Assembly (NCBI GenBank): GCA_000092065.1
Contig: CP000586.1
DNA length: 64,000 nt
DNA from: Ostreococcus lucimarinus
Lineage: Eukaryota
Strand: one strand, 5' to 3'
The translations under genes and the position numbers were made by a program. The notes under the pieces were generated by a model, which worked only from the letters and a program-made list of their open reading frames with translations, had not been told where the DNA came from and searched no databases. Shown here piece after piece: positions 1-64,000 of the stretch (positions are counted from its first letter, which is position 1; each line of letters starts with the position of its first letter).

Positions 1-1109
1 AATTCCGCGCTCTTCTTAATGTGTCTCGTCAACGAATACGACGTTGCCGCGGTGACGAGGCCCTTCAACTCGGCGCCGCTGTAGTTGACCGTGCTCTTCG
101 CCAATTCTTCCAAGTTCACGCAAGGTCCGAGCAAGCCTTCGCTAGCCATAGAGTCGGTGTGAATTTTCAAAATTTGCTGTCGACCGGTGGCGTCCGGCAA
201 GCCGACTTCGACTTGCAACTCTAAACGACCCGGGCGCAAAAGCGCGGGATCGAGCAAGTCTCTTCGGTTGGTGATACCCACGATCAAAATGTTATTCAGC
301 GCGTGCATACCGTCGAGCTTGGTCAAAAGCTGATTCACGACGTTGTCGTGCACGATGCTCGCCGTCTCCCCTCCCGTGCCTCTCGCCTTCATCACCGCGT
401 CGATTTCGTCGAAGACGATGATGTGCAACTTGCTCTTGTCGCCCCTCAACTTTGCCTCCTTCTCCGCATCTTCGAACAACATCCGCACGTTCTCCTCGCT
501 TTGACCGACAAACTTTTGCAAAATTTCCGGTCCATTCACGATCTTCGGCTTGTGCGCGTTCAGCATGTTCCCCAACTGTCTCGCCACGAGCGTCTTCCCC
601 GTCCCCGGCGGCCCGTACAGCAGCACCCCTCGCACGTGTTGCAATTTCAACCTTCTCGCGATGTTCGCGTCCACCATCCTCGACGCGAACACTCGTCTGA
701 ATATATTCGCAAACTCCTTATCCAATCCTCCCACGCCGTGTTCGACGAACGAGCTTCCATCTCGCATCATTCGCGCCAGGTGCGCCTGCGAGCTGTGCTT
801 TTCGCTCTCGTCTTGCTCGGGCACCGTGTTCGCGTTCCCAGCCGCCGGTCCCGTCTTCGCCAGCGTCGGCGTGATCCCGGGCGGCGCCGCGCCGCGTATC
901 GCGCTCTTCGGTTTCGGTTTTTCAAACTTTCGCGGCGTCGGCGCGTCCGTCGTCGCGTCGACTTCGAAATCTTCCGCGCGCCACTGCACGAGGCGCTTTT
1001 GCGTCGCCAGCGCCGTCGTCGCCGCGCCGTCGACGTCGCGTCGCGCGGCGGTGCGCTGAGGCGCGCGAGCGCGCGCGAGCGCGCGCGCGAGGTCACGCGC
1101 GCGATGCAT
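1..1109 (-). CDS. NSF: N-ethylmaleimide-sensitive factor (NSF/Sec18) AAA ATPase, partial (D1 domain onward; C-terminus beyond window start)
   Basis: Minus-strand translation reads ...[92 protein letters not shown]...IVFDEIDAV...[14 protein letters not shown]...[26 protein letters not shown]. This is near-identical to the NSF D1 Walker A/B region. The frame is open up to a TAG at 1263-1265, and the first in-frame ATG is at 1107-1109. The gene is truncated by the window and not listed in the ORF track. The 5' end is uncertain. Confidence 0.85.
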
Positions 1110-1365
1110 CGTCGCTCTCGCGTCGCTCTCGCGTCGGCGTCGGGGCGCGCGCGGCGCGATGACGACGCAGGCTCCCTCGGGACGCTTTTCGGCGCGATGA
1201 CGTCGATTCGGATGACGCGACGACGAACAAAGGCGGGCTGGGATTGAAAGAAGAATGGCTGGCTAAGACGCGCTCGCGGCAGATCGAACGAGGCGCGCGC
1301 GAGCGCGCGAGTGAGCGCTCGCGGCGCCGCGCGCGCGCGCGACGACGACGACGCGCGTCGGGGGA

Positions 1366-2466
1366 TTAACGGTGGCCGAAGGCGTCGTCGCCGTCCAAAC
1401 CGAAGGCGCGCTTGGCGGCTTCGTACGTCGTCCAACAGATGGCGGCGGCTGGGATGTGGAAGAGCACGCGCGCGCTCATGCCGCGAGTGAGGGCGAGCGC
1501 GCCTTCGTCGCGAACGATGGCGCGCGCGACGTCCATCGGGCTGGCGGAACGCACGGCGGCGCTTCGCGCGCGTTGCGCGGCGAGCTCTTGCGGACAAATC
1601 TTGGGCGCGCCTCGCGCCGTGCACACGCTGTTGTACGTCGTTTCCACCGTCTTGGCGACGTCGCAATCGAGTAAAACACATTGCGTTTGCATGCGAGTCT
1701 TGACGACGTCCATGGGCGTCGTCGCCGCCGCCGCTAGACCCCCGGCGACGCCCCCGGCGGCGAATTGCACGGCGAACCCCTCCTTCTCCGCCTCGCTCGC
1801 CTTGAACAGCGCCGTCTTCGCGCTTTCGTACGCCGCGAAGTGGATCGCCGTGAAAGGGACATTCATCGCTAACGTCGTGGGGTAACTTCTATAAAACGCC
1901 CGCACGCCTTCGTTCCGAAACGTCTTCGCCACGCAATCCAGCGCCCCCTTGTACGGCGAATCCGAGATTTGCAGTCGTTGCTTCACCGTATCCACGGGGT
2001 TTTGCAACCCATCCGCGAGCACCGTCGCGCACACTCCCGCGAGCGCGTGCGCGACGGGGGCGTGTTCGTTCACGTTCCCACCCCCGAACGCCACCTTGCA
2101 CTTTTCGTACGTCGCGAAGTACACCGCGTGCGCCGGCCCCGCGCCCAACCCCGCGGCGGACACCCCTCGATACAGCGACCGCACCGCGTTCGCCGCGTTC
2201 GCCGCGGACGCGCGCGCCGTGAGCGTCCCGATCGCTTGCGCGTACGACGTCCCGCTCGCCGCCACCTGCAGGCGCGTTTTAATCGTATCCACCGGGAACA
2301 TCGCCGTGTGCTCGACGGCGCCCGCGAGCGCGCCCGAAGCCATGTGCGCGTAAAACGCCGTCTCCGCGGGCGAATGCGCGACGCACGCGCCGTCGACGGA
2401 CGCGCGCGCCGTCGTCGCGCTCGACGACGCCCGCGCGGCGCGCTCGAGCGCGTCCGAGGGCGTCAT
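1366..2466 (-). CDS. mitochondrial carrier family protein, mitoferrin-like (SLC25A28/37, MRS3/4-type)
   Basis: This is the C-terminal 366 aa of the 722-aa ORF. It carries three carrier repeats with MFPVDTIKTRLQ, NPVDTVKQRLQ and PMDVVKTRMQ signatures, and His residues typical of mitoferrin. An ATG lies at 2464-2466 and a TAA stop at 1366-1368. The upstream 356 codons of the ORF are R/A-rich and not carrier-like. Confidence 0.85.
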   Translation of the reverse strand: MTPSDALERAARASSSATTARASVDGACVAHSPAETAFYAHMASGALAGAVEHTAMFPVDTIKTRLQVAASGTSYAQAIGTLTARASAANAANAVRSLYRGVSAAGLGAGPAHAVYFATYEKCKVAFGGGNVNEHAPVAHALAGVCATVLADGLQNPVDTVKQRLQISDSPYKGALDCVAKTFRNEGVRAFYRSYPTTLAMNVPFTAIHFAAYESAKTALFKASEAEKEGFAVQFAAGGVAGGLAAAATTPMDVVKTRMQTQCVLLDCDVAKTVETTYNSVCTARGAPKICPQELAAQRARSAAVRSASPMDVARAIVRDEGALALTRGMSARVLFHIPAAAICWTTYEAAKRAFGLDGDDAFGHR

Positions 2467-2886
2467 GCGGCGCGATAACGCGTCGTCTCGATCGTCGTGA
2501 CGGCGATCGCGTTCGAGCGCCGACGTCGCCGCGGTCTCGTCGTCGACGGCGCGCGCGGTGCGGCGCGAGGCCGGGCGGTGCGGCGCGCGTCGATGGCGCG
2601 CGTCGGGCGCGGTTTCGTCGCGCGCGCGCGTCGCGACGCGTCGATGAGTGGCGTCGGCGAGTAAACCCTCGAGTTTTCGTCGCGCGCGCGTCAAAAAACG
2701 TCGCGACGCGACGCGCGCGGCGCGCGAGCGACGCCGCGGCGCGGTGAAACGGGCGACGCGAACGCGGCGCGCGAACACGCGCGCGAACGCGCGATTCGGG
2801 CGGCGAAGCGCGGCGAAAAGCGCGCGCGAAGACGCTCGATTTGAACTCGAGCTCGAGCGGTTGGACCGGACGCGGTCGGAGCGACG

Positions 2887-3942
2887 ATGCCGACGCAGTG
2901 CGTGAGCACGGCGGTGATTGGGACGGCGTTTTGCGTGAAACGATGCTCGAGCGAGCGTCTGGCGCGAGATTTGGCGTTTTTCCCGCCGGAACCGCCGAGC
3001 TACGCGCTCGGAGAGCGAGAGGCGAGCGACGACGGGGACGGCGAGCGCGCGGGGACGAGCGATAGTGGAGAGCTCAGAGCGATCGCGAACGAGGAACACG
3101 TGCCGGCGACGTACGCGGCAGCGTTTCAACGCGTGTTGGACGATTTTCGCGTGGATTTGGTGACGACGGCGAGAGGGAACGAGGTGGTGGCGATGACGTG
3201 CGAAGCGCCGCCGACGAGGATATCGGCGGCGAGCGAGGACGACGCTCGAGCGATGCAAGACGGCGCGAACCTGACGTTGATTTACTCGCACGGCAATGCG
3301 GTTGATGCGGGGGAGGTGGCGCCGTTCGCGCGGAAGTTGTCGCAGCAATTGAATTGTCGAGTGGTGACGTACGATTACTCGGGATACGGGCAGAGTCGCG
3401 GCGAGCCGAGCGTGGCTGATACGTACGCGGACATCGATGCCGTCGTCGCGCACGTCATCGAACGCTTCGGAGTGTCGCGCGAGGAAATTATTTTGCTCGG
3501 ACAGTCCATTGGAAGCGGGCCGACGTGTTTTCACGCGGGCAAGCGCGAAAACGCGGGATTCGGCGCGGTCGTTTTGGTTTCTCCGCTTCTAAGTGCCTTG
3601 AACGTCGTGAGCTCGCCGCAAGCGTGGTGCACGCCGGCCAAGGTGTTCAGAAAGATGGACGTGTACAAGAATTATCAAGTCGTGAAGAACATCCAGTGTC
3701 CGATTCTGTTGATTCACGGCGATCAAGACAACGTCGTACACGTGTCTCACGGCGAGACGCTTTGGGAAACCATTCGCAAGAGCGCGAAAACGAACGAATC
3801 GCTTCTCGAACCGTACTGGATTCGAGGCGCCGGCCACGATGATACGTACGATCGTAATCCAGCCGAATTCATTCGAAGATTGCGCGAGGTGTGCGCGCTC
3901 GTACGCGAGAATTGGTACCGCCGCGTCGAAACGGCGCCGTGA
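2887..3942 (+). CDS. alpha/beta-hydrolase, ABHD17/FAM108-like serine hydrolase (depalmitoylase family)
   Basis: YSHGNAVDAGE, nucleophile elbow GQSIGSG, LIHGDQDNVVHV and GAGHDD give a Ser/Asp/His triad in the spacing typical of ABHD17 proteins. ATG is at 2887 and TGA at 3940-3942. The N-terminal start is uncertain because internal Met residues exist. Confidence 0.8.
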   Translation: MPTQCVSTAVIGTAFCVKRCSSERLARDLAFFPPEPPSYALGEREASDDGDGERAGTSDSGELRAIANEEHVPATYAAAFQRVLDDFRVDLVTTARGNEVVAMTCEAPPTRISAASEDDARAMQDGANLTLIYSHGNAVDAGEVAPFARKLSQQLNCRVVTYDYSGYGQSRGEPSVADTYADIDAVVAHVIERFGVSREEIILLGQSIGSGPTCFHAGKRENAGFGAVVLVSPLLSALNVVSSPQAWCTPAKVFRKMDVYKNYQVVKNIQCPILLIHGDQDNVVHVSHGETLWETIRKSAKTNESLLEPYWIRGAGHDDTYDRNPAEFIRRLREVCALVRENWYRRVETAP

Positions 3943-4030
3943 ATCGACGCGAGAATGTTGAATGTTGTTGTTGTTGTAACACTACCTAGACTACCGCTAA
4001 TTGTTCGAACCATCTTCAGGCGCGCACGCA

Positions 4031-4966
4031 TCACGAATCTTCGATGACGTCGAACGCGCCGCTCGCATCCGGAAACGACTTTTGCGCGAACGTCTTCACG
4101 CGTCGAGCGCATCGCAACAGCGTATCGCTCGTGTCCTCGATCGCCACGTACCGTCGCTCGTCCGCCGTCGCGCTCACGCACACCCACGCCTCGTGACCTG
4201 GCTTGACGTACGCGTGCTCTATCGCGTCACCATCGCTCGCGCGCTCGACGTCTCGTCGCAACAGCGCGAGCGTGGACGCCGTGCGCGGATCCATCTCCGT
4301 CCTCGCGCCCGCCGGCGCCGCCGTCGTCAATTCCAAACCTCCCTCGTTCCGCGCGCGCTCGCGACCGTAAAAAACCGCGTATTTATCTAATCCACGCGAC
4401 GTCGCCCCCTCGTCTTCGGCCGCCGCCGCCGCCGCCGCGCCGCTCGCGTTCGCGTTCGCGTTCGCCGCCCGTCGCGGCGCCGTCGCCGTCGCCACCGCCC
4501 GCGTCCACGCCTCCCGTCGCGCGATCCGATCGTCCGCCGCCGCCCCGTTCGTTCGCACGCCCTCTTCGTACGCCTCGACCACGCGCGCGAGCATCGCCCT
4601 GAGTTCGCCGTCGCTCGTCGACCACCGCGGCGCCGCGCCTTCGTCGACGCGCGCGCACGCGTACGAATTCGTCCCGCGCGCCCGCACGCTCGCCACGCGC
4701 GCGCCGCGCGTTCGCGCGACGCTAAACTCCAGCGCGTCCTCGTCGCTCGCGTCGCGCGGCGCGAACGCGCGCGCGATCGACCGCGACGCCAACACGAAAC
4801 CGACGAGTTCGCTCAGCGCGCGCGACGCCGCCGCGCCCTCCGCGCCGTCGCGCGCGCGCGCCGCGCGCGACGACGACGCGAGGACTTTCTCGTGCGTCTC
4901 GCCCTCGCGCGCGGGCGCGATGTCGTCGTCGAACGCGACGACGACGACGTCGCGTCGCGACGCCAT
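4031..4966 (-). CDS. hypothetical protein (no recognisable domain)
   Basis: A 319-aa minus ORF whose listed start is GTG. The first ATG is at 4964-4966 (MASRRDVVVVAFDDD...). The sequence is non-repetitive and the C-terminal half is globular-looking (…YAVFYGRERARNEGG…YVKPGHEAWVCVSATADERRYVAIEDTSDTLL…). It fits the gap between flanking genes. Confidence 0.4.
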   Translation of the reverse strand: MASRRDVVVVAFDDDIAPAREGETHEKVLASSSRAARARDGAEGAAASRALSELVGFVLASRSIARAFAPRDASDEDALEFSVARTRGARVASVRARGTNSYACARVDEGAAPRWSTSDGELRAMLARVVEAYEEGVRTNGAAADDRIARREAWTRAVATATAPRRAANANANASGAAAAAAAEDEGATSRGLDKYAVFYGRERARNEGGLELTTAAPAGARTEMDPRTASTLALLRRDVERASDGDAIEHAYVKPGHEAWVCVSATADERRYVAIEDTSDTLLRCARRVKTFAQKSFPDASGAFDVIEDS

Positions 4967-5453
4967 CGCGGCGCGATGTGCCGACGGCACGACATGACGC
5001 GCGCGCGACCGCGCGACCGCGCGAGCGCGGGCGAACGCGCGCGAACGCGCGCCGCGCGTCTGCGGCGCGCGCTGTGCGCCTGCGCCGCGCTCGGCGCGGC
5101 GTGCGCGGTCGCGGCGGCGGCGCTCGGGTCGTCCGAAAGGGTGTTGAACGCGCGACTGAGCGAAGCCGCGCGGCGCGCGACGCCGGAAGCGGGGCTCGCG
5201 CGCGGGCGCATACGAGCGGTGAGCGAAGCGCGGTTCGCGTCGACGCGCGGCGCGAAGCGCGGGAGGTGGAGGACGCGCGCGCGGGACGACGCGGGAGGCG
5301 ACGCGGCGACGAGGCGCGGGGAGACGGACGACGCGGACGAGACGACGGAACGCAGGTACGACGCGTTCATGCGCGCGGTGGATGAATACGAGGACGTCGA
5401 GGAGGCGGAGGAAGAGGAGGAGGACGACGGCGAGGAGGCGCGGCGGTGGGCGG

Positions 5454-5549
5454 CGATGTTGGGGAAACGGCGCGACGAGTAGTCGTCGTCGCCGCCCGCG
5501 GCGATGTTGGGGAAACGGCGCGACGAGTAGTCGTCGTCGCCGCCCGCGG
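5454..5549. repeat. perfect 48-bp tandem duplication (2 copies)
   Basis: GCGATGTTGGGGAAACGGCGCGACGAGTAGTCGTCGTCGCCGCCCGCG occurs twice in direct succession. It produces the repeated peptide in both overlapping spurious ORFs (…AAMLGKRRDE / …RRFPNIAAGGDDDYSS…). Confidence 0.85.
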
Positions 5550-5572
5550 CGCGTACTATGCGTCTAATCGAT

Positions 5573-7351
5573 TTACATTTTAGCTTTATTCGTCGCGCGC
5601 GCCGCGCGCTCGAGGAGCAAGTACAGACCACCGCCGAGAAAGAAACTCACGAACCAGGCGTTGGCGTAAAGCCCGCGGAAGAAGGCGGAGCACGCGGGAT
5701 TGGCGCCGACGGCGTGCAAGAAGCCGGGCACGCAGACGCCGGCGCCGACGACGAAACTCGCCAACGCGCGCACGTTGAAGCCGTTGGCGTACCAGTACTG
5801 CGATTTCGCGTCCATGCTATACAGCGCGTCGATGTCCAGGGTTTGCTCGCGAACGAAGAAGTAGTCGGCGATCATGATGCCCGTGATCGGGCCGAGCAAC
5901 GCGGCGTATCCAATCAACCAGACGAAGATGAACCCGTCGCCCGCGGCGAGCTTCCAAGGCATGCACAACGTCCCGAGCGCGGCGGTGATGAAGCCGGCTT
6001 TTCGGAAGCTCATTGAACGGGGACATGCGTTCACCAACGCGTTCGCCGGCGCCACGACGTTGGCCGCGATGTTCGTCGAGAGCGTCGCTAACGACAGACC
6101 GCCCATCGCGAGAAACGTCGTGAGCGGTCCGGTGTTTATGCGCGAAACCAGTTCGATCGGATCGCTGATCGCGCCACCGAAGATGACGACGGTGCATGAC
6201 GTCACCGCCAGCGCTATGAATGAAAACATCGTCATGAACGCCGGCAAACCGACGGCTTGCCCGACGATTTGATCGCGTTGCGATTTCGCGTACCTGGTAA
6301 AGTCTGAAATATTGAGAGAAAGCGTCGACCAAAACCCGACCGTCGCGGTGAGAACGGGGAGCAACGCGCTCCAAAACTCGCCCGCTCGCGCGCCTCCGAC
6401 CGCGAACGCGCTCGGTGCGTCGAATATCGGCCCCACGCCTCCCGCCGCCGTCACCGCCCACGCGAACAACGCGAGCGAGAGCGAAATCAACACCGGCGCC
6501 GCGTACTCCTCGACGCGTCTGATCGACTCTATCCCGTGATACACCACCCACAATTGCGCCGCGAGAAACGTCAAGTAACACACCAACGCCTCGACGCTCA
6601 ACCCGAGCCACGGTAAAACCGTCCCGTTCGCCGCGAATCCCATCGCTCGCGTCATCGTCGCCAGCGCCTGTCCGCCCACGTTGGTCTGTATTCCGAACCA
6701 CCCGCACCCCACGATCGCGCGCGCGAACGTCGCCACGCTCGCTCCTCGCACCCCGAACGCGCTGCGGCAGTACACCGGGAATCCTATCCCGTATTTCGTC
6801 CCCGCCGCGCCGTTCGCGATCATCGGCGCCAGCACGAGCGCGTTCGCGCTCGCCACCACCGCCATCGCCTCCCCCGCCGCGAATCCCACGTCCACCACCT
6901 GCGCCACGAGCGTCCACGCGGGCACGCACACGACCAATCCGACCCACAGCGACGCCACGTCGCGCAGCGCGAACGTCCGCGCGCTCGCCAGCACGGGTTT
7001 TAAATCATCATTCGTCAGCGACGCGTCGGGCGACTCGGGTTCGACCGCCGCGATCGCCCACCGCGCCGCGCGCTCGGACGCGCGCGCCGCGCATCGCCGA
7101 CGACGCGACGGCGCGACGCGCGCGCGCGCGCGAAGAGGCGCGCGCGCGACGAGACGCACCGTCGTCGTCATGCAATGCCGTCGTCCGCGACGCGAACGGC
7201 GCGACGACGCGCCACACCGCGGCGCGCATGGCGTCCGTCGGGTTCGACGACGACGACGACGACGCGGACGATGGGTTCTGGGCGCGCGCGGGGAGGTGCG
7301 CGCGACGCGCGACGCGACGCGCGACCGCGAGCGGACGCGTCGATTCGTCAT
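5573..7351 (-). CDS. nucleobase:cation symporter-1 (NCS1) family permease (purine/uracil/allantoin permease, PLUTO/Fur4-like)
   Basis: There are 12 predicted TM segments with an NCS1-like core (…GIGFPVYCRSAFG…, …FAWAVTAAGG…, …NISDFTRYAKSQRDQ…). The N-terminal ~110 aa are R/S-rich and presequence-like. The first ATG is at 7349-7351; the listed start 7354 is TTG. TAA is at 5573-5575. Confidence 0.8.
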   Translation of the reverse strand: MTNRRVRSRSRVASRVARTSPRAPRTHRPRRRRRRRTRRTPCAPRCGASSRRSRRGRRHCMTTTVRLVARAPLRARARVAPSRRRRCAARASERAARWAIAAVEPESPDASLTNDDLKPVLASARTFALRDVASLWVGLVVCVPAWTLVAQVVDVGFAAGEAMAVVASANALVLAPMIANGAAGTKYGIGFPVYCRSAFGVRGASVATFARAIVGCGWFGIQTNVGGQALATMTRAMGFAANGTVLPWLGLSVEALVCYLTFLAAQLWVVYHGIESIRRVEEYAAPVLISLSLALFAWAVTAAGGVGPIFDAPSAFAVGGARAGEFWSALLPVLTATVGFWSTLSLNISDFTRYAKSQRDQIVGQAVGLPAFMTMFSFIALAVTSCTVVIFGGAISDPIELVSRINTGPLTTFLAMGGLSLATLSTNIAANVVAPANALVNACPRSMSFRKAGFITAALGTLCMPWKLAAGDGFIFVWLIGYAALLGPITGIMIADYFFVREQTLDIDALYSMDAKSQYWYANGFNVRALASFVVGAGVCVPGFLHAVGANPACSAFFRGLYANAWFVSFFLGGGLYLLLERAARATNKAKM

Positions 7352-7375
7352 CAAGATGACGCGCCGACGACGACG

Positions 7376-7396
7376 ACGACGACGACGCGCGCGATG
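7376..7396. repeat. (GAC)7 trinucleotide microsatellite
   Basis: This sits in the divergent NCS1/coiled-coil intergenic region. Further (GAC)6-7 runs lie at 7246-7263 and 7459-7479, and another at 46527-46547. Confidence 0.8.
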
Positions 7397-7458
7397 GCGC
7401 GACGAACGCGTCGCGACGACGACGACGATGCGCGCGCGAACGTGACTGACGAAATCGC

Positions 7459-7479
7459 GACGACGACGACGACGACGAC
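7459..7479. repeat. (GAC)7 trinucleotide microsatellite
   Basis: cgacgacgacgacgacgacgaca lies immediately upstream of the 7483 GTG. Confidence 0.8.
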
Positions 7480-7620
7480 AGCGTGTTGGACGCGGTGGAG
7501 GAGAGCCTGACGCAGCGGCGACGCGGCGACGAGACGGCGACGACGACGAAGGCGACGACGAACGCGCGCGGAACGACGCGCGGAGACGATGGGACGACCG
7601 CGAGCGAGGAGTTGCGACAG

Positions 7621-9675
7621 ATGCTGATCGAGCGCGACGCGCGGTTGGGGATGCTGCGGTCGAAGTTGGATATGGTGGAGCGCGAGAATGAAAATTTGAA
7701 GCGAAACGGCGCGAGCGCGAGCGGCGACGGCGGCGGAGGGGCGCGGGGGGGGGCGGGGGAGGTGAATTACGGCGCGGTGGGGGGGGCGAATGGGGCGAAC
7801 GCTCGCGCGGCGCCGACGTCGACGAACGCGGCGAGCGTCGTGGCGAAGGCGGAGGTGCAGGATTTAAAGCAGCAGTTGGCGACGCTTCGATCGAAGTTGG
7901 CGTTTAAAGAGGAAGAGATCACCGAGGCGCGCAGGCTGGAGGACGACGCGCGAGCGAAGTTGCGCGCGGCGAATGACGAGCGCACGAAACTCGCCGCGGA
8001 AGTTCGCGCCGAACGCCGGGCGAGGGCGTCGGCGGGACAAAAGCGACCGTCGCGAGACGAGAGCCAAGAGACGGCGGCGAACAAGCGACAGAGAACGGGC
8101 GGCGCAAGCGGTGGGGATGTGTTAGGAAGCGAAGCGCGAGTTGGTGAACGTACGACTGGAATGAGCGCTGGTGGCAGTCATCGACGCGCGCGCGAAGGTT
8201 TGAGCGTGGCGTCGCCGCCCGAAACGCTCGCGTTGGCGCTTCCGATGGCGCCGCCCGACGTCGCGGCGACGCTGTACCAACGCGGCGTCAGCGGGTATTA
8301 CTCGAGCGATAACGTCTTCGCGCGGTTGATGAACGACGTTCCGCTCGATGTGAGTTCTTTTTTAGCGAAACCAAACGAATCATCGGTCGTGAGTGCGGAG
8401 TTGGTGAACCCCGTGCGCGCGGCGCTCATGAATTTGGCGACGAATCCGGATTCGACGGTGGCGCTCACGCGCGCGCTCGTCGAGTCCATCGTAGAAACAT
8501 CGAATTCCATCACGTCTTCGGCGCACTACGCGCACGTGACGTCGATATTGCGAATTCTTTCCGCGCTCGCGATGATTGATGGGCGAAGCCTGAGCATCGT
8601 GCTCGGCGCGTGCGGGGCGCAGAGAAATCAAACCGTCGCGACGGTCACAGCGCACGGGTCGCCGCCAGCGTCTTTGGCGGGGATTCCCGGTTTAGGCGGA
8701 GCGGGCATGGGTACGCTCGTCGCGCATCCGCGCGCACACAGCGGTCGTATCTTCGTTCCGGCGTCCATGAGTTCGACGAATCACGCGTCCGCGCCGACGC
8801 CAAAACCGACGAAGACGACGAAGAGCAGGTTGTCGGGGAGCCAAGGGGGAGAGGCACCGGAGGTGGCGCCGTTTTTGGAGACATTGATACAGTTACTCAC
8901 CGATGCGAAGTGTGATGGTCAGTGGCGCGTCGTCGACGCCGTGATCGTGGCGCTCATTCGATTCGCGAGCGGTGTGGGCGTGGAGAATGGCCGGGGCGCG
9001 TTTGGCGCCGTGGCGCAAAAGCACAGCGGCTTTGGATCGTGCCTGAAATCGATCGCCCCGAACAGCACACGGTTCTTGGCGCTCATGCTCATTCGAATGT
9101 TGGCGCCCACGCCCGAATTTCAGTCGTTCCTCTGTGAACCACTCGACGTCGAGCGAGGGATTGAAAAGCCGCCGACGCCTGAACGGCGCAAGCGAGCGAC
9201 GTTGTTCGCCGCGATTCTGAGTTGCCTCCGAGCAGATTGCGTGGAGGAAAACGGCTTGATCTTCGTCATTAAGTCCTCATACGTGGCGCACGCCACGCCT
9301 GAGCAGAGCGGCACGCTTCAAGAGGCGGCGCTCCGCGTGTTAAGAACGCTCGCCTTCATCGGCTGGTCCGAGTACGGCGCCGCCGCCGTCGCCGTCAACG
9401 CCCTCGACGTCCTCGCCGCCGTCGCCGTCGAAGAGTACGTCTCCCCGCTCCCCGTGGCGCACTCCAAATCATCAACAGCCCTTCACCAAGCCACCAGGCT
9501 CGTCCACGCCCTGCTCGACGAGCACTACGACGCCCATCTTCCTCGCCTCTTGGGCGCTCGCAAGAGTCAGCGCGTCATCGCCCGTCTCGCCCACCTGAGT
9601 TCCGCCAGCGGCGGCGGTCGCGAATCTCGCATGGCCGATTGGCTCGGCCGCATTTTACTCAAGGTGCGCGAGTGA
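7621..9675 (+). CDS. hypothetical coiled-coil protein with C-terminal alpha-helical (HEAT/ARM-like) region
   Basis: The 730-aa ORF starts with GTG at 7483; the first ATG is at 7621 (MLIERDARLGMLRSKLDMVERENENLKRNG…). Heptad-rich N-terminal segments (…LKQQLATLRSKLAFKEEEITEARRLEDDARAKLRAANDERTKLAAEVRAE…) are followed by a long helical region. I could assign no confident family. Confidence 0.55.
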   Translation: MLIERDARLGMLRSKLDMVERENENLKRNGASASGDGGGGARGGAGEVNYGAVGGANGANARAAPTSTNAASVVAKAEVQDLKQQLATLRSKLAFKEEEITEARRLEDDARAKLRAANDERTKLAAEVRAERRARASAGQKRPSRDESQETAANKRQRTGGASGGDVLGSEARVGERTTGMSAGGSHRRAREGLSVASPPETLALALPMAPPDVAATLYQRGVSGYYSSDNVFARLMNDVPLDVSSFLAKPNESSVVSAELVNPVRAALMNLATNPDSTVALTRALVESIVETSNSITSSAHYAHVTSILRILSALAMIDGRSLSIVLGACGAQRNQTVATVTAHGSPPASLAGIPGLGGAGMGTLVAHPRAHSGRIFVPASMSSTNHASAPTPKPTKTTKSRLSGSQGGEAPEVAPFLETLIQLLTDAKCDGQWRVVDAVIVALIRFASGVGVENGRGAFGAVAQKHSGFGSCLKSIAPNSTRFLALMLIRMLAPTPEFQSFLCEPLDVERGIEKPPTPERRKRATLFAAILSCLRADCVEENGLIFVIKSSYVAHATPEQSGTLQEAALRVLRTLAFIGWSEYGAAAVAVNALDVLAAVAVEEYVSPLPVAHSKSSTALHQATRLVHALLDEHYDAHLPRLLGARKSQRVIARLAHLSSASGGGRESRMADWLGRILLKVRE

Positions 9676-9810
9676 CCGACCTTTTTAGCGCATCCGCAGT
9701 CGTCGCGACGGCGAGTCGCCCTCGCACCGGCGGCGCCGCGATTTAGCGATTTAAACCCGTCTCCAGCTGTCGTCGATCCTCTGTCCCCGCACACGCGCGC
9801 GCGAGCCGTC

Positions 9811-12438
9811 ATGTCCGCGACCGACGCCGTGGACGAGCGCCAGCGAATCACGCGAAGCGCGCCCACCGCGCACCGCGTCGCCGTCGCCGTGATCGCCGCG
9901 CGCGTCGCGTTCGACCCGCTCGGATTCGGCGGTCGCCGCGCCGGCGTCTGGGAGGACGCCCTCGCGCGCGCGCCGACGCGCGTGGACGAAGACCCGGCGC
10001 GATGCGTGCGCGACGTGCGCGCGGCGCACGCGAAGTGCGCGGTCGACGCGCTCGCGGGCGGAGGGACGCGCGAACGGAGCGCGACGGAGACGACGCGGGC
10101 GCTGCGAGCGGCGCTGGAAGACGCGACGGCGAGCGAGACGAACGAAGACGCGACGGAACGCGCGGCGCGCGATGCGATCGTGCGATGGGGATTGGAGAGG
10201 TTTTTGGACGAATTGATGGAGGTGTCGGAGAGTTTGGACGATTTGGAGGCGTTTTTTGAGGACGCGCGATGCGTGGCGGCGAACGCGCGCGCGGAGGATT
10301 ACGAGGCGGAATACGGATTCGAGACGCGGGACGTCGAGGGGTGGACGCCGATCGGAATGTTTTTGAAGCGGTGTTATCTGGGGTTTAATTTATTGCCGTT
10401 TGAGGCGACGCTGACGTTGCTGGATGAGGTGCGGGCGTACGCGGAGGAGGTCGCGCGGGCAATCCAAGGCGACGAAAACGAGCCGCCGAGCGGGAGAACG
10501 TGCGCGGCGCCGGATGTGCTGACGACGCTCGTCACGCGCGCCGTCGAGGCGTACGATACGCACGCCGTAGATGCCGATCGAGTTTTACCGCCGGAAGCGC
10601 TCGAGGATCTGCGGGATTTGGCGCCCGAAGTGCCGACGCTGCACTACTTGCGTCACGCAGCGGCGTTGCGACGGAAAGATTACCCAGCGGCGGTGGAGCA
10701 TTTACATCGACACTTTGACATCAGCGGCGAGCACAACGAGTTGAGAGCGGATTTAGGAGGCGATAACGTTTTAGTGGGCGGGTTTGAAAGCGCCAACGCC
10801 GGGCGCGAGCGGTTGCAGACGGCGTTATTGGCGCTCGCGTCCACGCAGCTGGCGTTTTCGCACGCGGACGAGGCGACGTTTGCGATTTCCGAAGCCGTGC
10901 GCACGGCGCAGCAGAATGGTGACGAGGCGTCGTTGGCGCACGCTCTCGCGCTCACAACGGCATTGTTGTCGCGAGCACCTTTGGACGCGTCGAGTCATCG
11001 AGCGTCGCACCAAGACGAGCAACTGCCGACGCTGCTCCGACGATTGACGGCGCAAGCGGCGGAGCTGGCGTCGCCGCATCTCATCGCCTACGCCTCGCTC
11101 GCACTCACAAAGTACGCGATCGACAACCCGTCTCGGGCACTTGGGTCACATTCGCACGCGCCCGGCGGTGGTGCCTTGTCTCGCGCGGCTCGAGGTGGCG
11201 TAGACATCGTGACGACGCCGGCGCTCGCGACGCGAAACCTCGTCGACATCGAGTTAACGCGACACTTCACTCAACTCGTCTCCGCCACGCCCGCATCCGC
11301 GGCGTCGTTAGCATTAGCGCGTGAGTCATCGGGTGACGGCGTGCTCGGCGCTGGGAACGATTTGTACCCACCGCCCAAAGGTTTCGCGTCGACGCCGACG
11401 TGTGGGTACACGCTGAGCGCCACGGCGACGGCGCTCAGGAGCTTGACGGGTACTGCGTCTACGCTCGCTGCGGAGGGTTGGAGCACGTATGGGTGCAAAT
11501 ATATCGGTCGACTGTACGCTGTTCGTCAGCTTTACCTCGATCGCGAAGCCTCGGCGGATGAAACCGCGACGAGTTGCGCGACGCTCATCGCTGCGGCGAG
11601 CGAGTGCGAAGGCGTTGAAGCCGCCGACGAAGTGTGTCGACACGTCGAAGAAATATTCGGCAAAGATGGATGCGAAAACAAGTTTTCTGCCCTGGCGTTT
11701 TTAAGGCTACACTACGACCGCGCCGTAGGCGTTGGTTCGTACGCGACCGCGAGACGCGCCGCTCAGCGCATGCTCGCCGTCATCGACGCGAAGTCGGGAG
11801 CAGACAACGCGGCGTACTTTGAAGCGAGGCGGATGAACGCAAACCTGGACAGGCTGATGAAGAACTTCGATGATGCCCAAAAAGAGTTGAACGCACTCAT
11901 CGCTGACGCCGAGAAAGTGAAGGACGAGCACGCGGCGATGTGGGCCAAAATCTCACTCGCCGAGACGCATCTGAGCGCCGGCGCGCCAACGTTGGCGTTG
12001 ATGCGCGCTCTACCGCTCGAGCTCGAAGCGTCCGAAAGTGGTGTCGAGCCGATTCAAACGCGTGCCTTGTGCATAATGTGCGAGTCTTGGCTCGAGCTCG
12101 GAAACTCGCACGCGCAACTCGCGCGCGACGCGTTGGACGCGCGCGCGCTTGAGCTCCTATCGAGCGACGATTTGCGCTTGCAAGCCAGAGCGTACGTCGC
12201 GTGCGCGCGCGCGCTCATCGCCACGACCGTCGATTCTGGTCATGCATCGATCGCATCTCGCGTCATCGATGCCCTCGAGCGCGCTGCGGAGCGTTACGCC
12301 AAGCTCGGCGCCCATCGCGACGCGGCGATGACGTACGCTCGTCTCGCCAAGGCGCGCGCGCGATTCGACATGGATACCGTCGCTGCCGCCGCCAAGTGCC
12401 GCGAACACGCGAACGCCTCGTTATATTTCGCTACGTAG
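9811..12438 (+). CDS. ANAPC5: anaphase-promoting complex subunit 5 (APC5/ANAPC5)-like TPR protein
   Basis: Matches, from memory, to conserved ANAPC5 blocks: GMFLKRCYLGFNLLPFEATLTLL (human GLFLRHMILAYSKLSFSQVFKLY), HYLRHAAALRRKDYPAAVEHLHRHFD (human YLSYLNNLRVQDVFSSTHSLLHYFD) and LASTQLAFSHADEATFAISEAVRTAQQNGDEASLAHAL (human LAALHCRFGHYQQAELALQEAIRIAQESNDHVCLQHCL). The C-terminal TPR-like repeats agree. ATG is at 9811 and TAG at 12436-12438. Confidence 0.65.
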   Translation: MSATDAVDERQRITRSAPTAHRVAVAVIAARVAFDPLGFGGRRAGVWEDALARAPTRVDEDPARCVRDVRAAHAKCAVDALAGGGTRERSATETTRALRAALEDATASETNEDATERAARDAIVRWGLERFLDELMEVSESLDDLEAFFEDARCVAANARAEDYEAEYGFETRDVEGWTPIGMFLKRCYLGFNLLPFEATLTLLDEVRAYAEEVARAIQGDENEPPSGRTCAAPDVLTTLVTRAVEAYDTHAVDADRVLPPEALEDLRDLAPEVPTLHYLRHAAALRRKDYPAAVEHLHRHFDISGEHNELRADLGGDNVLVGGFESANAGRERLQTALLALASTQLAFSHADEATFAISEAVRTAQQNGDEASLAHALALTTALLSRAPLDASSHRASHQDEQLPTLLRRLTAQAAELASPHLIAYASLALTKYAIDNPSRALGSHSHAPGGGALSRAARGGVDIVTTPALATRNLVDIELTRHFTQLVSATPASAASLALARESSGDGVLGAGNDLYPPPKGFASTPTCGYTLSATATALRSLTGTASTLAAEGWSTYGCKYIGRLYAVRQLYLDREASADETATSCATLIAAASECEGVEAADEVCRHVEEIFGKDGCENKFSALAFLRLHYDRAVGVGSYATARRAAQRMLAVIDAKSGADNAAYFEARRMNANLDRLMKNFDDAQKELNALIADAEKVKDEHAAMWAKISLAETHLSAGAPTLALMRALPLELEASESGVEPIQTRALCIMCESWLELGNSHAQLARDALDARALELLSSDDLRLQARAYVACARALIATTVDSGHASIASRVIDALERAAERYAKLGAHRDAAMTYARLAKARARFDMDTVAAAAKCREHANASLYFAT

Positions 12439-12599
12439 CACCGTCTTCCACCCTGCGCTCGCTCACGATTGTAACATAACGAAATGATTTGTACGCTCGT
12501 CTTCGTCTTCGCGCTTCAACCCGACGCCTTACCAACCGTCGTCCCCCATCGTGCGACGCGCGTCCCCGACACGCCTCGCGCGCGCGCCGACGGGCCGCG

Positions 12600-12740
12600 A
12601 TGGGGGACGCCATCGTAGCGGCGACGCAGTTGAATGACGTTCGCGTCATCATCGCGTTGTTCATCGTCGGTGCGACGTCGATCGCGCTGACGCTTCACTG
12701 GGTGCTTCGAACGGTGTTGCCCTGGTTTATAGGACTCGCG
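12600..12740 (+). CDS. SABRE/KIAA0100/Fmp27/Hobbit (BLTP2-type bridge-like lipid transfer protein) homolog, exon 1: N-terminal TM anchor
   Basis: ATG at 12600 encodes MGDAIVAATQLNDVRVIIALFIVGATSIALTLHWVLRTVLPWFIGLA, a hydrophobic N-terminal helix. The exon ends immediately before a GTGCGT donor at 12741. It lies in a different frame from the large downstream ORF. Confidence 0.6.
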
Positions 12741-12900
12741 GTGCGTCATTGCGCGGCTTCGACGCCTCGAAACGGTCGCGCGATTTCCTTTACGTCGATG
12801 CGACGCGCGAAAGGACGGACGGCGCACGATGGCGGCGGAAGATCGATGAATGATTACTCGACGTGGGACAGTCGACTGACGACGCGAATGGCGACGACAG
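12741..12900 (+). other. predicted spliceosomal intron (GT-AG, 160 bp) in SABRE/BLTP2 homolog
   Basis: Donor GTGCGT follows codon GCG (phase 0). Acceptor is …CGACGACAG|GCG with CTGAC about 22 nt upstream. Splicing joins the two frames to give …PWFIGLA|ASFVNRSGLRLSIDSF…, which aligns with the SABRE N-terminus. Confidence 0.55.
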
Positions 12901-15900
12901 GCGAGCTTCGTCAATCGAAGCGGGTTGCGATTGAGTATCGATAGTTTCGGGATCACGAGCGTGCGTGGAGTGAGCGTGAGCTTTAACAAGCCCGGCACGG
13001 CGCTGCGTAGGGTGCAGATTGCGGAGATTGCGTACGTGGGGAACGCGTCGACCATCGTGACGTGGTTGTTGAATTTCGCGTTGCGCAAGGCGAGCGGGAA
13101 GCATTTACGGGATGATTTGCCGCGCGTGGGTGAAAAGAATGGTAAAACCAGAAGTAAAAGTGATGATGGGTTCGCGGAGATGACGCCTCGTGGTAACGAT
13201 AGTCCGTCATCGGATGGAACGCCGGCGAGCGGACGAAGACGGTTCATACGCTTTGGCGTCGGATCGCTCAAGGCGGCGTTCGTGGTGTCGGGCGTAGAAA
13301 TTACGACGCGGAGTAAAGCCGACATAAATACGGAGGATGGGTTGCAAAAGCAGTCGTCTGATTTAGGTCGCGCAAAAATGACGAACACTAAAAAGAAGGC
13401 GATGACGCGCGGCAAGTGGAGATTGATGAAGGGCATCGCGTCCTTTGTCGACATCACGGTCGTATCGCTGACGGTGCGCGAAGAAGATGATGATGACGTC
13501 GACATGTTGTTTTGTGATAAACTCACGTTTGAAGCGTCTGGCAAGGCCGGAGCTTCGCTGAAATTCCTCATCACGGCACGTATGCTGCGAGGCAAGGATG
13601 GTTGGAGCATGACAGACACCAACGTGAACCTCGTCGCGGAGTTTGATTCCGAGACGAAAACTATCGTACCTGTGCACGCGGGATTGAGTGGTTCGACCTT
13701 GTCTCTCGTGAAGCGTGTTGGCGAGCGAGCGAAGAAGATCGAGACGAAAACAGATTTGGCGCCGATTACCGTCAAACAACAGCAAGGTCCGCACAAGGCT
13801 GTGAGGGGTCTACTCAAAGTGCCGAGGAAATGCAAGATAGAATTTAAACGCGTCGTGATGGAGAATAAGAACCAGGAAGCACCGTTGACTGGCGTGATGA
13901 CGCATATGCAATTCTCGGTCGAGAGAGTGAGCGCGTCCAAAAAGGGATTTCGTCTCTTTCGAAAGCAACAGCAAGTCGTCTCGCCGTTTGCCTCCACGGC
14001 GTTCGAGGCGGACGCGTGGGCAGAGGTGAATATGTCCGTGGCGGATGCAAAATTAGTGCATGGAAAGCATCAGACATTAGCTCTCATCAACGCGCCGAGT
14101 GCCTCGGTATTCTTGTCGCTTTCAGAGAAAGCACTCGGCGACGGCGGCAAATTGCCCGCCACCGCAACGTTTACGGTGGATTCGTGCGATTTTAGGCACC
14201 ATGCCGATGCGGCAGATTTAGTCGCTGCGTTAAAGGCGCAGAAAACGAAATCAAGAAACGGCTCCACTAAGTCGACGAACACAAAAAAGAACTCGGCGCC
14301 GTGGGACGTCGTCGATGCGCAGATGATGTGCAAAACGTCGCTATGCGCGAGAATGTACGACGAGCACGGGGCAACATCGTGTCAGTTTCTCACCGAGCAG
14401 ATTCGTGGTCGATATGGAAATTTAGTCGATGAAGGGACGTGTATGCTAGTTAGTTCGAGCGCGTCAGACAAGCGCGGCGTGTGCACGATGTCACGCGTAC
14501 AAGTGACGGTTCCCGGTTACCACCCCGTCGTGCAGATTGAAGCCATCAGCGTTGCGCTATCCGAAGCTGCCGGAAACGCGGTTGAGTTGTCGGAAACTAC
14601 CATCGATTTGAACATGAACGAAGCAGGTGAACTCGCAAAGAAGATTGATGCCGTCGCGAAGCGCGCCAAGGCAACCATGGCGAGCGCAAAAGGCGATTCG
14701 TCTGACAAGGCGACGTCTTCAAATAAGGTGAAGAAATCTACACGCGTCATCTTGGTCGACACAGCGATGCGTGCTCGATGCACGATGACGCCTTACTCGA
14801 CGTTCGGTGAGATACCGCAAAACTCGCGCGGCGATGAGCCTGTAGAGTGCGCGCTCGACATAAGTTGTCCGCTCGCAGAGATGTCGCAGCCGGAGGCAAA
14901 CTTAACGAGAATGGCGGCGGGTGGTTTCACAGTCTCTATGTACGACACCATTCAAAGACCCGCCAAAGCCGAAGAGGCGAAGAAAGATTCGCGGTGGGTC
15001 GGACGAGTCAATTACGAAGAAGTCGCGGTAGAGAACAACCGCGTGATGCTAGTCGGAAGTCTCGATGTTGAGTACAAACAAGGCGCCAACAAGCGCGCGG
15101 CAGTATCCGTGGAAGGCGTCGAATTTGATTGGGAACCGGATGCGCATTTTCTCGCACTAGAAATTTCAAACCTGGCAAAGGCTGCAAAGCCAGCAAAGAT
15201 GTCGACTGACGGTACGCAAAACGCCTCGAAGGATCAAACAAAATTGGATCTTTCGTTTGACGTGCGCAAAGTCAGCGGCTCGTTCTTTGTCACGCCGGGC
15301 GCGTGCGCGCAAGTATCATTTGGACTTATGGACGCGCGCCCACTCGAAAAAACGTGCTGCGTGAGAGATGTGACTTTTGGTATGAACGGATACACGATAA
15401 CGGAGTTAGAATTGATCTCCGTAACTCAAGACGAGTGCGAACGCACGTTGCCTCATGTCGCAGCGATCACACACGAAGACGCCGAAGACATCGCCAGGCG
15501 CCGCAAGTTTCAAATTGTGGTTGAGAAGGCAAAGCTCATGCTTCCCGCAAACTTAGACCTCGGCGACGCCATGGTAGCCATGATTATAGGCGAAGCGGTA
15601 TTCTCCGACGTCGTGAAAACGACTGGGAAGCGCGCAAAGAAGGAGCGAATTTCGTTGGCTGCCAATTTACCCGCCTGCGCCGAATCGTCTCCGTCAAAAC
15701 CGGCGACTGAAATCAATGTCAAGGTCAGCAGTATCGAAATTGAAGTCGAAGACTCGAATGATTTGGAGCGTTTTATGCGTGCAAAGCAAGCTGCATTGGG
15801 ATCTTGCATCGCGGCCGCGGAGTTTACGTCTTCCACTGAAGAGGCGATGCGAAGCATCACCACGACGTATCTCCAGCATAAGGAATTCTTAGCAAACGGC

Positions 15901-18900
15901 GGTGGCTCCGCGTTGCACATGGATATAGGCAGCGTCACCTCTACGGCAGTGTGGGGAGGTGGTAAAGGCGATGGTGATGAGCTCACAGCGAAAGCAGGCG
16001 CGCACGTACGTCGTGTGGATGCTCCGTATAGCGATTCTGTGTCTTTGCAGATGCAAAACGTTTTGACGATGCACACAAGCGTAACCGAAATGCGCGTCTG
16101 CGTGGCGGATTTGACCGCACGTCCTATTTTCATGTGTAGTGAAGCCACGATCGCAGGGACATTTGTGCAGGCTAGACAATACGCCCCGCGCATATTGACG
16201 GGACAAGTTGCCCTCCCTGTCGGACGAAGACGATGGGCGAAGACAAACGGACCCGACACGCCTTCGCGACCGACGGCGATGTGGTACACAGATGCGACTT
16301 TTGACATCAAAGAAGCTGATATATTTGTGGCGACGTGCATTGAGCCGTATTTGTTCAATGTGTCGCGAGAGCTCACGACGAGACTCGTCCTTCCACGCCT
16401 GCACAAGCACATTCCAGGAGGCGGAGGTGGACGTCCGCCGACGAAGGAATACGATCGAAACAATCCCAGACCGCCGAGCATGCCCTGGTGGGATATTTTG
16501 AGAAGTCAGTGGCGCGGATTAATGCGTATAACGATGATTCAGTCCGGTGCGAAGGTGGATAGTCAAGGACAGATTGAGCATCTCGGCGCGCACGGGGGAG
16601 ACTCGTTTGCGAGCGAGCTAGAGATTTTCGCCGACATGTGGGAGTTCGACATGAAGCCGCGCAACGTGGTCATTCGTAGCGCGAACTTCACGATATCAAG
16701 AATTCAAGATGATGAAGAGTGTACCGAAGCTTCGACGCCACGCGCGGATGAACCATCGCCGAAGCATAAGTTGGTCATCTTCCCGGTCATGTGCGTCAAG
16801 GCAGATTACGAATTCAAAGCCCTCCTCGATGGCGGCGATGGTCATCGTACGCACTACAGACACGACTCAACGACTGGAAAGGAGCTTTTCTCCAGAGATT
16901 TGACGCGCTCAAGTGCTTGTTTTGTGAATCTCGATGTCGATCTGGCGTCCATGGAAGAGTTCGTCACGAAAATGGTCAACGCCGCGACCATGGATCGCTT
17001 CGTCGAATACGTGAGAAATCTTACCACTGACGTGCCATCGTTCGAACACCAGGGCCACTATTCGAATCCGACCATAGCGCTGACACCAGATGACGTTGAG
17101 TTCATGAAACAATGGGAACATGGGATGAAGAAGCCAATGGTCGCGCTGCGGTCGATCTGGAACTTGCGACCGTGGGGCGCCCCGCGACGGGTAAAACACC
17201 CAGAATCGATAAGTTTGGTTGACTTGTTCGCAAGCATCGACACTGTCATCACCTCGAGCGTCATTCATGTGGTGAACGCTTCGAGCGACGAGACAGCTAA
17301 TGCGTACGGGGCGTGTTTCTGTCTCAAATCGGTGCATTGCGTCGCGAAAAAAGCGCCTCGGACCAAGGTGGAATTCACCCTGCGAGCAGATTCGTCGCAA
17401 TTCCACGTGCCTGAGCGTGACGGCAGTCTCGAACGTAAGGGATCGAGTCCACGTCGCCTCGCTAATCTTCGCGCTGGATCTATTACCAACAGACTGAACT
17501 TTGCAGAGCTCGACGACGTCGTCAAAGAGATGTTGCAAGGAAGCGCCAAGAGCCCGTCACAGGCAGATGATGGATCGGCTTCGCGCCCGACGTCCACGGA
17601 TCCAACGTTGGTATTAGACACGAAAAGACTCGAGATTACTCAGCGCAATGAAGATTCAGTGGCCAGCCAGGGCATTCAGATCGAAGTTGACGCTCCTCGG
17701 ATCTTAATTGAAGCCGAACAGCGGAACGCTATCCTCGGCTGGATCAACGCCATTTGGACGGCGGCGCAGACGGAAAGACGCGAGCCGACTTGGACCGAGC
17801 TCAATCGCATCCTAAAGTCAGCGGATAAACTGTCGGGAGTGAGTCGACGTCGCCGTGAATTAGACGATATCATGGGCGATGGACCAAGTTTGCACGCGCT
17901 AAGTGCGGAAGAGACGCTCGAAAAGAATTACGAATCACCGAAACGTGCGACGGAAGCTGTTGTGCTCTTCGTCATTCAAATCACCGCTCCGCAAATCAAT
18001 TTTAAGGGCAAAGATGCCGCTGGTCGAATGTTACTCGCAGCCGAAGGCGGACTTGTGGTTGGTAGACGAATGGACGACGGCGGTTCGACGGGTCGTCGTC
18101 TCGTCACGGTATCTTTACAACAAGTTCAAGCGTACGTGGCGCCGACGAACGTCGACTTAAACGCCGGTGTGCAGTGGTTGCGGGAAAATCATTCTTCGGT
18201 GGATGGCATACATACTTCTTTGGTTCGTGACGACGTATTCGAAAGTGGCGACGGTCGCAAAGAATCAGGTTCGCTCTTGCGACGCATTTTCGCTCCAGGT
18301 TCGATGGTTTTTGAGCACGCAAACGCCGTCACAGCGACGCAAAGTCGCATAACCGACGCCGAGTTGTACGCGTACAACGAGCCGACGGAGGCTGATGTTC
18401 AGGCTTTCGGTAAGCGCACGGCGAGCGAGACCAAAGGGGAAGCGGTGAGCCAATTTTCAATGCGTTCTCCCGAAATCGTCGCGGAAATGAATTCGAGCCA
18501 GTACGTTGTTTTGATCGACGTCATGGCGAGCCTATTCTTGACACCAGCGGCTTTGGAGCGTCCTCGACCGAGCTTTCAGGCTTCAAAGGTTTTGATGAGT
18601 CGTGATCGAACGTTGAGTGACACGGTTGCGCTTGAATCTTCAGCTATCGTCGCGAAACCGATGATGAAGTTGATGGCCGCTCGCTGGGCGGTGGAGAGTA
18701 TGGAGAAGAATTATCGCCGCGCGGTCGCTCTGGCGCCGAGCGAAAAGCAGAAAGTCCTTCGTGAAATCGATGTCCTTTGGTCCGCTGCGCAGAAGGCTGA
18801 GTTGCGCGTCCTCGCTGCGGTGCATCAAGCCGAAGAGAACGATAGGCTCTATCGGCGGCACTCCGCGATTCGATTAAGTCTCGAAATCGAACACGCGGCT

Positions 18901-20160
18901 TGGACTTTGTGGCAGGGTGGGAGTCCTTTCATCTCCGCTCAGCTCTCGCGACTGTCGCTTTCGCGCGAACGCCAGGTTGACTCTTCTGGGATGCTGCGAT
19001 TTAAGCTGCACGGTTTAAGTATGGTGTCGCTCGATGAAGGCTGCGTCGATCAGATGTTTTCTCGCTGGATTCCACCGGGAAGCGTGCACGAATCACGCGC
19101 GCGTAACGACGCGCCGTTGATTGACTTTTTCTCCATCCGCGCGGGATCGGCGCCGGAGAAACCGGTATACGACCATTTGGAGCTGAGTGTGCAACCGTTC
19201 GAGGTGGACATCAAGCACTCGCAGTACAAAATGATTTACCAATATCTCTTTCCAATGACGAAGTCCAGCGATCACGACGCGTTTGAGAATGTTTACAGGC
19301 GTCCGGCGCTCGCCAAGAATGCGGAGATGTCGCCGCGCGAGAGCTTGATTCGGGCGCAATCTATAAACGCAAAGGGTGTGCATCTGACGCCGCTTGAATT
19401 GCCGTCGGAGATGTCGGCGTCAAAGCATCGGCGACGATGGCGTTGGAACGAAGAAAAAGATGAAGTTCTCGAAGAGTTTGAAGACGTGCATGCGAAAAAG
19501 GGCGAAAAGGGTATTGATCACAAAACCGTACTTTTGCGCTATTTCAGAATTCATCCTCTGCACATGGAGATGACGTACGAAGGCAAATCACGCGGGTTCA
19601 GAGACTTGCAACTCGGCGTCGACGCCTTTGCGTACGAAAACTTTTCCGGTCGCTGGCGTGACTTGACGTCAGAGCTTAAAAACCACATCGTATGGAGCGT
19701 GTTGAAATCGCTCGTCGGCTTTCGAGGAAAGTTTGTCGAGAGCAAGATCGATGACACGCAGTCCATCTTCATGCGCGTCGCGGAGCGGTTGAAGAAAACT
19801 GCCAACTTGCTCCCGAAGCCCAAACCAGAAACTTCCAGCGGCGCCGAGCACGATTCCGAGTCGGAGACGGCCGTCGACGACCGAATTAAGTCGCAGACGT
19901 CCCAGGCCGAACTCTTTCGCACCGGATGGAACGACGTCGACGTCGATATCGAAGTACCGCGCGGCGATGGTCGAAAAGCGCCGTCGCGACGCTTCTCGAG
20001 GAAGAAGAAGAAACCTCGCCGCATCCGCCCAATCAAAAACACCAAGAAATTCCTCGCCACGGTCGGCATTGGCTCCTACACGCCGAGCGGTGCCGAGGGA
20101 ACGCCTTCTTTGCGCAGCCGCACCGAAGTCATCGACGCGTGGTCCACCCCAAACTTGTAA
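12901..20160 (+). CDS. SABRE/KIAA0100/Fmp27/Hobbit (BLTP2-type bridge-like lipid transfer protein) homolog, exon 2 (main body, ~2419 codons)
   Basis: The continuous 7.2-kb ORF begins ASFVNRSGLRLSIDSFGITSVRGVSVSF, matching the KIAA0100 N-terminus (…KIGSFRFFWIQNVSLKF…) right after the TM helix. The protein has the very large repetitive beta-rich body and C-terminal Apt1/FMP27-like region expected for this family. Total size is about 2466 aa. Acceptor CAG is at 12898-12900 and a CTGAC branch motif sits ~22 nt upstream. TAA is at 20158-20160. Confidence 0.7.
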   Translation, partial: ASFVNRSGLRLSIDSFGITSVRGVSVSFNKPGTALRRVQIAEIAYVGNASTIVTWLLNFALRKASGKHLRDDLPRVGEKNGKTRSKSDDGFAEMTPRGNDSPSSDGTPASGRRRFIRFGVGSLKAAFVVSGVEITTRSKADINTEDGLQKQSSDLGRAKMTNTKKKAMTRGKWRLMKGIASFVDITVVSLTVREEDDDDVDMLFCDKLTFEASGKAGASLKFLITARMLRGKDGWSMTDTNVNLVAEFDSETKTIVPVHAGLSGSTLSLVKRVGERAKKIETKTDLAPITVKQQQGPHKAVRGLLKVPRKCKIEFKRVVMENKNQEAPLTGVMTHMQFSVERVSASKKGFRLFRKQQQVVSPFASTAFEADAWAEVNMSVADAKLVHGKHQTLALINAPSASVFLSLSEKALGDGGKLPATATFTVDSCDFRHHADAADLVAALKAQKTKSRNGSTKSTNTKKNSAPWDVVDAQMMCKTSLCARMYDEHGATSCQFLTEQIRGRYGNLVDEGTCMLVSSSASDKRGVCTMSRVQVTVPGYHPVVQIEAISVALSEAAGNAVELSETTIDLNMNEAGELAKKIDAVAKRAKATMASAKGDSSDKATSSNKVKKSTRVILVDTAMRARCTMTPYSTFGEIPQNSRGDEPVECALDISCPLAEMSQPEANLTRMAAGGFTVSMYDTIQRPAKAEEAKKDSRWVGRVNYEEVAVENNRVMLVGSLDVEYKQGANKRAAVSVEGVEFDWEPDAHFLALEISNLAKAAKPAKMSTDGTQNASKDQTKLDLSFDVRKVSGSFFVTPGACAQVSFGLMDARPLEKTCCVRDVTFGMNGYTITELELISVTQDECERTLPHVAAITHEDAEDIARRRKFQIVVEKAKLMLPANLDLGDAMVAMIIGEAVFSDVVKTTGKRAKKERISLAANLPACAESSPSKPATEINVKVSSIEIEVEDSNDLERFMRAKQAALGSCIAAAEFTSSTEEAMRSITTTYLQHKEFLANGGGSALHMDIGSVTSTAVWGGGKGDGDELTAKAGAHVRRVDAPYSDSVSLQMQNVLTMHTSVTEMRVCVADLTARPIFMCSEATIAGTFVQARQYAPRILTGQVALPVGRRRWAKTNGPDTPSRPTAMWYTDATFDIKEADIFVATCIEPYLFNVSRELTTRLVLPRLHKHIPGGGGGRPPTKEYDRNNPRPPSMPWWDILRSQWRGLMRITMIQSGAKVDSQGQIEHLGAHGGDSFASELEIFADMWEFDMKPRNVVIRSANFTISRIQDDEECTEASTPRADEPSPKHKLVIFPVMCVKADYEFKALLDGGDGHRTHYRHDSTTGKELFSRDLTRSSACFVNLDVDLASMEEFVTKMVNAATMDRFVEYVRNLTTDVPSFEHQGHYSNPTIALTPDDVEFMKQWEHGMKKPMVALRSIWNLRPWGAPRRVKHPESISLVDLFASIDTVITSSVIHVVNASSDETANAYGACFCLKSVHCVAKKAPRTKVEFTLRADSSQFHVPERDGSLERKGSSPRRLANLRAGSITNRLNFAELDDVVKEMLQGSAKSPSQADDGSASRPTSTDPTLVLDTKRLEITQRNEDSVASQGIQIEVDAPRILIEAEQRNAILGWINAIWTAAQTERREPTWTELNRILKSADKLSGVSRRRRELDDIMGDGPSLHALSAEETLEKNYESPKRATEAVVLFVIQITAPQINFKGKDAAGRMLLAAEGGLVVGRRMDDGGSTGRRLVTVSLQQVQAYVAPTNVDLNAGVQWLRENHSSVDGIHTSLVRDDVFESGDGRKESGSLLRRIFAPGSMVFEHANAVTATQSRITDAELYAYNEPTEADVQAFGKRTASETKGEAVSQFSMRSPEIVAEMNSSQYVVLIDVMASLFLTPAALERPRPSFQASKVLMSRDRTLSDTVALESSAIVAKPMMKLMAARWAVESMEKNYRRAVALAPSEKQKVLREIDVLWSAAQKAELRVLAAVHQAEENDRLYRRHSAIRLSLEIEHAAWTLWQGGSPFISAQLSRLSLSRERQVDSSGMLRFKLHGLSMVSLDEGCVDQMFSRWIPPGSVHESRARNDAPLIDFFSIRAGSAPEKPVYDHLELSVQPFEVDIKHSQYKMIYQYLFPMTKSSDHDAFENVYRRPALAKNAEMSPRESLIRAQSINAKGVHLTPLELPSEMSASKHRRRWRWNEEKDEVLEEFEDVHAKKGEKGIDHKTVLLRYFRIHPLHMEMTYEGKSRGFRDLQLGVDAFAYENFSGRWRDLTSELKNHIVWSVLKSLVGFRGKFVESKIDDTQSIFMRVAERLKKTANLLPKPKPETSSGAEHDSESETAVDDRIKSQTSQAELFRTGWNDVDVDIEVPRGDGRKAPSRRFSRKKKKPRRIRPIKNTKKFLATVGIGSYTPSGAEGTPSLRSRTEVIDAWSTPNL

Positions 20161-20163
20161 CGT

Positions 20164-20168
20164 TGTAA
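20164..20168 (+). terminator. TGTAA motif (green-algal-type polyadenylation signal) just 3' of the SABRE/BLTP2 stop
   Basis: taaCGTTGTAATACT follows the TAA. A similar TGTAA overlaps the NCS1 stop on the minus strand (plus 5573-5577), and TTGTAACAC lies 3' of the ABHD17 gene around 3975. The evidence is weak and motif-only. Confidence 0.25.
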
Positions 20169-20310
20169 TACTACTCGCGGCGTCAAACTGCAGAAAGGGG
20201 AACGAGCACGAAAAAGAGACGATTTGTCTCTCCGAGTGCGCAATCGCTCGCCCGGCGTCACTTCGCGCCTCGCGCGCGCGGCGAACGCGCATCCCGAGAC
20301 GAAGCACACG

Positions 20311-21456
20311 ATGCCCACGTCACCGCTCGCCGATCGCGCGCCGCTGAGCGACGCCGACGCGAACGCGAACGCGAACGATGATGGATTCATGAGCCACGCG
20401 CCGCGCGCCATCAAATTACGAAACGTCGCGACGCACCACCCGGTGCGTAAACTCGGCCCGAGCACGGGCGTCGAGGCGATCTTGGGCGGTGATGAAAACG
20501 CGCCGTTCGCGCAGAACGCGCAGAGGAAGTGGAACGAGAACCGGGCGAGACAGCACGCGGGGGCGAATCTGTTCGGCGCGGCGTCGCCGGCGAAGCGAGA
20601 CGCGCGAGAGGAAAGAATCAAAGATGCGAATGGGAAACTCGCGGACGTCGGCGCGAGGTACGACATCGTGAGCGCGAAGACGTTAACGCTGCAAGAGTTG
20701 AGACAGGCGTGCCGGGCGCGAGGGGTGAATCCTGGGGGAAGTAAGGATGCGCTGTGCGAACGGTTGGAGGACGCGATAAAGGCGGGCGCGCCGCCGCTGA
20801 CGTTAGATTCGAGACCGACGACGCAACGAAGTGCGATTGGAGCGGGTGCGCGATTTACGAGTAAGGCGTGCGAAGTGCGGGCGCCGTCGATGGCGCAGCG
20901 CGAACTGCGCGAGTCGCAACAGATTTGGCGAAGCCAGCAAAACGGACACGACATCTTCGGGACGTCCTTCGGCGACGCGGAGACAAAGAAGCGGAAAGTC
21001 GTCGAGGGACCGAAGACGACGTTTTCATTCGAAGCCATCACGCAGTCGTACGTCGACGAGGGCGCTGTCGCGACGAAGGAGGCCGACGTCGCGCCCAAGC
21101 GTGCGAAGCGCGAAGCGCCGGCTTCCACGAATCCCATCACCGACGCCTTCGTTGAAGCGCCCAAGGCGGAGGTCGAGACGATGGCGGACCATCGCAAATC
21201 GGCGTGGTCGAATTTCCAAGGCGCGGGTTTGTTCTCCGAACACTGGACGACCGCGGAAGACGAAGCAGCGGCCGACGAGGCGCTCGTGAAATCATCCACC
21301 ACCGAAACCGGCGCGTGGAAGACGCTCGAAGAAGAGCAAGACGAGCAGGACGAAGACGAGGCCGAGGCCATCGCCGAGCGCGAGGCCGACGAAGCCGTCG
21401 CGGCGGCAGAGCGCGAGTTAGCCGAAGAGCTCGCTCGCGAAGAGCAATCCGACTAG
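20311..21456 (+). CDS. SAP-domain-containing protein (acidic C-terminus)
   Basis: The SAP motif is LTLQELRQACRARGVNPGGSKDALCERLEDAIKAG. The C-terminal tail is strongly acidic with Glu-rich repeats. The listed start 20224 is TTG; the first ATG is at 20311 (MPTSPLADRAPL…). TAG is at 21454-21456. Confidence 0.6.
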   Translation: MPTSPLADRAPLSDADANANANDDGFMSHAPRAIKLRNVATHHPVRKLGPSTGVEAILGGDENAPFAQNAQRKWNENRARQHAGANLFGAASPAKRDAREERIKDANGKLADVGARYDIVSAKTLTLQELRQACRARGVNPGGSKDALCERLEDAIKAGAPPLTLDSRPTTQRSAIGAGARFTSKACEVRAPSMAQRELRESQQIWRSQQNGHDIFGTSFGDAETKKRKVVEGPKTTFSFEAITQSYVDEGAVATKEADVAPKRAKREAPASTNPITDAFVEAPKAEVETMADHRKSAWSNFQGAGLFSEHWTTAEDEAAADEALVKSSTTETGAWKTLEEEQDEQDEDEAEAIAEREADEAVAAAERELAEELAREEQSD

Positions 21457-21785
21457 CGGCGGCCGAGCGCAAGTGAGCTTAAGAGCTCGCGAGCCTAAGA
21501 GCTCGCTCGCGAAGAGCCATCCGACGCGTCGGCGCCGAACGCTCGCGACTTCGTCTCGCCGCACGCGCGCGCGAGCCGACACACGCCGAAACGCCCTTCG
21601 TCGCGCGTTCTTTTTCATGTAATCTCATCGTCACCGACTCACGCGTCTCGCGCCCTCCCGTCGCGATCCGTCATCCGCGCCGTCTCTCGCGCCGCGCCTC
21701 CGCCCGGCGCCTCGGCGCGGTGCTTTTTGAGATCCATCGTCATCCGCACATCGACGCCCGCGCCCCCCACGCGCGCGAGCGCGCG

Positions 21786-22991
21786 ATGAAGATCAAGTGC
21801 GGTCAGTGCGGAGAGGTGTTCGCGGACATCGCGCGCGCGAAATCGCACGGCGCGACGACCGGACACGACAGTTTCGAAGCCGCGAACGATGACGATGCGA
21901 CCGCGACCGCGACGGCACACGCGACGAACGCGACGCCCGTCGACGGTGACGCCGCGCCGGACGCGGTGAAAGAAGACGCGACGACGCGCGATGAGGCGTC
22001 GACGCTGAAAGAACCGAGCGTGCGCGAGGATTTATTGCAAGAATTGACGGAATTGATGGGATTCGGGAGAAACAAAGCCGTGCGCGCGTTGTACTACTCG
22101 AAGGCGGATTCCGCGGAACGGGCGATCGATTGGATAGAGCGACACGAAGACGATGCGGACGTGAACGAACCGTTGTTGGTGGAAGATGAAGGCTTGAAGG
22201 CGCGAGAGGTGAAGACGGTGAGTAAGATGACGCCGGAGGAAGCCAAGGCAAAGGCGGACGAGTTGCGTAGAAACGCGGCCGCTAAAAAGGCGGAGCGGTT
22301 GTTGGAGGAGAAGGAGATGGAACGACTGCGAGAGCAAGAACGGATCCGGAGCGGGAAAGAATTGTTGGAGGCGAAGAAGTTGGAAGATGATCTCAGTTTG
22401 AAGCGAAATGCCGAGCAGAGGGCGGCGGAGAAGGCGGAGATGGATCGAGCGCGCGCCGCGATTCGCGTGAAAATCGACGAAGACAGACGAGAGCGTCGAC
22501 GAAAGCTCGGATTGCCGGAGGAGTTATCGCCCGAGGAGATGGAGGAGGAGCGTCAACGCGAGGAGGCGCGTGCGCAGGCGGCGCAAGAGGAGATAGCTCG
22601 CAAGGCTGCGGCGGGGATGTACGTCAAACCGGTTTCGAAATTGGAAAATTTACGCAAGCACTTGGTGGACATTAAAAAGGCGTTCGCCGAAGACGCCGAC
22701 GCCGTGACGACGTGCTTTAAGACGCTGTTGACGTACCTCGGCAACATCGCCCGCGATCCGAGCGAAGAAAAGTATCGCTCTATCAAGCTCTCCAACGCCG
22801 CGTTTCAAAAGCGCGTCGCCGCCGTGGGGGGCGAAATCTATCTCTTGGAATTTGGTTTCGTCGAAACTGTCGACGACGCCGGAGAAAAGCGTCTCGTGTT
22901 ACCGCGCGACGGCGCCGACCCGGTGTTATTGCGCACCGCGGGCGAGGAGCTTCACGGCGCGATTGAGAATCCATTCTTTGGCGCGCTTTAG
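21786..22991 (+). CDS. UBA- and PUB(PUG)-domain protein with N-terminal C2H2-like zinc finger (putative Cdc48/p97 adaptor)
   Basis: The ATG at 21786 begins MKIKCGQCGEVFADIARAKSHGATTGH, a C2H2-type finger. A UBA domain follows (EDLLQELTELMGFGRNKAVRALYYSKADSAERAIDWIERH), then a long charged coiled-coil. The C-terminal PUB domain reads …TLLTYLGNIARDPSEEKYRSIKLSNAAFQKRVAAVGGEIYLLEFGF…. The listed start 21720 is GTG. Confidence 0.65.
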   Translation: MKIKCGQCGEVFADIARAKSHGATTGHDSFEAANDDDATATATAHATNATPVDGDAAPDAVKEDATTRDEASTLKEPSVREDLLQELTELMGFGRNKAVRALYYSKADSAERAIDWIERHEDDADVNEPLLVEDEGLKAREVKTVSKMTPEEAKAKADELRRNAAAKKAERLLEEKEMERLREQERIRSGKELLEAKKLEDDLSLKRNAEQRAAEKAEMDRARAAIRVKIDEDRRERRRKLGLPEELSPEEMEEERQREEARAQAAQEEIARKAAAGMYVKPVSKLENLRKHLVDIKKAFAEDADAVTTCFKTLLTYLGNIARDPSEEKYRSIKLSNAAFQKRVAAVGGEIYLLEFGFVETVDDAGEKRLVLPRDGADPVLLRTAGEELHGAIENPFFGAL

Positions 22992-23136
22992 CCACGATAT
23001 TCCGTATCTCTTGAAATGAAACACCGACCACATTCGTTCCTTCGTCGGCGTTCGGTTCGCCGCGCTCTCCGGCGCCTCATTCTCCAGCGCGCGACGACGA
23101 CCGCGACCGCGCCGCCGCGCGTCGCCGCGTCGATCG

Positions 23137-24063
23137 ATGGCGCGGAAGAAGACAAAGAAGCGTCCGGTCATCGCGCGCGACGACGTCGAGTCGCGCGCGA
23201 CGCTCAAAAGCGACGATGAAACGGAAGATTACGACGACGCGGATTCGTCGCCCGCGCGCGTTCCGAACGGCGTGGACGCCTCGCGCGTCGCGTTCGGCGC
23301 GCGGGCGTCGCCGTCGCGCGTCCGAGGCGAAGACGAAGGACCGGTGAAGCTGTGCGTCACGGTGCGGCCGCAGGTCGTCGTCGACGACGACGAAGCGTCG
23401 ATGCGGATAGATATTTTAGAAGAGGTCGTGGAGGATTTGAAGCTCGAGCTCGACGGGTACCGAGCGGCGGCGCGGGAGTTGGCGATCGAGATCGAGGCGA
23501 AGGATAGAGCGCTCGAGGCGAGCGCGAGGGACACGCGACACGAAAAGACGGAGGGACGCGCGCTGGCCGTGCGCGAGGCCACGGCGAGATTGACGGATAG
23601 ATTGGAAAAGGCGGAGAAAGCGGTCGAGCGCGAACGCGGGGATGGCGATCGAGGACGCAAAGCTTTGGAGACGCTGAAGAAAATGGAAGCCGAACTCGAG
23701 CGGCGGATGTGCGACCAAGACGAGGCGTTCGAGCTCAAGTGGGCGCAGCGCGTGGCGGAGGCTAACGCCGATCGAGACGCGTTTCGTGGTAAACTCGCCA
23801 AGCTGGAGGGCGAGATGGAGACGGTTAAAATCTCGGAAGAACGCGCTCGGAGCGAATTGGTTTCGGCGAAACGTCAAATCGACGAGTTACAGCTCCGTCT
23901 AGCCCGAGCGCTTTCCGCGCCCGCACCGCGCGGAAACGAGCGCACGGACGATCCACGCGACGTCGTCGACGACGACGCGTCGAAACCTCGTCGTGGTTTC
24001 TTTTCCTTCATCACGGGCGTGCCCGAGGCGCCGAAATCGGACCGTCCCGTCGTCGACGCCTAG
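23137..24063 (+). CDS. hypothetical coiled-coil protein
   Basis: ATG at 23137 begins MARKKTKKRPV…. About 150 aa are heptad-rich charged sequence (…DLKLELDGYRAAARELAIEIEAKDRALEASARD…KLAKLEGEMETVKISEERARSELVSAKRQIDELQLRLA…). TAG is at 24061-24063. No family was assigned. Confidence 0.5.
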   Translation: MARKKTKKRPVIARDDVESRATLKSDDETEDYDDADSSPARVPNGVDASRVAFGARASPSRVRGEDEGPVKLCVTVRPQVVVDDDEASMRIDILEEVVEDLKLELDGYRAAARELAIEIEAKDRALEASARDTRHEKTEGRALAVREATARLTDRLEKAEKAVERERGDGDRGRKALETLKKMEAELERRMCDQDEAFELKWAQRVAEANADRDAFRGKLAKLEGEMETVKISEERARSELVSAKRQIDELQLRLARALSAPAPRGNERTDDPRDVVDDDASKPRRGFFSFITGVPEAPKSDRPVVDA

Positions 24064-24305
24064 CCCGCGCCGTCTCGACGTTCAACCCATCGCAACGCAT
24101 CACAGACACCGACGACCGACGCGTATTAATCCATGCATCCGCCCACGCGTCTCGCGCCCGATCGCTCGCGCGCGCGGCGCCCCGCGTCCCGGTCTTCGTC
24201 TCTCGCGCGTCGCGTCGATTTAAATCAGTTGGGACAGCCGCGCGCGCGGGCCATCGCACTTGACCGTCATTCCTCGACGCGCCTCGCGCGCCGTCGCGCG
24301 CGCCG

Positions 24306-27176
24306 ATGACCGAGACCGCGCTCGTCATCGCGCGGACGCCCGCGGATAAGTACCGCGTGCGAGCGTGCGCGCAATGCGACAGAAAAGGCGACGCACTCGC
24401 GATTCATTGGCGACGCGGGCACGACCCATCGTCCGCGCTGTTCGGGAAGGATCTGTGCGATAAGTGCGGTAAAGCCGAGAGCCGACGGTTGGTGAAGGAG
24501 CGAGGCGCGGTCCCGCGCGTGGTGTTTCGAGGAACGACGGACGGCGCGACGAGGGCGCCGAGGGCGTCGGGGAAGACGTCGGGGACGAGACGACGAAGGG
24601 CGCCGGCGGTTGGCGGAGAGAAGACGCCGCCGGCGAAGGCGAGATCGCGACCGGAGACGAAGCTCGGCGCTAAGAAAGCGGTGAGAAAGGCGAAGACGTC
24701 GCACGCTGGGTTGGGGTCGATCGCGGTGGTGCGTGAAAAGCTGAGACAATTGGCGACGGAGGAACCGTATTACGCGTGCGAATCCTGGCGGCGAACGCCG
24801 TACGACATCACTCCGTACGATGTGCTGCCGGATGGTGCGTACGTCGCGGGCGTCGGTGTCGAAGATGAGGACGCGAAAGTGTTGTTTGATCGGTTGAACA
24901 CGTCGGTGAGGGATGGATGGACGGATTACGTGCCCGTGAGCGTGAGCGACGGGACCGCGGCGGCGGCGACGGGACAGCAACCGTCGATGAAGGCGCACAG
25001 TGGACTGGAATTAGATTTGTCCACGGAGAAGTTGCGCACGCCGTTGCGTTTGGGGGTGGATGTGGAGGAAAGATCGCTGTGGGGGATGGATTGTTTCACG
25101 CGCGAAGCGATTTTGGCCAGCATATCTGGGGTGACGTGGTACGCGGGCGACGAGAATCGGCCCAGGCGAGTGGAGTATTTGCAACAGCGATTTCTACCGA
25201 AGTTGCACACGCTCGGCGCTGATGGCTGGGATGCGTCGCGTGTGGCGCAGTGCGTGCTCGATGATGCGATAAAGAATGGTGAGAAACACACGGCGATGGC
25301 TTCGCGCGCGTTGCTGAGAGTTATTGCGGAGTGCGACGACGACTACGCCCGGGCGCCGGCGCCGAAAAAGAAGAAGGCAAACTCTACGACGACTACGGGA
25401 GAAGTCAAGGCGGAGGATCATACAGAAGAAATCGTCGAATCCCATGATCCGCGCGCTAGGCGCGAGAGATTTCGAATCCATCCCAAAGGTACGGGTGTGG
25501 TATGCATAAATCCCAACGGCTTGAAGGCGGGTACGTTCGTGAATCACTACATCGGTGAAATTTATTCGCCGTGGAAGTGGTACGAACGGCAAGACGCCAT
25601 AAAAAAGTGTTACCCCGGCATGGAGCTTCCCTCGTTCTTCAACATCACGCTGGAGCGTCCGCCGCACGATGATCGTGGGCGGCACGTCAGCTTCGTCGAA
25701 GCGATGCACAAAGGCTGCTTTGCGTCGCGGCTTTCGCACTCGTGCGAACCGAATTGTCAAACGGTGACGTTCGCAAAGGGAGGCAAGCTTACCCTCGGTA
25801 TGTTCACCACGCAAGACATCGCGTACGGCGAAGAGATGACGTGGGACTATAGTTGCATCACCGAAAGCGCCGAGGAATACCGTACTGGATTTTGTCTGTG
25901 CTCGTCTCCAACGTGCCGAGGTTCGTTCCTCACGTATTCGGGCTCGGGCGCGTTCACGGCGGTGGTGAACAAAAAGCACGCATTTTTACATCGCAACGCC
26001 ATACTTTTCAAGGCGAGCACGTCTGCGTTGACGAATGTTGATCGTAAGATGCTACATGACAGCGGTATCCGCGAATGTGCGCTCGAACATTGTCCGGACT
26101 GGGTCGTCAAGTGGGCGGCGTTGACTCTCGAGTACATCAAGCTAGAGGAGAACGAACTCCCGAACGAGTTGATGAGCTTGCCCGCGACGCGTTTCGGTCG
26201 GTACAACGAACTCGGGGCAAAAAGCGAAGCAACTGGGGTGGCGGCAACGAGGATCACGAACCTTATCGTTACGCTCGATAAAATCCGGTACGTGTTGACG
26301 CGATCCGGACAGGAACGAGCTCCATTCTTTCGAGTTTTGACAGAGAGCGAAGTGATCGAGCACCTTTGGAGCGGTGACGAGTCCATATTACGACGAATCT
26401 TGCGCTCAATATTAGCCGGCGCAGGGGCGAAGAAAGGGTCAAATTCTGTTGGCAAGAGTCGATTAGTCATGGCGAAGATGCCAAAAACCGGCGACGCTCG
26501 CGTCGACGCGGCGATGAAAGCGATTCAGGAACGCATCGACATTGATGAACGACCGAAGACCGCTAGTGGTGCGTGTGAGTCAATGCTCGAGATTTGTACG
26601 ATTTTAAGGCGAATCGACGCGACTTTTTACGCGCAAGTGTCAGATTTGTTGTGGTTTTACGCCAACACTCGCAACTGGTTCACACACGCCAAGCTCGATA
26701 ACGTCATTTCGCCCGCGGTGAACATCGATGATGTGGCGAGCGTGATACCGACGACGCAGCGAAAGCACATCCCTAACGCATTCCGTGGTAACAGGGAGGC
26801 GATGCTGCAAAAACGGTACGGTGCTCTTTACGTATGGGGGCAGTTGGTGACGTGGTACAAGCAAACCATTTACAGTCCCGATTCTTCGCTCAGCGCCGAT
26901 CGTCGCGGGACTTTGTCGTTGCCAGATCCCGAGAGTTGTTGCAGCGCCGCGCCGTCGGCGTACGTGAACAAAGAGCGAAAGGAACTGTTCAAGGCTCTCC
27001 GCAAGAACAAGCATCAGTCTTGGCCGACGGCGACGTCGTGGAGTTTCAAAAATCCAGCCAAGGTGTACGGCTCACCGATGTTCGACGACGCGTTGCGAGA
27101 GATGTACCCGAAAGAGTACGCCTCGACCACGTCCTTCACCACTTTACTCGACAAGCACGAACGTCAGTCTATGTAG
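24306..27176 (+). CDS. SET-domain lysine methyltransferase with post-SET Cys cluster and N-terminal CxxC…CxxC zinc-binding motif
   Basis: The SET core is GTGVVCINPNGLKAGTFVNHYIGEIY…RLSHSCEPNCQTVTFAKGGKLTLGMFTTQDIAYGEEMTWDYSC. The post-SET region is FCLCSSPTCRGSF. The N-terminus has CAQCDRKGD…CDKCG. ATG is at 24306 and TAG at 27174-27176. Confidence 0.8.
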   Translation: MTETALVIARTPADKYRVRACAQCDRKGDALAIHWRRGHDPSSALFGKDLCDKCGKAESRRLVKERGAVPRVVFRGTTDGATRAPRASGKTSGTRRRRAPAVGGEKTPPAKARSRPETKLGAKKAVRKAKTSHAGLGSIAVVREKLRQLATEEPYYACESWRRTPYDITPYDVLPDGAYVAGVGVEDEDAKVLFDRLNTSVRDGWTDYVPVSVSDGTAAAATGQQPSMKAHSGLELDLSTEKLRTPLRLGVDVEERSLWGMDCFTREAILASISGVTWYAGDENRPRRVEYLQQRFLPKLHTLGADGWDASRVAQCVLDDAIKNGEKHTAMASRALLRVIAECDDDYARAPAPKKKKANSTTTTGEVKAEDHTEEIVESHDPRARRERFRIHPKGTGVVCINPNGLKAGTFVNHYIGEIYSPWKWYERQDAIKKCYPGMELPSFFNITLERPPHDDRGRHVSFVEAMHKGCFASRLSHSCEPNCQTVTFAKGGKLTLGMFTTQDIAYGEEMTWDYSCITESAEEYRTGFCLCSSPTCRGSFLTYSGSGAFTAVVNKKHAFLHRNAILFKASTSALTNVDRKMLHDSGIRECALEHCPDWVVKWAALTLEYIKLEENELPNELMSLPATRFGRYNELGAKSEATGVAATRITNLIVTLDKIRYVLTRSGQERAPFFRVLTESEVIEHLWSGDESILRRILRSILAGAGAKKGSNSVGKSRLVMAKMPKTGDARVDAAMKAIQERIDIDERPKTASGACESMLEICTILRRIDATFYAQVSDLLWFYANTRNWFTHAKLDNVISPAVNIDDVASVIPTTQRKHIPNAFRGNREAMLQKRYGALYVWGQLVTWYKQTIYSPDSSLSADRRGTLSLPDPESCCSAAPSAYVNKERKELFKALRKNKHQSWPTATSWSFKNPAKVYGSPMFDDALREMYPKEYASTTSFTTLLDKHERQSM

Positions 27177-27306
27177 GTGACATGCGCCGCGCGTAACCTT
27201 TGCTTAGTTTGTATCGACTTCACGCGCGTCGATTCCCCGCGTCTCGCCCCGTCGCACTCGCCGTCGAGACGCGCGCCGCACACTCCCGCGCGCGACGACG
27301 CGCGAG

Positions 27307-28155
27307 ATGTCGTTTCATCCCAAGCCCGACGTCCCGGACGCGCTGGAGAGAGTCTCGCGATGCGATATCCTGATCGCCCCCGCGCCTGGGACGTGCGGGA
27401 ACGTGGGTCAGCTCGCGTGCGATGTCTTGGCGCTCAACCTGAATCTTTCGCGCGTCGGCGTCCTCGACTTCGAACACTTGATCCCGGTGTGTGGCCGCGA
27501 TGCGCTGTACGATGACGTCGGGGATGGTGACGTCGCGGGCGCTTTGGCGTGCGCGTGCGAGGTGTACGTCGGAGAAGTGGACTTCGCGGCGGACGCGAAG
27601 GCGCGGGAAACGCGAACCGTCGTCGTCGCGCAGATCCGCAGCGACGCCAACATCGGTGCGCGACGATTATTTTGCGAAGAGTACGTCAACTTTTTGACGA
27701 CATTTACTCATCCCGAGCGCGTGGTGCTGCTGTCGAGCTTACCGTCGACGTACGGCGCGAGCGCGGCGCAAATCGGCGGGACGAAGTGGCGGCGGTTCGG
27801 CGGCGACGATGACTTCAAGTCCATGTGCGCCGCGAACGAATTGATCGAGCTCGAAAAAAATGTGTATCCACCTTCCGAAGAGATCGCGGAGTCCGTGGAC
27901 CCGCACTGGGCGCTCGTGGATACGATAGGAACGAACACGCGCGTGGGGTGCGTCGTGGCGGTGTGCAGCGAGGGCGACAACAGCGTCGACGGCGCGGGGA
28001 TGGCGCTTGCGGCGGCGCGCGCGTGTGGGATAGATGTAGGTACAGAACCGAAGGCGCCGATTCCTGGAGCGACGTACATCGGGCCGTGGCGCGTGCCGCG
28101 ATCTTGGGAAGGCGCGTTCGGGTTGCGAGAAGTTAGCCGCGACATGTTCTCGTAG
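27307..28155 (+). CDS. PSMG2: proteasome assembly chaperone 2 (PSMG2/PAC2)
   Basis: Blocks align with human PSMG2: LIAPAPGTCGNVGQLACDVLALNL (LLMPAVSVGNVGQLAIDLIISTL), VVAQIRS (VVLQLRS), VVLLSS (IIVLSS), VCSEGDNSVDGAGMA (FVSEGDNIPDALSL) and PWRVPRSWEGAFG (PWKIPSSWRLLFG). The protein is 282 aa with ATG at 27307 and TAG at 28153-28155. Confidence 0.8.
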   Translation: MSFHPKPDVPDALERVSRCDILIAPAPGTCGNVGQLACDVLALNLNLSRVGVLDFEHLIPVCGRDALYDDVGDGDVAGALACACEVYVGEVDFAADAKARETRTVVVAQIRSDANIGARRLFCEEYVNFLTTFTHPERVVLLSSLPSTYGASAAQIGGTKWRRFGGDDDFKSMCAANELIELEKNVYPPSEEIAESVDPHWALVDTIGTNTRVGCVVAVCSEGDNSVDGAGMALAAARACGIDVGTEPKAPIPGATYIGPWRVPRSWEGAFGLREVSRDMFS

Positions 28156-28198
28156 ACGGATGTCATTTTCAATGTGCTGTTGTTACACGGAACGCATC

Positions 28199-29182
28199 CT
28201 AATCGTTACCGACGCGCAAGCTTTGCACGAGTTTCACGTACCCTGGCTCGTCCGGGGTGATAAAACCGTGCCGCACGCAAAAATCGATGATCACGAGGCA
28301 GCAGTTTGGCTTGAAGTCCTCCGTTGTCGCCATGATGTCGATCACTTTGGAAATTTCGTATCGCTCGAAACTTTCCACCTCGCCGTCGTCTGGAGTCGGC
28401 ACGAAATCCAGCGGGAGCTCTAAATCGTAGCAGAACAGCACGTCTCGCTTGCAGCAACCCTGGTAATTCATCGAATAACTCACCGCGCCGACCGCCGTGG
28501 CGTTCTTTGCCAACGACTCGGGCACGCTCGCCTCCTCTCCGCACTCCTTGACGACGCACACGCTCGGAGGCATGCCGTCGGGCAATCCTCCGGCGACGAG
28601 GTGATCGAGCTTGGAAGGAAACGTTTGTTTGTTCTTCGCTCGCTTCCCTACCCACAGCTCTTTGGTGCCGTCCGGTAACGTCACGAACCCGTTCACGTGG
28701 ACGCCGTACGCTCGCACGCCCAAGAGCGACGCCGCCGCGCGTTCGACGCGCAACAACGGCGGCACGCCGTACCCCATCGTGACGGGAAAAATCTCATCCC
28801 GCCAACCCGTGATGACGCCCTTATCTCTCAGCGCCTCCAGCGCCGGTCGCAGCGCGTCCGTGCGCTTATCCGGGGTATCCACCTCCCGCGCGAAAACCAC
28901 CGTCCCGCTCGCGTCCCGCTCGAGCGTCCCCGACCCGCTCGCGCCCAACAGCTCGTCCGCGAACCACGGCTGAAGCGCGCCCACGGCGTGACCGTCGACG
29001 ACGAAAGGCACGTATTTGGCGTGGTCCGCGGCGGTGATTTCGTTACACGCGTCCACGCGCGGCTGTAAACGCTCGGCGTTTGAGAGCGCGCGCGCCATCG
29101 CCGCGCGCGCGCGAGCGTTCGAAACGACGCACGCCGCGCGCCGCGTCAACACCGCGCCGCGCGCCGACGCGCCGCGCGACAT
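28199..29182 (-). CDS. Nudix hydrolase with N-terminal DUF4743-like domain (NUDT20/24 / yeast YJR142W-type; thiamine-metabolite pyrophosphatase family)
   Basis: The Nudix box is GGLPDGMPPSVCVVKECGEEASVPESL (GX5EX7REUXEEXGU-like), preceded by …AYGVHVNGFV…ELWVGKRAKNKQTFPSKLDHLVAGG. The ORF starts with GTG at 29299. I chose the first ATG at 29180-29182 (MSRGASARGAVLTRRAACV…, a basic presequence-like leader); a later Met is at 29098. TAG is at 28199-28201. Confidence 0.7.
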   Translation of the reverse strand: MSRGASARGAVLTRRAACVVSNARARAAMARALSNAERLQPRVDACNEITAADHAKYVPFVVDGHAVGALQPWFADELLGASGSGTLERDASGTVVFAREVDTPDKRTDALRPALEALRDKGVITGWRDEIFPVTMGYGVPPLLRVERAAASLLGVRAYGVHVNGFVTLPDGTKELWVGKRAKNKQTFPSKLDHLVAGGLPDGMPPSVCVVKECGEEASVPESLAKNATAVGAVSYSMNYQGCCKRDVLFCYDLELPLDFVPTPDDGEVESFERYEISKVIDIMATTEDFKPNCCLVIIDFCVRHGFITPDEPGYVKLVQSLRVGND

Positions 29183-29986
29183 GTGCGTCGTCCGACGTCG
29201 ACGCCGACGTCGAGTCGGCGTGTGCCGCGCGCGCGTCTCCTCGCGTCTTCGAATCATCCCTCGACGCGCGTCGCGCCGCCTCCGCGCGCCCGCGCGCACC
29301 GATCGAAATCACGCTTTTCTCACGCGTCGGCGCCTCCGCGCCGCATCGCTCGCATCGCCGGCGTCCAGAACGCTCGACACGCCGCGTCGACGCCCGCCGC
29401 GCTCACAAGCGTCCACGCCACCCCCCCCACGCACCCGTCCTCGCGCGCGTCCTCGTCCAGCCCGAACGACAGCCACTTCCCCATCGGCCACGCGCACGCG
29501 CTCGGCAGCGCGAACATCACCGCGCGCGCGTTCGCGCCCACGAACGCCAGTCCGCAGACCGCCTTCATCGCGCTCGCCCCGTGCGCGCATCGCAGCGCCG
29601 CGCGCGTCGCCGGCGTCCGCCTCGCCTCGAGCGCCGCGAGTCGCGCGCGTAATTTTTCCACCCGTCGTTCGTACGTCGCGTCGGCGCGCGACGCGCGTCG
29701 CGCGAGCGACCGCGACGCCCGCGCGATCGCGCGCTGCAGCGCGAGCAACGGTTCGAGGTCGAAGCGACGCGTCAGCGCGTGCTTGGCGCAGTCGACGACG
29801 ACGAAGGCGACCAAGATCGTCCACGGGCTCGACGCGAGCGCGCGCGCGGTATTTTCACCCATCGAACGAACGCGCGCGCGTAAACGCGTCGCGGTCGGAC
29901 GCGCGTCGAGCCGGCGACGATTCGATGATCGGATGGATGCGCCAACACTAACTAATGGACGAATGCGCGGGTCGCGTCGCCACACC

Positions 29987-31117
29987 ATGCCGCGTCGACC
30001 GAACGCGCCGCGCGAGGCGCCCGGGAAGTACGGCGCGATGGCGCGCGATGAAGAGAGCGGCGTGCGCGCGGCGTGGACGTCCGCGGACGACGCGAACGAC
30101 GACGACGCGGGACGAAGGATGCGAACGCGGTCGAAGCGAAAGGGCGCGCGACCGGGACCGCCGAAAGCGGAACCGCCGAAAAAACTGGCGAAACGGATCG
30201 TGGGGTTCTTTTACGACAATCTGTGGATCGCGTTCGTGGCGTACGCGCTGGGGGCGATGTGTATTCTGCAAAAGATTCCGGGGGAGCGCGATTTCGCGAA
30301 GCCGGCGGACGCGGCGTATTTCGTGGCGATCAGCGCGACGACGGTGGGGTACGGGGACATGTCGCCGAAGACGGACGAGGGAAAGGTGTTCGTGATGGTG
30401 CTGCTCGTCACGGGCGTCGCCATCGCGGGGGTGGCGATGACGAAGGTTACGGATTGGATTTTAAAGGCGCAGGAGCGCGCGATGAACGCGGTGATGGAAC
30501 GTTCAAAGGCGCGCATGGCGGTTGATATGGCAAAGTTGCGCGCGCAGGTCGGTGCGGACGCGGGCGCGGATCAGGACGAAGAGTTGAAGCGAGCGCTGGC
30601 GAACAAAGAGGAACGCACGTTCAGGGCGAAGCAGCTGTCTCCGCTCGCGCGAGCGTTGGTCGCCATCGCCGTCGTCGTCATTCTGGGCGCCGTCGTGATG
30701 CATCGACTCGAGAATATTAGCTTTTTAGACGGGTGTTATTGGTCCATCGTCACCAGCACGACCGTCGGATACGGTGACGTGACGCCGAAGACGCAGAGCG
30801 GGAGGATTTTCGCCTCGTTTTACTGCTTCATCACCGTCGGCGTCATGGCGTGGGCCATCGGACAAATAGCGAGCTCGAGCGTCGAGTCCCAAGTCGAGAA
30901 ACACGCCCAACTGAAGGCGTTTAAACTCACCCCCGAGTGGCTCGCCGCGCAAGGAGGCGATAAGGGTTACGTGGACGAGTTTGATTTCGCAAAGGCGATG
31001 TTATTAGCCATGGGCAAGTGCGAACAGAGCGATTTCGACACCGTCGCCGCTCGATTCAACGAGCTCGACGTCAACGGCGATCGCACGCTCGACGCCAAGG
31101 ACTTGCTCGGCGCGTAA
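29987..31117 (+). CDS. two-pore-domain K+ channel (TPK/K2P-type) with C-terminal EF-hand
   Basis: Two pore loops carry TVGYGD selectivity filters (ISATTVGYGDMSPKT and VTSTTVGYGDVTPKT), each flanked by TM helices. The C-terminal EF-hand reads FNELDVNGDRTLDAKDL. I chose the ATG at 29987 because of its strong Kozak context (ACCATGC). In-frame ATGs also lie at 29933 and 29963, and the ORF frame is open back to 29183. Confidence 0.8.
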   Translation: MPRRPNAPREAPGKYGAMARDEESGVRAAWTSADDANDDDAGRRMRTRSKRKGARPGPPKAEPPKKLAKRIVGFFYDNLWIAFVAYALGAMCILQKIPGERDFAKPADAAYFVAISATTVGYGDMSPKTDEGKVFVMVLLVTGVAIAGVAMTKVTDWILKAQERAMNAVMERSKARMAVDMAKLRAQVGADAGADQDEELKRALANKEERTFRAKQLSPLARALVAIAVVVILGAVVMHRLENISFLDGCYWSIVTSTTVGYGDVTPKTQSGRIFASFYCFITVGVMAWAIGQIASSSVESQVEKHAQLKAFKLTPEWLAAQGGDKGYVDEFDFAKAMLLAMGKCEQSDFDTVAARFNELDVNGDRTLDAKDLLGA

Positions 31118-31224
31118 CTGCGCGATCATGTTTTAATAGTACTCATTCGCGACTCTGTATCGCGCGCTCACGCAACCGCGACGCCCTCCTCAGCTCGCAC
31201 AACTGCCCCCACACTCGCCCGCGC

Positions 31225-31734
31225 ATGCGCTCGTTGAACGCGATCGCACGAGCGTATCGCGTCGTCCGCGCCGCGCCGTCGCGTCGAGCGAACAACGATC
31301 GACCTCGTCGCGCGATGGCGCACGCGCGTAAGCCCGGCGTCGCGTCGGACGACGAGTTTGAACGATTTTTTAGCGCAAATCAAGGCAAAACGGTCGTCGT
31401 CCTTGACGCGCGCAACAGCGATTTTAGCGTCGAACCGTCGGACGAGCAGTTTGGTGGACCTCAGGGGAGCGCTCCGATCGCGGATTGCGGCACCAGCGCG
31501 CGTCCGAACGCGGTGAACTGCGCTTTTGATCGCTCGGCGAACGCGCTGCGCGATTTGCAAGTCCTCGAAGCGAAGACGGGCGGGAATAAGTCGACGCCGA
31601 TCATCACGCACTGCGGCGGTGGCGGACGTGGGCAGAAGGCGAAAGAGTATTTAATATCGCAGGGGTACTCGAACGTCATCAACGGCGGTGGGCCCGCCGT
31701 CGAAGCGCTCTGGAAGACGTTTGGTTCGATGTGA
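31225..31734 (+). CDS. single-domain rhodanese-like sulfurtransferase/phosphatase-fold protein
   Basis: VVVLDARNSDF……ITHCGGGGRGQKAKEYLISQGYSNVINGGG gives an active-site Cys loop in a rhodanese fold. The first ATG is at 31225, with an alternative at 31315; the listed 31018 start is not ATG. TGA is at 31732-31734. Confidence 0.65.
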   Translation: MRSLNAIARAYRVVRAAPSRRANNDRPRRAMAHARKPGVASDDEFERFFSANQGKTVVVLDARNSDFSVEPSDEQFGGPQGSAPIADCGTSARPNAVNCAFDRSANALRDLQVLEAKTGGNKSTPIITHCGGGGRGQKAKEYLISQGYSNVINGGGPAVEALWKTFGSM

Positions 31735-31801
31735 TTCGCGACGCTCGAGTCGAGTCGCGGGTGCGGTTCTAGCAGAAATTTGTCATTCATTCATGCAGTT
31801 T

Positions 31802-32560
31802 TTAAGGCACGCTCGCCGCGAGCGCCTCTTCTTCTTGCGCGCGGAAGGCGCGGTGGGAACGCCGCGCCGCTCGTGCCTTGCTCGCTGAATCCCAATCGAC
31901 GATGACGAACGTCCACGACAAGCTGTGCGCGCACGCGCACGTCAGCCACATCCAGTACCCCCACCCGAGATAGTCGACGAACGCATCCTTCGCGATATAG
32001 CTCGGCATGTCGGCGCGCACGCGAGCGACGAGAACGGCGTACGAGACGCACGCGATGATGCACGCGATTTCCGCAAAGCCGCCGTACACCGCCGCCGACG
32101 TCGACGCGAATCCCGCCTTCGCCCGACGCCGTCGAATGAAGTAAAAAACCTCACAAACCAATTCCATCGCGCCGTAAAAGATGAATCCCACCGCGCAGGC
32201 GCGCGTCAGCTCTACGAGACTCATGTGATTACCACCGAAGACGTCGCCGTAAAACTCGCCGATCTCCGTCGAGCACTGACGAGAATCGCGCCCGAGTCCC
32301 CGAAACGACGTCTCCATCTCGCGCCACCAACGAGTGATGCTCGATCGATCGAGTCGACGCGCATCGATGTTCGAGAAGTGATAGCACACGCGCCAGAGCC
32401 CGGCTCGAGAGATTCCCGGCAGCGCGCGCGCGGGCCGCTTCGGCTCCAGCCACTGTTCACTACACAAGGAAACCACCGCGAACGCGAGCGTCAGCGCGCG
32501 CCACGCGGAGAACCGAACGAAGAACGCGACTCGATAGAATTTCCACCAGTCTCGGCGCAT
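31802..32560 (-). CDS. hypothetical tetraspan membrane protein
   Basis: I placed the start at Met-108 of the 359-aa ORF (MRRDWWKFYRVAFFVRFSAWRALTLAFAVVSLC…). Four hydrophobic segments contain conserved-looking Trp/Cys residues (GLWRVCYHF; FIFYGAMELVCEVFYFI; FAEIACIIACVSYAVLV; WMWLTCACAHSLSWTFVIV). The upstream ORF part is R/S-rich. The start is uncertain. Confidence 0.45.
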   Translation of the reverse strand: MRRDWWKFYRVAFFVRFSAWRALTLAFAVVSLCSEQWLEPKRPARALPGISRAGLWRVCYHFSNIDARRLDRSSITRWWREMETSFRGLGRDSRQCSTEIGEFYGDVFGGNHMSLVELTRACAVGFIFYGAMELVCEVFYFIRRRRAKAGFASTSAAVYGGFAEIACIIACVSYAVLVARVRADMPSYIAKDAFVDYLGWGYWMWLTCACAHSLSWTFVIVDWDSASKARAARRSHRAFRAQEEEALAASVP

Positions 32561-32681
32561 CGTTTCGAGCGCGTCTCGGCGTCGCGCGTCCCGGCGTCGC
32601 GGTGTGACGACAGTCTCGGCGACGCCACGCGGTGACTGTTCGTATTTCACAACCACCGAAACGTCACCGCGCGACGCGCGC
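32561..32681. promoter_or_regulatory. putative bidirectional promoter between the tetraspan membrane protein (-) and the WD40 gene (+)
   Basis: About 121 bp separate the divergent start codons. Confidence 0.3.
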
Positions 32682-33869
32682 ATGACGCTCGAGCCGCTCG
32701 AGCCGCGACGCGCGCCCGCCGTCGCGGACACCGATGCGCTGGTGGCGCTGGCGCATCGCGCGCGGTCCGGGAACGAGTGCACGTGCGCCACGGGGCGAGG
32801 AACGATCGTCAACTTTGACTTGCGCGAACCGAACGACGCGCGCGCGTTCGTCGTTCGAGGCGCGCGCAGGCGCGAAGTCAACGCGCTGACGTGGCGAAAC
32901 GAACACGCGCTGTTTCACGCGTCCGATGCGGTCGTCGTCGAGTTGGATGCGCGTAAGATGAGCGCCGCGGGCGACGCGGCGGTGATTCGGCGGTTCGAGG
33001 GCGCCGGAGACGTCGTCAACGGCGTCGACGTCGATCAAGACGACGCGATGCTCGCGGCGTGCGACGACGCGGGCGAGGTGATCGCGTACGATTTGTCCAA
33101 CGGGGAAATTTTGCGAAAGCTTCGCGGACACGATGGGTGCGTCACGGCGGTGGCGTTTCGAAGGAAACGCGGCGCGAGCGAGTGCGCGACGGCGTCGACG
33201 GATTGTCGCGCGATGAAGTGGGACGTCAAGGCGAAGAGCGTGCCCGTGCGGACGTGGGACGCGAGGAACGTGCTGAGCGCAGAGGATTATGATTGTGGAA
33301 AGATTACCGCGCGCGCGGAAGACGAGTCAGCGTCGATCGACGCGGGCGCGAGCGCAAAGGCGTTCAATCCGCCGATGCTGCACTCGTTGGCGTTTTATCG
33401 AGGCGAGACGAGCGAAGAAAACGCACCGGGCCTTCGCCGCGTCGCCGTCTCCGCGTGTGGTGATGGATCGGTGATCGTCTTCGATATCGATCACCCCGGC
33501 GTGAGCGGTGGATCGCGCGCATCGAAAGGTAAGAAGAAATCGTCGCTCGCGAGCGCCGGACCGTTTGCCGACGGCAGAGTCGAATGCGTCCGCCTCGGCG
33601 CTGACGGCGTCAGGGGTCACACCAACGCGGCGACGTGCGCTGATTTCGTGCCTTGGAACAGAACGGGCGACGTCATCGTGTCCGGTGGCGCGGATCGTCG
33701 CTTATTGGTTTGGAATTGGGTCGACGAGGCGAGCCACGCCGCGAGAGGCCTGCCCGTCGCGTCGATCGAGCGCGATCGCAAGATCAACGACCTCGCCTTC
33801 GCCGCGGACTCTCGCGCGATTTGCGTCGCCGACACGAGTCCGACGCTTAAACTATTCGCACTGCGCTAG
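32682..33869 (+). CDS. WD40-repeat protein
   Basis: ATG at 32682 begins MTLEPLEPRRAP…. Several WD-like repeats are present (…GHDGCVTAVAF…, …VRTWDARN…, …VIVFDIDHPG…, …VIVSGGADRRLLVWNW…). TAG is at 33867-33869. Confidence 0.6.
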   Translation: MTLEPLEPRRAPAVADTDALVALAHRARSGNECTCATGRGTIVNFDLREPNDARAFVVRGARRREVNALTWRNEHALFHASDAVVVELDARKMSAAGDAAVIRRFEGAGDVVNGVDVDQDDAMLAACDDAGEVIAYDLSNGEILRKLRGHDGCVTAVAFRRKRGASECATASTDCRAMKWDVKAKSVPVRTWDARNVLSAEDYDCGKITARAEDESASIDAGASAKAFNPPMLHSLAFYRGETSEENAPGLRRVAVSACGDGSVIVFDIDHPGVSGGSRASKGKKKSSLASAGPFADGRVECVRLGADGVRGHTNAATCADFVPWNRTGDVIVSGGADRRLLVWNWVDEASHAARGLPVASIERDRKINDLAFAADSRAICVADTSPTLKLFALR

Positions 33870-34009
33870 GATGTATCACAGGCCGTACCATAGCGAAACC
33901 GTCTCGCGCTCGCCTAACCGCCGCGGAGCGCGACGCCGCAGAGCGCGACGCGCGCGTCCTCCGACGCCGCGTCGAGCGCGCGGCGGGCGCATCGCGTCGC
34001 GGCCATCGC

Positions 34010-35982
34010 ATGCCGCGCGATCGCGCGCCCCGAATCGCCGCGCGCGAGAGCAAACGCTCGAAAACAGCACCAGCCATGTCGGGTGGCGGCGCCGACGTCT
34101 CGACGAAATCAACGACGCCGCAGGGCACCGACGGGACTAAAGGCACCGACGATCGAAGGGATCACGAACGGCGCATGCGAGCGTTGTGCGCGTCGACGAG
34201 CGCGGCGATGCGGGAAGCAGGCGCGGACGCGGATGCGCGAGCGATCGCGGGCGAAGCCGTCGGCGCGCTCTTCGAGCCGACGCTTCGACGCGCGCGCCGA
34301 TTGATGCAAAGCGAACTGGGAAAGTGGTCGTCGGAACATCTCGCGCTCGCGTTGGACATTTTCATGGGGATCGTCAACGACGAGGCGATGGTCGCGGCCG
34401 GGCGGAGCAAGACGTCGAGCGAGGCGCTCGGCGCGCTCGGCGCGCTCGCGAGTTGTTTCGCGACTAAGCCGAGCGGCGCGTTCGAGCGCGCCGTCGTAGA
34501 CGCGATTCCGAGGCGTGCACTCGCTGTAGCACTCGCACGTGGATTTGAATTAGCGGTCGTCGAGGCTCGGGCGGGTGTGCGAGCGTCGCCGAACGATGTG
34601 GAAGTGTTAGCGGAGAGCGCGGCGTTGGCGTACGCGATGACGACGTCGCAGGGGCGAGAAGATGCGACGACGCTGGAGCCCGTGTTGCGGGCGCTGTACG
34701 CGTTTTTGACGCTTGACAGTGCACCGTCGAGAGACGCGACGTTCACGGCGGGTGTGACGCTCGCGAGGGCGTGTTGCGACGACAATCGTCCTGAGACGTC
34801 GCTCGAGGCATTGGAGGCGACGTTTTTTGCCGGAGCGCGCGGTGCTTGCGATGGCAGCGCGCTCTTGCGCGCCGCGACCCGAGTGGCTAGTGCAGACGAA
34901 ACGATGCGAGCGTCATCTTTCGGTGCGCTTGCTGTGCTTCGTGGATTTATCATCACGGCTGACGACGCAGCCCTCGCACGTCGGCGAGACGGTGACGCGA
35001 TATTTCACGACGTGCTGCCGGCCATTTGCGAGTTTATCGAGCACGGCGATGATGTTCATCATAGATTTCACGCTGTTACGTGTTTGAAAGTAGCTTTAGA
35101 AAAGATGAAGTCGGCCGCGTCGATGGGTGCGTTGAAAACGTTTCCAAGAGACGCGTTTGATCGCATCGCGTTTGTCATCGCGTCGCGATGGGAAGACACT
35201 TTCGGGCACACCGTGCGAGAAATCCAGACGTGCTTTGGGTTGTTGCTCGATATCATCGTCGATTCATTTGAGGCGCAGTACGATGATTATGTCGATCGCG
35301 TTATCTCGCGAGCGTTGCGACGGCCAGCAGAGCAGAAGAGCAAGTACCTCGCCCTGCGCGTACTCATTACCAAGTTTGGCGCTACACGCATTCTTACGGC
35401 GGATTTGGATTTACTCTCAAAAACGCTCGACGCCATGCGAGAGGCGTCGATTGCACCCGCGGCATCCAGTATGCTCGCCGACTTGTCGAGTGCGTACATG
35501 AGCGAACTCAAATCCATTTCAAAGTGGCGCGAGTGGTGGCTTCCGTGTGTGACACGTTGCGTGTCCGCGGAATCCAAGGCACGCGCGCCGATCGTGACTT
35601 ATGTCCTGCCGCTCTTTTTTAAACAGGACGGCGAATCCGTCATCGAGTTTACGAAGCATCTCTCGAATGAAGCTAAACGAGACTATCGGAACGACAATCT
35701 CATCGCCGCCGTCGTTTCCGTGCTCAAAGTGGCTCGTAATTTACAAATGGTTGATCCCAGTCGCATCACCGTCGTTCGGGCGGCGGCTAACGGAGACGCC
35801 TCGACGCCTTCATATGAGGTTGACCAAATCGTTATCGACCACGCCATGGCGAGCGTGGACAAAACCGCGCGTCTCGATGTGCTCGAATGGCTTTGCCTGG
35901 AAGGGCGACGCGGCTCGGCCACACTTCCAGGGTCATACGAACTCAAGTTATTGAAGCGCATGGTTTCCGCCAATCTCAGAGG
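34010..35982 (+). CDS. THADA: THADA (thyroid adenoma-associated protein / Trm732, DUF2428) homolog, exon 1
   Basis: ATG is at 34010, with an alternative ATG at 34076 (MSGGGADVS…). The long ARM/HEAT-like ORF ends at an AG|GTGCGT donor, so the exon ends at 35982 in phase 2. Confidence 0.65.
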
Positions 35983-36175
35983 GTGCGTTTCCTTATCGCT
36001 CGTCACAATTTACTCGAGCTCTATGACGATACAATCCTTTAAGGCGCTGACGACTATGAGGCATCCTTAACCTCCTACTCATTCGGAGAGCTCGACCGTT
36101 TCACGCGGCGTACCGCGCGATGACTTGCTGATCGCTTCTCGACTAACCTTCGATTTTTCATTCGTCCGCACACAG
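35983..36175 (+). other. predicted intron 1 of THADA homolog (GT-AG, 193 bp)
   Basis: GTGCGT…CACAG, with CTAAC about 25 nt upstream of the acceptor. It joins frames in phase 2+1. Confidence 0.55.
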
Positions 36176-37094
36176 AGAATCGGTTTCCTTTCGGAGCGCC
36201 ATCGTGACGCTTGTGTCTAAAGTCTTCGTGCGTATGTGGACTGGTGTCAATCAAATCGGACAAAAAGTCCGACGTCGCGGAGAAGCTGCGATTAAGAAGG
36301 GCATCGTCACAAACCGAGCAAAGGATGATCCTTTGAAGTCGGATATCGAGCGCGCGACAGAGGTGCATGCGTTCGTCGCGGAGATCGTATGCGTGTTGAT
36401 TGCAAACGTGTATCCAGGCGCGCCATTCGAGCGACGTTGCACCGCACTGGAGCTATTAAACGTGATTGCGGATACGTGGAAGACTGCTGATGATTTTGAA
36501 CTTACTGAGAAACACGGAACGGTCGAACATGGCCACGACGTCATCATCGCGCGACGGTTGCTGACTTCGCCGTACGACGCATACATGAGGGATGAAGCGT
36601 TTACGAATCTATTGCTCGGAGCTCTCGTGGACAGCTGGGAGAAATTGCGAATGACTGCGTTTGATTTATTGCGAAGGCATCCGGCACCGCTGGCGGGTAT
36701 CGAGACTCCAGAAATACTTGCAAAACGGCTCGAGTGGGCTTTGCAGCTTTTACGATCGCCTCGCGTTCGTGAAAGTGGTGCGGCGGCGCTGTTGATTCGT
36801 TTACTCATTCGTAAATACGGTTTCGACTTGAACTGGCGTATCCACCTTGGTCCAGTTACTCAGGTCGTCGAACACGCGAGAGACGCCGCAGACGTGGCGA
36901 AATCAGGAGCTACTATCCAGGTCATGGAATCGCTGTGCGACTTACTCGAACAAGATATTGCGCTCGCGGAACGAGACGTCATGAAAGCGAGTCAACGCTC
37001 ACTTGCACATGGTGCCGTTCTTTTGACGAGATTTGCACTTTGTGAGATTGATTTGAATGGCAAATTCGACGAGTCGACTCAGAAGCGAATACAG
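36176..37094 (+). CDS. THADA: THADA homolog, exon 2
   Basis: Acceptor …TTCATTCGTCCGCACACAG| sits with CTAAC about 25 nt upstream. Reading continues …ANLRG|ESVSFRSAIVTLVSKVFVRMWTGVNQ…. The exon ends …STQKRIQ before a GTGAGT donor at 37095. Confidence 0.65.
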
Positions 37095-37328
37095 GTGAGT
37101 TCAGTCGTGCCTCGCGCGCTACGTGTTTTCGACACTTCTTTCGAAAGGCGATGAAGAAAACCAGGCTCCCTCTACCGAATTGCCATGTCGGATAACCGTC
37201 GGCTGAATCGAACAATAAACAACCCTGGCCAGGACCGAGCTCTTTCGATGTTTTCTTTTTTTTTCTTCATCCCGTCACGCGGTTCGTTGCGACGTTGACT
37301 GAACTCACATTTCTACTTCTATTCGCAG
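37095..37328 (+). other. predicted intron 2 of THADA homolog (GT-AG, 234 bp)
   Basis: GTGAGT…poly-T tract…TTCTATTCGCAG. It is AT-richer than the flanking exons. Phase is 0. Confidence 0.7.
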
Positions 37329-38081
37329 GACTCCGCGAGTCGTTTAATGGCGCTCGCGGGACGCGCCACAGATTTGGCTTTGGACTTCATTAGTCAGCCT
37401 GATGCCTTGGGTGCGACGGCGGAGGAGGTCAAAACTCTACAACACGACGATCTCATGGACGACGCCGAGGATGTTGACGACGACGCATCACTCGATCTCG
37501 CGCCCAAGGCTCAAATCATCACGACAGCGTGCTGGCTGACGGTGAAGGAAACGAGCCTACTCACGGGTGAAATCATAGCTTCGTCCACGGATGTATTTTC
37601 GTTCGATGCGATCAAATCGACGGGCGAGCGCTTGATGAAAGTGTTGTTCGCCGTAAAACACACCGGTGCTCTCGAGAAAACACGCATCGGTATGACTGCA
37701 GTTTGTTCACGCTTGATGCGATCGGACGACGCTGCTATGAAAGCGTTACCGCAGCGTTGGCTTGAAGACCTTCTTGATCAACTCAATCGCCCTGGTCAAG
37801 GCATTCGTGATCGCGTTCGACGTTCGGCGGGCTTACCGTACGCGTTCATGTCCATCCTTCTCGCCGAACCAAAAGGACAACCGAGACTGGCGCTTGACGG
37901 CGCGCTCCCTCGCTTGCTCGATATTGCATCTGGTGTTGTGAGCTCGGACATTCCCCGAGTGCATGCCTTCAACGTTATTCGTGTCATTTTCGCCGATCGA
38001 GATTTGACGATGGACACCACACCGTACGCCGCGCGAGGTGTGCAGGTGTGCATCGACGCTTTCTCTTCGCCAACTTGGGAG
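37329..38081 (+). CDS. THADA: THADA homolog, exon 3 (contains DUF2428 core)
   Basis: Acceptor …TTCTACTTCTATTCGCAG| is preceded by CTCAC/CTGAAC motifs. The exon encodes …GIRDRVRRSAGLPYAFMSILLAEPKG…, the RRSAGLP signature of THADA/Trm732, followed by …AFSSPTWE. It ends before a GTACGT donor at 38082, in phase 0. Confidence 0.7.
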
Positions 38082-38324
38082 GTACGTCCTCTATTGTCAC
38101 GCGCATTCGTTCTCGCTTTCTCGCCGCGCCACGCTGGAGGTATCGTTGCCTGTGCTTTAGCCTTGCGATTGGGCGCATGGCTTGTTCCCCAGCAACATTC
38201 AAGGAGTTCGAACAAAGAGCGCCCGCGTGCTCCAGCGGGCGTTTGGAAACTCGAACTCAACATTCGCTTATCGATGTTTGCTGATCAAACTTTTCGACTG
38301 ACTTTTGCCTCGACGATGCTATAG
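38082..38324 (+). other. predicted intron 3 of THADA homolog (GT-AG, 243 bp)
   Basis: GTACGT…CTGAC…ATAG, phase 0. It removes an in-frame stop and restores the conserved W-x3-N-x2-T-L-x-F-x3-L motif across the junction. Confidence 0.6.
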
Positions 38325-40490
38325 ATTCAAAACGCCGCGACACTGGCTTTTGCGTCGCTCTTGACCAAAGTGTGTGGTTACATGAACACCGTGACGCGCG
38401 CGCGCCATTTCACCGCTGACGGTCGTCACGAGGTGAAATTCGTCGAGTTTTTCCAAAGGTTCCCAACACTCATGACGTATTTGGGCGCCGAACTCGAAAA
38501 GGCAACGAGCCTGTCGTGTTTGGAGACGTCACTCGACGTCCATCCGAGCTTGTATCCAATACTAGCTCTACTCTCTCGATTGAGACCGAGCTTGGACAAA
38601 GACAAGAGCGCGTACACCGATGGTAAATGTGGCGACGACTTCTTCGTTCCGCTCGTGCGATGCATGTCGGGTAGATATCTCGCCGTGCGCACCGCCGCGG
38701 CGCGCGCTATGGTGCCCATTCTACCGTCCACGCGTTTGTGCGAGTACATCGACAAGATATTCACCTTCGAGCTCGTCGATAAAGTAAACCTCAACGCCAT
38801 TCACGGAGCGTTGCTGTGTTTCCTCGAAGTCATCAACGAAGTCCGACGGTCAGCGTTCTCTGATGACGTGTGCTGGGCGGCATTCTCCGCCGACGCGTCC
38901 CGGCGCTTAGTCGCATTCGCCGAGTGTGCCGTCGGAGCGCCGTGTCCGATGATTTCTGCGACATGGCTGAGATGTGCTGAAGCCATTGTCGCGATTGAAA
39001 ACTCAAAGCGCAAGTGCGCGCGCTCAAATTGCGCGTGCCGAACAACGGGGGATGAAAACGCGATCGGTGAAATGTTGCGAATGATTTGGCAGTGTGCCGC
39101 ACCAGTACTATCGGCAAACGCGGAAGGTCATCCAGGGGCATCTGAGTGGCATAGAACAGCGGCAGGAGCGCGAGTACGACTCACATTAGGATTCGATTCT
39201 TGGCTCGTGCCGCTGAATGATGGCCTTTGCGCGAATTTGGACACGGGCGACGCCTTGACGGCGTTGCTCGATACTATCAGTCAAGACTTGCCGTATGAAT
39301 ACCGCGCTGAGGCGTACAAAACCATGTTCAAAACACCCATTACGAAAGATACGAAAGTTTTGAGCGATAAGTTGCGTCATTTCGCCGCGGAAAATCTCGC
39401 GACAGAGTCGCGACACACGTGCGCACGTCGCGCGCTTCAGTGCATCGATTTGTGGACGGCAAGCAGCGATGCGAATGTCTCGTCGACCGTTTTTACCGCC
39501 GTCGAAAGCATTACATTTTCGAGCATAAACGAGCGCGTGCGATCGGAAGGCATGCGATGTCTTGCGGTGCTGTACAAGCGTCGCATTGCCCAACAAAACG
39601 GTTCGTTGAATATTGACGATTTCAAGTCGTTGGACAAGTTTACGCGTGCTTTGTCCATTGGATCTGCACCTGCGCAGTCCGCGGAGACTCGTCGCGCCGC
39701 TGTCGACGCACTCGCTCGAGGGGATCTGTTGCTATACCTCAATCTTGAGAACGTTAAACGACAGGAGTCGAGTCACGACTTTCCGGCACAAGTGGCGTTG
39801 TCGACATGGAAATGCGCGTTGACGCTCGTCGAAGACGAGGATGTTGAAATCCGCGCGAAGGCATCCATCGCCATCTCTCGCGCAGTGGCCCCGACGGTAC
39901 CTAGCGCTCATAGTGAAGAAAGTCTTTGCGACGCTTTCGCACACATGCACTCCAACTTTGCCGGCCTCAGAGAATTCGATGATTACTGCGTCCAACTCGC
40001 TCGCGGTTTGGCGCACGACGAGGCTAGCTTTGCGAGTGTCATTTCCAACGCCACGAGTGTTCGTCGGCTCTTCGATAAGGAAGCAGATAATATACACGCC
40101 GAACCTCTGTTGTTGGCGCAGATCGCTGCGACTCACGCTTCGCAGACGCTCGATGTTGAACGCGCGAGGGAGGGTCTCAGAGACGTCACCGAGCGAATCG
40201 AATGCATGTTGCGCGCGCTGCGAGCGTCTCCCGAAGACGTGTGGGTGGGCGGCATCGCGGGGCACGAGGCCTGTTTCTTACCAATCAGCAACGCGATTCT
40301 CGGTGCGAGCGTGTTTGCAAAAGCGCTTGAGCGCCAAAACCTTCCCAGTGGTGAATCGTTCCGCGAGACGATGCGCTCGGCGAGCGCGGCGATACCTCAG
40401 CTGCGATTATTCGTAAACGGCGGACTCGACATGTACGACCACGTGTATCTCATGAAGCATCGCTTGTGGCACCTCGGCGCAATCTCCTAA
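38325..40490 (+). CDS. THADA: THADA homolog, exon 4 (C-terminal HEAT region)
   Basis: After acceptor …GCTATAG|, reading gives IQNAATLAFASLLTKVCGYMNTVTRARHFTADGRHEVKFVEFFQRFPTLMTYL…. This aligns, from memory, with human …VRNSSTLLFSALITRIFGVK…NRMTGREFFSRFPELYPFLLKQLE. TAA is at 40488-40490. The four exons sum to 5811 nt, about 1936 aa; human THADA is 1953 aa. Confidence 0.7.
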   Translation: MQNAATLAFASLLTKVCGYMNTVTRARHFTADGRHEVKFVEFFQRFPTLMTYLGAELEKATSLSCLETSLDVHPSLYPILALLSRLRPSLDKDKSAYTDGKCGDDFFVPLVRCMSGRYLAVRTAAARAMVPILPSTRLCEYIDKIFTFELVDKVNLNAIHGALLCFLEVINEVRRSAFSDDVCWAAFSADASRRLVAFAECAVGAPCPMISATWLRCAEAIVAIENSKRKCARSNCACRTTGDENAIGEMLRMIWQCAAPVLSANAEGHPGASEWHRTAAGARVRLTLGFDSWLVPLNDGLCANLDTGDALTALLDTISQDLPYEYRAEAYKTMFKTPITKDTKVLSDKLRHFAAENLATESRHTCARRALQCIDLWTASSDANVSSTVFTAVESITFSSINERVRSEGMRCLAVLYKRRIAQQNGSLNIDDFKSLDKFTRALSIGSAPAQSAETRRAAVDALARGDLLLYLNLENVKRQESSHDFPAQVALSTWKCALTLVEDEDVEIRAKASIAISRAVAPTVPSAHSEESLCDAFAHMHSNFAGLREFDDYCVQLARGLAHDEASFASVISNATSVRRLFDKEADNIHAEPLLLAQIAATHASQTLDVERAREGLRDVTERIECMLRALRASPEDVWVGGIAGHEACFLPISNAILGASVFAKALERQNLPSGESFRETMRSASAAIPQLRLFVNGGLDMYDHVYLMKHRLWHLGAIS

Positions 40491-40550
40491 AAATACTGTA
40501 GCTGAGCATAGATATTGAATAATAGACAATAGATCCCTAGAAGTGCGGAG

Positions 40551-41708
40551 CTAGCGTTTGGACGGGTTGATGACGCGACGAATGGTGAGGAATTGCAACG
40601 CGTCGACGTAAGCTTGCGAGTTGTGATCACCGATCGTTTGCCACGCCGTGAGCGGCGACTGTGTGATGTCGTCTAAATTCATCCGAAGCTTCGTCAAGAC
40701 GTCGTCGCCGCCGTACCGACTCAACGTCGGTTTTCCTTGCTCGCCGTCGGCGTACTCGAGCCAATACAAATCGCCGATGGATTCGTACAAGAATCTATTC
40801 TTTGTGAACATCCCTTCCCCGAACGTCTCGCGGCGCCAATCGAGTAAACCGCCTATAAAATCGGTTTTCGTCGCCGCGACGAACACGGGATCGGCAGAGA
40901 GCCACATCCTTGGAATGACGTCTTTCGCCAACACGTACTGCTTCACCAAGGACGCGCCGCGCGTGAATCCGACGAGCCGCAAAATCTCATCCATGCCAAC
41001 CTCTGGCTCGTCGTCGATCGACGAACCGGGACCGTTTCCGGCCAATCGATCGTACGCCAACACCGGCGGCGCACCGAACGTGTACACCCCTCCCACTCTC
41101 GCCTCTTCCAATCCCAACTCTCTCGCCCTCGCGGCGACGACGAGTCCCATCGACCCGCCGAGCGAGTGCCCGGTGAAATAATACGTCCCATCGAACGTCT
41201 CATCGCTCAACCAGGGCACCAGGTCCCTCCAAAACTCCTCCACCATCTCGTACACCCCTTGATGACACACCACCGGCGTTTTTCGATCCTTTCGCAACGC
41301 TTGCGGCCATATCTTCGCGATTTGCCACGACAACTTATTCCTATCCGTATCCGGCTGGCTCCACGCCGCGCCCCTGACGACGATGAATCGCGCGTTCCTT
41401 TCGACGTCGTCGCAAACGCACCAACCGGTCGCTCCGGTGACGCCTCTCGCCTTGGTCTGTAAACCGTCGTCCGCCATCCACGACTCGACGCCGCCGCCCT
41501 TGTACACGAAGTTCGCCATGCGCGCGCACTTCGTCGCGAGCACGCAGTCGTCCTCCTCGTCCTTCGCCGCCGCCGCCGACGACGACGCGTCCGACGACGA
41601 CGTCGCGCGCGTCGACGCCGTCTTCATCTTCATCTTCATCTTCATCTTCGTCTTCATCCTCGTCGTCGTCGCCGTCGCCGTCGCGCCGCGATTCGCGCGC
41701 GTCGTCAT
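40551..41708 (-). CDS. class-3 (fungal-type) lipase / alpha-beta hydrolase
   Basis: The nucleophile motif is GHSLGGSMG, within …[20 protein letters not shown]…[11 protein letters not shown]…. The 521-aa ORF runs into the divergent Naa10 gene, so I placed the start at the in-frame ATG at 41706-41708 (MTTRANRG…[12 protein letters not shown]…). Later ATGs exist inside the (ATGAAG)n repeat. TGA is at 40551-40553. Confidence 0.75.
41621..41659. repeat. (CTTCAT)n hexanucleotide repeat, = (ATGAAG)n on the coding minus strand
   Basis: tcttcatcttcatcttcatcttcatcttcgtcttcatcc encodes (MK)n in the lipase N-terminus. Confidence 0.8.
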
Positions 41709-41870
41709 ATCGCGCGTCGCGGACGTCCGTCTCGCGTCTCGCGCGCGTCGCGTCTCGCGTCTCGCGTCTCGCGTCGCGGAGTGCGGCGCGCCGGCGTCAC
41801 ATCGCGTCACATCGCGTCGCATCGCGTCGTCCCGGTCGCCCCGCCTCCGCAGACCGCGACGCGAGACGCG
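41709..41870. promoter_or_regulatory. putative bidirectional promoter between the class-3 lipase (-) and Naa10 (+)
   Basis: About 162 bp separate the divergent ATGs. The region contains direct repeats of CGCGTCTCGCGT. Confidence 0.35.
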
Positions 41871-42449
41871 ATGGGCGTGTGCGTGCGCGCGGCGACGATC
41901 GATGACCTGCACGCGATGCAGCGATGCAACCTGCTGTGCCTGCCCGAAAACTATCAGCTCAAGTACTACCTGTACCACGCCCTGGCGTGGCCGGCGCTGC
42001 TGCAAGTCGCCGACTGCGACGGCGCGATCGTCGGGTACGTCCTGGCGAAGCTGGACGAGGAGTGCGCGGATGAGATACGAGGACACATCACGTCGCTGAG
42101 CGTGCTGCGGACGCATCGGAAATTAGGATTGGCGGCGACGCTCATGCGCGCGGCGCACGCGGCGCTGGAGGAGGTGTACGACGCCAAGGACGTGAGTCTG
42201 CACGTGCGGGTGAGCAACGAGGCGGCGCTGCATCTGTATCGGGACGTGCTGCGATACGAGCGCGTGGGAGTGGAGGAGAAGTACTACGCGGACGGCGAGG
42301 ACGCGTATAACATGCGAAAGACGTTTCGGGAGGGCGAGGCGAGGGCGAAGGTGGACGGCGACGGCGACGTCGAGACGCTGCGAACGCGCGTCGAGCGCAT
42401 GGGCGCGGGCGCGGGACAGAAATCGAAGAAGAAGGGAACGAAACGATAG
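41871..42449 (+). CDS. NAA10: N-alpha-acetyltransferase 10, NatA catalytic subunit (Naa10/ARD1)
   Basis: [47 protein letters not shown]…[22 protein letters not shown]…[19 protein letters not shown]…[14 protein letters not shown] is near-colinear with human NAA10. ATG is at 41871 and TAG at 42447-42449. The ORF listed from 41781 uses an alternative start. Confidence 0.9.
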
Positions 42450-42598
42450 TTCGCGAGATTGGCGTTGTAACCGCGATCGAACGTCCAGCGCGCGCGCGTT
42501 TTCGGTGACTCGCGCGCGTTCGCGGCGGCTCGCCTCGCGCGCTCGCCGCACTTCTCAGCGCGCTCGCGAGTCGCGTCGTCGAGAATCGCGCGCGCGTC

Positions 42599-44887
42599 AT
42601 GTCTAGCGCGGCTTTCGAAGAGGTCGGGCTGTGCCCGGAGCTCATCGTCGCCGCCGATCGCGCGGGGTACGCGCTACCGACGCCCATTCAAAGCGAAGCC
42701 ATTCCTCTGGCCCTGACCGGTGGGGACGTTCTCGCGAGCGCGGAAACCGGGAGCGGGAAGACGTTCGCGTTCGGTGCGCCGACGCTGCAGCTCGTGCACG
42801 AAGCGATCGATCGCGAGCGCGCGGATGCGCGCAGGAAAACGACGGAAAAGGCGCGAGACGTGGAAATTTTGGCCAACTCGGCGCGACGGCGCGGTTTGAG
42901 CGCGAACGCTCGAAGCGCGACGTGCGCGGTGGATTACGATGCGAACGTCGTGCAGAGCCGAGCGACGCAGAGTTGGGGGGGCGTGCGGGGAAGATTCGGC
43001 GCGGACCCGCGAACGGGGGCGGAACGCGCTTTAAAGGTGTGCTTTGAAGTCGAGGCGCGCGACGAAGGGTTGGCGCGATGCGGGTACTCGAGTCGGTTCG
43101 GCGCGCTGGACGGTCTCGGCGCGGACGCGCACTCGTACGGGTACGGGGGGACGGGGAAGAAATCGCACAACAAATCGTTTGAGGATTACGGGGAGAAGTT
43201 TGGTAAGGGCGATTGCGTGGGATGCTTGCTAGATTTAGAAAACGGCGTCGTGACGTTTACGAAAAACGGCAAAGCGCTCGGCGAGGCGTTTCGATTGAGC
43301 GAACAGAGCGCGAAATGCGACGGGTTGTTCCCGGCGGTGTGCGTGAAAAACGCGGAGTGCGTCGTGCGCTTGGTGGAAAGTGAGTTCAAGTACCCGATGC
43401 CCGAAGGATACGTCGCGTTCGGATCGCTGCGAGGCTGCGACGCCGTGGACGGCGACGACGCCTCCGCCGGGGACACGCTCGAAGCGGGCGCGCGTAAGCC
43501 GCGCGCGCTGATTCTCGAACCCGCGCGCGATTTAGCCGAACAAACGCACGAGTTTTTCGTGAACTTTGCGTCGGAGTTTCGCGATCCCACGCTCGTGCCC
43601 GGGTTGTTCATCGGCGGCGTGAAGGAGGGACCGCAGCATCAGCAATTGCGCGACGGCGTGGACATCGTCACCGGAACGCCGATTCGCATCCTGGAGCTCG
43701 CCATGAACGGTAAGCTCGATCTCAGCGCGTGTCGTATCTTCGTCTTGGACGAGGCCGACCGCTTGCTCGACACCGGCAATCAGGCGCCGATTTTGAAGCT
43801 CTTCGAGCGCATGCCCAAGCACGCCGAGTCCTCGGCGCAGCGATTACAGGTGATGCTCTTTTCCGCCACGTTGCACTCGCCCGAGATTCGCAAACTCGCC
43901 GATTTTCTCACCGTCAACGCCACGTGGGTAGATTTGAAAGGTAAGGAGGCGGTGCCCGAGACGGTGCATCACGCCCTGGTGCTCGTGGACCCAGCAACAG
44001 AGGACGTCGAATCGCTCTCACCCGCGGCGCCGACGGATCGTCTGCACTCGCTCGCGACAAAGCTCGAGGGCGACGACGCCATGAGCGAGTCTATCAAGCG
44101 CTTGAAACCGCACATCGTGCGTAGAATCATAGATGCGCACGATATGGATCAGTGCTTGATCTTTTGTCGAACGAATTTCGATTGCGACAACTTGGAAAAG
44201 TTTCTCAACGAATGCGGCGGAGGGAAGAGATTCCGGGGGCCGTTGGTCGGCGGCGTCGAAGGAAAGTATTCGTGCTGTGTCCTCGGAGGTTCGCGCCACA
44301 TGGATGAGCGGCGTCGAAACTTACAAGCGTTTAAAAATGGTGACGTGAGATTTCTGATATGCACCGATGTCGCCGCTCGAGGGCTCGACATTAAGAACCT
44401 GCCCTACGTCATCAACCTGACGTTGCCGGATCGCAGCGAGGACTACATCCATCGCATCGGCAGAGTAGGTCGGGCGGACACGATGGGTCTGGCGATTTCC
44501 ATTGTCGCCTCAAGGAACGAGCGAGTGTGGTATTGCACGAAGAAAGGCTACAAGCCGTGGTTTGAGCCGAAACCTGAAGACGTCAAGCTCACGTCTGACG
44601 GCGGACACACGATTTGGTACGACGAACCCAAACTTTTGAAGGACATCGAAAAGCGTATCGGTGCGACCGTGACGCCACTAGGGCCGAATTACGCGCTACC
44701 GGAAGCATTTGGGATGCACGGTGGCAAAGACGCGTACGGAAAGGCTCGCGATGAGAAACCAAACGAAGAGTTGAACGCGCACTTGGAGGCGTACGCGCCG
44801 AACGTTCGCGCGTTGGCGGTTTTGGAGACGAAAGTGCAGAGCTCGTTCTGGGATCTCAAGCGCAAGTTCGCGACGCACGTAGAATAG
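42599..44887 (+). CDS. DDX1: ATP-dependent RNA helicase DDX1 (DEAD-box with inserted SPRY domain)
   Basis: Motif I region is LASAETGSGKTFAFGAP. The SPRY insert between motifs I and Ia reads …GYSSRFGALDGLGADAHSYGYGGTGKKSHNKSFEDYGEKFGKGDCVGCLLDLENGVVTFTKNGKALGEAF…. LDEADRLL (DEAD) and HRIGRVGRA are present. The protein is 762 aa with ATG at 42599 and TAG at 44885-44887. Confidence 0.9.
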   Translation: MSSAAFEEVGLCPELIVAADRAGYALPTPIQSEAIPLALTGGDVLASAETGSGKTFAFGAPTLQLVHEAIDRERADARRKTTEKARDVEILANSARRRGLSANARSATCAVDYDANVVQSRATQSWGGVRGRFGADPRTGAERALKVCFEVEARDEGLARCGYSSRFGALDGLGADAHSYGYGGTGKKSHNKSFEDYGEKFGKGDCVGCLLDLENGVVTFTKNGKALGEAFRLSEQSAKCDGLFPAVCVKNAECVVRLVESEFKYPMPEGYVAFGSLRGCDAVDGDDASAGDTLEAGARKPRALILEPARDLAEQTHEFFVNFASEFRDPTLVPGLFIGGVKEGPQHQQLRDGVDIVTGTPIRILELAMNGKLDLSACRIFVLDEADRLLDTGNQAPILKLFERMPKHAESSAQRLQVMLFSATLHSPEIRKLADFLTVNATWVDLKGKEAVPETVHHALVLVDPATEDVESLSPAAPTDRLHSLATKLEGDDAMSESIKRLKPHIVRRIIDAHDMDQCLIFCRTNFDCDNLEKFLNECGGGKRFRGPLVGGVEGKYSCCVLGGSRHMDERRRNLQAFKNGDVRFLICTDVAARGLDIKNLPYVINLTLPDRSEDYIHRIGRVGRADTMGLAISIVASRNERVWYCTKKGYKPWFEPKPEDVKLTSDGGHTIWYDEPKLLKDIEKRIGATVTPLGPNYALPEAFGMHGGKDAYGKARDEKPNEELNAHLEAYAPNVRALAVLETKVQSSFWDLKRKFATHVE

Positions 44888-45018
44888 ATGTATCGTCTGT
44901 GTTTTCAGAATCCTTCACGCGCGCGTTCAGCGCGTAGATGTAGATGTAGAATTGTTATAGCAAAATTGTCCTCGAGAGACGAGGCAGAACTAATGAAACT
45001 CGTTGCATGAGCTCAGGT

Positions 45019-46272
45019 CTAATCGATTGACACGGCCGAAGCCATCCCCATACCGCTGCCGATGCACATGCTGACGACACCGGTCTTCGCGCCACGTCGG
45101 TGCATCTCGTGAATCAGTGTCGCGAGACATCTCGCGCCTGTAGCGCCGAGCGGATGGCCTAACGCGATGGCGCCTCCGTTAACGTTGACTTTTTCAGAAT
45201 CGAGCCCTAACTTTTCGACGCAATACGTCGCCTGCGACGCGAAGGCTTCATTTATCTCGTACAGGTCGACGTCATCGACAGTCATGTTCGCCGCACTCAG
45301 CGTCGCGGGAATCGCGATCGCGGGACCGATGCCCATGAGGGCTGGGTCACAGCCGACGGCGGCCCACGAGCGCCAAGTCGCCAAAATCGGCAAGCCGCGC
45401 GCCTCTGCGTACGATCTTCGCGCCAGAACGACGGCGGCGGCACCATCGGAAACTTGCGATGCGTTGCCCGGCGTCGTGCTGCCGCCTTTCTTGAACACAG
45501 CCGGGAGTTTTGCGAGCGATTGAACCGTTGTGCCCTCTCTGATACCGTCGTCCTCCGACACGATGACGTTTGCGCCGCCGCCGGCGCCGGTTTTGGGATC
45601 CGGAGCGGTTTTCGTGTGAATGGGCACGATTTCAGCCTTGAATCTGCCGCTCGCGCGCGCGTTTGCCGCGCGCGCGTGGGATCGCGCCGCCATCGTATCC
45701 TGCGCCTCGCGCGTGATCCCCCACTTCTCCGCCACGTTTTCGCTCGTGATGCCCATGGGAATCAAGCAGTTTTGCGCGTCGCTCGACGACGCGATTCGCG
45801 GATTAATCCCGCCTTCCCACTTCATCGGATTTGCCGTCATCGTCTCCACTCCCGCACCGATTCCCATATCGTAGTACCCAGCCTTGATTCCCGCCGCGAT
45901 GTCCGCGCACGCCTGCAACCCCGACGAGCACTGTCGATTCGTCGTTCGCACCGGCACCTCCTTCGGAAACCCCGCGAGAAACATTCCTATCCTGCACTCG
46001 TTAGCCCTTTGACTCGACGCTCCCAGCACCGATCCGACGACGATGTCCCCGACATCGTTCACATCAATTTTCCCTCGCGCCACGCTCGCTTGCAGCACCG
46101 CGGCGATCAAGTCATCCGCCGGCGTCGCCGCCAATCCGCCTCGCTTCGCTCGCGTGATGGGCGTTCTGCACGCGCTCACGATGACGACGTCATCCGGCGA
46201 TTTGGCGAATCCCTGTGCGTCGATGCGCGTCGTCAGTCGAGCGTCCCGCGGCCGTCGCGCGCATTCATTCAT
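45019..46272 (-). CDS. 3-ketoacyl-CoA thiolase (acetyl-CoA acyltransferase)
   Basis: This is a thiolase fold with active-site Cys in …NRQCSSGLQACADIAAGI… and the C-terminal …NVNGGAIALGHPLGATGARC…. The protein is 417 aa. The ATG at 46270-46272 is the last unit of an (AATG)n repeat. Confidence 0.85.
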   Translation of the reverse strand: MNECARRPRDARLTTRIDAQGFAKSPDDVVIVSACRTPITRAKRGGLAATPADDLIAAVLQASVARGKIDVNDVGDIVVGSVLGASSQRANECRIGMFLAGFPKEVPVRTTNRQCSSGLQACADIAAGIKAGYYDMGIGAGVETMTANPMKWEGGINPRIASSSDAQNCLIPMGITSENVAEKWGITREAQDTMAARSHARAANARASGRFKAEIVPIHTKTAPDPKTGAGGGANVIVSEDDGIREGTTVQSLAKLPAVFKKGGSTTPGNASQVSDGAAAVVLARRSYAEARGLPILATWRSWAAVGCDPALMGIGPAIAIPATLSAANMTVDDVDLYEINEAFASQATYCVEKLGLDSEKVNVNGGAIALGHPLGATGARCLATLIHEMHRRGAKTGVVSMCIGSGMGMASAVSID

Positions 46273-46289
46273 TCATTCATTCATTCATT
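46262..46289. repeat. (CATT)7 tetranucleotide microsatellite, = (AATG)7 on the minus strand
   Basis: cattcattcattcattcattcattcatt. The 5'-most unit on the plus strand provides the thiolase ATG (minus strand). Confidence 0.9.
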
Positions 46290-46628
46290 CACGCGTTCGC
46301 CGCCGTAACGACTTTTCGCGACATCTTTCGCGACGACGCGACGACGCGACGCACCGATGCGGCGCCGCGATACGACCCGAACGAGTTCGTCGCGGACGCG
46401 TTCGCGCCGACGTGGGCGGCGATGGATTTCACGCGACGGTTCGCGGCATCGACGCTCATGATCAGGATGACGAAATTTCGATCGCGCGAGGGCGAGAGTG
46501 CCGACGGGACGGGTCGGACGCGCGGGGACGACGACGACGACGACGACGCGCGAACCCGGCGCGTTCGAACGTGGCGCGTGAAATACCGATGGTGTGATTA
46601 TTTAAACACGAGTGAGATCGACGTCGGA

Positions 46629-49600
46629 TCACGCGTCGATGTTTAAGACGCACGCGACGCCGCGTAAGATCCACGCGCTCGCGTGCTCGCTCGAGGCCAA
46701 GTCGGCTTGGAAGACGAGACCGCGACCCATGGCGTCGCGACGACTTTGAGTGAAGTACACGGGCGCTTTGAAAGCGTTCGTTGTCGATGAGGAGGAGGAA
46801 GAAGAGGGCATCGTGGTGCGTTCTATCGGGACGAGACGCAGGATGGGGAGCTCGCGCGCCAAGCCGCGGTCGCTTGGATGCGCCAGGACGCGGCGTTCGG
46901 CGTCCCAAATCGCGCCTTCGAGAAATAAACCCGAGATGTAACAGCCTATCTCGGGTTTGGCGTCGATTTCATCCGCGGAAACGTACGGGGTGACTTCCGT
47001 ATACATCGTGCTCGCGTCTAAAGGCCAACCACGAGAGCGACACGCGGTTTGAATGAGTGCCGCGATGTACGTTTCCGGGCAGTGTAAACCGCTGAGCCAG
47101 ATGACTTTTGGTTCGCCGTCGACGGCCCACGACTTGTACTGCTTCTCCCGCGTCTTGTACCACGTCATCCAAGATTGTACGTCTTTGTCTGTCGGTGGCG
47201 CGACACTTTTCCACTCCTCCGGTAAGCGCCCGCGCGAGAGTGAATCCGCGACGGCGTCGAGTTCTCGCGACATGCCGATTTCCCCACTCAGCGCCTTGAC
47301 GAGCTCTCGCAACGAGTGTCGAAGCACCAGCTTTAACGCGTTGTGACGCTCAATCTCCTGGAAGAGTACCACGGTCGTCGGCGATGGAACTTCATCTCCG
47401 CGCTGACGCTGGAGTTTTATCAAGTCAAACTCGAAATCTTCGTTCGTGACGACGTTTAAGATTTCGTTGACGATGGCGAGCAAGGCGCCGTTTCCATCGC
47501 TCGAGCCAGCGCTCTCGTCGTTCGACGAAGCCGAAATGGAGAGTTTACTCTGGAGCGATAAGACGTTAGACCATAACGCTTTCGCTGCTCGTGTAGAGTG
47601 TGCGACGTCTGCGTTGGCGTGAAGCCCGAGTACTTCAGGTGTCTGCGCGTCTGGAAGTTCATCGATGACGCGCGATTGCTCGTCGTACGAAGATTCCGGC
47701 GGCGGCAACTCATAACGAACTCGAGCTTCTTCGTCGGCGTAAAACATGAACTTGTGAAAGCCATCAAATAAGAAATCGCCAAAGTACTCGTCCAGATACG
47801 CGCTCAAGATACGTCGATCGTAATGATCGCTCACGCGTCCACCGTACATGGCCTCACCTATGAGATATTTCAACGCCGCCCACGGAATCATTCTCGAGCC
47901 GCCGCCGCCGGTGTTCACGGCGGCAACTTTGTTACAATAAGTCTTGATCAAACTGAACGAAATTCGAAAATCGGTTTCGTTGAAATCATACGCAACGTTC
48001 CATCCGAGCTTACCGTACTTTCGTCGCTCTTGCACGGCAGCGTGGAAGAAGGCCAGCACGTACGCTAAAGATCTAAAGAAAGGGTTCGCGCAACTCCCCA
48101 AGACGTCTTCGGACAATCTCGCGTACGACGCCTTCATGTTCATCTTGAGCCCGTCGGGGGGTTCTGTGACAACTTTGAGACTTTTTTGCAGAATACCGAT
48201 CGGGAACGTTTTGATCGGGTCGGTGGTGAGCCACAAACGGAAGTCTTTGTGCGGGTTCGCCAATCCGTCGACGACTTTTTCGAGCGCCGGCAGCCATTTG
48301 GGGAGAAGATGACAGTTTTGCAACATGAGCCACAAACCTCGCGAGGCGCACGTAAGAATAAGTTCCTCGGCTTTAGGTCCCATGCCTTGCCCAAGGGCCA
48401 TGAACTTCAGTTTGCCTCCTGCCTTGAATCCCATCGTTTCTCCCAACGCAAAAATATCAAACGCCGGATCTGCGCCAGGGGAGAGAATGAACACCACAGG
48501 TGTCTGCGCGGAAGACAATTTAAATATGCTTTCGTAGTCTGAAATCGGAGGCGTTACGTATCTTGAACCCATGGTTTCAGTGATGTAGTTCGACACCGCC
48601 ACCGTGACTCGATCTAATCGAGCGCAACGCAACAAGCATAGGCGCTCAAAACTGGACAGCGACGCCGAGTAACCATCTGGAAGCGCTACGGATTCGGGTT
48701 GTTCGCAGTCGTACCATGCGCGCCACGCATCGGCGTTGGACGTGATTCGATCGACGATTCCGTTTAGTGTTGCGCACTTGTCGTCATTAGCCGCGATGTG
48801 CTCGTCTAAATGCATTAAATCTTGCCAACCACGTTCGGACCACCATGGAAGCGGTTGCGAATCCCCGGAGGCGGCGTCAAGCGTGACGTTGCCCTTGAGG
48901 AAGAATCGTAGGAGGTTGCCATTCAATCGTCCATCACCGTCTTCGATTCTCGTAGTCATTTGAAACGAAAGCGCGAGTTTATCGCGCTTGAACAAACCGA
49001 GACATGCAAATTTGTACACGTCGTACGTCAACCTATCCACAAGATCACTCAAGCGCTCGTCCAGTTGATCGCGCACGGGCGTGACATGAAGCGTGTTGCA
49101 GAACACATCCAAAAAGCTCGAAAGTGAGTACTCGTACATCGCGTTGAGATTAGAGAGCGCTGAAATGACGAAGAAGAGTATCGCGCCGCGCTTTGCTACG
49201 GGAGAGTAGCACGACTGTGCCTTGTTTAACTCTTTCGCCGAACGCGCCGCCGCCACGAGCTTTTCAGAAATCTCTGTAGACTTTGTCTTCGCGCTCTCGA
49301 GTGTTTCGATGAGCTCCACGTTATCAACGATTTCACCCTGTGCGGTGGACAACTCATAAAGCAACGTGTCTTCGAGTTTCTTCAACAGTGCTCGATTCGC
49401 GACGGTTTCCTTGACGAGTTTTTCTCGCTCTGTTTCAAGATCTGGGCGCTCTTGCTTCACCGTGACATTCAAAAGTTGCTCTTGGAGCCCGAGCTCAGTG
49501 ACAGAGTAGTTGATTATAATCGTTTTACCCGTCACATCTGGATCGTAATGGGGATTTGGAAGTTTCGTCGTCATGTACAGGCGGAAGTTGTCGTCCCACT

Positions 49601-52600
49601 CAACTTCAGAATCGCCAAGCTTGATCATCTTCGCTCCGTTTGGAGCGTAGTAGAAACTCTTCTTCAGCACCGGGTCCAAAACGGGATCAATGTACTCGCC
49701 CACGTTTTCTATCAAGAATGGTAAACCATATTCAATGGCGAGCTCGAGTTGTTTCAAAAAGTCTGCGTCGGTCTGACGTTTAATCTTACCTTCGAGCTGC
49801 GCGCCCTCGCGAGATTTGATCCACTTTACCGCTTGCATCTGCGGATCGATACACAGCGGGAATCGCTCGGCGCGCATGGTGAGTATACCGTTTTGTACGC
49901 TAAGCTCATCACCTGGCAACCCTTCGGCGAGCCAAGAATTCATTTCGTTGTCATCTGTGAGTAACGCTTGGAGTCTGAATGGTTGACTCAACGGTATGCC
50001 GAGCTCCAGCAAATTCTTCTCAAGATGATCGTGAACGAATTGTTTACGAAACTCGTACGTAAACGTTCCAGCGTACGACAAGAACGCGGAAGTGATCAAA
50101 CAATCGCCAACAAGTCGCTCTTTACGGGAATTCAGTTCTTGCATCTCATTCGTCCATCTGACCTTTTCGCTCGACAGTCCCGAGATGAGTCGTTCGGCGG
50201 CGGCGAGACGGTTCGCCATTAGCTCGGCACTTTCCTTCAAGTCTTGCTGACGCGCGCTCTTCTCTTCGAACTGCGTGCTGAGTTGCTTTAGCTCGATCTG
50301 TAAGCTCTTTAACTCAGACTTCGTTTCAACCAATTCGCGTTCTTTAATCTTCAACGTCTTCTCCGCGTTTGCGACGGCGGCGCGCTTTGGATTCACCATG
50401 CGAGCAACTTTGTTGTAATTAATCATAGCAAACACCCATTTCAGCAGACCGGCACCAGCAGTCGAAATCTTCATCACTTCATCGGGCTTGAATTTTGAGT
50501 CTTTTGTGTACTCGCGAATGGCTTTCATCTGTTTTTCTTTGATGCCATCCTTGTCAAACTCGACGAGAGATCTTAAGAAATTTGTATCTGCCATCATGCC
50601 TTTCGCTCCAGACCACGAGACGTTCGGCAGTCCTTTGAGAATCATCACACATTCACATACTCGCTGAACCGCGATGTTTGGCTTAGAAAACGATCGGATT
50701 TCGGTAATCTCGTCCTTTTTCAGATTATTCAACGCCGCGGCGGCTTCTTCGAGAGCAGGGATTGCCGCCTCTAAGTCTGCCTCAGCTTCCGTCTTTTCCT
50801 TCGCGATACGCGCTGAATCATTGATGAGATCTTCTTCTTTACTCGTTGCGTTAGCTGCTTTAGTTTCGACTTCCGCCGTGCGCTTCGTGATGCGATCTAG
50901 TAAAGCATCACACTCCTTCGCTTGCTGCGTGACGACGATTTGCGCGTCGTTGAGCTTCGTCCGCATTGCGTCCACTTCGGTGCTCGCCTGTATTAATTTG
51001 TCGAGACCACCACGCAAACGTTTGATTGAAGTTTCAATTGACGCGCGCTGCGTCTTAAGCATTGCTTCATAGGCGGCGATAAAGTCCAAATAATGCTTCG
51101 GAGTGACGTAGTTGTGTCTCTTCAGCTGTGATTTGAACTTTTCGTTGAGAGCAATCGCCGAGCAGTGCGTGTGCACGACGTGCACGTTAATCTTCTCCGC
51201 GAACTGTTCTGGCAAATCTACGTTTATGAGTAATGAAGTGCTTACTTCGAGCAATGCTTCTTTCGGCCATTCTGTGAACCAGTCGATAACAGTGTTGTTC
51301 ACCAATCCGGGGAAGTTTCTGCAACGGTGACGCAACGTATCGCCGACGGGAGACATGGCGAGGACGATGTGCAAGTTCTTTCGGCAACGCGAAATAAAGT
51401 ATCGCCAACCTTCATCGCGCGTGACAGAAATTTTATTCGCGTGCAAATCGTCACGAATCGCATTCACCAAAGCGTCCTTCTCTTCATCGGCGAACAACGC
51501 GGGAACCGTACCCGTGGTGAGCATGTTGTTGATTAACTCCAAAAATCCTTCCTCAACGACGTGGTTGTCGGTGAAAAGAAACATCGTGGGATGATTTTGC
51601 ACCCCAAGTACGTTGTATAGCTTTTTCAAGTCCTCCCTGAACGACTCATCGTTGTAGCCACGCGTCAGCGTGATCTCAAACACTTCACAACCCGCCATAT
51701 CAGCGGCGAGATGCGCGAGCGATTGTTTGCCGCTTCCGCCGACGCCGACGAGAAGCGCATGTCCATTTTCTGTTCGAAGTACGCGATGAATACGCGTGAT
51801 ATGCTCTAGCGCATGATCAAACAAGACTAGTTTAGTCGGTGCTGAGCCATCGCTGAGTTTGGCGTTACGACGATTGATGAGGTCCTCGAACCAAGGTTTG
51901 ATGGTGGCGTAATCGCCAACGTCAGCGTACGAGCGTAGTCGACTAGAAGGATCGACTTCATCTGACGATCCACTTCCATCGATTTGTTTTAGTGGACTGT
52001 AGTCGGCGAATAAAATCGGGTTGGATGTGATCGGCGAAGTGTCATCAGTACACCCATGGCGAATAAGTGACGATACTTTTCCCAGTACGAAGTCGCGATC
52101 TTTGTCCGCAATCAACCTATCGTGAAACACGCGAATCGATTCGTTTCGCCACAGGCGCAAGAAATCTGGGGTGTTTCGAACTTTTGCTGACGTCGCTTTC
52201 GACATGCCCTCGAACAAGCGACTTAAGTCGCGAAGGTTAAAGATGTAATGAAATCGGCTCGGCGTCGGCAAAAGTTTGGAGACGACGCTCTTATATAAAT
52301 CCAAAGTCATATCTACGACGAGTTCGTGCGTCCCGGGCTTGAGAGCCAGCGTTTTTGACGTATTCGTTATGATTGAACCATAAATTACCTTAAGATTGGT
52401 CTCATCCGGGGTCTGCATTTCGAATACTTGGAACATTGAAACAAAGCGTGGGTCCACAACGCTTCGTGCGCCGCCGGGATGCCCCATGGCTGCGATGTAC
52501 TGAATATCCTTCATCTGCAGCCAATTCAAATCACGTCCGCGGTCGTACGTGCCTCCACGGCCAATCATGAGTTTTAGCAACGCGATTGGTTGTTGCGTAC

Positions 52601-55600
52601 CGTACTTATCGACGGCAGGCATGTTCAAATCGTCCACGAAGCACAATAAACGCTTGCCGACGGGTGGACCCACCGTGTCCTTCGTGCGCTTGTCCAGCAC
52701 ATCCATGAGCGAGCTATGCACATCATTTGCGGTCGTACGAGAACTGAAATTCATCGTCACCGTGTTCGTCTTTCCATCTTGCAATCTCTTTTGTAAATAG
52801 TTCTTCACGACAACAGTTTTACTTGTTCCGCTATCGCCGGTGAGAAGCGTATGCGCGTCACAAGAGCACATGAGGTCGATTAACCAGTTTGTGCGAACCG
52901 TGTGCGCGGTTGAAACCAAGAGCGACGAAAATGGAGTGTTTGGTGGCACCTCGAGTGGAGTGGTGAGACTTTTCCATTCGTACCACGTGTTACGAGTGAT
53001 ATCAAAGCCATAATCATACAACGTCGCGCCCGCCGGCAAAACGTTGCCGAAATTGGCGAGTCGCCTAACGAAGTCATCGAATCTCGCACGATCAGAGTTT
53101 CCAGACGTTTCAACGATAGTCGCACCGAATGACCACACTAAGCAGAAGATAAAAGCCGATTCGATCGCCCGAACGTAGTCATCATCCTGGCTCGTCTCCA
53201 CGTCGCTGGTGGAGTCATCGAGAGCTTCCAAAAAGCTTTGCATCAAAATGGTGAACTGTTTTACCACAGATATCACCGGTCGATCGATCGACGTTCGCAC
53301 GATTGAAATCATTCGCCCGTCAAGTTCTGTGCCGTCGTAGCAAAATGCCGTCATTCTATCCATGTACTTGTCAAACATACGCAATAACGTTTCGCGGTGC
53401 TTGGCGCCGACACCTTCGGACCAAGTCTTGAGGAACGGTTTGAAGCCGAGATTCTTGGGGTCTACGTACACCATTCCGCAACGACTTACAGTGGCTGGAG
53501 AAGCATACTTTAAGTCGGCCACCTCAAACAAAAGCTTGCAATGGTCTTGAAGACGAATCCGCTCACCGTTTGGCAACGTCAGTAGGCGATTATCGTCCAT
53601 TACGCTATTCATATTTTCGACCCAAACTGCGTCGACATCGCCATCAAATACTATATACTTGAAGTCGTTCTCACGTCCAATAGCCATCGGTTTGTTGCAC
53701 TCGCGAAAAATATTCGAAAGAAGACCATCAGTCCAATCTCGCGTATCCGGATCCAATTCGCCATAGAGTTCGGCCACCGTTTGCGCTTTTGGATTTAGAG
53801 TGTACAACTTCGTATTTCGACCCATCGTAGTTTGCGCGCGAGCGATTGTTTCAAGCATGACAGACTTACCTCCACCAGTCTCGCCGACTAACATCGTCGT
53901 ATGCCTCGTCAACATAGTCTCATACAACTGAATAATTTTGTCCACTTGCTCGCCCGGGCGCGTCAACACTTGATAGCCATGCTTGGCCAAGTCTTGTTCA
54001 ATGACATCGTTGAGAGTAGGATATCGAACACGCGGGCAGTCTAGTCCAGGGAATAAATCGGCGATCAGACCCAAAAAGAGTGGGACATCGTCGAATACAA
54101 ACTTTGGCAGATTCATATCCCTCAACGCTCGCATGAGAACTACCTCTTCGGCGAGCTCGGGCGCATCGCGCTTCAGCGCGCCAGCCATGACGAGCACCGA
54201 TTTAAGCGCGCGTAAACCGAAATCATAATGCGATCTTTTGCTAAGTTGCTCTTTAGCCAGGCGGTACAGTATCGTCATCTTCTTCGCGAGAGCTTTCGCC
54301 GCGTTGAAACCTTCGCTAAAGAGCATAATTTCACAAATTTGCTCCAAATCCGGCACAATCATAGTAACGGGGCGGAACAGAGCCTTCAAGTTATCCGGAA
54401 GTTCGGTTCTACCCGCATACCCAGGATTCATAGTGATGAAAATACCGGTGCGTGCGTCGCAATTGATTTCTTTTCCTTCAAACTGGAATCGTGACAAATT
54501 GTGCTTCAACGCTTCTTGAATCTGCTTAATTTGCGATGAGACGACGGACAGCACCTCAGCCTCAATGCGATTGAACTCATCGAAGCATCCCCACGCGCCG
54601 CACTGCACAAGACCACTAAAAATGGCCCCCATAGCTTTGTAGTCTAATCCTTCACCACAATTGAACACGACGCAAAGCAAAGCCATGGACTTTGCCAAAT
54701 CCTTTGTGGTCTCCGTCTTTCCTGTGCCCGCGGGCCCGCTCGGGGCACCGCCGAGTCTATACGTCAGCGCCGTAGTGAGCGTGATATAGCAGCGGTCAGT
54801 TAGACCAGTGATTACGAGACGCCCATTCAAACCCATGTACTCGTAACCATATCTGAATTCACCACTGCACTGATTGATGACGATGTCGTCGCGTGCCTTG
54901 TCCCACTTGAAACGAAGTTGCGACTCCCACGCAAAATCTGACTCATCTAAAACAGAATCTCTAACGAAAGAGTCGATGATGTCTCGCGCGTGGACGTCAA
55001 TGATGATCAACGTATTCACTTTTTTTCGTTCGCACGAGCTAAGCTCGCCTCGAACCATTTTCGTGAGAACCTCGAGTTGCGACGAGAGCTTGTCGCTGTA
55101 ATTCCGCATGGCGAGTTTATCGCCCGAGCGAATCGATTTGAATACGTTTTGCACTTCCCAGGTCCACCAAATTTGCGACCCCACAAGGGTGATCATTCCA
55201 AGCTGTTCTTTTATCCATTCTTCACGATCGCACGTCATGTATCGCGCGACTCCATACTTGCACAACGCGCGTAAGGTTGCCCGCATCTCTTCTTCGACGG
55301 CAGACATCCAATCCTCAACAGGGCCTTGAATTTTTACGGGCGACTTGAACTTGAACGATTCCCCCTCTGCGGACGTAATCCCGACTACGCACGCTTTATC
55401 AGACGTAAACGTCAGCTTTGCACAGTTGTCAAACAGCTTCAACATGTGCTCCTGAATTAGTGTCGGATCGGCAGCACCTAAAATTGAAAGCAGCTCCTCG
55501 TCGGAGATGAAGAAGAAGCGCGGAAACGCGTCCCGCTTTGTGTCTAAATATTGACTCAAACTCTTTTGACATATCTCCAGCTCCTCGCGAAGGTTCTTCA

Positions 55601-58600
55601 GCGTTTCTAAGCGCCCTTCGGATTTGCACATGTCTAAAACGAATTTAGTCTTCACAGTTTCCGCCATGAGTTTGCGTATTTCAGTATCGATGTTGTCAAA
55701 ACGATCAGCTTCCTCAGGAAGCTGCGTGCGTATGTCGTCTGAGCCACCAAAAATGCTGAGTAAGTACATCCAACGTTGCTGCGTGTCGATCCACACCTGT
55801 AGAACATTGGCCACTAATGCGAGCGTTCCTTCCCACTCGCGCACGCTTTCGATGAGCGGATCAGCATACCGACTTGCCGACATACTCTGCAAAGTTAATC
55901 CCGTGTCTTCGAGCGCGAGCGTAATTTCTTCCACGGCGCAAAGCACGTACGTGGGCTGCGCGTGCTTCTTGCTTTTGCCTTTGGAGTAAGGTCTAAGATC
56001 AAAGCGCATTTCTCGCCATGATCGATCGATCGCGATTAAGTCGTTTTCAATTTTTAGCTCCTTCTCTGCCGCCGCTGTAATGTCCATGATTTTTTGCGCG
56101 TGCGCGTGAAGTTTCATCTCACTCAAGTGTCGCATCGAGAGTTGCGCGCTCTTTACGGTTTCGTCGTCAAAATCAACAGTCTGAAACACAGACTTCCAGT
56201 GACGAGGTCGAATTGCATCAACTTTCAAGCTTTCGATGAGGTTCAAATCAGTTTCGATGTCGTCAATTTCTTCCCGGACAGCCGCAAAGAGGCGATGCGA
56301 ATGAAGACTCTTCGGAAGCGTCGAGAGCTGCGTTCGACCAAAAGCCACGACAGAGGCGTACACGTTCGCGACGACCAACTCTGGAACGAGCGTTTCGTAA
56401 AATTGTCGCAACTGACCTCGATACGCTCGTTGACATTCGTATATCTTTGCCATGGAATCCAAATCAGTTTTTGCTTGCTCAAGCGATTCAAACGAGCATT
56501 GATCGACGCCAAAGACGCGCTCACTGTCTCTAATATCGGCCAATGCATCCAATCTACCGAGAATTTCTTCTTTAAACGTCTCAAAACTTTCGAAGCCGGC
56601 GTCTAAATTTAGCAAAAGATCGGCGCATGTCGGGCCTTCAGCCTTGAGCCTGTTCGCGAAGCCATCACATTCCTCCTGAAATAGGCGCGCCGTTCTTTTC
56701 AGTTCCGTCTTGAAGTCTGAAATCTTCAACGTCATGCCTTCGTAAACACGTTCGGCGCGCGCGCGGAGCTTTTCAAAAGATGGAATCGTCGCCGATGCGC
56801 GCTCAAGATCAGAGGGATCGTGTTCTATCCTGTATTTCATTCTCACGGCAAATCGATCGTTCACTCCACTTGCCGTCACTTCGGTCGCGGTGTTTTCGCG
56901 CACATCTCTGACCGTCTTTACCAGATTCTTCATGGTGAGGAAATCACGTGCGTCGACTGAAAATGTATTCTCGCATGCCGCCATGTGCTCGTAAAGGTCA
57001 TTCAGGAGTTTGACGTCAGCATGATACGTCGCGGCACCGATGTCTTTGATCCACTGAGCGCTCTTGTTCTTAATGAGGGTGGTCAATTTGTCGGCTCGCA
57101 CCCGCACAGCGCCGATGTCCACGCTCGCGTCCTCATCCATGGCTTTCATGACGTCCTCGTATCTAAGTAAAGCGCGTTGAAGACTCAATGCGTTCATATT
57201 TTCCGTATGTTTTTCGATCACGAGATCTTTGTCGTCTTTCCACACGGCTTGGTATCGCTTCCACACTTCCATCTGGCGGCGGATTTCACCCGCAAAGAGA
57301 TGTGAGACGTTGCTCAAAGAGCTCATCGCGTCGCACACGCGTTCGTTCGCTGAAACCTCATTCCCAAAGTTGAACGCATGAGTCACCGTGTTTGATGCGT
57401 CATCGTCGAGTTCTATGGCAAGTAAAGTGGAGAGGCTCAAATCTGAGCTCGAAGTTGCTCGCCGCGTGGGCATCCCCACACAAGTGCCGTCCATCCATCG
57501 GCCGAGCACTGAGGCGGCATTTGCAATGGATTTCGCCGCGTATGCAATGGATCGAATGAGCTCTTTCAACGGCGGTTCGCACACGATTTCTCCCGCTCGC
57601 AGAGTTATATTTAGTTTAAACAGAGTGATGTTCGAAGGGAGCGACTTGTCAAAATACTCCCTTAATCGAAGAATGTTCCGCTCCGCAGCGAGAACGAGAG
57701 CGTCGTAAATCTCGCTCTCCCAATAGGCATAGTATTCCCTCAAATGCACAACCTTCCCGGTGCGTGTGCCGAAAACGATTTCTTCGACACAAAGCAAAAG
57801 ATTCATGATGTTGACGTATTCCTCTCGCACTACCGAAGCCGTTTTGCTGCATTGCGCGGCGAGTTGAGCGAACAGTTCGCCGCTTTCGCGCTCAACGCCG
57901 GATTTTGACAGTGCTTCACAATCGACGAATGATGAGACCGAGATCTTTTTCACTGACCGCTCTAGATCGCCAGCGTGCGTTCGCACGCCATCTATAACAG
58001 TTGTAAAGTCCTTAAGTTCCGTTGTGTACGCCGCGACAAAGTCAGGAATACCCAAAGAGTTCCAATTATACGTCTTCAGTCCTCGATGAAGAGACGCGCT
58101 ATTCAGTACCGCCACGCGCGTGCGGAAGAGTTGACGCTCCAGTGGTGACAGTGAATCGAGTACGTCGCGACGATGAGCGAGCATTTTACTAAGCGTGCAT
58201 CTATAAGCGCTGTATTTTTCGCTTTGCAATGCCACGCCACGCGCCTCTGCTGGGATGTCGAAGCCAAGTCGTTCCAGATTTCGAGTCTCCTTGATTAGGC
58301 TTGTGAGCGCTGGGTGGAAATTCATAATCACGTCGTCCCCACTCTCATTCTTCGATAATATAGGTTGCATAAGGCATGATGTCAAAGTAGAGTCTATTTC
58401 TTCTTTCCAAGTTAACACGCGCTGCTTCTCGTAGTTCATGATAAGTTTTGCCAAGGCTAAAAACTTTGCGTTCACCTCTTGCGCCGCCGGCGTGTCGCGA
58501 ATACCTCGTTGATCCTCGACGCACGCGTTGAACGATTTCATGGTAACTCGCAGCTTGTAAAACAGTGATCTTACCCAATGAATCGATCCACTTACGGTTG

Positions 58601-60569
58601 GTTGGTCGCGATTGAGCGGTGGTGAGCGGCGGTGACTGTTGAAGATGTGCCGGGTCGAATCGATCTCGCGAGAAAATTGCTCAAGGACGTCTTGCATCTT
58701 GCCAAGAATTTGACTGTTTAGTGTCATACGCGTCGATCCAGACAGTACTTCGTCGTCGTCCGCGTGCATTGTACTTTTCAGCTCTTGAACGAGCGCGAAC
58801 GCTCCCGCACTACTGCGCAACCTCTTGAAGCATGCGTCGATGAAGTTACACAGCGCGCGTTCGATGCGCGTCTTTTCCATCACGAAAGACTTGTGCATCG
58901 CCTTCCAACTCGCTGCGTTCGCCGAGTCGAAGATGTCTAGCTGCGACATTTCAATTGTAAGGCAAAGCGCATCCACTCGCGCAGAGATTTCGTCCACGCC
59001 GTCGGCATCGAGAGTCACTGCTTTGAGACGCGGACTGAGAAACGTGCGGAAATCACTCACTACGATAACCATTTCGCTGAATTCCGCACAAACGTCCGCA
59101 ACGTAATCCGACTTCATGAACAAGCGTTCGCGATCAAACTCCCACCTTGAATCCCTATTTGAACGTTCGATTTCTTCTCGCGCGTTCAAATATTCGCTCT
59201 TCCAAGATTCCATAATCGACTTTGAGAGTTGTACGTCGCGCAACGTGGCGTGCGCCCCAAGTCCGCTCGACGCTTGGGCAAACAGTTCCTGGTAGTTTAC
59301 CGATTCGCGAACACGATGAATGAGCGCATCTGACAGGCGTTCTAATAGGGAACCCATTCGAGAGTCGTCACTGTAGTGGTGCGAAATTACCCAAACCATT
59401 CGAAGTGCGCGAAGCGTCGGCGCGATGGCGCGGAGCACGTCCGGCAACAGCGCCTCACTCAACACTTTGAAATGACTCTCGAGCGTGGACAAAAACTTGA
59501 TGTTGTCAGCACTCACGCTGTGTAAGTGTGTGATTTCTCCCAAGAGCGTTTTAAACGCCGACGCGACGTTGCGCACGCGAGACGAAAATTCATCGACAGA
59601 AGCAGTGTGCTTCGCCGCAAATCGTTCCAGCACGTCCAACACAATGTCCATGCTCGGATCGGAGAGCTGCGTCACCAAACCTGACAAGTCGTTATGTCGC
59701 GCGCGCCACAGACGAATCTCCACTAGCGGTCCTTCGTTTGCCCCTGCACATTCTTCCGTGATCACGCTTTCGCTTTCGTTCCTCGTCTTCGCCGCCGACA
59801 TCACCGCGCACCACTCAACCGCCGCAGCTTCGAGCTGACGCACGAAAGCCTCGTCTTCACACGCCTTGGCGGGATCGATGTCGCAGAGTGCACGACCCGA
59901 CGCCCCGCCCGCCTTGACGACGCTTTTCAGTGACGCCTCTGGACTCTGAACTGGGGCGTTTACGCCTTGAATCCCATCCAAAAACTCCCGCACATGCTTC
60001 GCAAAGGATTGACTCTCCGTCGACGCACTCGACTCGAACGCGGATACGAATGAGCACTGTAAAGTCGCGTGAAGCTCGTCCATCGACGCCCCGTGCGGAA
60101 GGAAGCCGTACATCGCACTCCGCAAATCATCGAGTCCGATCGAATTTTCGTCGTTCACGCAGTCCGGACGCACGATGAACAACACAGGCTGTTTTGGATC
60201 GCACTCGCCGTCCGCGACGAGCTCGAGCCGAGGTCGCCGAGGCGAGTCTTCCCGCGCGCCTCCATCACTCTTGACGACGCCGGCGTTCGTCGAGTCCGCG
60301 AGCGCGTGCGAAGTGATGGAGGACAACGTGAGTCCATTCATCGTCTTCGCCCTCGCTTTCACCGTCGAAGTCGCGCGAAGCCGCAGCACGAGCACGTCCT
60401 CGCGTCCGCAATCGAGAAAGTCCAAGGTCTTTGCGCGCGAACCGTCACCGAACCCCACGACGTGTTCGTCGATGTCGGCGTCGACGCACGACGATGCGAG
60501 ACGAAGTATAAAGGCGACGCGCGCATCTGGTTCCTCGGCGCCATCCTCGCCGTCGTCTGCGCACGTCAT
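46629..60569 (-). CDS. dynein heavy chain, axonemal type (~4646 aa), apparently intronless
   Basis: A single 13.97-kb ORF. AAA1 is GPAGTGKTETTKDLAKSMALLCVVFNCGEGLDYKAMGAIFSGLVQCGAWGCFDEFNRIE; the TETTKDLAK form is typical of axonemal rather than cytoplasmic-1 DHC. AAA2–4 P-loops (GETGGGKS…, GDSGTSKT…, GVGGSGKQ…), the coiled-coil stalk, AAA5/6 and the C-terminal domain follow. The listed start is TTG at 60602; the first ATG is at 60567-60569. TGA is at 46629-46631. Confidence 0.9.
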   Translation of the reverse strand: MTCADDGEDGAEEPDARVAFILRLASSCVDADIDEHVVGFGDGSRAKTLDFLDCGREDVLVLRLRATSTVKARAKTMNGLTLSSITSHALADSTNAGVVKSDGGAREDSPRRPRLELVADGECDPKQPVLFIVRPDCVNDENSIGLDDLRSAMYGFLPHGASMDELHATLQCSFVSAFESSASTESQSFAKHVREFLDGIQGVNAPVQSPEASLKSVVKAGGASGRALCDIDPAKACEDEAFVRQLEAAAVEWCAVMSAAKTRNESESVITEECAGANEGPLVEIRLWRARHNDLSGLVTQLSDPSMDIVLDVLERFAAKHTASVDEFSSRVRNVASAFKTLLGEITHLHSVSADNIKFLSTLESHFKVLSEALLPDVLRAIAPTLRALRMVWVISHHYSDDSRMGSLLERLSDALIHRVRESVNYQELFAQASSGLGAHATLRDVQLSKSIMESWKSEYLNAREEIERSNRDSRWEFDRERLFMKSDYVADVCAEFSEMVIVVSDFRTFLSPRLKAVTLDADGVDEISARVDALCLTIEMSQLDIFDSANAASWKAMHKSFVMEKTRIERALCNFIDACFKRLRSSAGAFALVQELKSTMHADDDEVLSGSTRMTLNSQILGKMQDVLEQFSREIDSTRHIFNSHRRSPPLNRDQPTVSGSIHWVRSLFYKLRVTMKSFNACVEDQRGIRDTPAAQEVNAKFLALAKLIMNYEKQRVLTWKEEIDSTLTSCLMQPILSKNESGDDVIMNFHPALTSLIKETRNLERLGFDIPAEARGVALQSEKYSAYRCTLSKMLAHRRDVLDSLSPLERQLFRTRVAVLNSASLHRGLKTYNWNSLGIPDFVAAYTTELKDFTTVIDGVRTHAGDLERSVKKISVSSFVDCEALSKSGVERESGELFAQLAAQCSKTASVVREEYVNIMNLLLCVEEIVFGTRTGKVVHLREYYAYWESEIYDALVLAAERNILRLREYFDKSLPSNITLFKLNITLRAGEIVCEPPLKELIRSIAYAAKSIANAASVLGRWMDGTCVGMPTRRATSSSDLSLSTLLAIELDDDASNTVTHAFNFGNEVSANERVCDAMSSLSNVSHLFAGEIRRQMEVWKRYQAVWKDDKDLVIEKHTENMNALSLQRALLRYEDVMKAMDEDASVDIGAVRVRADKLTTLIKNKSAQWIKDIGAATYHADVKLLNDLYEHMAACENTFSVDARDFLTMKNLVKTVRDVRENTATEVTASGVNDRFAVRMKYRIEHDPSDLERASATIPSFEKLRARAERVYEGMTLKISDFKTELKRTARLFQEECDGFANRLKAEGPTCADLLLNLDAGFESFETFKEEILGRLDALADIRDSERVFGVDQCSFESLEQAKTDLDSMAKIYECQRAYRGQLRQFYETLVPELVVANVYASVVAFGRTQLSTLPKSLHSHRLFAAVREEIDDIETDLNLIESLKVDAIRPRHWKSVFQTVDFDDETVKSAQLSMRHLSEMKLHAHAQKIMDITAAAEKELKIENDLIAIDRSWREMRFDLRPYSKGKSKKHAQPTYVLCAVEEITLALEDTGLTLQSMSASRYADPLIESVREWEGTLALVANVLQVWIDTQQRWMYLLSIFGGSDDIRTQLPEEADRFDNIDTEIRKLMAETVKTKFVLDMCKSEGRLETLKNLREELEICQKSLSQYLDTKRDAFPRFFFISDEELLSILGAADPTLIQEHMLKLFDNCAKLTFTSDKACVVGITSAEGESFKFKSPVKIQGPVEDWMSAVEEEMRATLRALCKYGVARYMTCDREEWIKEQLGMITLVGSQIWWTWEVQNVFKSIRSGDKLAMRNYSDKLSSQLEVLTKMVRGELSSCERKKVNTLIIIDVHARDIIDSFVRDSVLDESDFAWESQLRFKWDKARDDIVINQCSGEFRYGYEYMGLNGRLVITGLTDRCYITLTTALTYRLGGAPSGPAGTGKTETTKDLAKSMALLCVVFNCGEGLDYKAMGAIFSGLVQCGAWGCFDEFNRIEAEVLSVVSSQIKQIQEALKHNLSRFQFEGKEINCDARTGIFITMNPGYAGRTELPDNLKALFRPVTMIVPDLEQICEIMLFSEGFNAAKALAKKMTILYRLAKEQLSKRSHYDFGLRALKSVLVMAGALKRDAPELAEEVVLMRALRDMNLPKFVFDDVPLFLGLIADLFPGLDCPRVRYPTLNDVIEQDLAKHGYQVLTRPGEQVDKIIQLYETMLTRHTTMLVGETGGGKSVMLETIARAQTTMGRNTKLYTLNPKAQTVAELYGELDPDTRDWTDGLLSNIFRECNKPMAIGRENDFKYIVFDGDVDAVWVENMNSVMDDNRLLTLPNGERIRLQDHCKLLFEVADLKYASPATVSRCGMVYVDPKNLGFKPFLKTWSEGVGAKHRETLLRMFDKYMDRMTAFCYDGTELDGRMISIVRTSIDRPVISVVKQFTILMQSFLEALDDSTSDVETSQDDDYVRAIESAFIFCLVWSFGATIVETSGNSDRARFDDFVRRLANFGNVLPAGATLYDYGFDITRNTWYEWKSLTTPLEVPPNTPFSSLLVSTAHTVRTNWLIDLMCSCDAHTLLTGDSGTSKTVVVKNYLQKRLQDGKTNTVTMNFSSRTTANDVHSSLMDVLDKRTKDTVGPPVGKRLLCFVDDLNMPAVDKYGTQQPIALLKLMIGRGGTYDRGRDLNWLQMKDIQYIAAMGHPGGARSVVDPRFVSMFQVFEMQTPDETNLKVIYGSIITNTSKTLALKPGTHELVVDMTLDLYKSVVSKLLPTPSRFHYIFNLRDLSRLFEGMSKATSAKVRNTPDFLRLWRNESIRVFHDRLIADKDRDFVLGKVSSLIRHGCTDDTSPITSNPILFADYSPLKQIDGSGSSDEVDPSSRLRSYADVGDYATIKPWFEDLINRRNAKLSDGSAPTKLVLFDHALEHITRIHRVLRTENGHALLVGVGGSGKQSLAHLAADMAGCEVFEITLTRGYNDESFREDLKKLYNVLGVQNHPTMFLFTDNHVVEEGFLELINNMLTTGTVPALFADEEKDALVNAIRDDLHANKISVTRDEGWRYFISRCRKNLHIVLAMSPVGDTLRHRCRNFPGLVNNTVIDWFTEWPKEALLEVSTSLLINVDLPEQFAEKINVHVVHTHCSAIALNEKFKSQLKRHNYVTPKHYLDFIAAYEAMLKTQRASIETSIKRLRGGLDKLIQASTEVDAMRTKLNDAQIVVTQQAKECDALLDRITKRTAEVETKAANATSKEEDLINDSARIAKEKTEAEADLEAAIPALEEAAAALNNLKKDEITEIRSFSKPNIAVQRVCECVMILKGLPNVSWSGAKGMMADTNFLRSLVEFDKDGIKEKQMKAIREYTKDSKFKPDEVMKISTAGAGLLKWVFAMINYNKVARMVNPKRAAVANAEKTLKIKERELVETKSELKSLQIELKQLSTQFEEKSARQQDLKESAELMANRLAAAERLISGLSSEKVRWTNEMQELNSRKERLVGDCLITSAFLSYAGTFTYEFRKQFVHDHLEKNLLELGIPLSQPFRLQALLTDDNEMNSWLAEGLPGDELSVQNGILTMRAERFPLCIDPQMQAVKWIKSREGAQLEGKIKRQTDADFLKQLELAIEYGLPFLIENVGEYIDPVLDPVLKKSFYYAPNGAKMIKLGDSEVEWDDNFRLYMTTKLPNPHYDPDVTGKTIIINYSVTELGLQEQLLNVTVKQERPDLETEREKLVKETVANRALLKKLEDTLLYELSTAQGEIVDNVELIETLESAKTKSTEISEKLVAAARSAKELNKAQSCYSPVAKRGAILFFVISALSNLNAMYEYSLSSFLDVFCNTLHVTPVRDQLDERLSDLVDRLTYDVYKFACLGLFKRDKLALSFQMTTRIEDGDGRLNGNLLRFFLKGNVTLDAASGDSQPLPWWSERGWQDLMHLDEHIAANDDKCATLNGIVDRITSNADAWRAWYDCEQPESVALPDGYSASLSSFERLCLLRCARLDRVTVAVSNYITETMGSRYVTPPISDYESIFKLSSAQTPVVFILSPGADPAFDIFALGETMGFKAGGKLKFMALGQGMGPKAEELILTCASRGLWLMLQNCHLLPKWLPALEKVVDGLANPHKDFRLWLTTDPIKTFPIGILQKSLKVVTEPPDGLKMNMKASYARLSEDVLGSCANPFFRSLAYVLAFFHAAVQERRKYGKLGWNVAYDFNETDFRISFSLIKTYCNKVAAVNTGGGGSRMIPWAALKYLIGEAMYGGRVSDHYDRRILSAYLDEYFGDFLFDGFHKFMFYADEEARVRYELPPPESSYDEQSRVIDELPDAQTPEVLGLHANADVAHSTRAAKALWSNVLSLQSKLSISASSNDESAGSSDGNGALLAIVNEILNVVTNEDFEFDLIKLQRQRGDEVPSPTTVVLFQEIERHNALKLVLRHSLRELVKALSGEIGMSRELDAVADSLSRGRLPEEWKSVAPPTDKDVQSWMTWYKTREKQYKSWAVDGEPKVIWLSGLHCPETYIAALIQTACRSRGWPLDASTMYTEVTPYVSADEIDAKPEIGCYISGLFLEGAIWDAERRVLAHPSDRGLARELPILRLVPIERTTMPSSSSSSSTTNAFKAPVYFTQSRRDAMGRGLVFQADLASSEHASAWILRGVACVLNIDA

Positions 60570-60692
60570 TCCGCGTCGAAGAATGCGCGACGACGCACGC
60601 AAAGACCTTGGACTTTGCTTTGACTGAGAAAAAAGACGATTCGGCTAAAAATAAAACACGCACTGCATTCAGCGACGTGCGGCGCGCGGAAG
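60570..60692. promoter_or_regulatory. putative bidirectional promoter/5'UTR region shared by the dynein heavy chain (-) and RIIa-domain protein (+) genes
   Basis: Only ~123 bp separate the two divergent ATGs. The region is AT-richer than its flanks (…gactgagaaaaaagacgattcggctaaaaataaaacacgcactgcattcag…). Confidence 0.4.
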
Positions 60693-61295
60693 ATGATTGA
60701 AGAATTGGAAGCGTACGCGAAGGAGAGCAAAGTGGATGATTTATTCCGGGATATGATGACTGGGTGTTTCAAGAAACGACCGAGCGCGCCGGTGACGTAC
60801 ATCTTGGAGTACCTCGCGAGCGAGTACCCAGAGGAGAGTTTGACGCACGCGCGCGCGTTCGTAGACTTGAAGGATGGGATCACGAGCGCGAACGTGGCGG
60901 TGGACGAAGACGAAGACGGCGCGCACGATGTTGTCGTTGAAGATATCGATGAAAAACATGAGATCGTCGAGGCGCCGCTGACGTCACCCAAGGACGTCCC
61001 CGCGAAGGCGACCGACGTCGTCGCGGAGGCGATCGAGGACGTGGCCGTTGAGGGCGAGATATTACCGGACGAAGCACAACATCTCATGGCGCCAGAGGAG
61101 GGCGCACACGTCGACGTCGTCGTCGATAAGCCCGATGAGCGCGTCGAGGAGTGCGAAAGTGTCGCCGAAGAGCCCGTCGACGCGGACGCAGGTGAGGAAG
61201 AGCAAAAAGAAGAACCACCCGTCGTGACGCCCGCGAGTGAGGAAGCTGTCGAATCGATTACGAATGCGGAGAACGTGGAGGATGCACCAAACTAA
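60693..61295 (+). CDS. RIIa/DPY-30-like dimerisation-docking domain protein with acidic tail (possible flagellar/axonemal protein)
   Basis: The N-terminus reads MIEELEAYAKESKVDDLFRDMMTGCFKKRPSAPVTYILEYLASEYPE, which fits the RIIa/Dpy-30 helix-turn-helix motif (…RP..P…FL..YL). The remainder is D/E-rich. ATG is at 60693 and TAA at 61293-61295. It is divergently paired with the dynein gene. Confidence 0.55.
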   Translation: MIEELEAYAKESKVDDLFRDMMTGCFKKRPSAPVTYILEYLASEYPEESLTHARAFVDLKDGITSANVAVDEDEDGAHDVVVEDIDEKHEIVEAPLTSPKDVPAKATDVVAEAIEDVAVEGEILPDEAQHLMAPEEGAHVDVVVDKPDERVEECESVAEEPVDADAGEEEQKEEPPVVTPASEEAVESITNAENVEDAPN

Positions 61296-62653
61296 ACTAA
61301 AGCGCTAATGCTATCTAAAACGCGTTTCACCGCGCGTTTGTCGCTCAAGACCGTCAACGCGGGTCTGTACCGTTTTAATAAGTTCAACTCGTCCTTGCTC
61401 AAGTCGCCGATTTCCTCGCCCCCGGCTCGATGTTCATCGCGATCAAACTCACTCAAAATTCGTCGAGCGACTGCGTCGCGATCGTCGTCGACGTTGATCC
61501 ATGCGTAGCGCGATTCGCCGCGAAACCACGTGAATTGACGTTTCGCGTACGCGCGATTGAGCATCTGAATCTCATTCACCAGCTCCAATAACGACGCGTC
61601 GTCGACTTTGATCTCCTTCGCCCGAGCCTTTGCCAAGTACTCCATCGCCTGCCGGTAACCGATGGACCGCGCCGGGACGTTTTCTCCCGGCGCGATTCCA
61701 GCATTCAATAACCACGCGGCTTCATCCATGATTCCATCTACAAACATACCCTCCACGCGAGCGTCAATTTTTCGATACAGCTCGACGCGCGGCGAAGATA
61801 AAAAGAAACATCTAAAATCAAACCGCGCCTCAGGATTCTCGCGCGCGAACGCCTTGACGCTTTGCCCGCTCGTGCGCACGATTTCGTACGCTCGCGTCAA
61901 TCGATACCAATCGTTTTCGCTCAGCGTCTTCCCCGTCTCCGCATCTCCCGCGCGCGTCAACAACTCCACGGCTTCGCGCCACCCCCCCCGCGCTCTCGCC
62001 TCGCCCACGGCGCGTTCCGCCGCCTCTCGCGTCTCTGGCGTCGACCCCGGCGCGCTAGGTTTCCCATCCGTCAACCACTTCAAATACATCCCCGCACCGC
62101 CCACGACGACCGCATCGCGCCCTCGTCGATGTATATCGTCGATCACGTTTACGGCTTCGTCGTAATACGCGTTCGCGTCGTACTCTCCACTCCCATCTCT
62201 CGCGCGCGGATCCAGCGCGCTCAGCATGTGATGCGCGCACGCTTCGAGCTCCCGCGCGCCCACTTTCCCCGACCCGACGTCTAATCCGCGATATATTTGC
62301 ACCGAATCGCACGACACGATTTCAACCTCGCGCGCGTCTCGTCGCTCTCGTCGCGCGCGCGCCATGGCGATCGCGACCGCGCTCTTCCCGATCGCCGTCG
62401 GTCCCGTGACGACGAGCACCTTAGCGCGCCGCGTCGCGCGCGCGATTCCGTCGTCTCCCTCGCGCCCTGGATCAACGTCGCGCGCGCCGTTCGCGTCGGC
62501 ATTCGCACTCGCACTCGCATTCGCATTCGCATCGACGCGCGTCGTCGTCGTCGCGCGTCGTCGTCGTCGCGGCGCCCCGCACGCGGTCCAGCGTTTCGTC
62601 GCGCTCGCGCCGATGCGCTCGAGCCACGTCCGCGCGCCGCACGCCGCGCGCAT
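61292..62653 (-). CDS. tRNA dimethylallyltransferase (tRNA isopentenyltransferase, MiaA/Mod5/IPT)
   Basis: P-loop region KVLVVTGPTAIGKSAVAIAMA is followed by EIVSCDSVQIYRGLDVGSGK and …VVVGGAGMYLKWL…. The N-terminal ~75 aa are low-complexity and presequence-like. ATG is at 62651-62653 and TAG at 61292-61294, reverse complement of CTA. Confidence 0.8.
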   Translation of the reverse strand: MRAACGARTWLERIGASATKRWTACGAPRRRRRATTTTRVDANANASASANADANGARDVDPGREGDDGIARATRRAKVLVVTGPTAIGKSAVAIAMARARRERRDAREVEIVSCDSVQIYRGLDVGSGKVGARELEACAHHMLSALDPRARDGSGEYDANAYYDEAVNVIDDIHRRGRDAVVVGGAGMYLKWLTDGKPSAPGSTPETREAAERAVGEARARGGWREAVELLTRAGDAETGKTLSENDWYRLTRAYEIVRTSGQSVKAFARENPEARFDFRCFFLSSPRVELYRKIDARVEGMFVDGIMDEAAWLLNAGIAPGENVPARSIGYRQAMEYLAKARAKEIKVDDASLLELVNEIQMLNRAYAKRQFTWFRGESRYAWINVDDDRDAVARRILSEFDRDEHRAGGEEIGDLSKDELNLLKRYRPALTVLSDKRAVKRVLDSISALV

Positions 62654-62697
62654 CGTTCCACTCGCCGCCGCGCGCGCGTCAGAGAGTGACGCGCGGC
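62654..62697. promoter_or_regulatory. 44-bp head-to-head interval between the tRNA-IPT (-) and PDCD2-like (+) start codons
   Basis: ATGs lie at 62653 (minus) and 62698 (plus). The transcripts must initiate within or overlap each other's 5' regions. Confidence 0.35.
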
Positions 62698-64000
62698 ATG
62701 GACGTCGACGACGACGACAGCGACGACGACGGCGCGCGAGCGCTCGCGAGCGCGCGTCCGACGCTGTGTTACCCGGGTCGGCTGACGTCGCGCCGAGAGT
62801 CGCGCGCGTTCGCCGACGCCGGCGCGCGCGGCGCGCACAAGGTTGGCGGCGCGCCGGTGGCGCTGACGGCGGACGGCGACGACGACGGCGACGACGGCGA
62901 CGACGACGGCGACGCGGCGACGCGGTGGTACGCGCCGCGGTGCGCGTCGTGCGCGCGCGCGATGACGCTCGTCGTGCAGACGTACGCGCCGAGAGGAGGT
63001 CGCGGACGGGCGCTGTACGCGTACGCGTGCGTCGGCGGCGGCGCGGCGTGTCGAGGAGACGACGCGTGGGCGTGCGTCAGCGCGACGTCGATCGCGGCGC
63101 GCGCGGACGCGAGCGAAGAGCGCGGGCGCGATGGCGAAACCACGACGCGCGACGGCGGTGGCTCGCGCGCGCGCGCGACGAACGGCGTCGAGACGTACGG
63201 GACGGCGGAACGCGCGCCGGCGATGGAGGACGCGTGGGACGATCCGGAATCGAGCGCGTGGTGCGACGACGGCGCGGACGCGGCGGCGCTGAGCGCGGAA
63301 TTAGATGCCATGTTGGTGTGCGGGGTAGGGCGCGCGGAAGGACGCGCGGAAGGGCGCGCGGAGGCCGCGATGACGCCCGGCGACGAGGACGAAGACGATG
63401 GCGATGGCGACGACGACGCCGCGAGACAAGAAGACGGTTTTTCTTTGTCACGGATCGTGCGCGAGGCGTACGACGCGGCGTGCGCGACGCAAATAGTAGA
63501 ATACCACCTCGTGTCCGAGATTGAGCCGAAAGCGGTCAGCGGGATGACGGTGAAGGAAGCGGCGCACGCCGAGGCGCTCCTGGCGCGATACGCCGAACGC
63601 GAAGGCGTCTCCGTGACGGACGTCGTCGCCATCGATGACGAGGATGGCGAGTGGGCGGGAGAGACGTACGAGCGTGGCGAAGCACGACATGCGGATGATG
63701 CGTATTTAAAGTTCGCCCGCCGTCTGCAGCGCGCGCCTGATCAGTGCATGCGATACGACGTCGGCGGCATGAAGTTCATCTGGCCGACGAAGACGCCGCC
63801 ACCGTCAACTTCGTGCGATCGCTGCGGCACCACGCGCGTGTGCGAGCTTCAACTCACTCCGGCACTTTTGCGAGACGTTGAAGATGCGTTGTCGATGCAC
63901 AAGGGCGATAAATCGCGCCTCGCGAGCGAAGAGGATCTCTTGGGCTGGGATTGGCAAACCGTCTGCGTGTTCGCGTGTCCAAACGACGCGTGCGTCGTCC
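62698..64000 (+). CDS. programmed cell death protein 2 (PDCD2/Zfrp8/Tsr4)-like, partial (C-terminus beyond window end)
   Basis: ATG at 62698 begins MDVDDDDSDDDG…LCYPGRL…WYAPRCASCARAMTLVVQTYAP, a PDCD2 N-region with a MYND-like Cys motif. A long acidic insert follows, then the PDCD2_C domain: …YDVGGMKFIWPTKTPPPSTSCDRCGTTRVCELQLTPALL…DWQTVCVFACPNDAC. It is not in the ORF track because it is truncated and lies in a frame distinct from the listed R-rich ORFs. Confidence 0.7.
   Translation, partial: MDVDDDDSDDDGARALASARPTLCYPGRLTSRRESRAFADAGARGAHKVGGAPVALTADGDDDGDDGDDDGDAATRWYAPRCASCARAMTLVVQTYAPRGGRGRALYAYACVGGGAACRGDDAWACVSATSIAARADASEERGRDGETTTRDGGGSRARATNGVETYGTAERAPAMEDAWDDPESSAWCDDGADAAALSAELDAMLVCGVGRAEGRAEGRAEAAMTPGDEDEDDGDGDDDAARQEDGFSLSRIVREAYDAACATQIVEYHLVSEIEPKAVSGMTVKEAAHAEALLARYAEREGVSVTDVVAIDDEDGEWAGETYERGEARHADDAYLKFARRLQRAPDQCMRYDVGGMKFIWPTKTPPPSTSCDRCGTTRVCELQLTPALLRDVEDALSMHKGDKSRLASEEDLLGWDWQTVCVFACPNDACVV

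Follow-up and report, generated by a model that had tools for sequence, protein, structure and literature searches.

Introduction

Four-nucleotide ATGA overlaps between a stop codon and a start codon are known from bacteria, where the two genes lie on the same strand, share a polycistronic mRNA, and are translationally coupled. Overlapping gene expression also reportedly occurs in the compacted genomes of microsporidia and nucleomorphs, as Williams et al. are said to have described in 2005; in these parasites and endosymbiont remnants, intergenic loss drives start and termination signals into adjacent genes, often with multigene read-through transcripts. Closer relatives of the case described here come from the Mamiellales. 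In Ostreococcus lucimarinus, overlapping opposite-strand genes have been termed "known," and overlap of 3′ ends from opposite strands over-clustered 8.9% of EST clusters (PMC2367439). Likewise, O. tauri RNA-seq assemblies concatenate owing to overlapping UTRs (PMC4378021). Convergent overlapping pairs (COPs) also exist in Micromonas, where they are a feature of low-GC regions and have upstream intergenic distances of ~0.9–1.3 kb (PMC4815162).

Here, we analyzed a 64,000-nt stretch of DNA from O. lucimarinus CCE9901 ("the window"), in which a small plus-strand gene and a minus-strand gene for a tRNA dimethylallyl(isopentenyl)transferase (IPT) form a convergent, opposite-strand, protein-coding pair with overlapping ends. 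The pair has much in common with the earlier Ostreococcus reports (PMC2367439, PMC4378021), i.e., the same genus, a genome with intergenic regions of <200 bp, and convergent neighbors with overlapping 3′ ends. However, those reports deal with overlapping transcripts or UTRs as a general phenomenon and do not describe this pair, whereas here the coding sequences (CDSs) themselves touch and their stop codons share bases. Like the Micromonas COPs, it is a tail-to-tail coding pair of the Mamiellales with 3′ UTRs predicted to overlap, but it has neither the low-GC surroundings nor the ~1-kb upstream distances of that class, since it lies in DNA of normal GC content (59%) and its upstream neighbors are 123 and 44 nt away. 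Unlike microsporidia and nucleomorphs, the organism is a free-living alga, and a single convergent pair is involved. The likeness to bacterial ATGA overlaps extends to a compact genome and to 4 nt that include a stop codon; however, the arrangement here is stop-over-stop, on opposite strands and in separate eukaryotic mRNAs. This opposite-strand layout rules out translational coupling of the bacterial type. The pair is therefore a slightly extreme case of the convergent overlapping genes of Mamiellales and not a new type of system.

Results

The plus strand reads AAC TAA ACT AA at positions 61290–61300, with the small gene ending in GAT GCA CCA AAC TAA and IPT, on the other strand, in GCT TTA GTT TAG. 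The original prediction had placed the two stop codons at 61293–61295 (TAA) and 61292–61294 (plus-strand CTA) and had put the CDS overlap at 3–4 nt. Both stops were borne out by direct reading of the sequence and by the ORF coordinates, and the overlap is exactly 4 nt (61292–61295) when the stops are counted, 2 nt of which (61293–61294) are common to both stop codons (Table 1). Each stop occupies the wobble base of its partner's final sense codon (Asn AAC on the plus strand, Val GTT on the minus strand), and there is zero overlap between sense codons of the two genes. Because of the genetic code, YTAR (CTAA, CTAG, TTAA, or TTAG) is the sole arrangement in which stop codons on opposite strands can share bases. 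Many independent marine metagenome contigs encode identical proteins, with the 4-nt overlap called there too, and a 31-nt exact-match scan of JGI metagenome contigs recovered the exact junction sequence in four of them. Therefore, the overlap is not a sequencing artifact.

Table 1. Features of the small gene/IPT locus and its neighbors (positions in the window).
Feature	Position	Strand	Remarks
Dynein heavy chain (DHC) gene, 4646 aa from first ATG	46629..60569	-	Divergent from small gene
Small-gene CDS (200 aa)	60693..61295	+	Stop TAA 61293-61295; ORF list
RIIa/Dpy-30-like docking/dimerization-type domain, N-terminal 66 residues	60693..60890	+	PDB profile search
CGTAA, candidate one-base UGUAA variant	61258..61262	-	30 nt past IPT stop, within small-gene CDS
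IPT CDS (453 aa)	61292..62653	-	Stop TAG (plus-strand CTA 61292-61294)
Common tetranucleotide CTAA	61292..61295	.	Both stops, plus the wobble positions of the two final sense codons
IPT last 10 sense codons	61295..61324	-	Unusually A/T-ending (GC3)
TCTAA, candidate one-base UGUAA variant	61314..61318	+	19 nt past small-gene stop, within IPT CDS
TGTAC, candidate one-base UGUAA variant	61366..61370	+	71 nt past small-gene stop
PDCD2_C-domain gene	62698..64000	+	Divergent from IPT; continues past window end

The identity of the minus-strand gene as a tRNA-IPT, as proposed from the letters alone, was upheld on several grounds. The ORF matched Pfam PF01715 (IPPT) with E = 3.1e-56 over residues 119–379 (191.2 bits vs. 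a cut-off of 23.6), and this match spanned profile positions 1–242 of 243. Homologues include a "tRNA isopentenyltransferase" of O. tauri and plant IPT9. Both the P-loop (GPTxxGKS/T) and the DSxQ motif (here DSVQ) are present, and residues G84, T86, G89, K90, D116, S117, V118, and Q119 were invariant among 17 aligned homologues. By homology, the enzyme probably acts on A37 of tRNA. Its C-terminus, which ends in RYRPALTVLSDKRAVKRVLDSISALV immediately before the stop, is conserved in the homologue alignment; it stops at the identical column in O. tauri, as it does in most of the remaining homologues from Mamiellales. Divergence from O. tauri over residues 422–453 (dN = 0.25) is close to that of the whole gene (0.27). 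These last 32 residues carry the motifs K-RY-RP and L-D-R-I-R, whose conservation extends either from Ostreococcus as far as land-plant IPT9 or throughout Mamiellales. The C-terminus of IPT is not over-extended. The reference model, ABO96865.1 (348 aa; "predicted protein, partial"), is 100% identical to part of the 453-aa ORF and comprises only its residues 74–421, ending 32 codons ahead of the ORF's stop. Since this model lacks both ends of IPT, the overlap is missing from the public annotation. The curated O. tauri protein, CEF98535.1, has the C-terminal tail, and its CDS directly abuts that of its neighbor.

The 200-aa product of the small gene is identical to ABO96627.1/XP_001418334.1 of O. 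lucimarinus CCE9901 and consists of a ~65-residue N-terminus that is highly conserved across Mamiellales, followed by a variable, acidic tail. The original prediction called this an RIIa gene. A profile of the N-terminal domain searched against the PDB had its best match in FAP385, a Chlamydomonas radial-spoke protein (7jtk, 8glv; E = 3.1e-5 over 42 residues), with weaker matches to the D/D domain of PKA RI-alpha (E = 0.094) and to AK7 and DPY30 (E of 0.2–0.9). Pfam Dpy-30 scored below its cut-off (E of 0.035–0.09), and Pfam RIIa (PF02197) gave no match, even at E ≤ 10, with the full protein or with the eight N-terminal domains. Thus, a docking domain of RIIa/Dpy-30-like type, nearest to FAP385, would be a fair description of the N-terminus, and the RIIa label is only partly right. 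An AF2 model of the protein placed four helices at residues 3–11, 16–23, 32–44, and 46–60, but it was weak (pTM 0.18), with block means of pLDDT of 56–76 over residues 1–70 and an overall mean of 51.9; a fold search would have asked too much of it, and the domain was therefore assigned from sequence profiles. From approximately residue 70 on, pLDDT was low and the tail is predicted to be disordered. The reading frame of the tail is retained in eight lineages, the only differences from L016, a close haplotype, are in-frame indels (3, 3, and 27 nt), and its dN/dS is ~0.5, for which reasons the tail is translated under weak constraint. A check of both C-termini for over-extension past an earlier stop or splice, as had been proposed, thus found the end column of IPT and the tail of the small gene to be kept, and over-extension of either was not found.

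Eight Mamiellales lineages share the arrangement DHC(−)/small gene(+)/IPT(−)/PDCD2_C gene(+), and in all of them the convergent junction is tight (−4 to +31 nt). The tail-to-tail gap is −4 nt in O. lucimarinus and its close haplotype L016, both of which have the junction CTAA, and also in L022, where the junction is CTAG. Because both C-termini of L022 differ, its overlap is independent in origin. The gap is 0 nt in O. tauri, where TGA is directly followed by CTA and the curated annotation accepts both CDSs as abutting, and +2, +9, +25, and +31 nt in L019, L024, L023, and L017, respectively. In these loci, a neighboring convergent pair (RING/UPF0060) is separated by 65–136 nt. The window holds six further convergent pairs, spaced at 43, 60, 67, 77, 88, and 131 nt; the small gene/IPT value is the lowest of the seven. 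All of these pairs are too close for non-overlapping transcripts, and small gene/IPT is the extreme. On the outer sides, 123 nt separate DHC from the small gene and just 44 nt separate the ATG of IPT from that of the PDCD2_C gene. The GC content is 0.59 for the window and 0.48–0.66 locally around the pair.

Since both stops are real, any 3′ UTR of either gene must lie inside its partner's CDS and the convergent transcripts are predicted to overlap, as was originally proposed. This follows from the geometry of the junction and agrees with the transcript overlaps reported for the genus (PMC2367439, PMC4378021). Indeed, convergent 3′ overlap is ordinary for the O. lucimarinus genome and no special feature of this pair. 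The four JGI contigs recovered in the junction scan are genomic, and none has a poly(A) run or an end near the junction. The main poly(A) signal of O. lucimarinus is UGUAA, which accounts for 30–40% of sites, and one-base variants of it account for a further ~29% (PMC6413133). In the window, TGTAA occurred four times within 100 nt past stop codons vs. 0.19 expected from its frequency in CDSs (~20-fold), at positions +4 to +33, which points to short 3′ UTRs. Canonical TGTAA was not found downstream of the small gene or IPT here and is absent at these places in nearly all lineages. Candidate one-base variants are present downstream of both genes (Table 1). Of those following the small gene, TCTAA has a counterpart at a comparable position in seven of eight lineages, and TGTAC falls where IPT encodes the conserved RYR motif. 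The junction was also considered as a possible hairpin terminator or structured RNA, but this was rejected, as it folded no better than shuffled sequences (z = 0.35 and 0.45) and has no inverted or direct repeats and no credible Rfam match.

The last 10 sense codons of IPT have a GC3 of 0.30, the lowest value for the final 10 codons among 28 ORFs (mean, 0.69). Read as IPT sense strand, this segment is rich in U; on the plus strand, it holds several stop triplets. It includes an A/T-rich block of rare codons, TTA GAT AGC ATT AGC, at 61304–61318. In the form TTA GAT AGA ATT AGA, the block encodes the peptide LDRIR, and its opposite strand reads UCUAAUUCUAUCUAA. The block (TTA GAT AGA/AGC ATT AGA/AGC) is kept at the nucleotide level in six of seven lineages and includes the longest uninterrupted run (17 nt) over which O. 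tauri, L024, and L017 agree. In L022, the overlap is present and the block is absent. Identity of codons for the same amino acid is 0.59–0.61 in the IPT tail, slightly above the gene average of 0.52, and is higher still in the catalytic-motif regions; third-position conservation in other IPT segments equals or exceeds that of the tail, and synonymous divergence of the tail from O. tauri is saturated (pS = 0.86). Synonymous-site constraint was accordingly dropped as a sign of embedded signals, as the tail is saturated and only the five-codon block stands out. Signals for 3′-end formation embedded in the IPT codons would fit the data, but the case for them is weak, because other segments are equally conserved, pS is saturated, and the block is missing from L022 despite its overlap.

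Discussion

In our judgment, there is a probability of roughly 80% that the junction arose by neutral, deletion-driven compaction, to the point of maximum overlap without loss of an amino acid from either protein. The spacer between the convergent small gene and IPT would have been lost by deletion, a process ending at the 4-nt overlap. A YTAR overlap of this size would restrict just the wobble base of each final sense codon, both of which would have to be NNY, and any overlap deeper than 4 nt would couple sense codons of both genes. A deletion-biased, drifting junction may tend to accumulate at or near −4 nt (n = 2 independent cases) because YTAR limits wobble bases alone while a deeper overlap ties sense codons. 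The −4 state occurs both as CTAA and as CTAG, and the C-termini differ between the two. The fast-evolving, acidic tail of the small gene would read on into the A/T-rich, stop-rich end of IPT, and each mRNA would form its 3′ end within its partner's coding sequence, probably via degenerate UGUAA-like signals and the A/U-rich final codons of IPT. Short 3′ UTRs and a convergent transcript overlap of roughly 50–150 nt would be the expected outcome, and a regulatory purpose need not be assumed.

A selected overlap, in which the tight junction serves reciprocal regulation by transcriptional interference or sense-antisense pairing, appears unlikely to us, and the same holds for its particular form, a functional tail-to-tail natural antisense pair with, e.g., reciprocal diel expression. 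It would account for the tightness of the pair in every one of the eight lineages while the adjacent RING/UPF0060 pair keeps its wider spacing in the same loci, and reciprocal regulation has been suggested for the convergent overlapping pairs of Micromonas (PMC4815162). However, the junction varies in gap size, in stop codons, and in the C-terminus of the small protein, gene order in the region is widely conserved regardless, and every convergent pair of the window is near enough for its transcripts to overlap, so that this one does not stand out. Moreover, a tRNA-modifying enzyme and a docking-domain protein have no evident functional link, and the junction RNA resembles its shuffles in folding (z = 0.35/0.45) and is devoid of inverted repeats and Rfam matches. 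A literature search yielded no statement that Argonaute and Dicer are missing from Ostreococcus, an absence that would account for a tolerance of sense-antisense RNA, and this point does not enter the argument.

That the overlap is an artifact of the gene models, with one C-terminal extension left untranslated because it is spliced out, follows an earlier stop, or is non-coding, is in our view highly improbable and is largely refuted by comparison across lineages. Such an artifact could be suspected from the partial ABO96865.1, which ends at ORF residue 421, 32 codons short, and from the low-complexity, predicted disordered, and poorly conserved tail of the small protein. However, two conserved motifs, K-RY-RP and L-D-R-I-R, lie among the residues missing from ABO96865.1. 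In O. tauri, the curated CEF98535.1 includes this tail, with its CDS meeting that of the neighbor. The ~135-codon tail of the small gene is open in eight lineages, and at ~3.5% stop triplets we estimate that a tail would be open by chance in <1% of cases per lineage; its indels preserve the frame, each being a multiple of three in length, and dN falls below dS. A dual-use coding sequence, in which codons of each partner would also encode 3′-end signals for the other, the A/T-rich block would be retained both for LDRIR and for RNA processing, and YTAR would be a recurrent state, is a doubtful possibility. If true, it would represent a long-lived dual-use coding sequence in a free-living eukaryote, and the YTAR stop-over-stop would be an end point at which compaction had arrived independently in two forms, CTAA and CTAG.

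Earlier work on Ostreococcus and Micromonas has documented convergent transcripts that overlap (PMC2367439, PMC4378021, PMC4815162), and the finding is mainly a point of annotation and context. It demonstrates that convergent CDSs of O. lucimarinus can share stop codons, and it offers a conserved locus, tractable in O. tauri, for work on Pol II termination and polyadenylation where there is no intergenic DNA. For the annotation itself, the reference model of the O. lucimarinus tRNA isopentenyltransferase is truncated at both ends and calls for correction.

Results and discussion

The small gene that converges on the tRNA isopentenyltransferase (IPT) gene encodes a variable acidic tail behind its N-terminal RIIa/Dpy-30-like domain, and this tail is a local hypervariable coding segment. 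When the tail (window 60890-61295, plus strand) was compared with its counterpart in L016 (3200-3582), a close haplotype of the O. lucimarinus type, dS was 0.22 and dN 0.11, and in-frame indels of 3, 3 and 27 nt were present, whereas dS in the flanks was 0.07-0.08; the 5' half of IPT was 100% identical. Divergence of the tail is, that is, far above that of its flanks in two near-identical haplotypes.

Relative to the conserved 453-aa ORF (window 61292-62653, minus strand), the NCBI reference IPT protein (ABO96865.1 / XP_001418572.1; 348 aa, labelled 'partial') is short by 73 residues at the N-terminus and 32 at the C-terminus, and the annotation of ABO96865.1 should be lengthened to match this ORF. 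Since only 44 nt separate the ATGs of IPT and the divergent PDCD2_C-domain gene (Table), IPT is squeezed at both ends, and neighbouring coding sequence must also be entered by promoters and 5' UTRs. GC content around this gap is 70-82% (62350-63000).

Across the whole window, TGTAA, the main poly(A) signal of O. lucimarinus (UGUAA in RNA), was enriched ~20-fold directly 3' of stop codons (4 observed vs. 0.19 expected in the first 100 nt, at +4 to +33). This site frequently takes the form TGTAACA on one strand of a convergent pair and TGTTACA on the opposite strand (e.g., 3975 and 12470), which hints at shared, near-palindromic 3'-end regions.

On its other side, the small gene lies beside a dynein heavy chain (DHC) gene. 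The best similarity of its N-terminal domain was to the radial-spoke protein FAP385, and adjacency of the DHC and FAP385-like genes is kept in 8/8 lineages (Mamiellales loci with the same gene pair, O. lucimarinus included), suggesting that the two genes share a bidirectional promoter and may be functionally linked. It is a known puzzle that Ostreococcus lacks a flagellum yet retains inner-arm I1 dynein heavy chains (PMC2239267).

Features adjoining the convergent pair and other overlapping ORFs in the window
Feature	Coordinates	Strand	Arrangement
DHC, 4646 aa	46629-60569	-	head-to-head with small gene (60693-61295, +); gap 123 nt
Gap, IPT to PDCD2_C-domain gene	62654-62697		44 nt between ATGs (IPT, -; PDCD2_C, +, 62698 onward)
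Divergent ORFs 31802..32683 and 32682..33869	32681-32684	-/+	first ATGs have two bases in common (CATG)
Long opposite-strand ORFs	12516-13610 / 13180-20160	-/+	5' ends overlap 431 nt, first ATGs used

Two further overlaps involve 5' ends (Table). Two readings fit the CATG site: translation really begins at internal start codons, or the arrangement mirrors the stop overlap in head-to-head form. For the longer overlap, one gene model, or its start, is probably wrong; GC periodicity of the minus-strand ORF is of a weak coding type (0.56/0.54/0.63).
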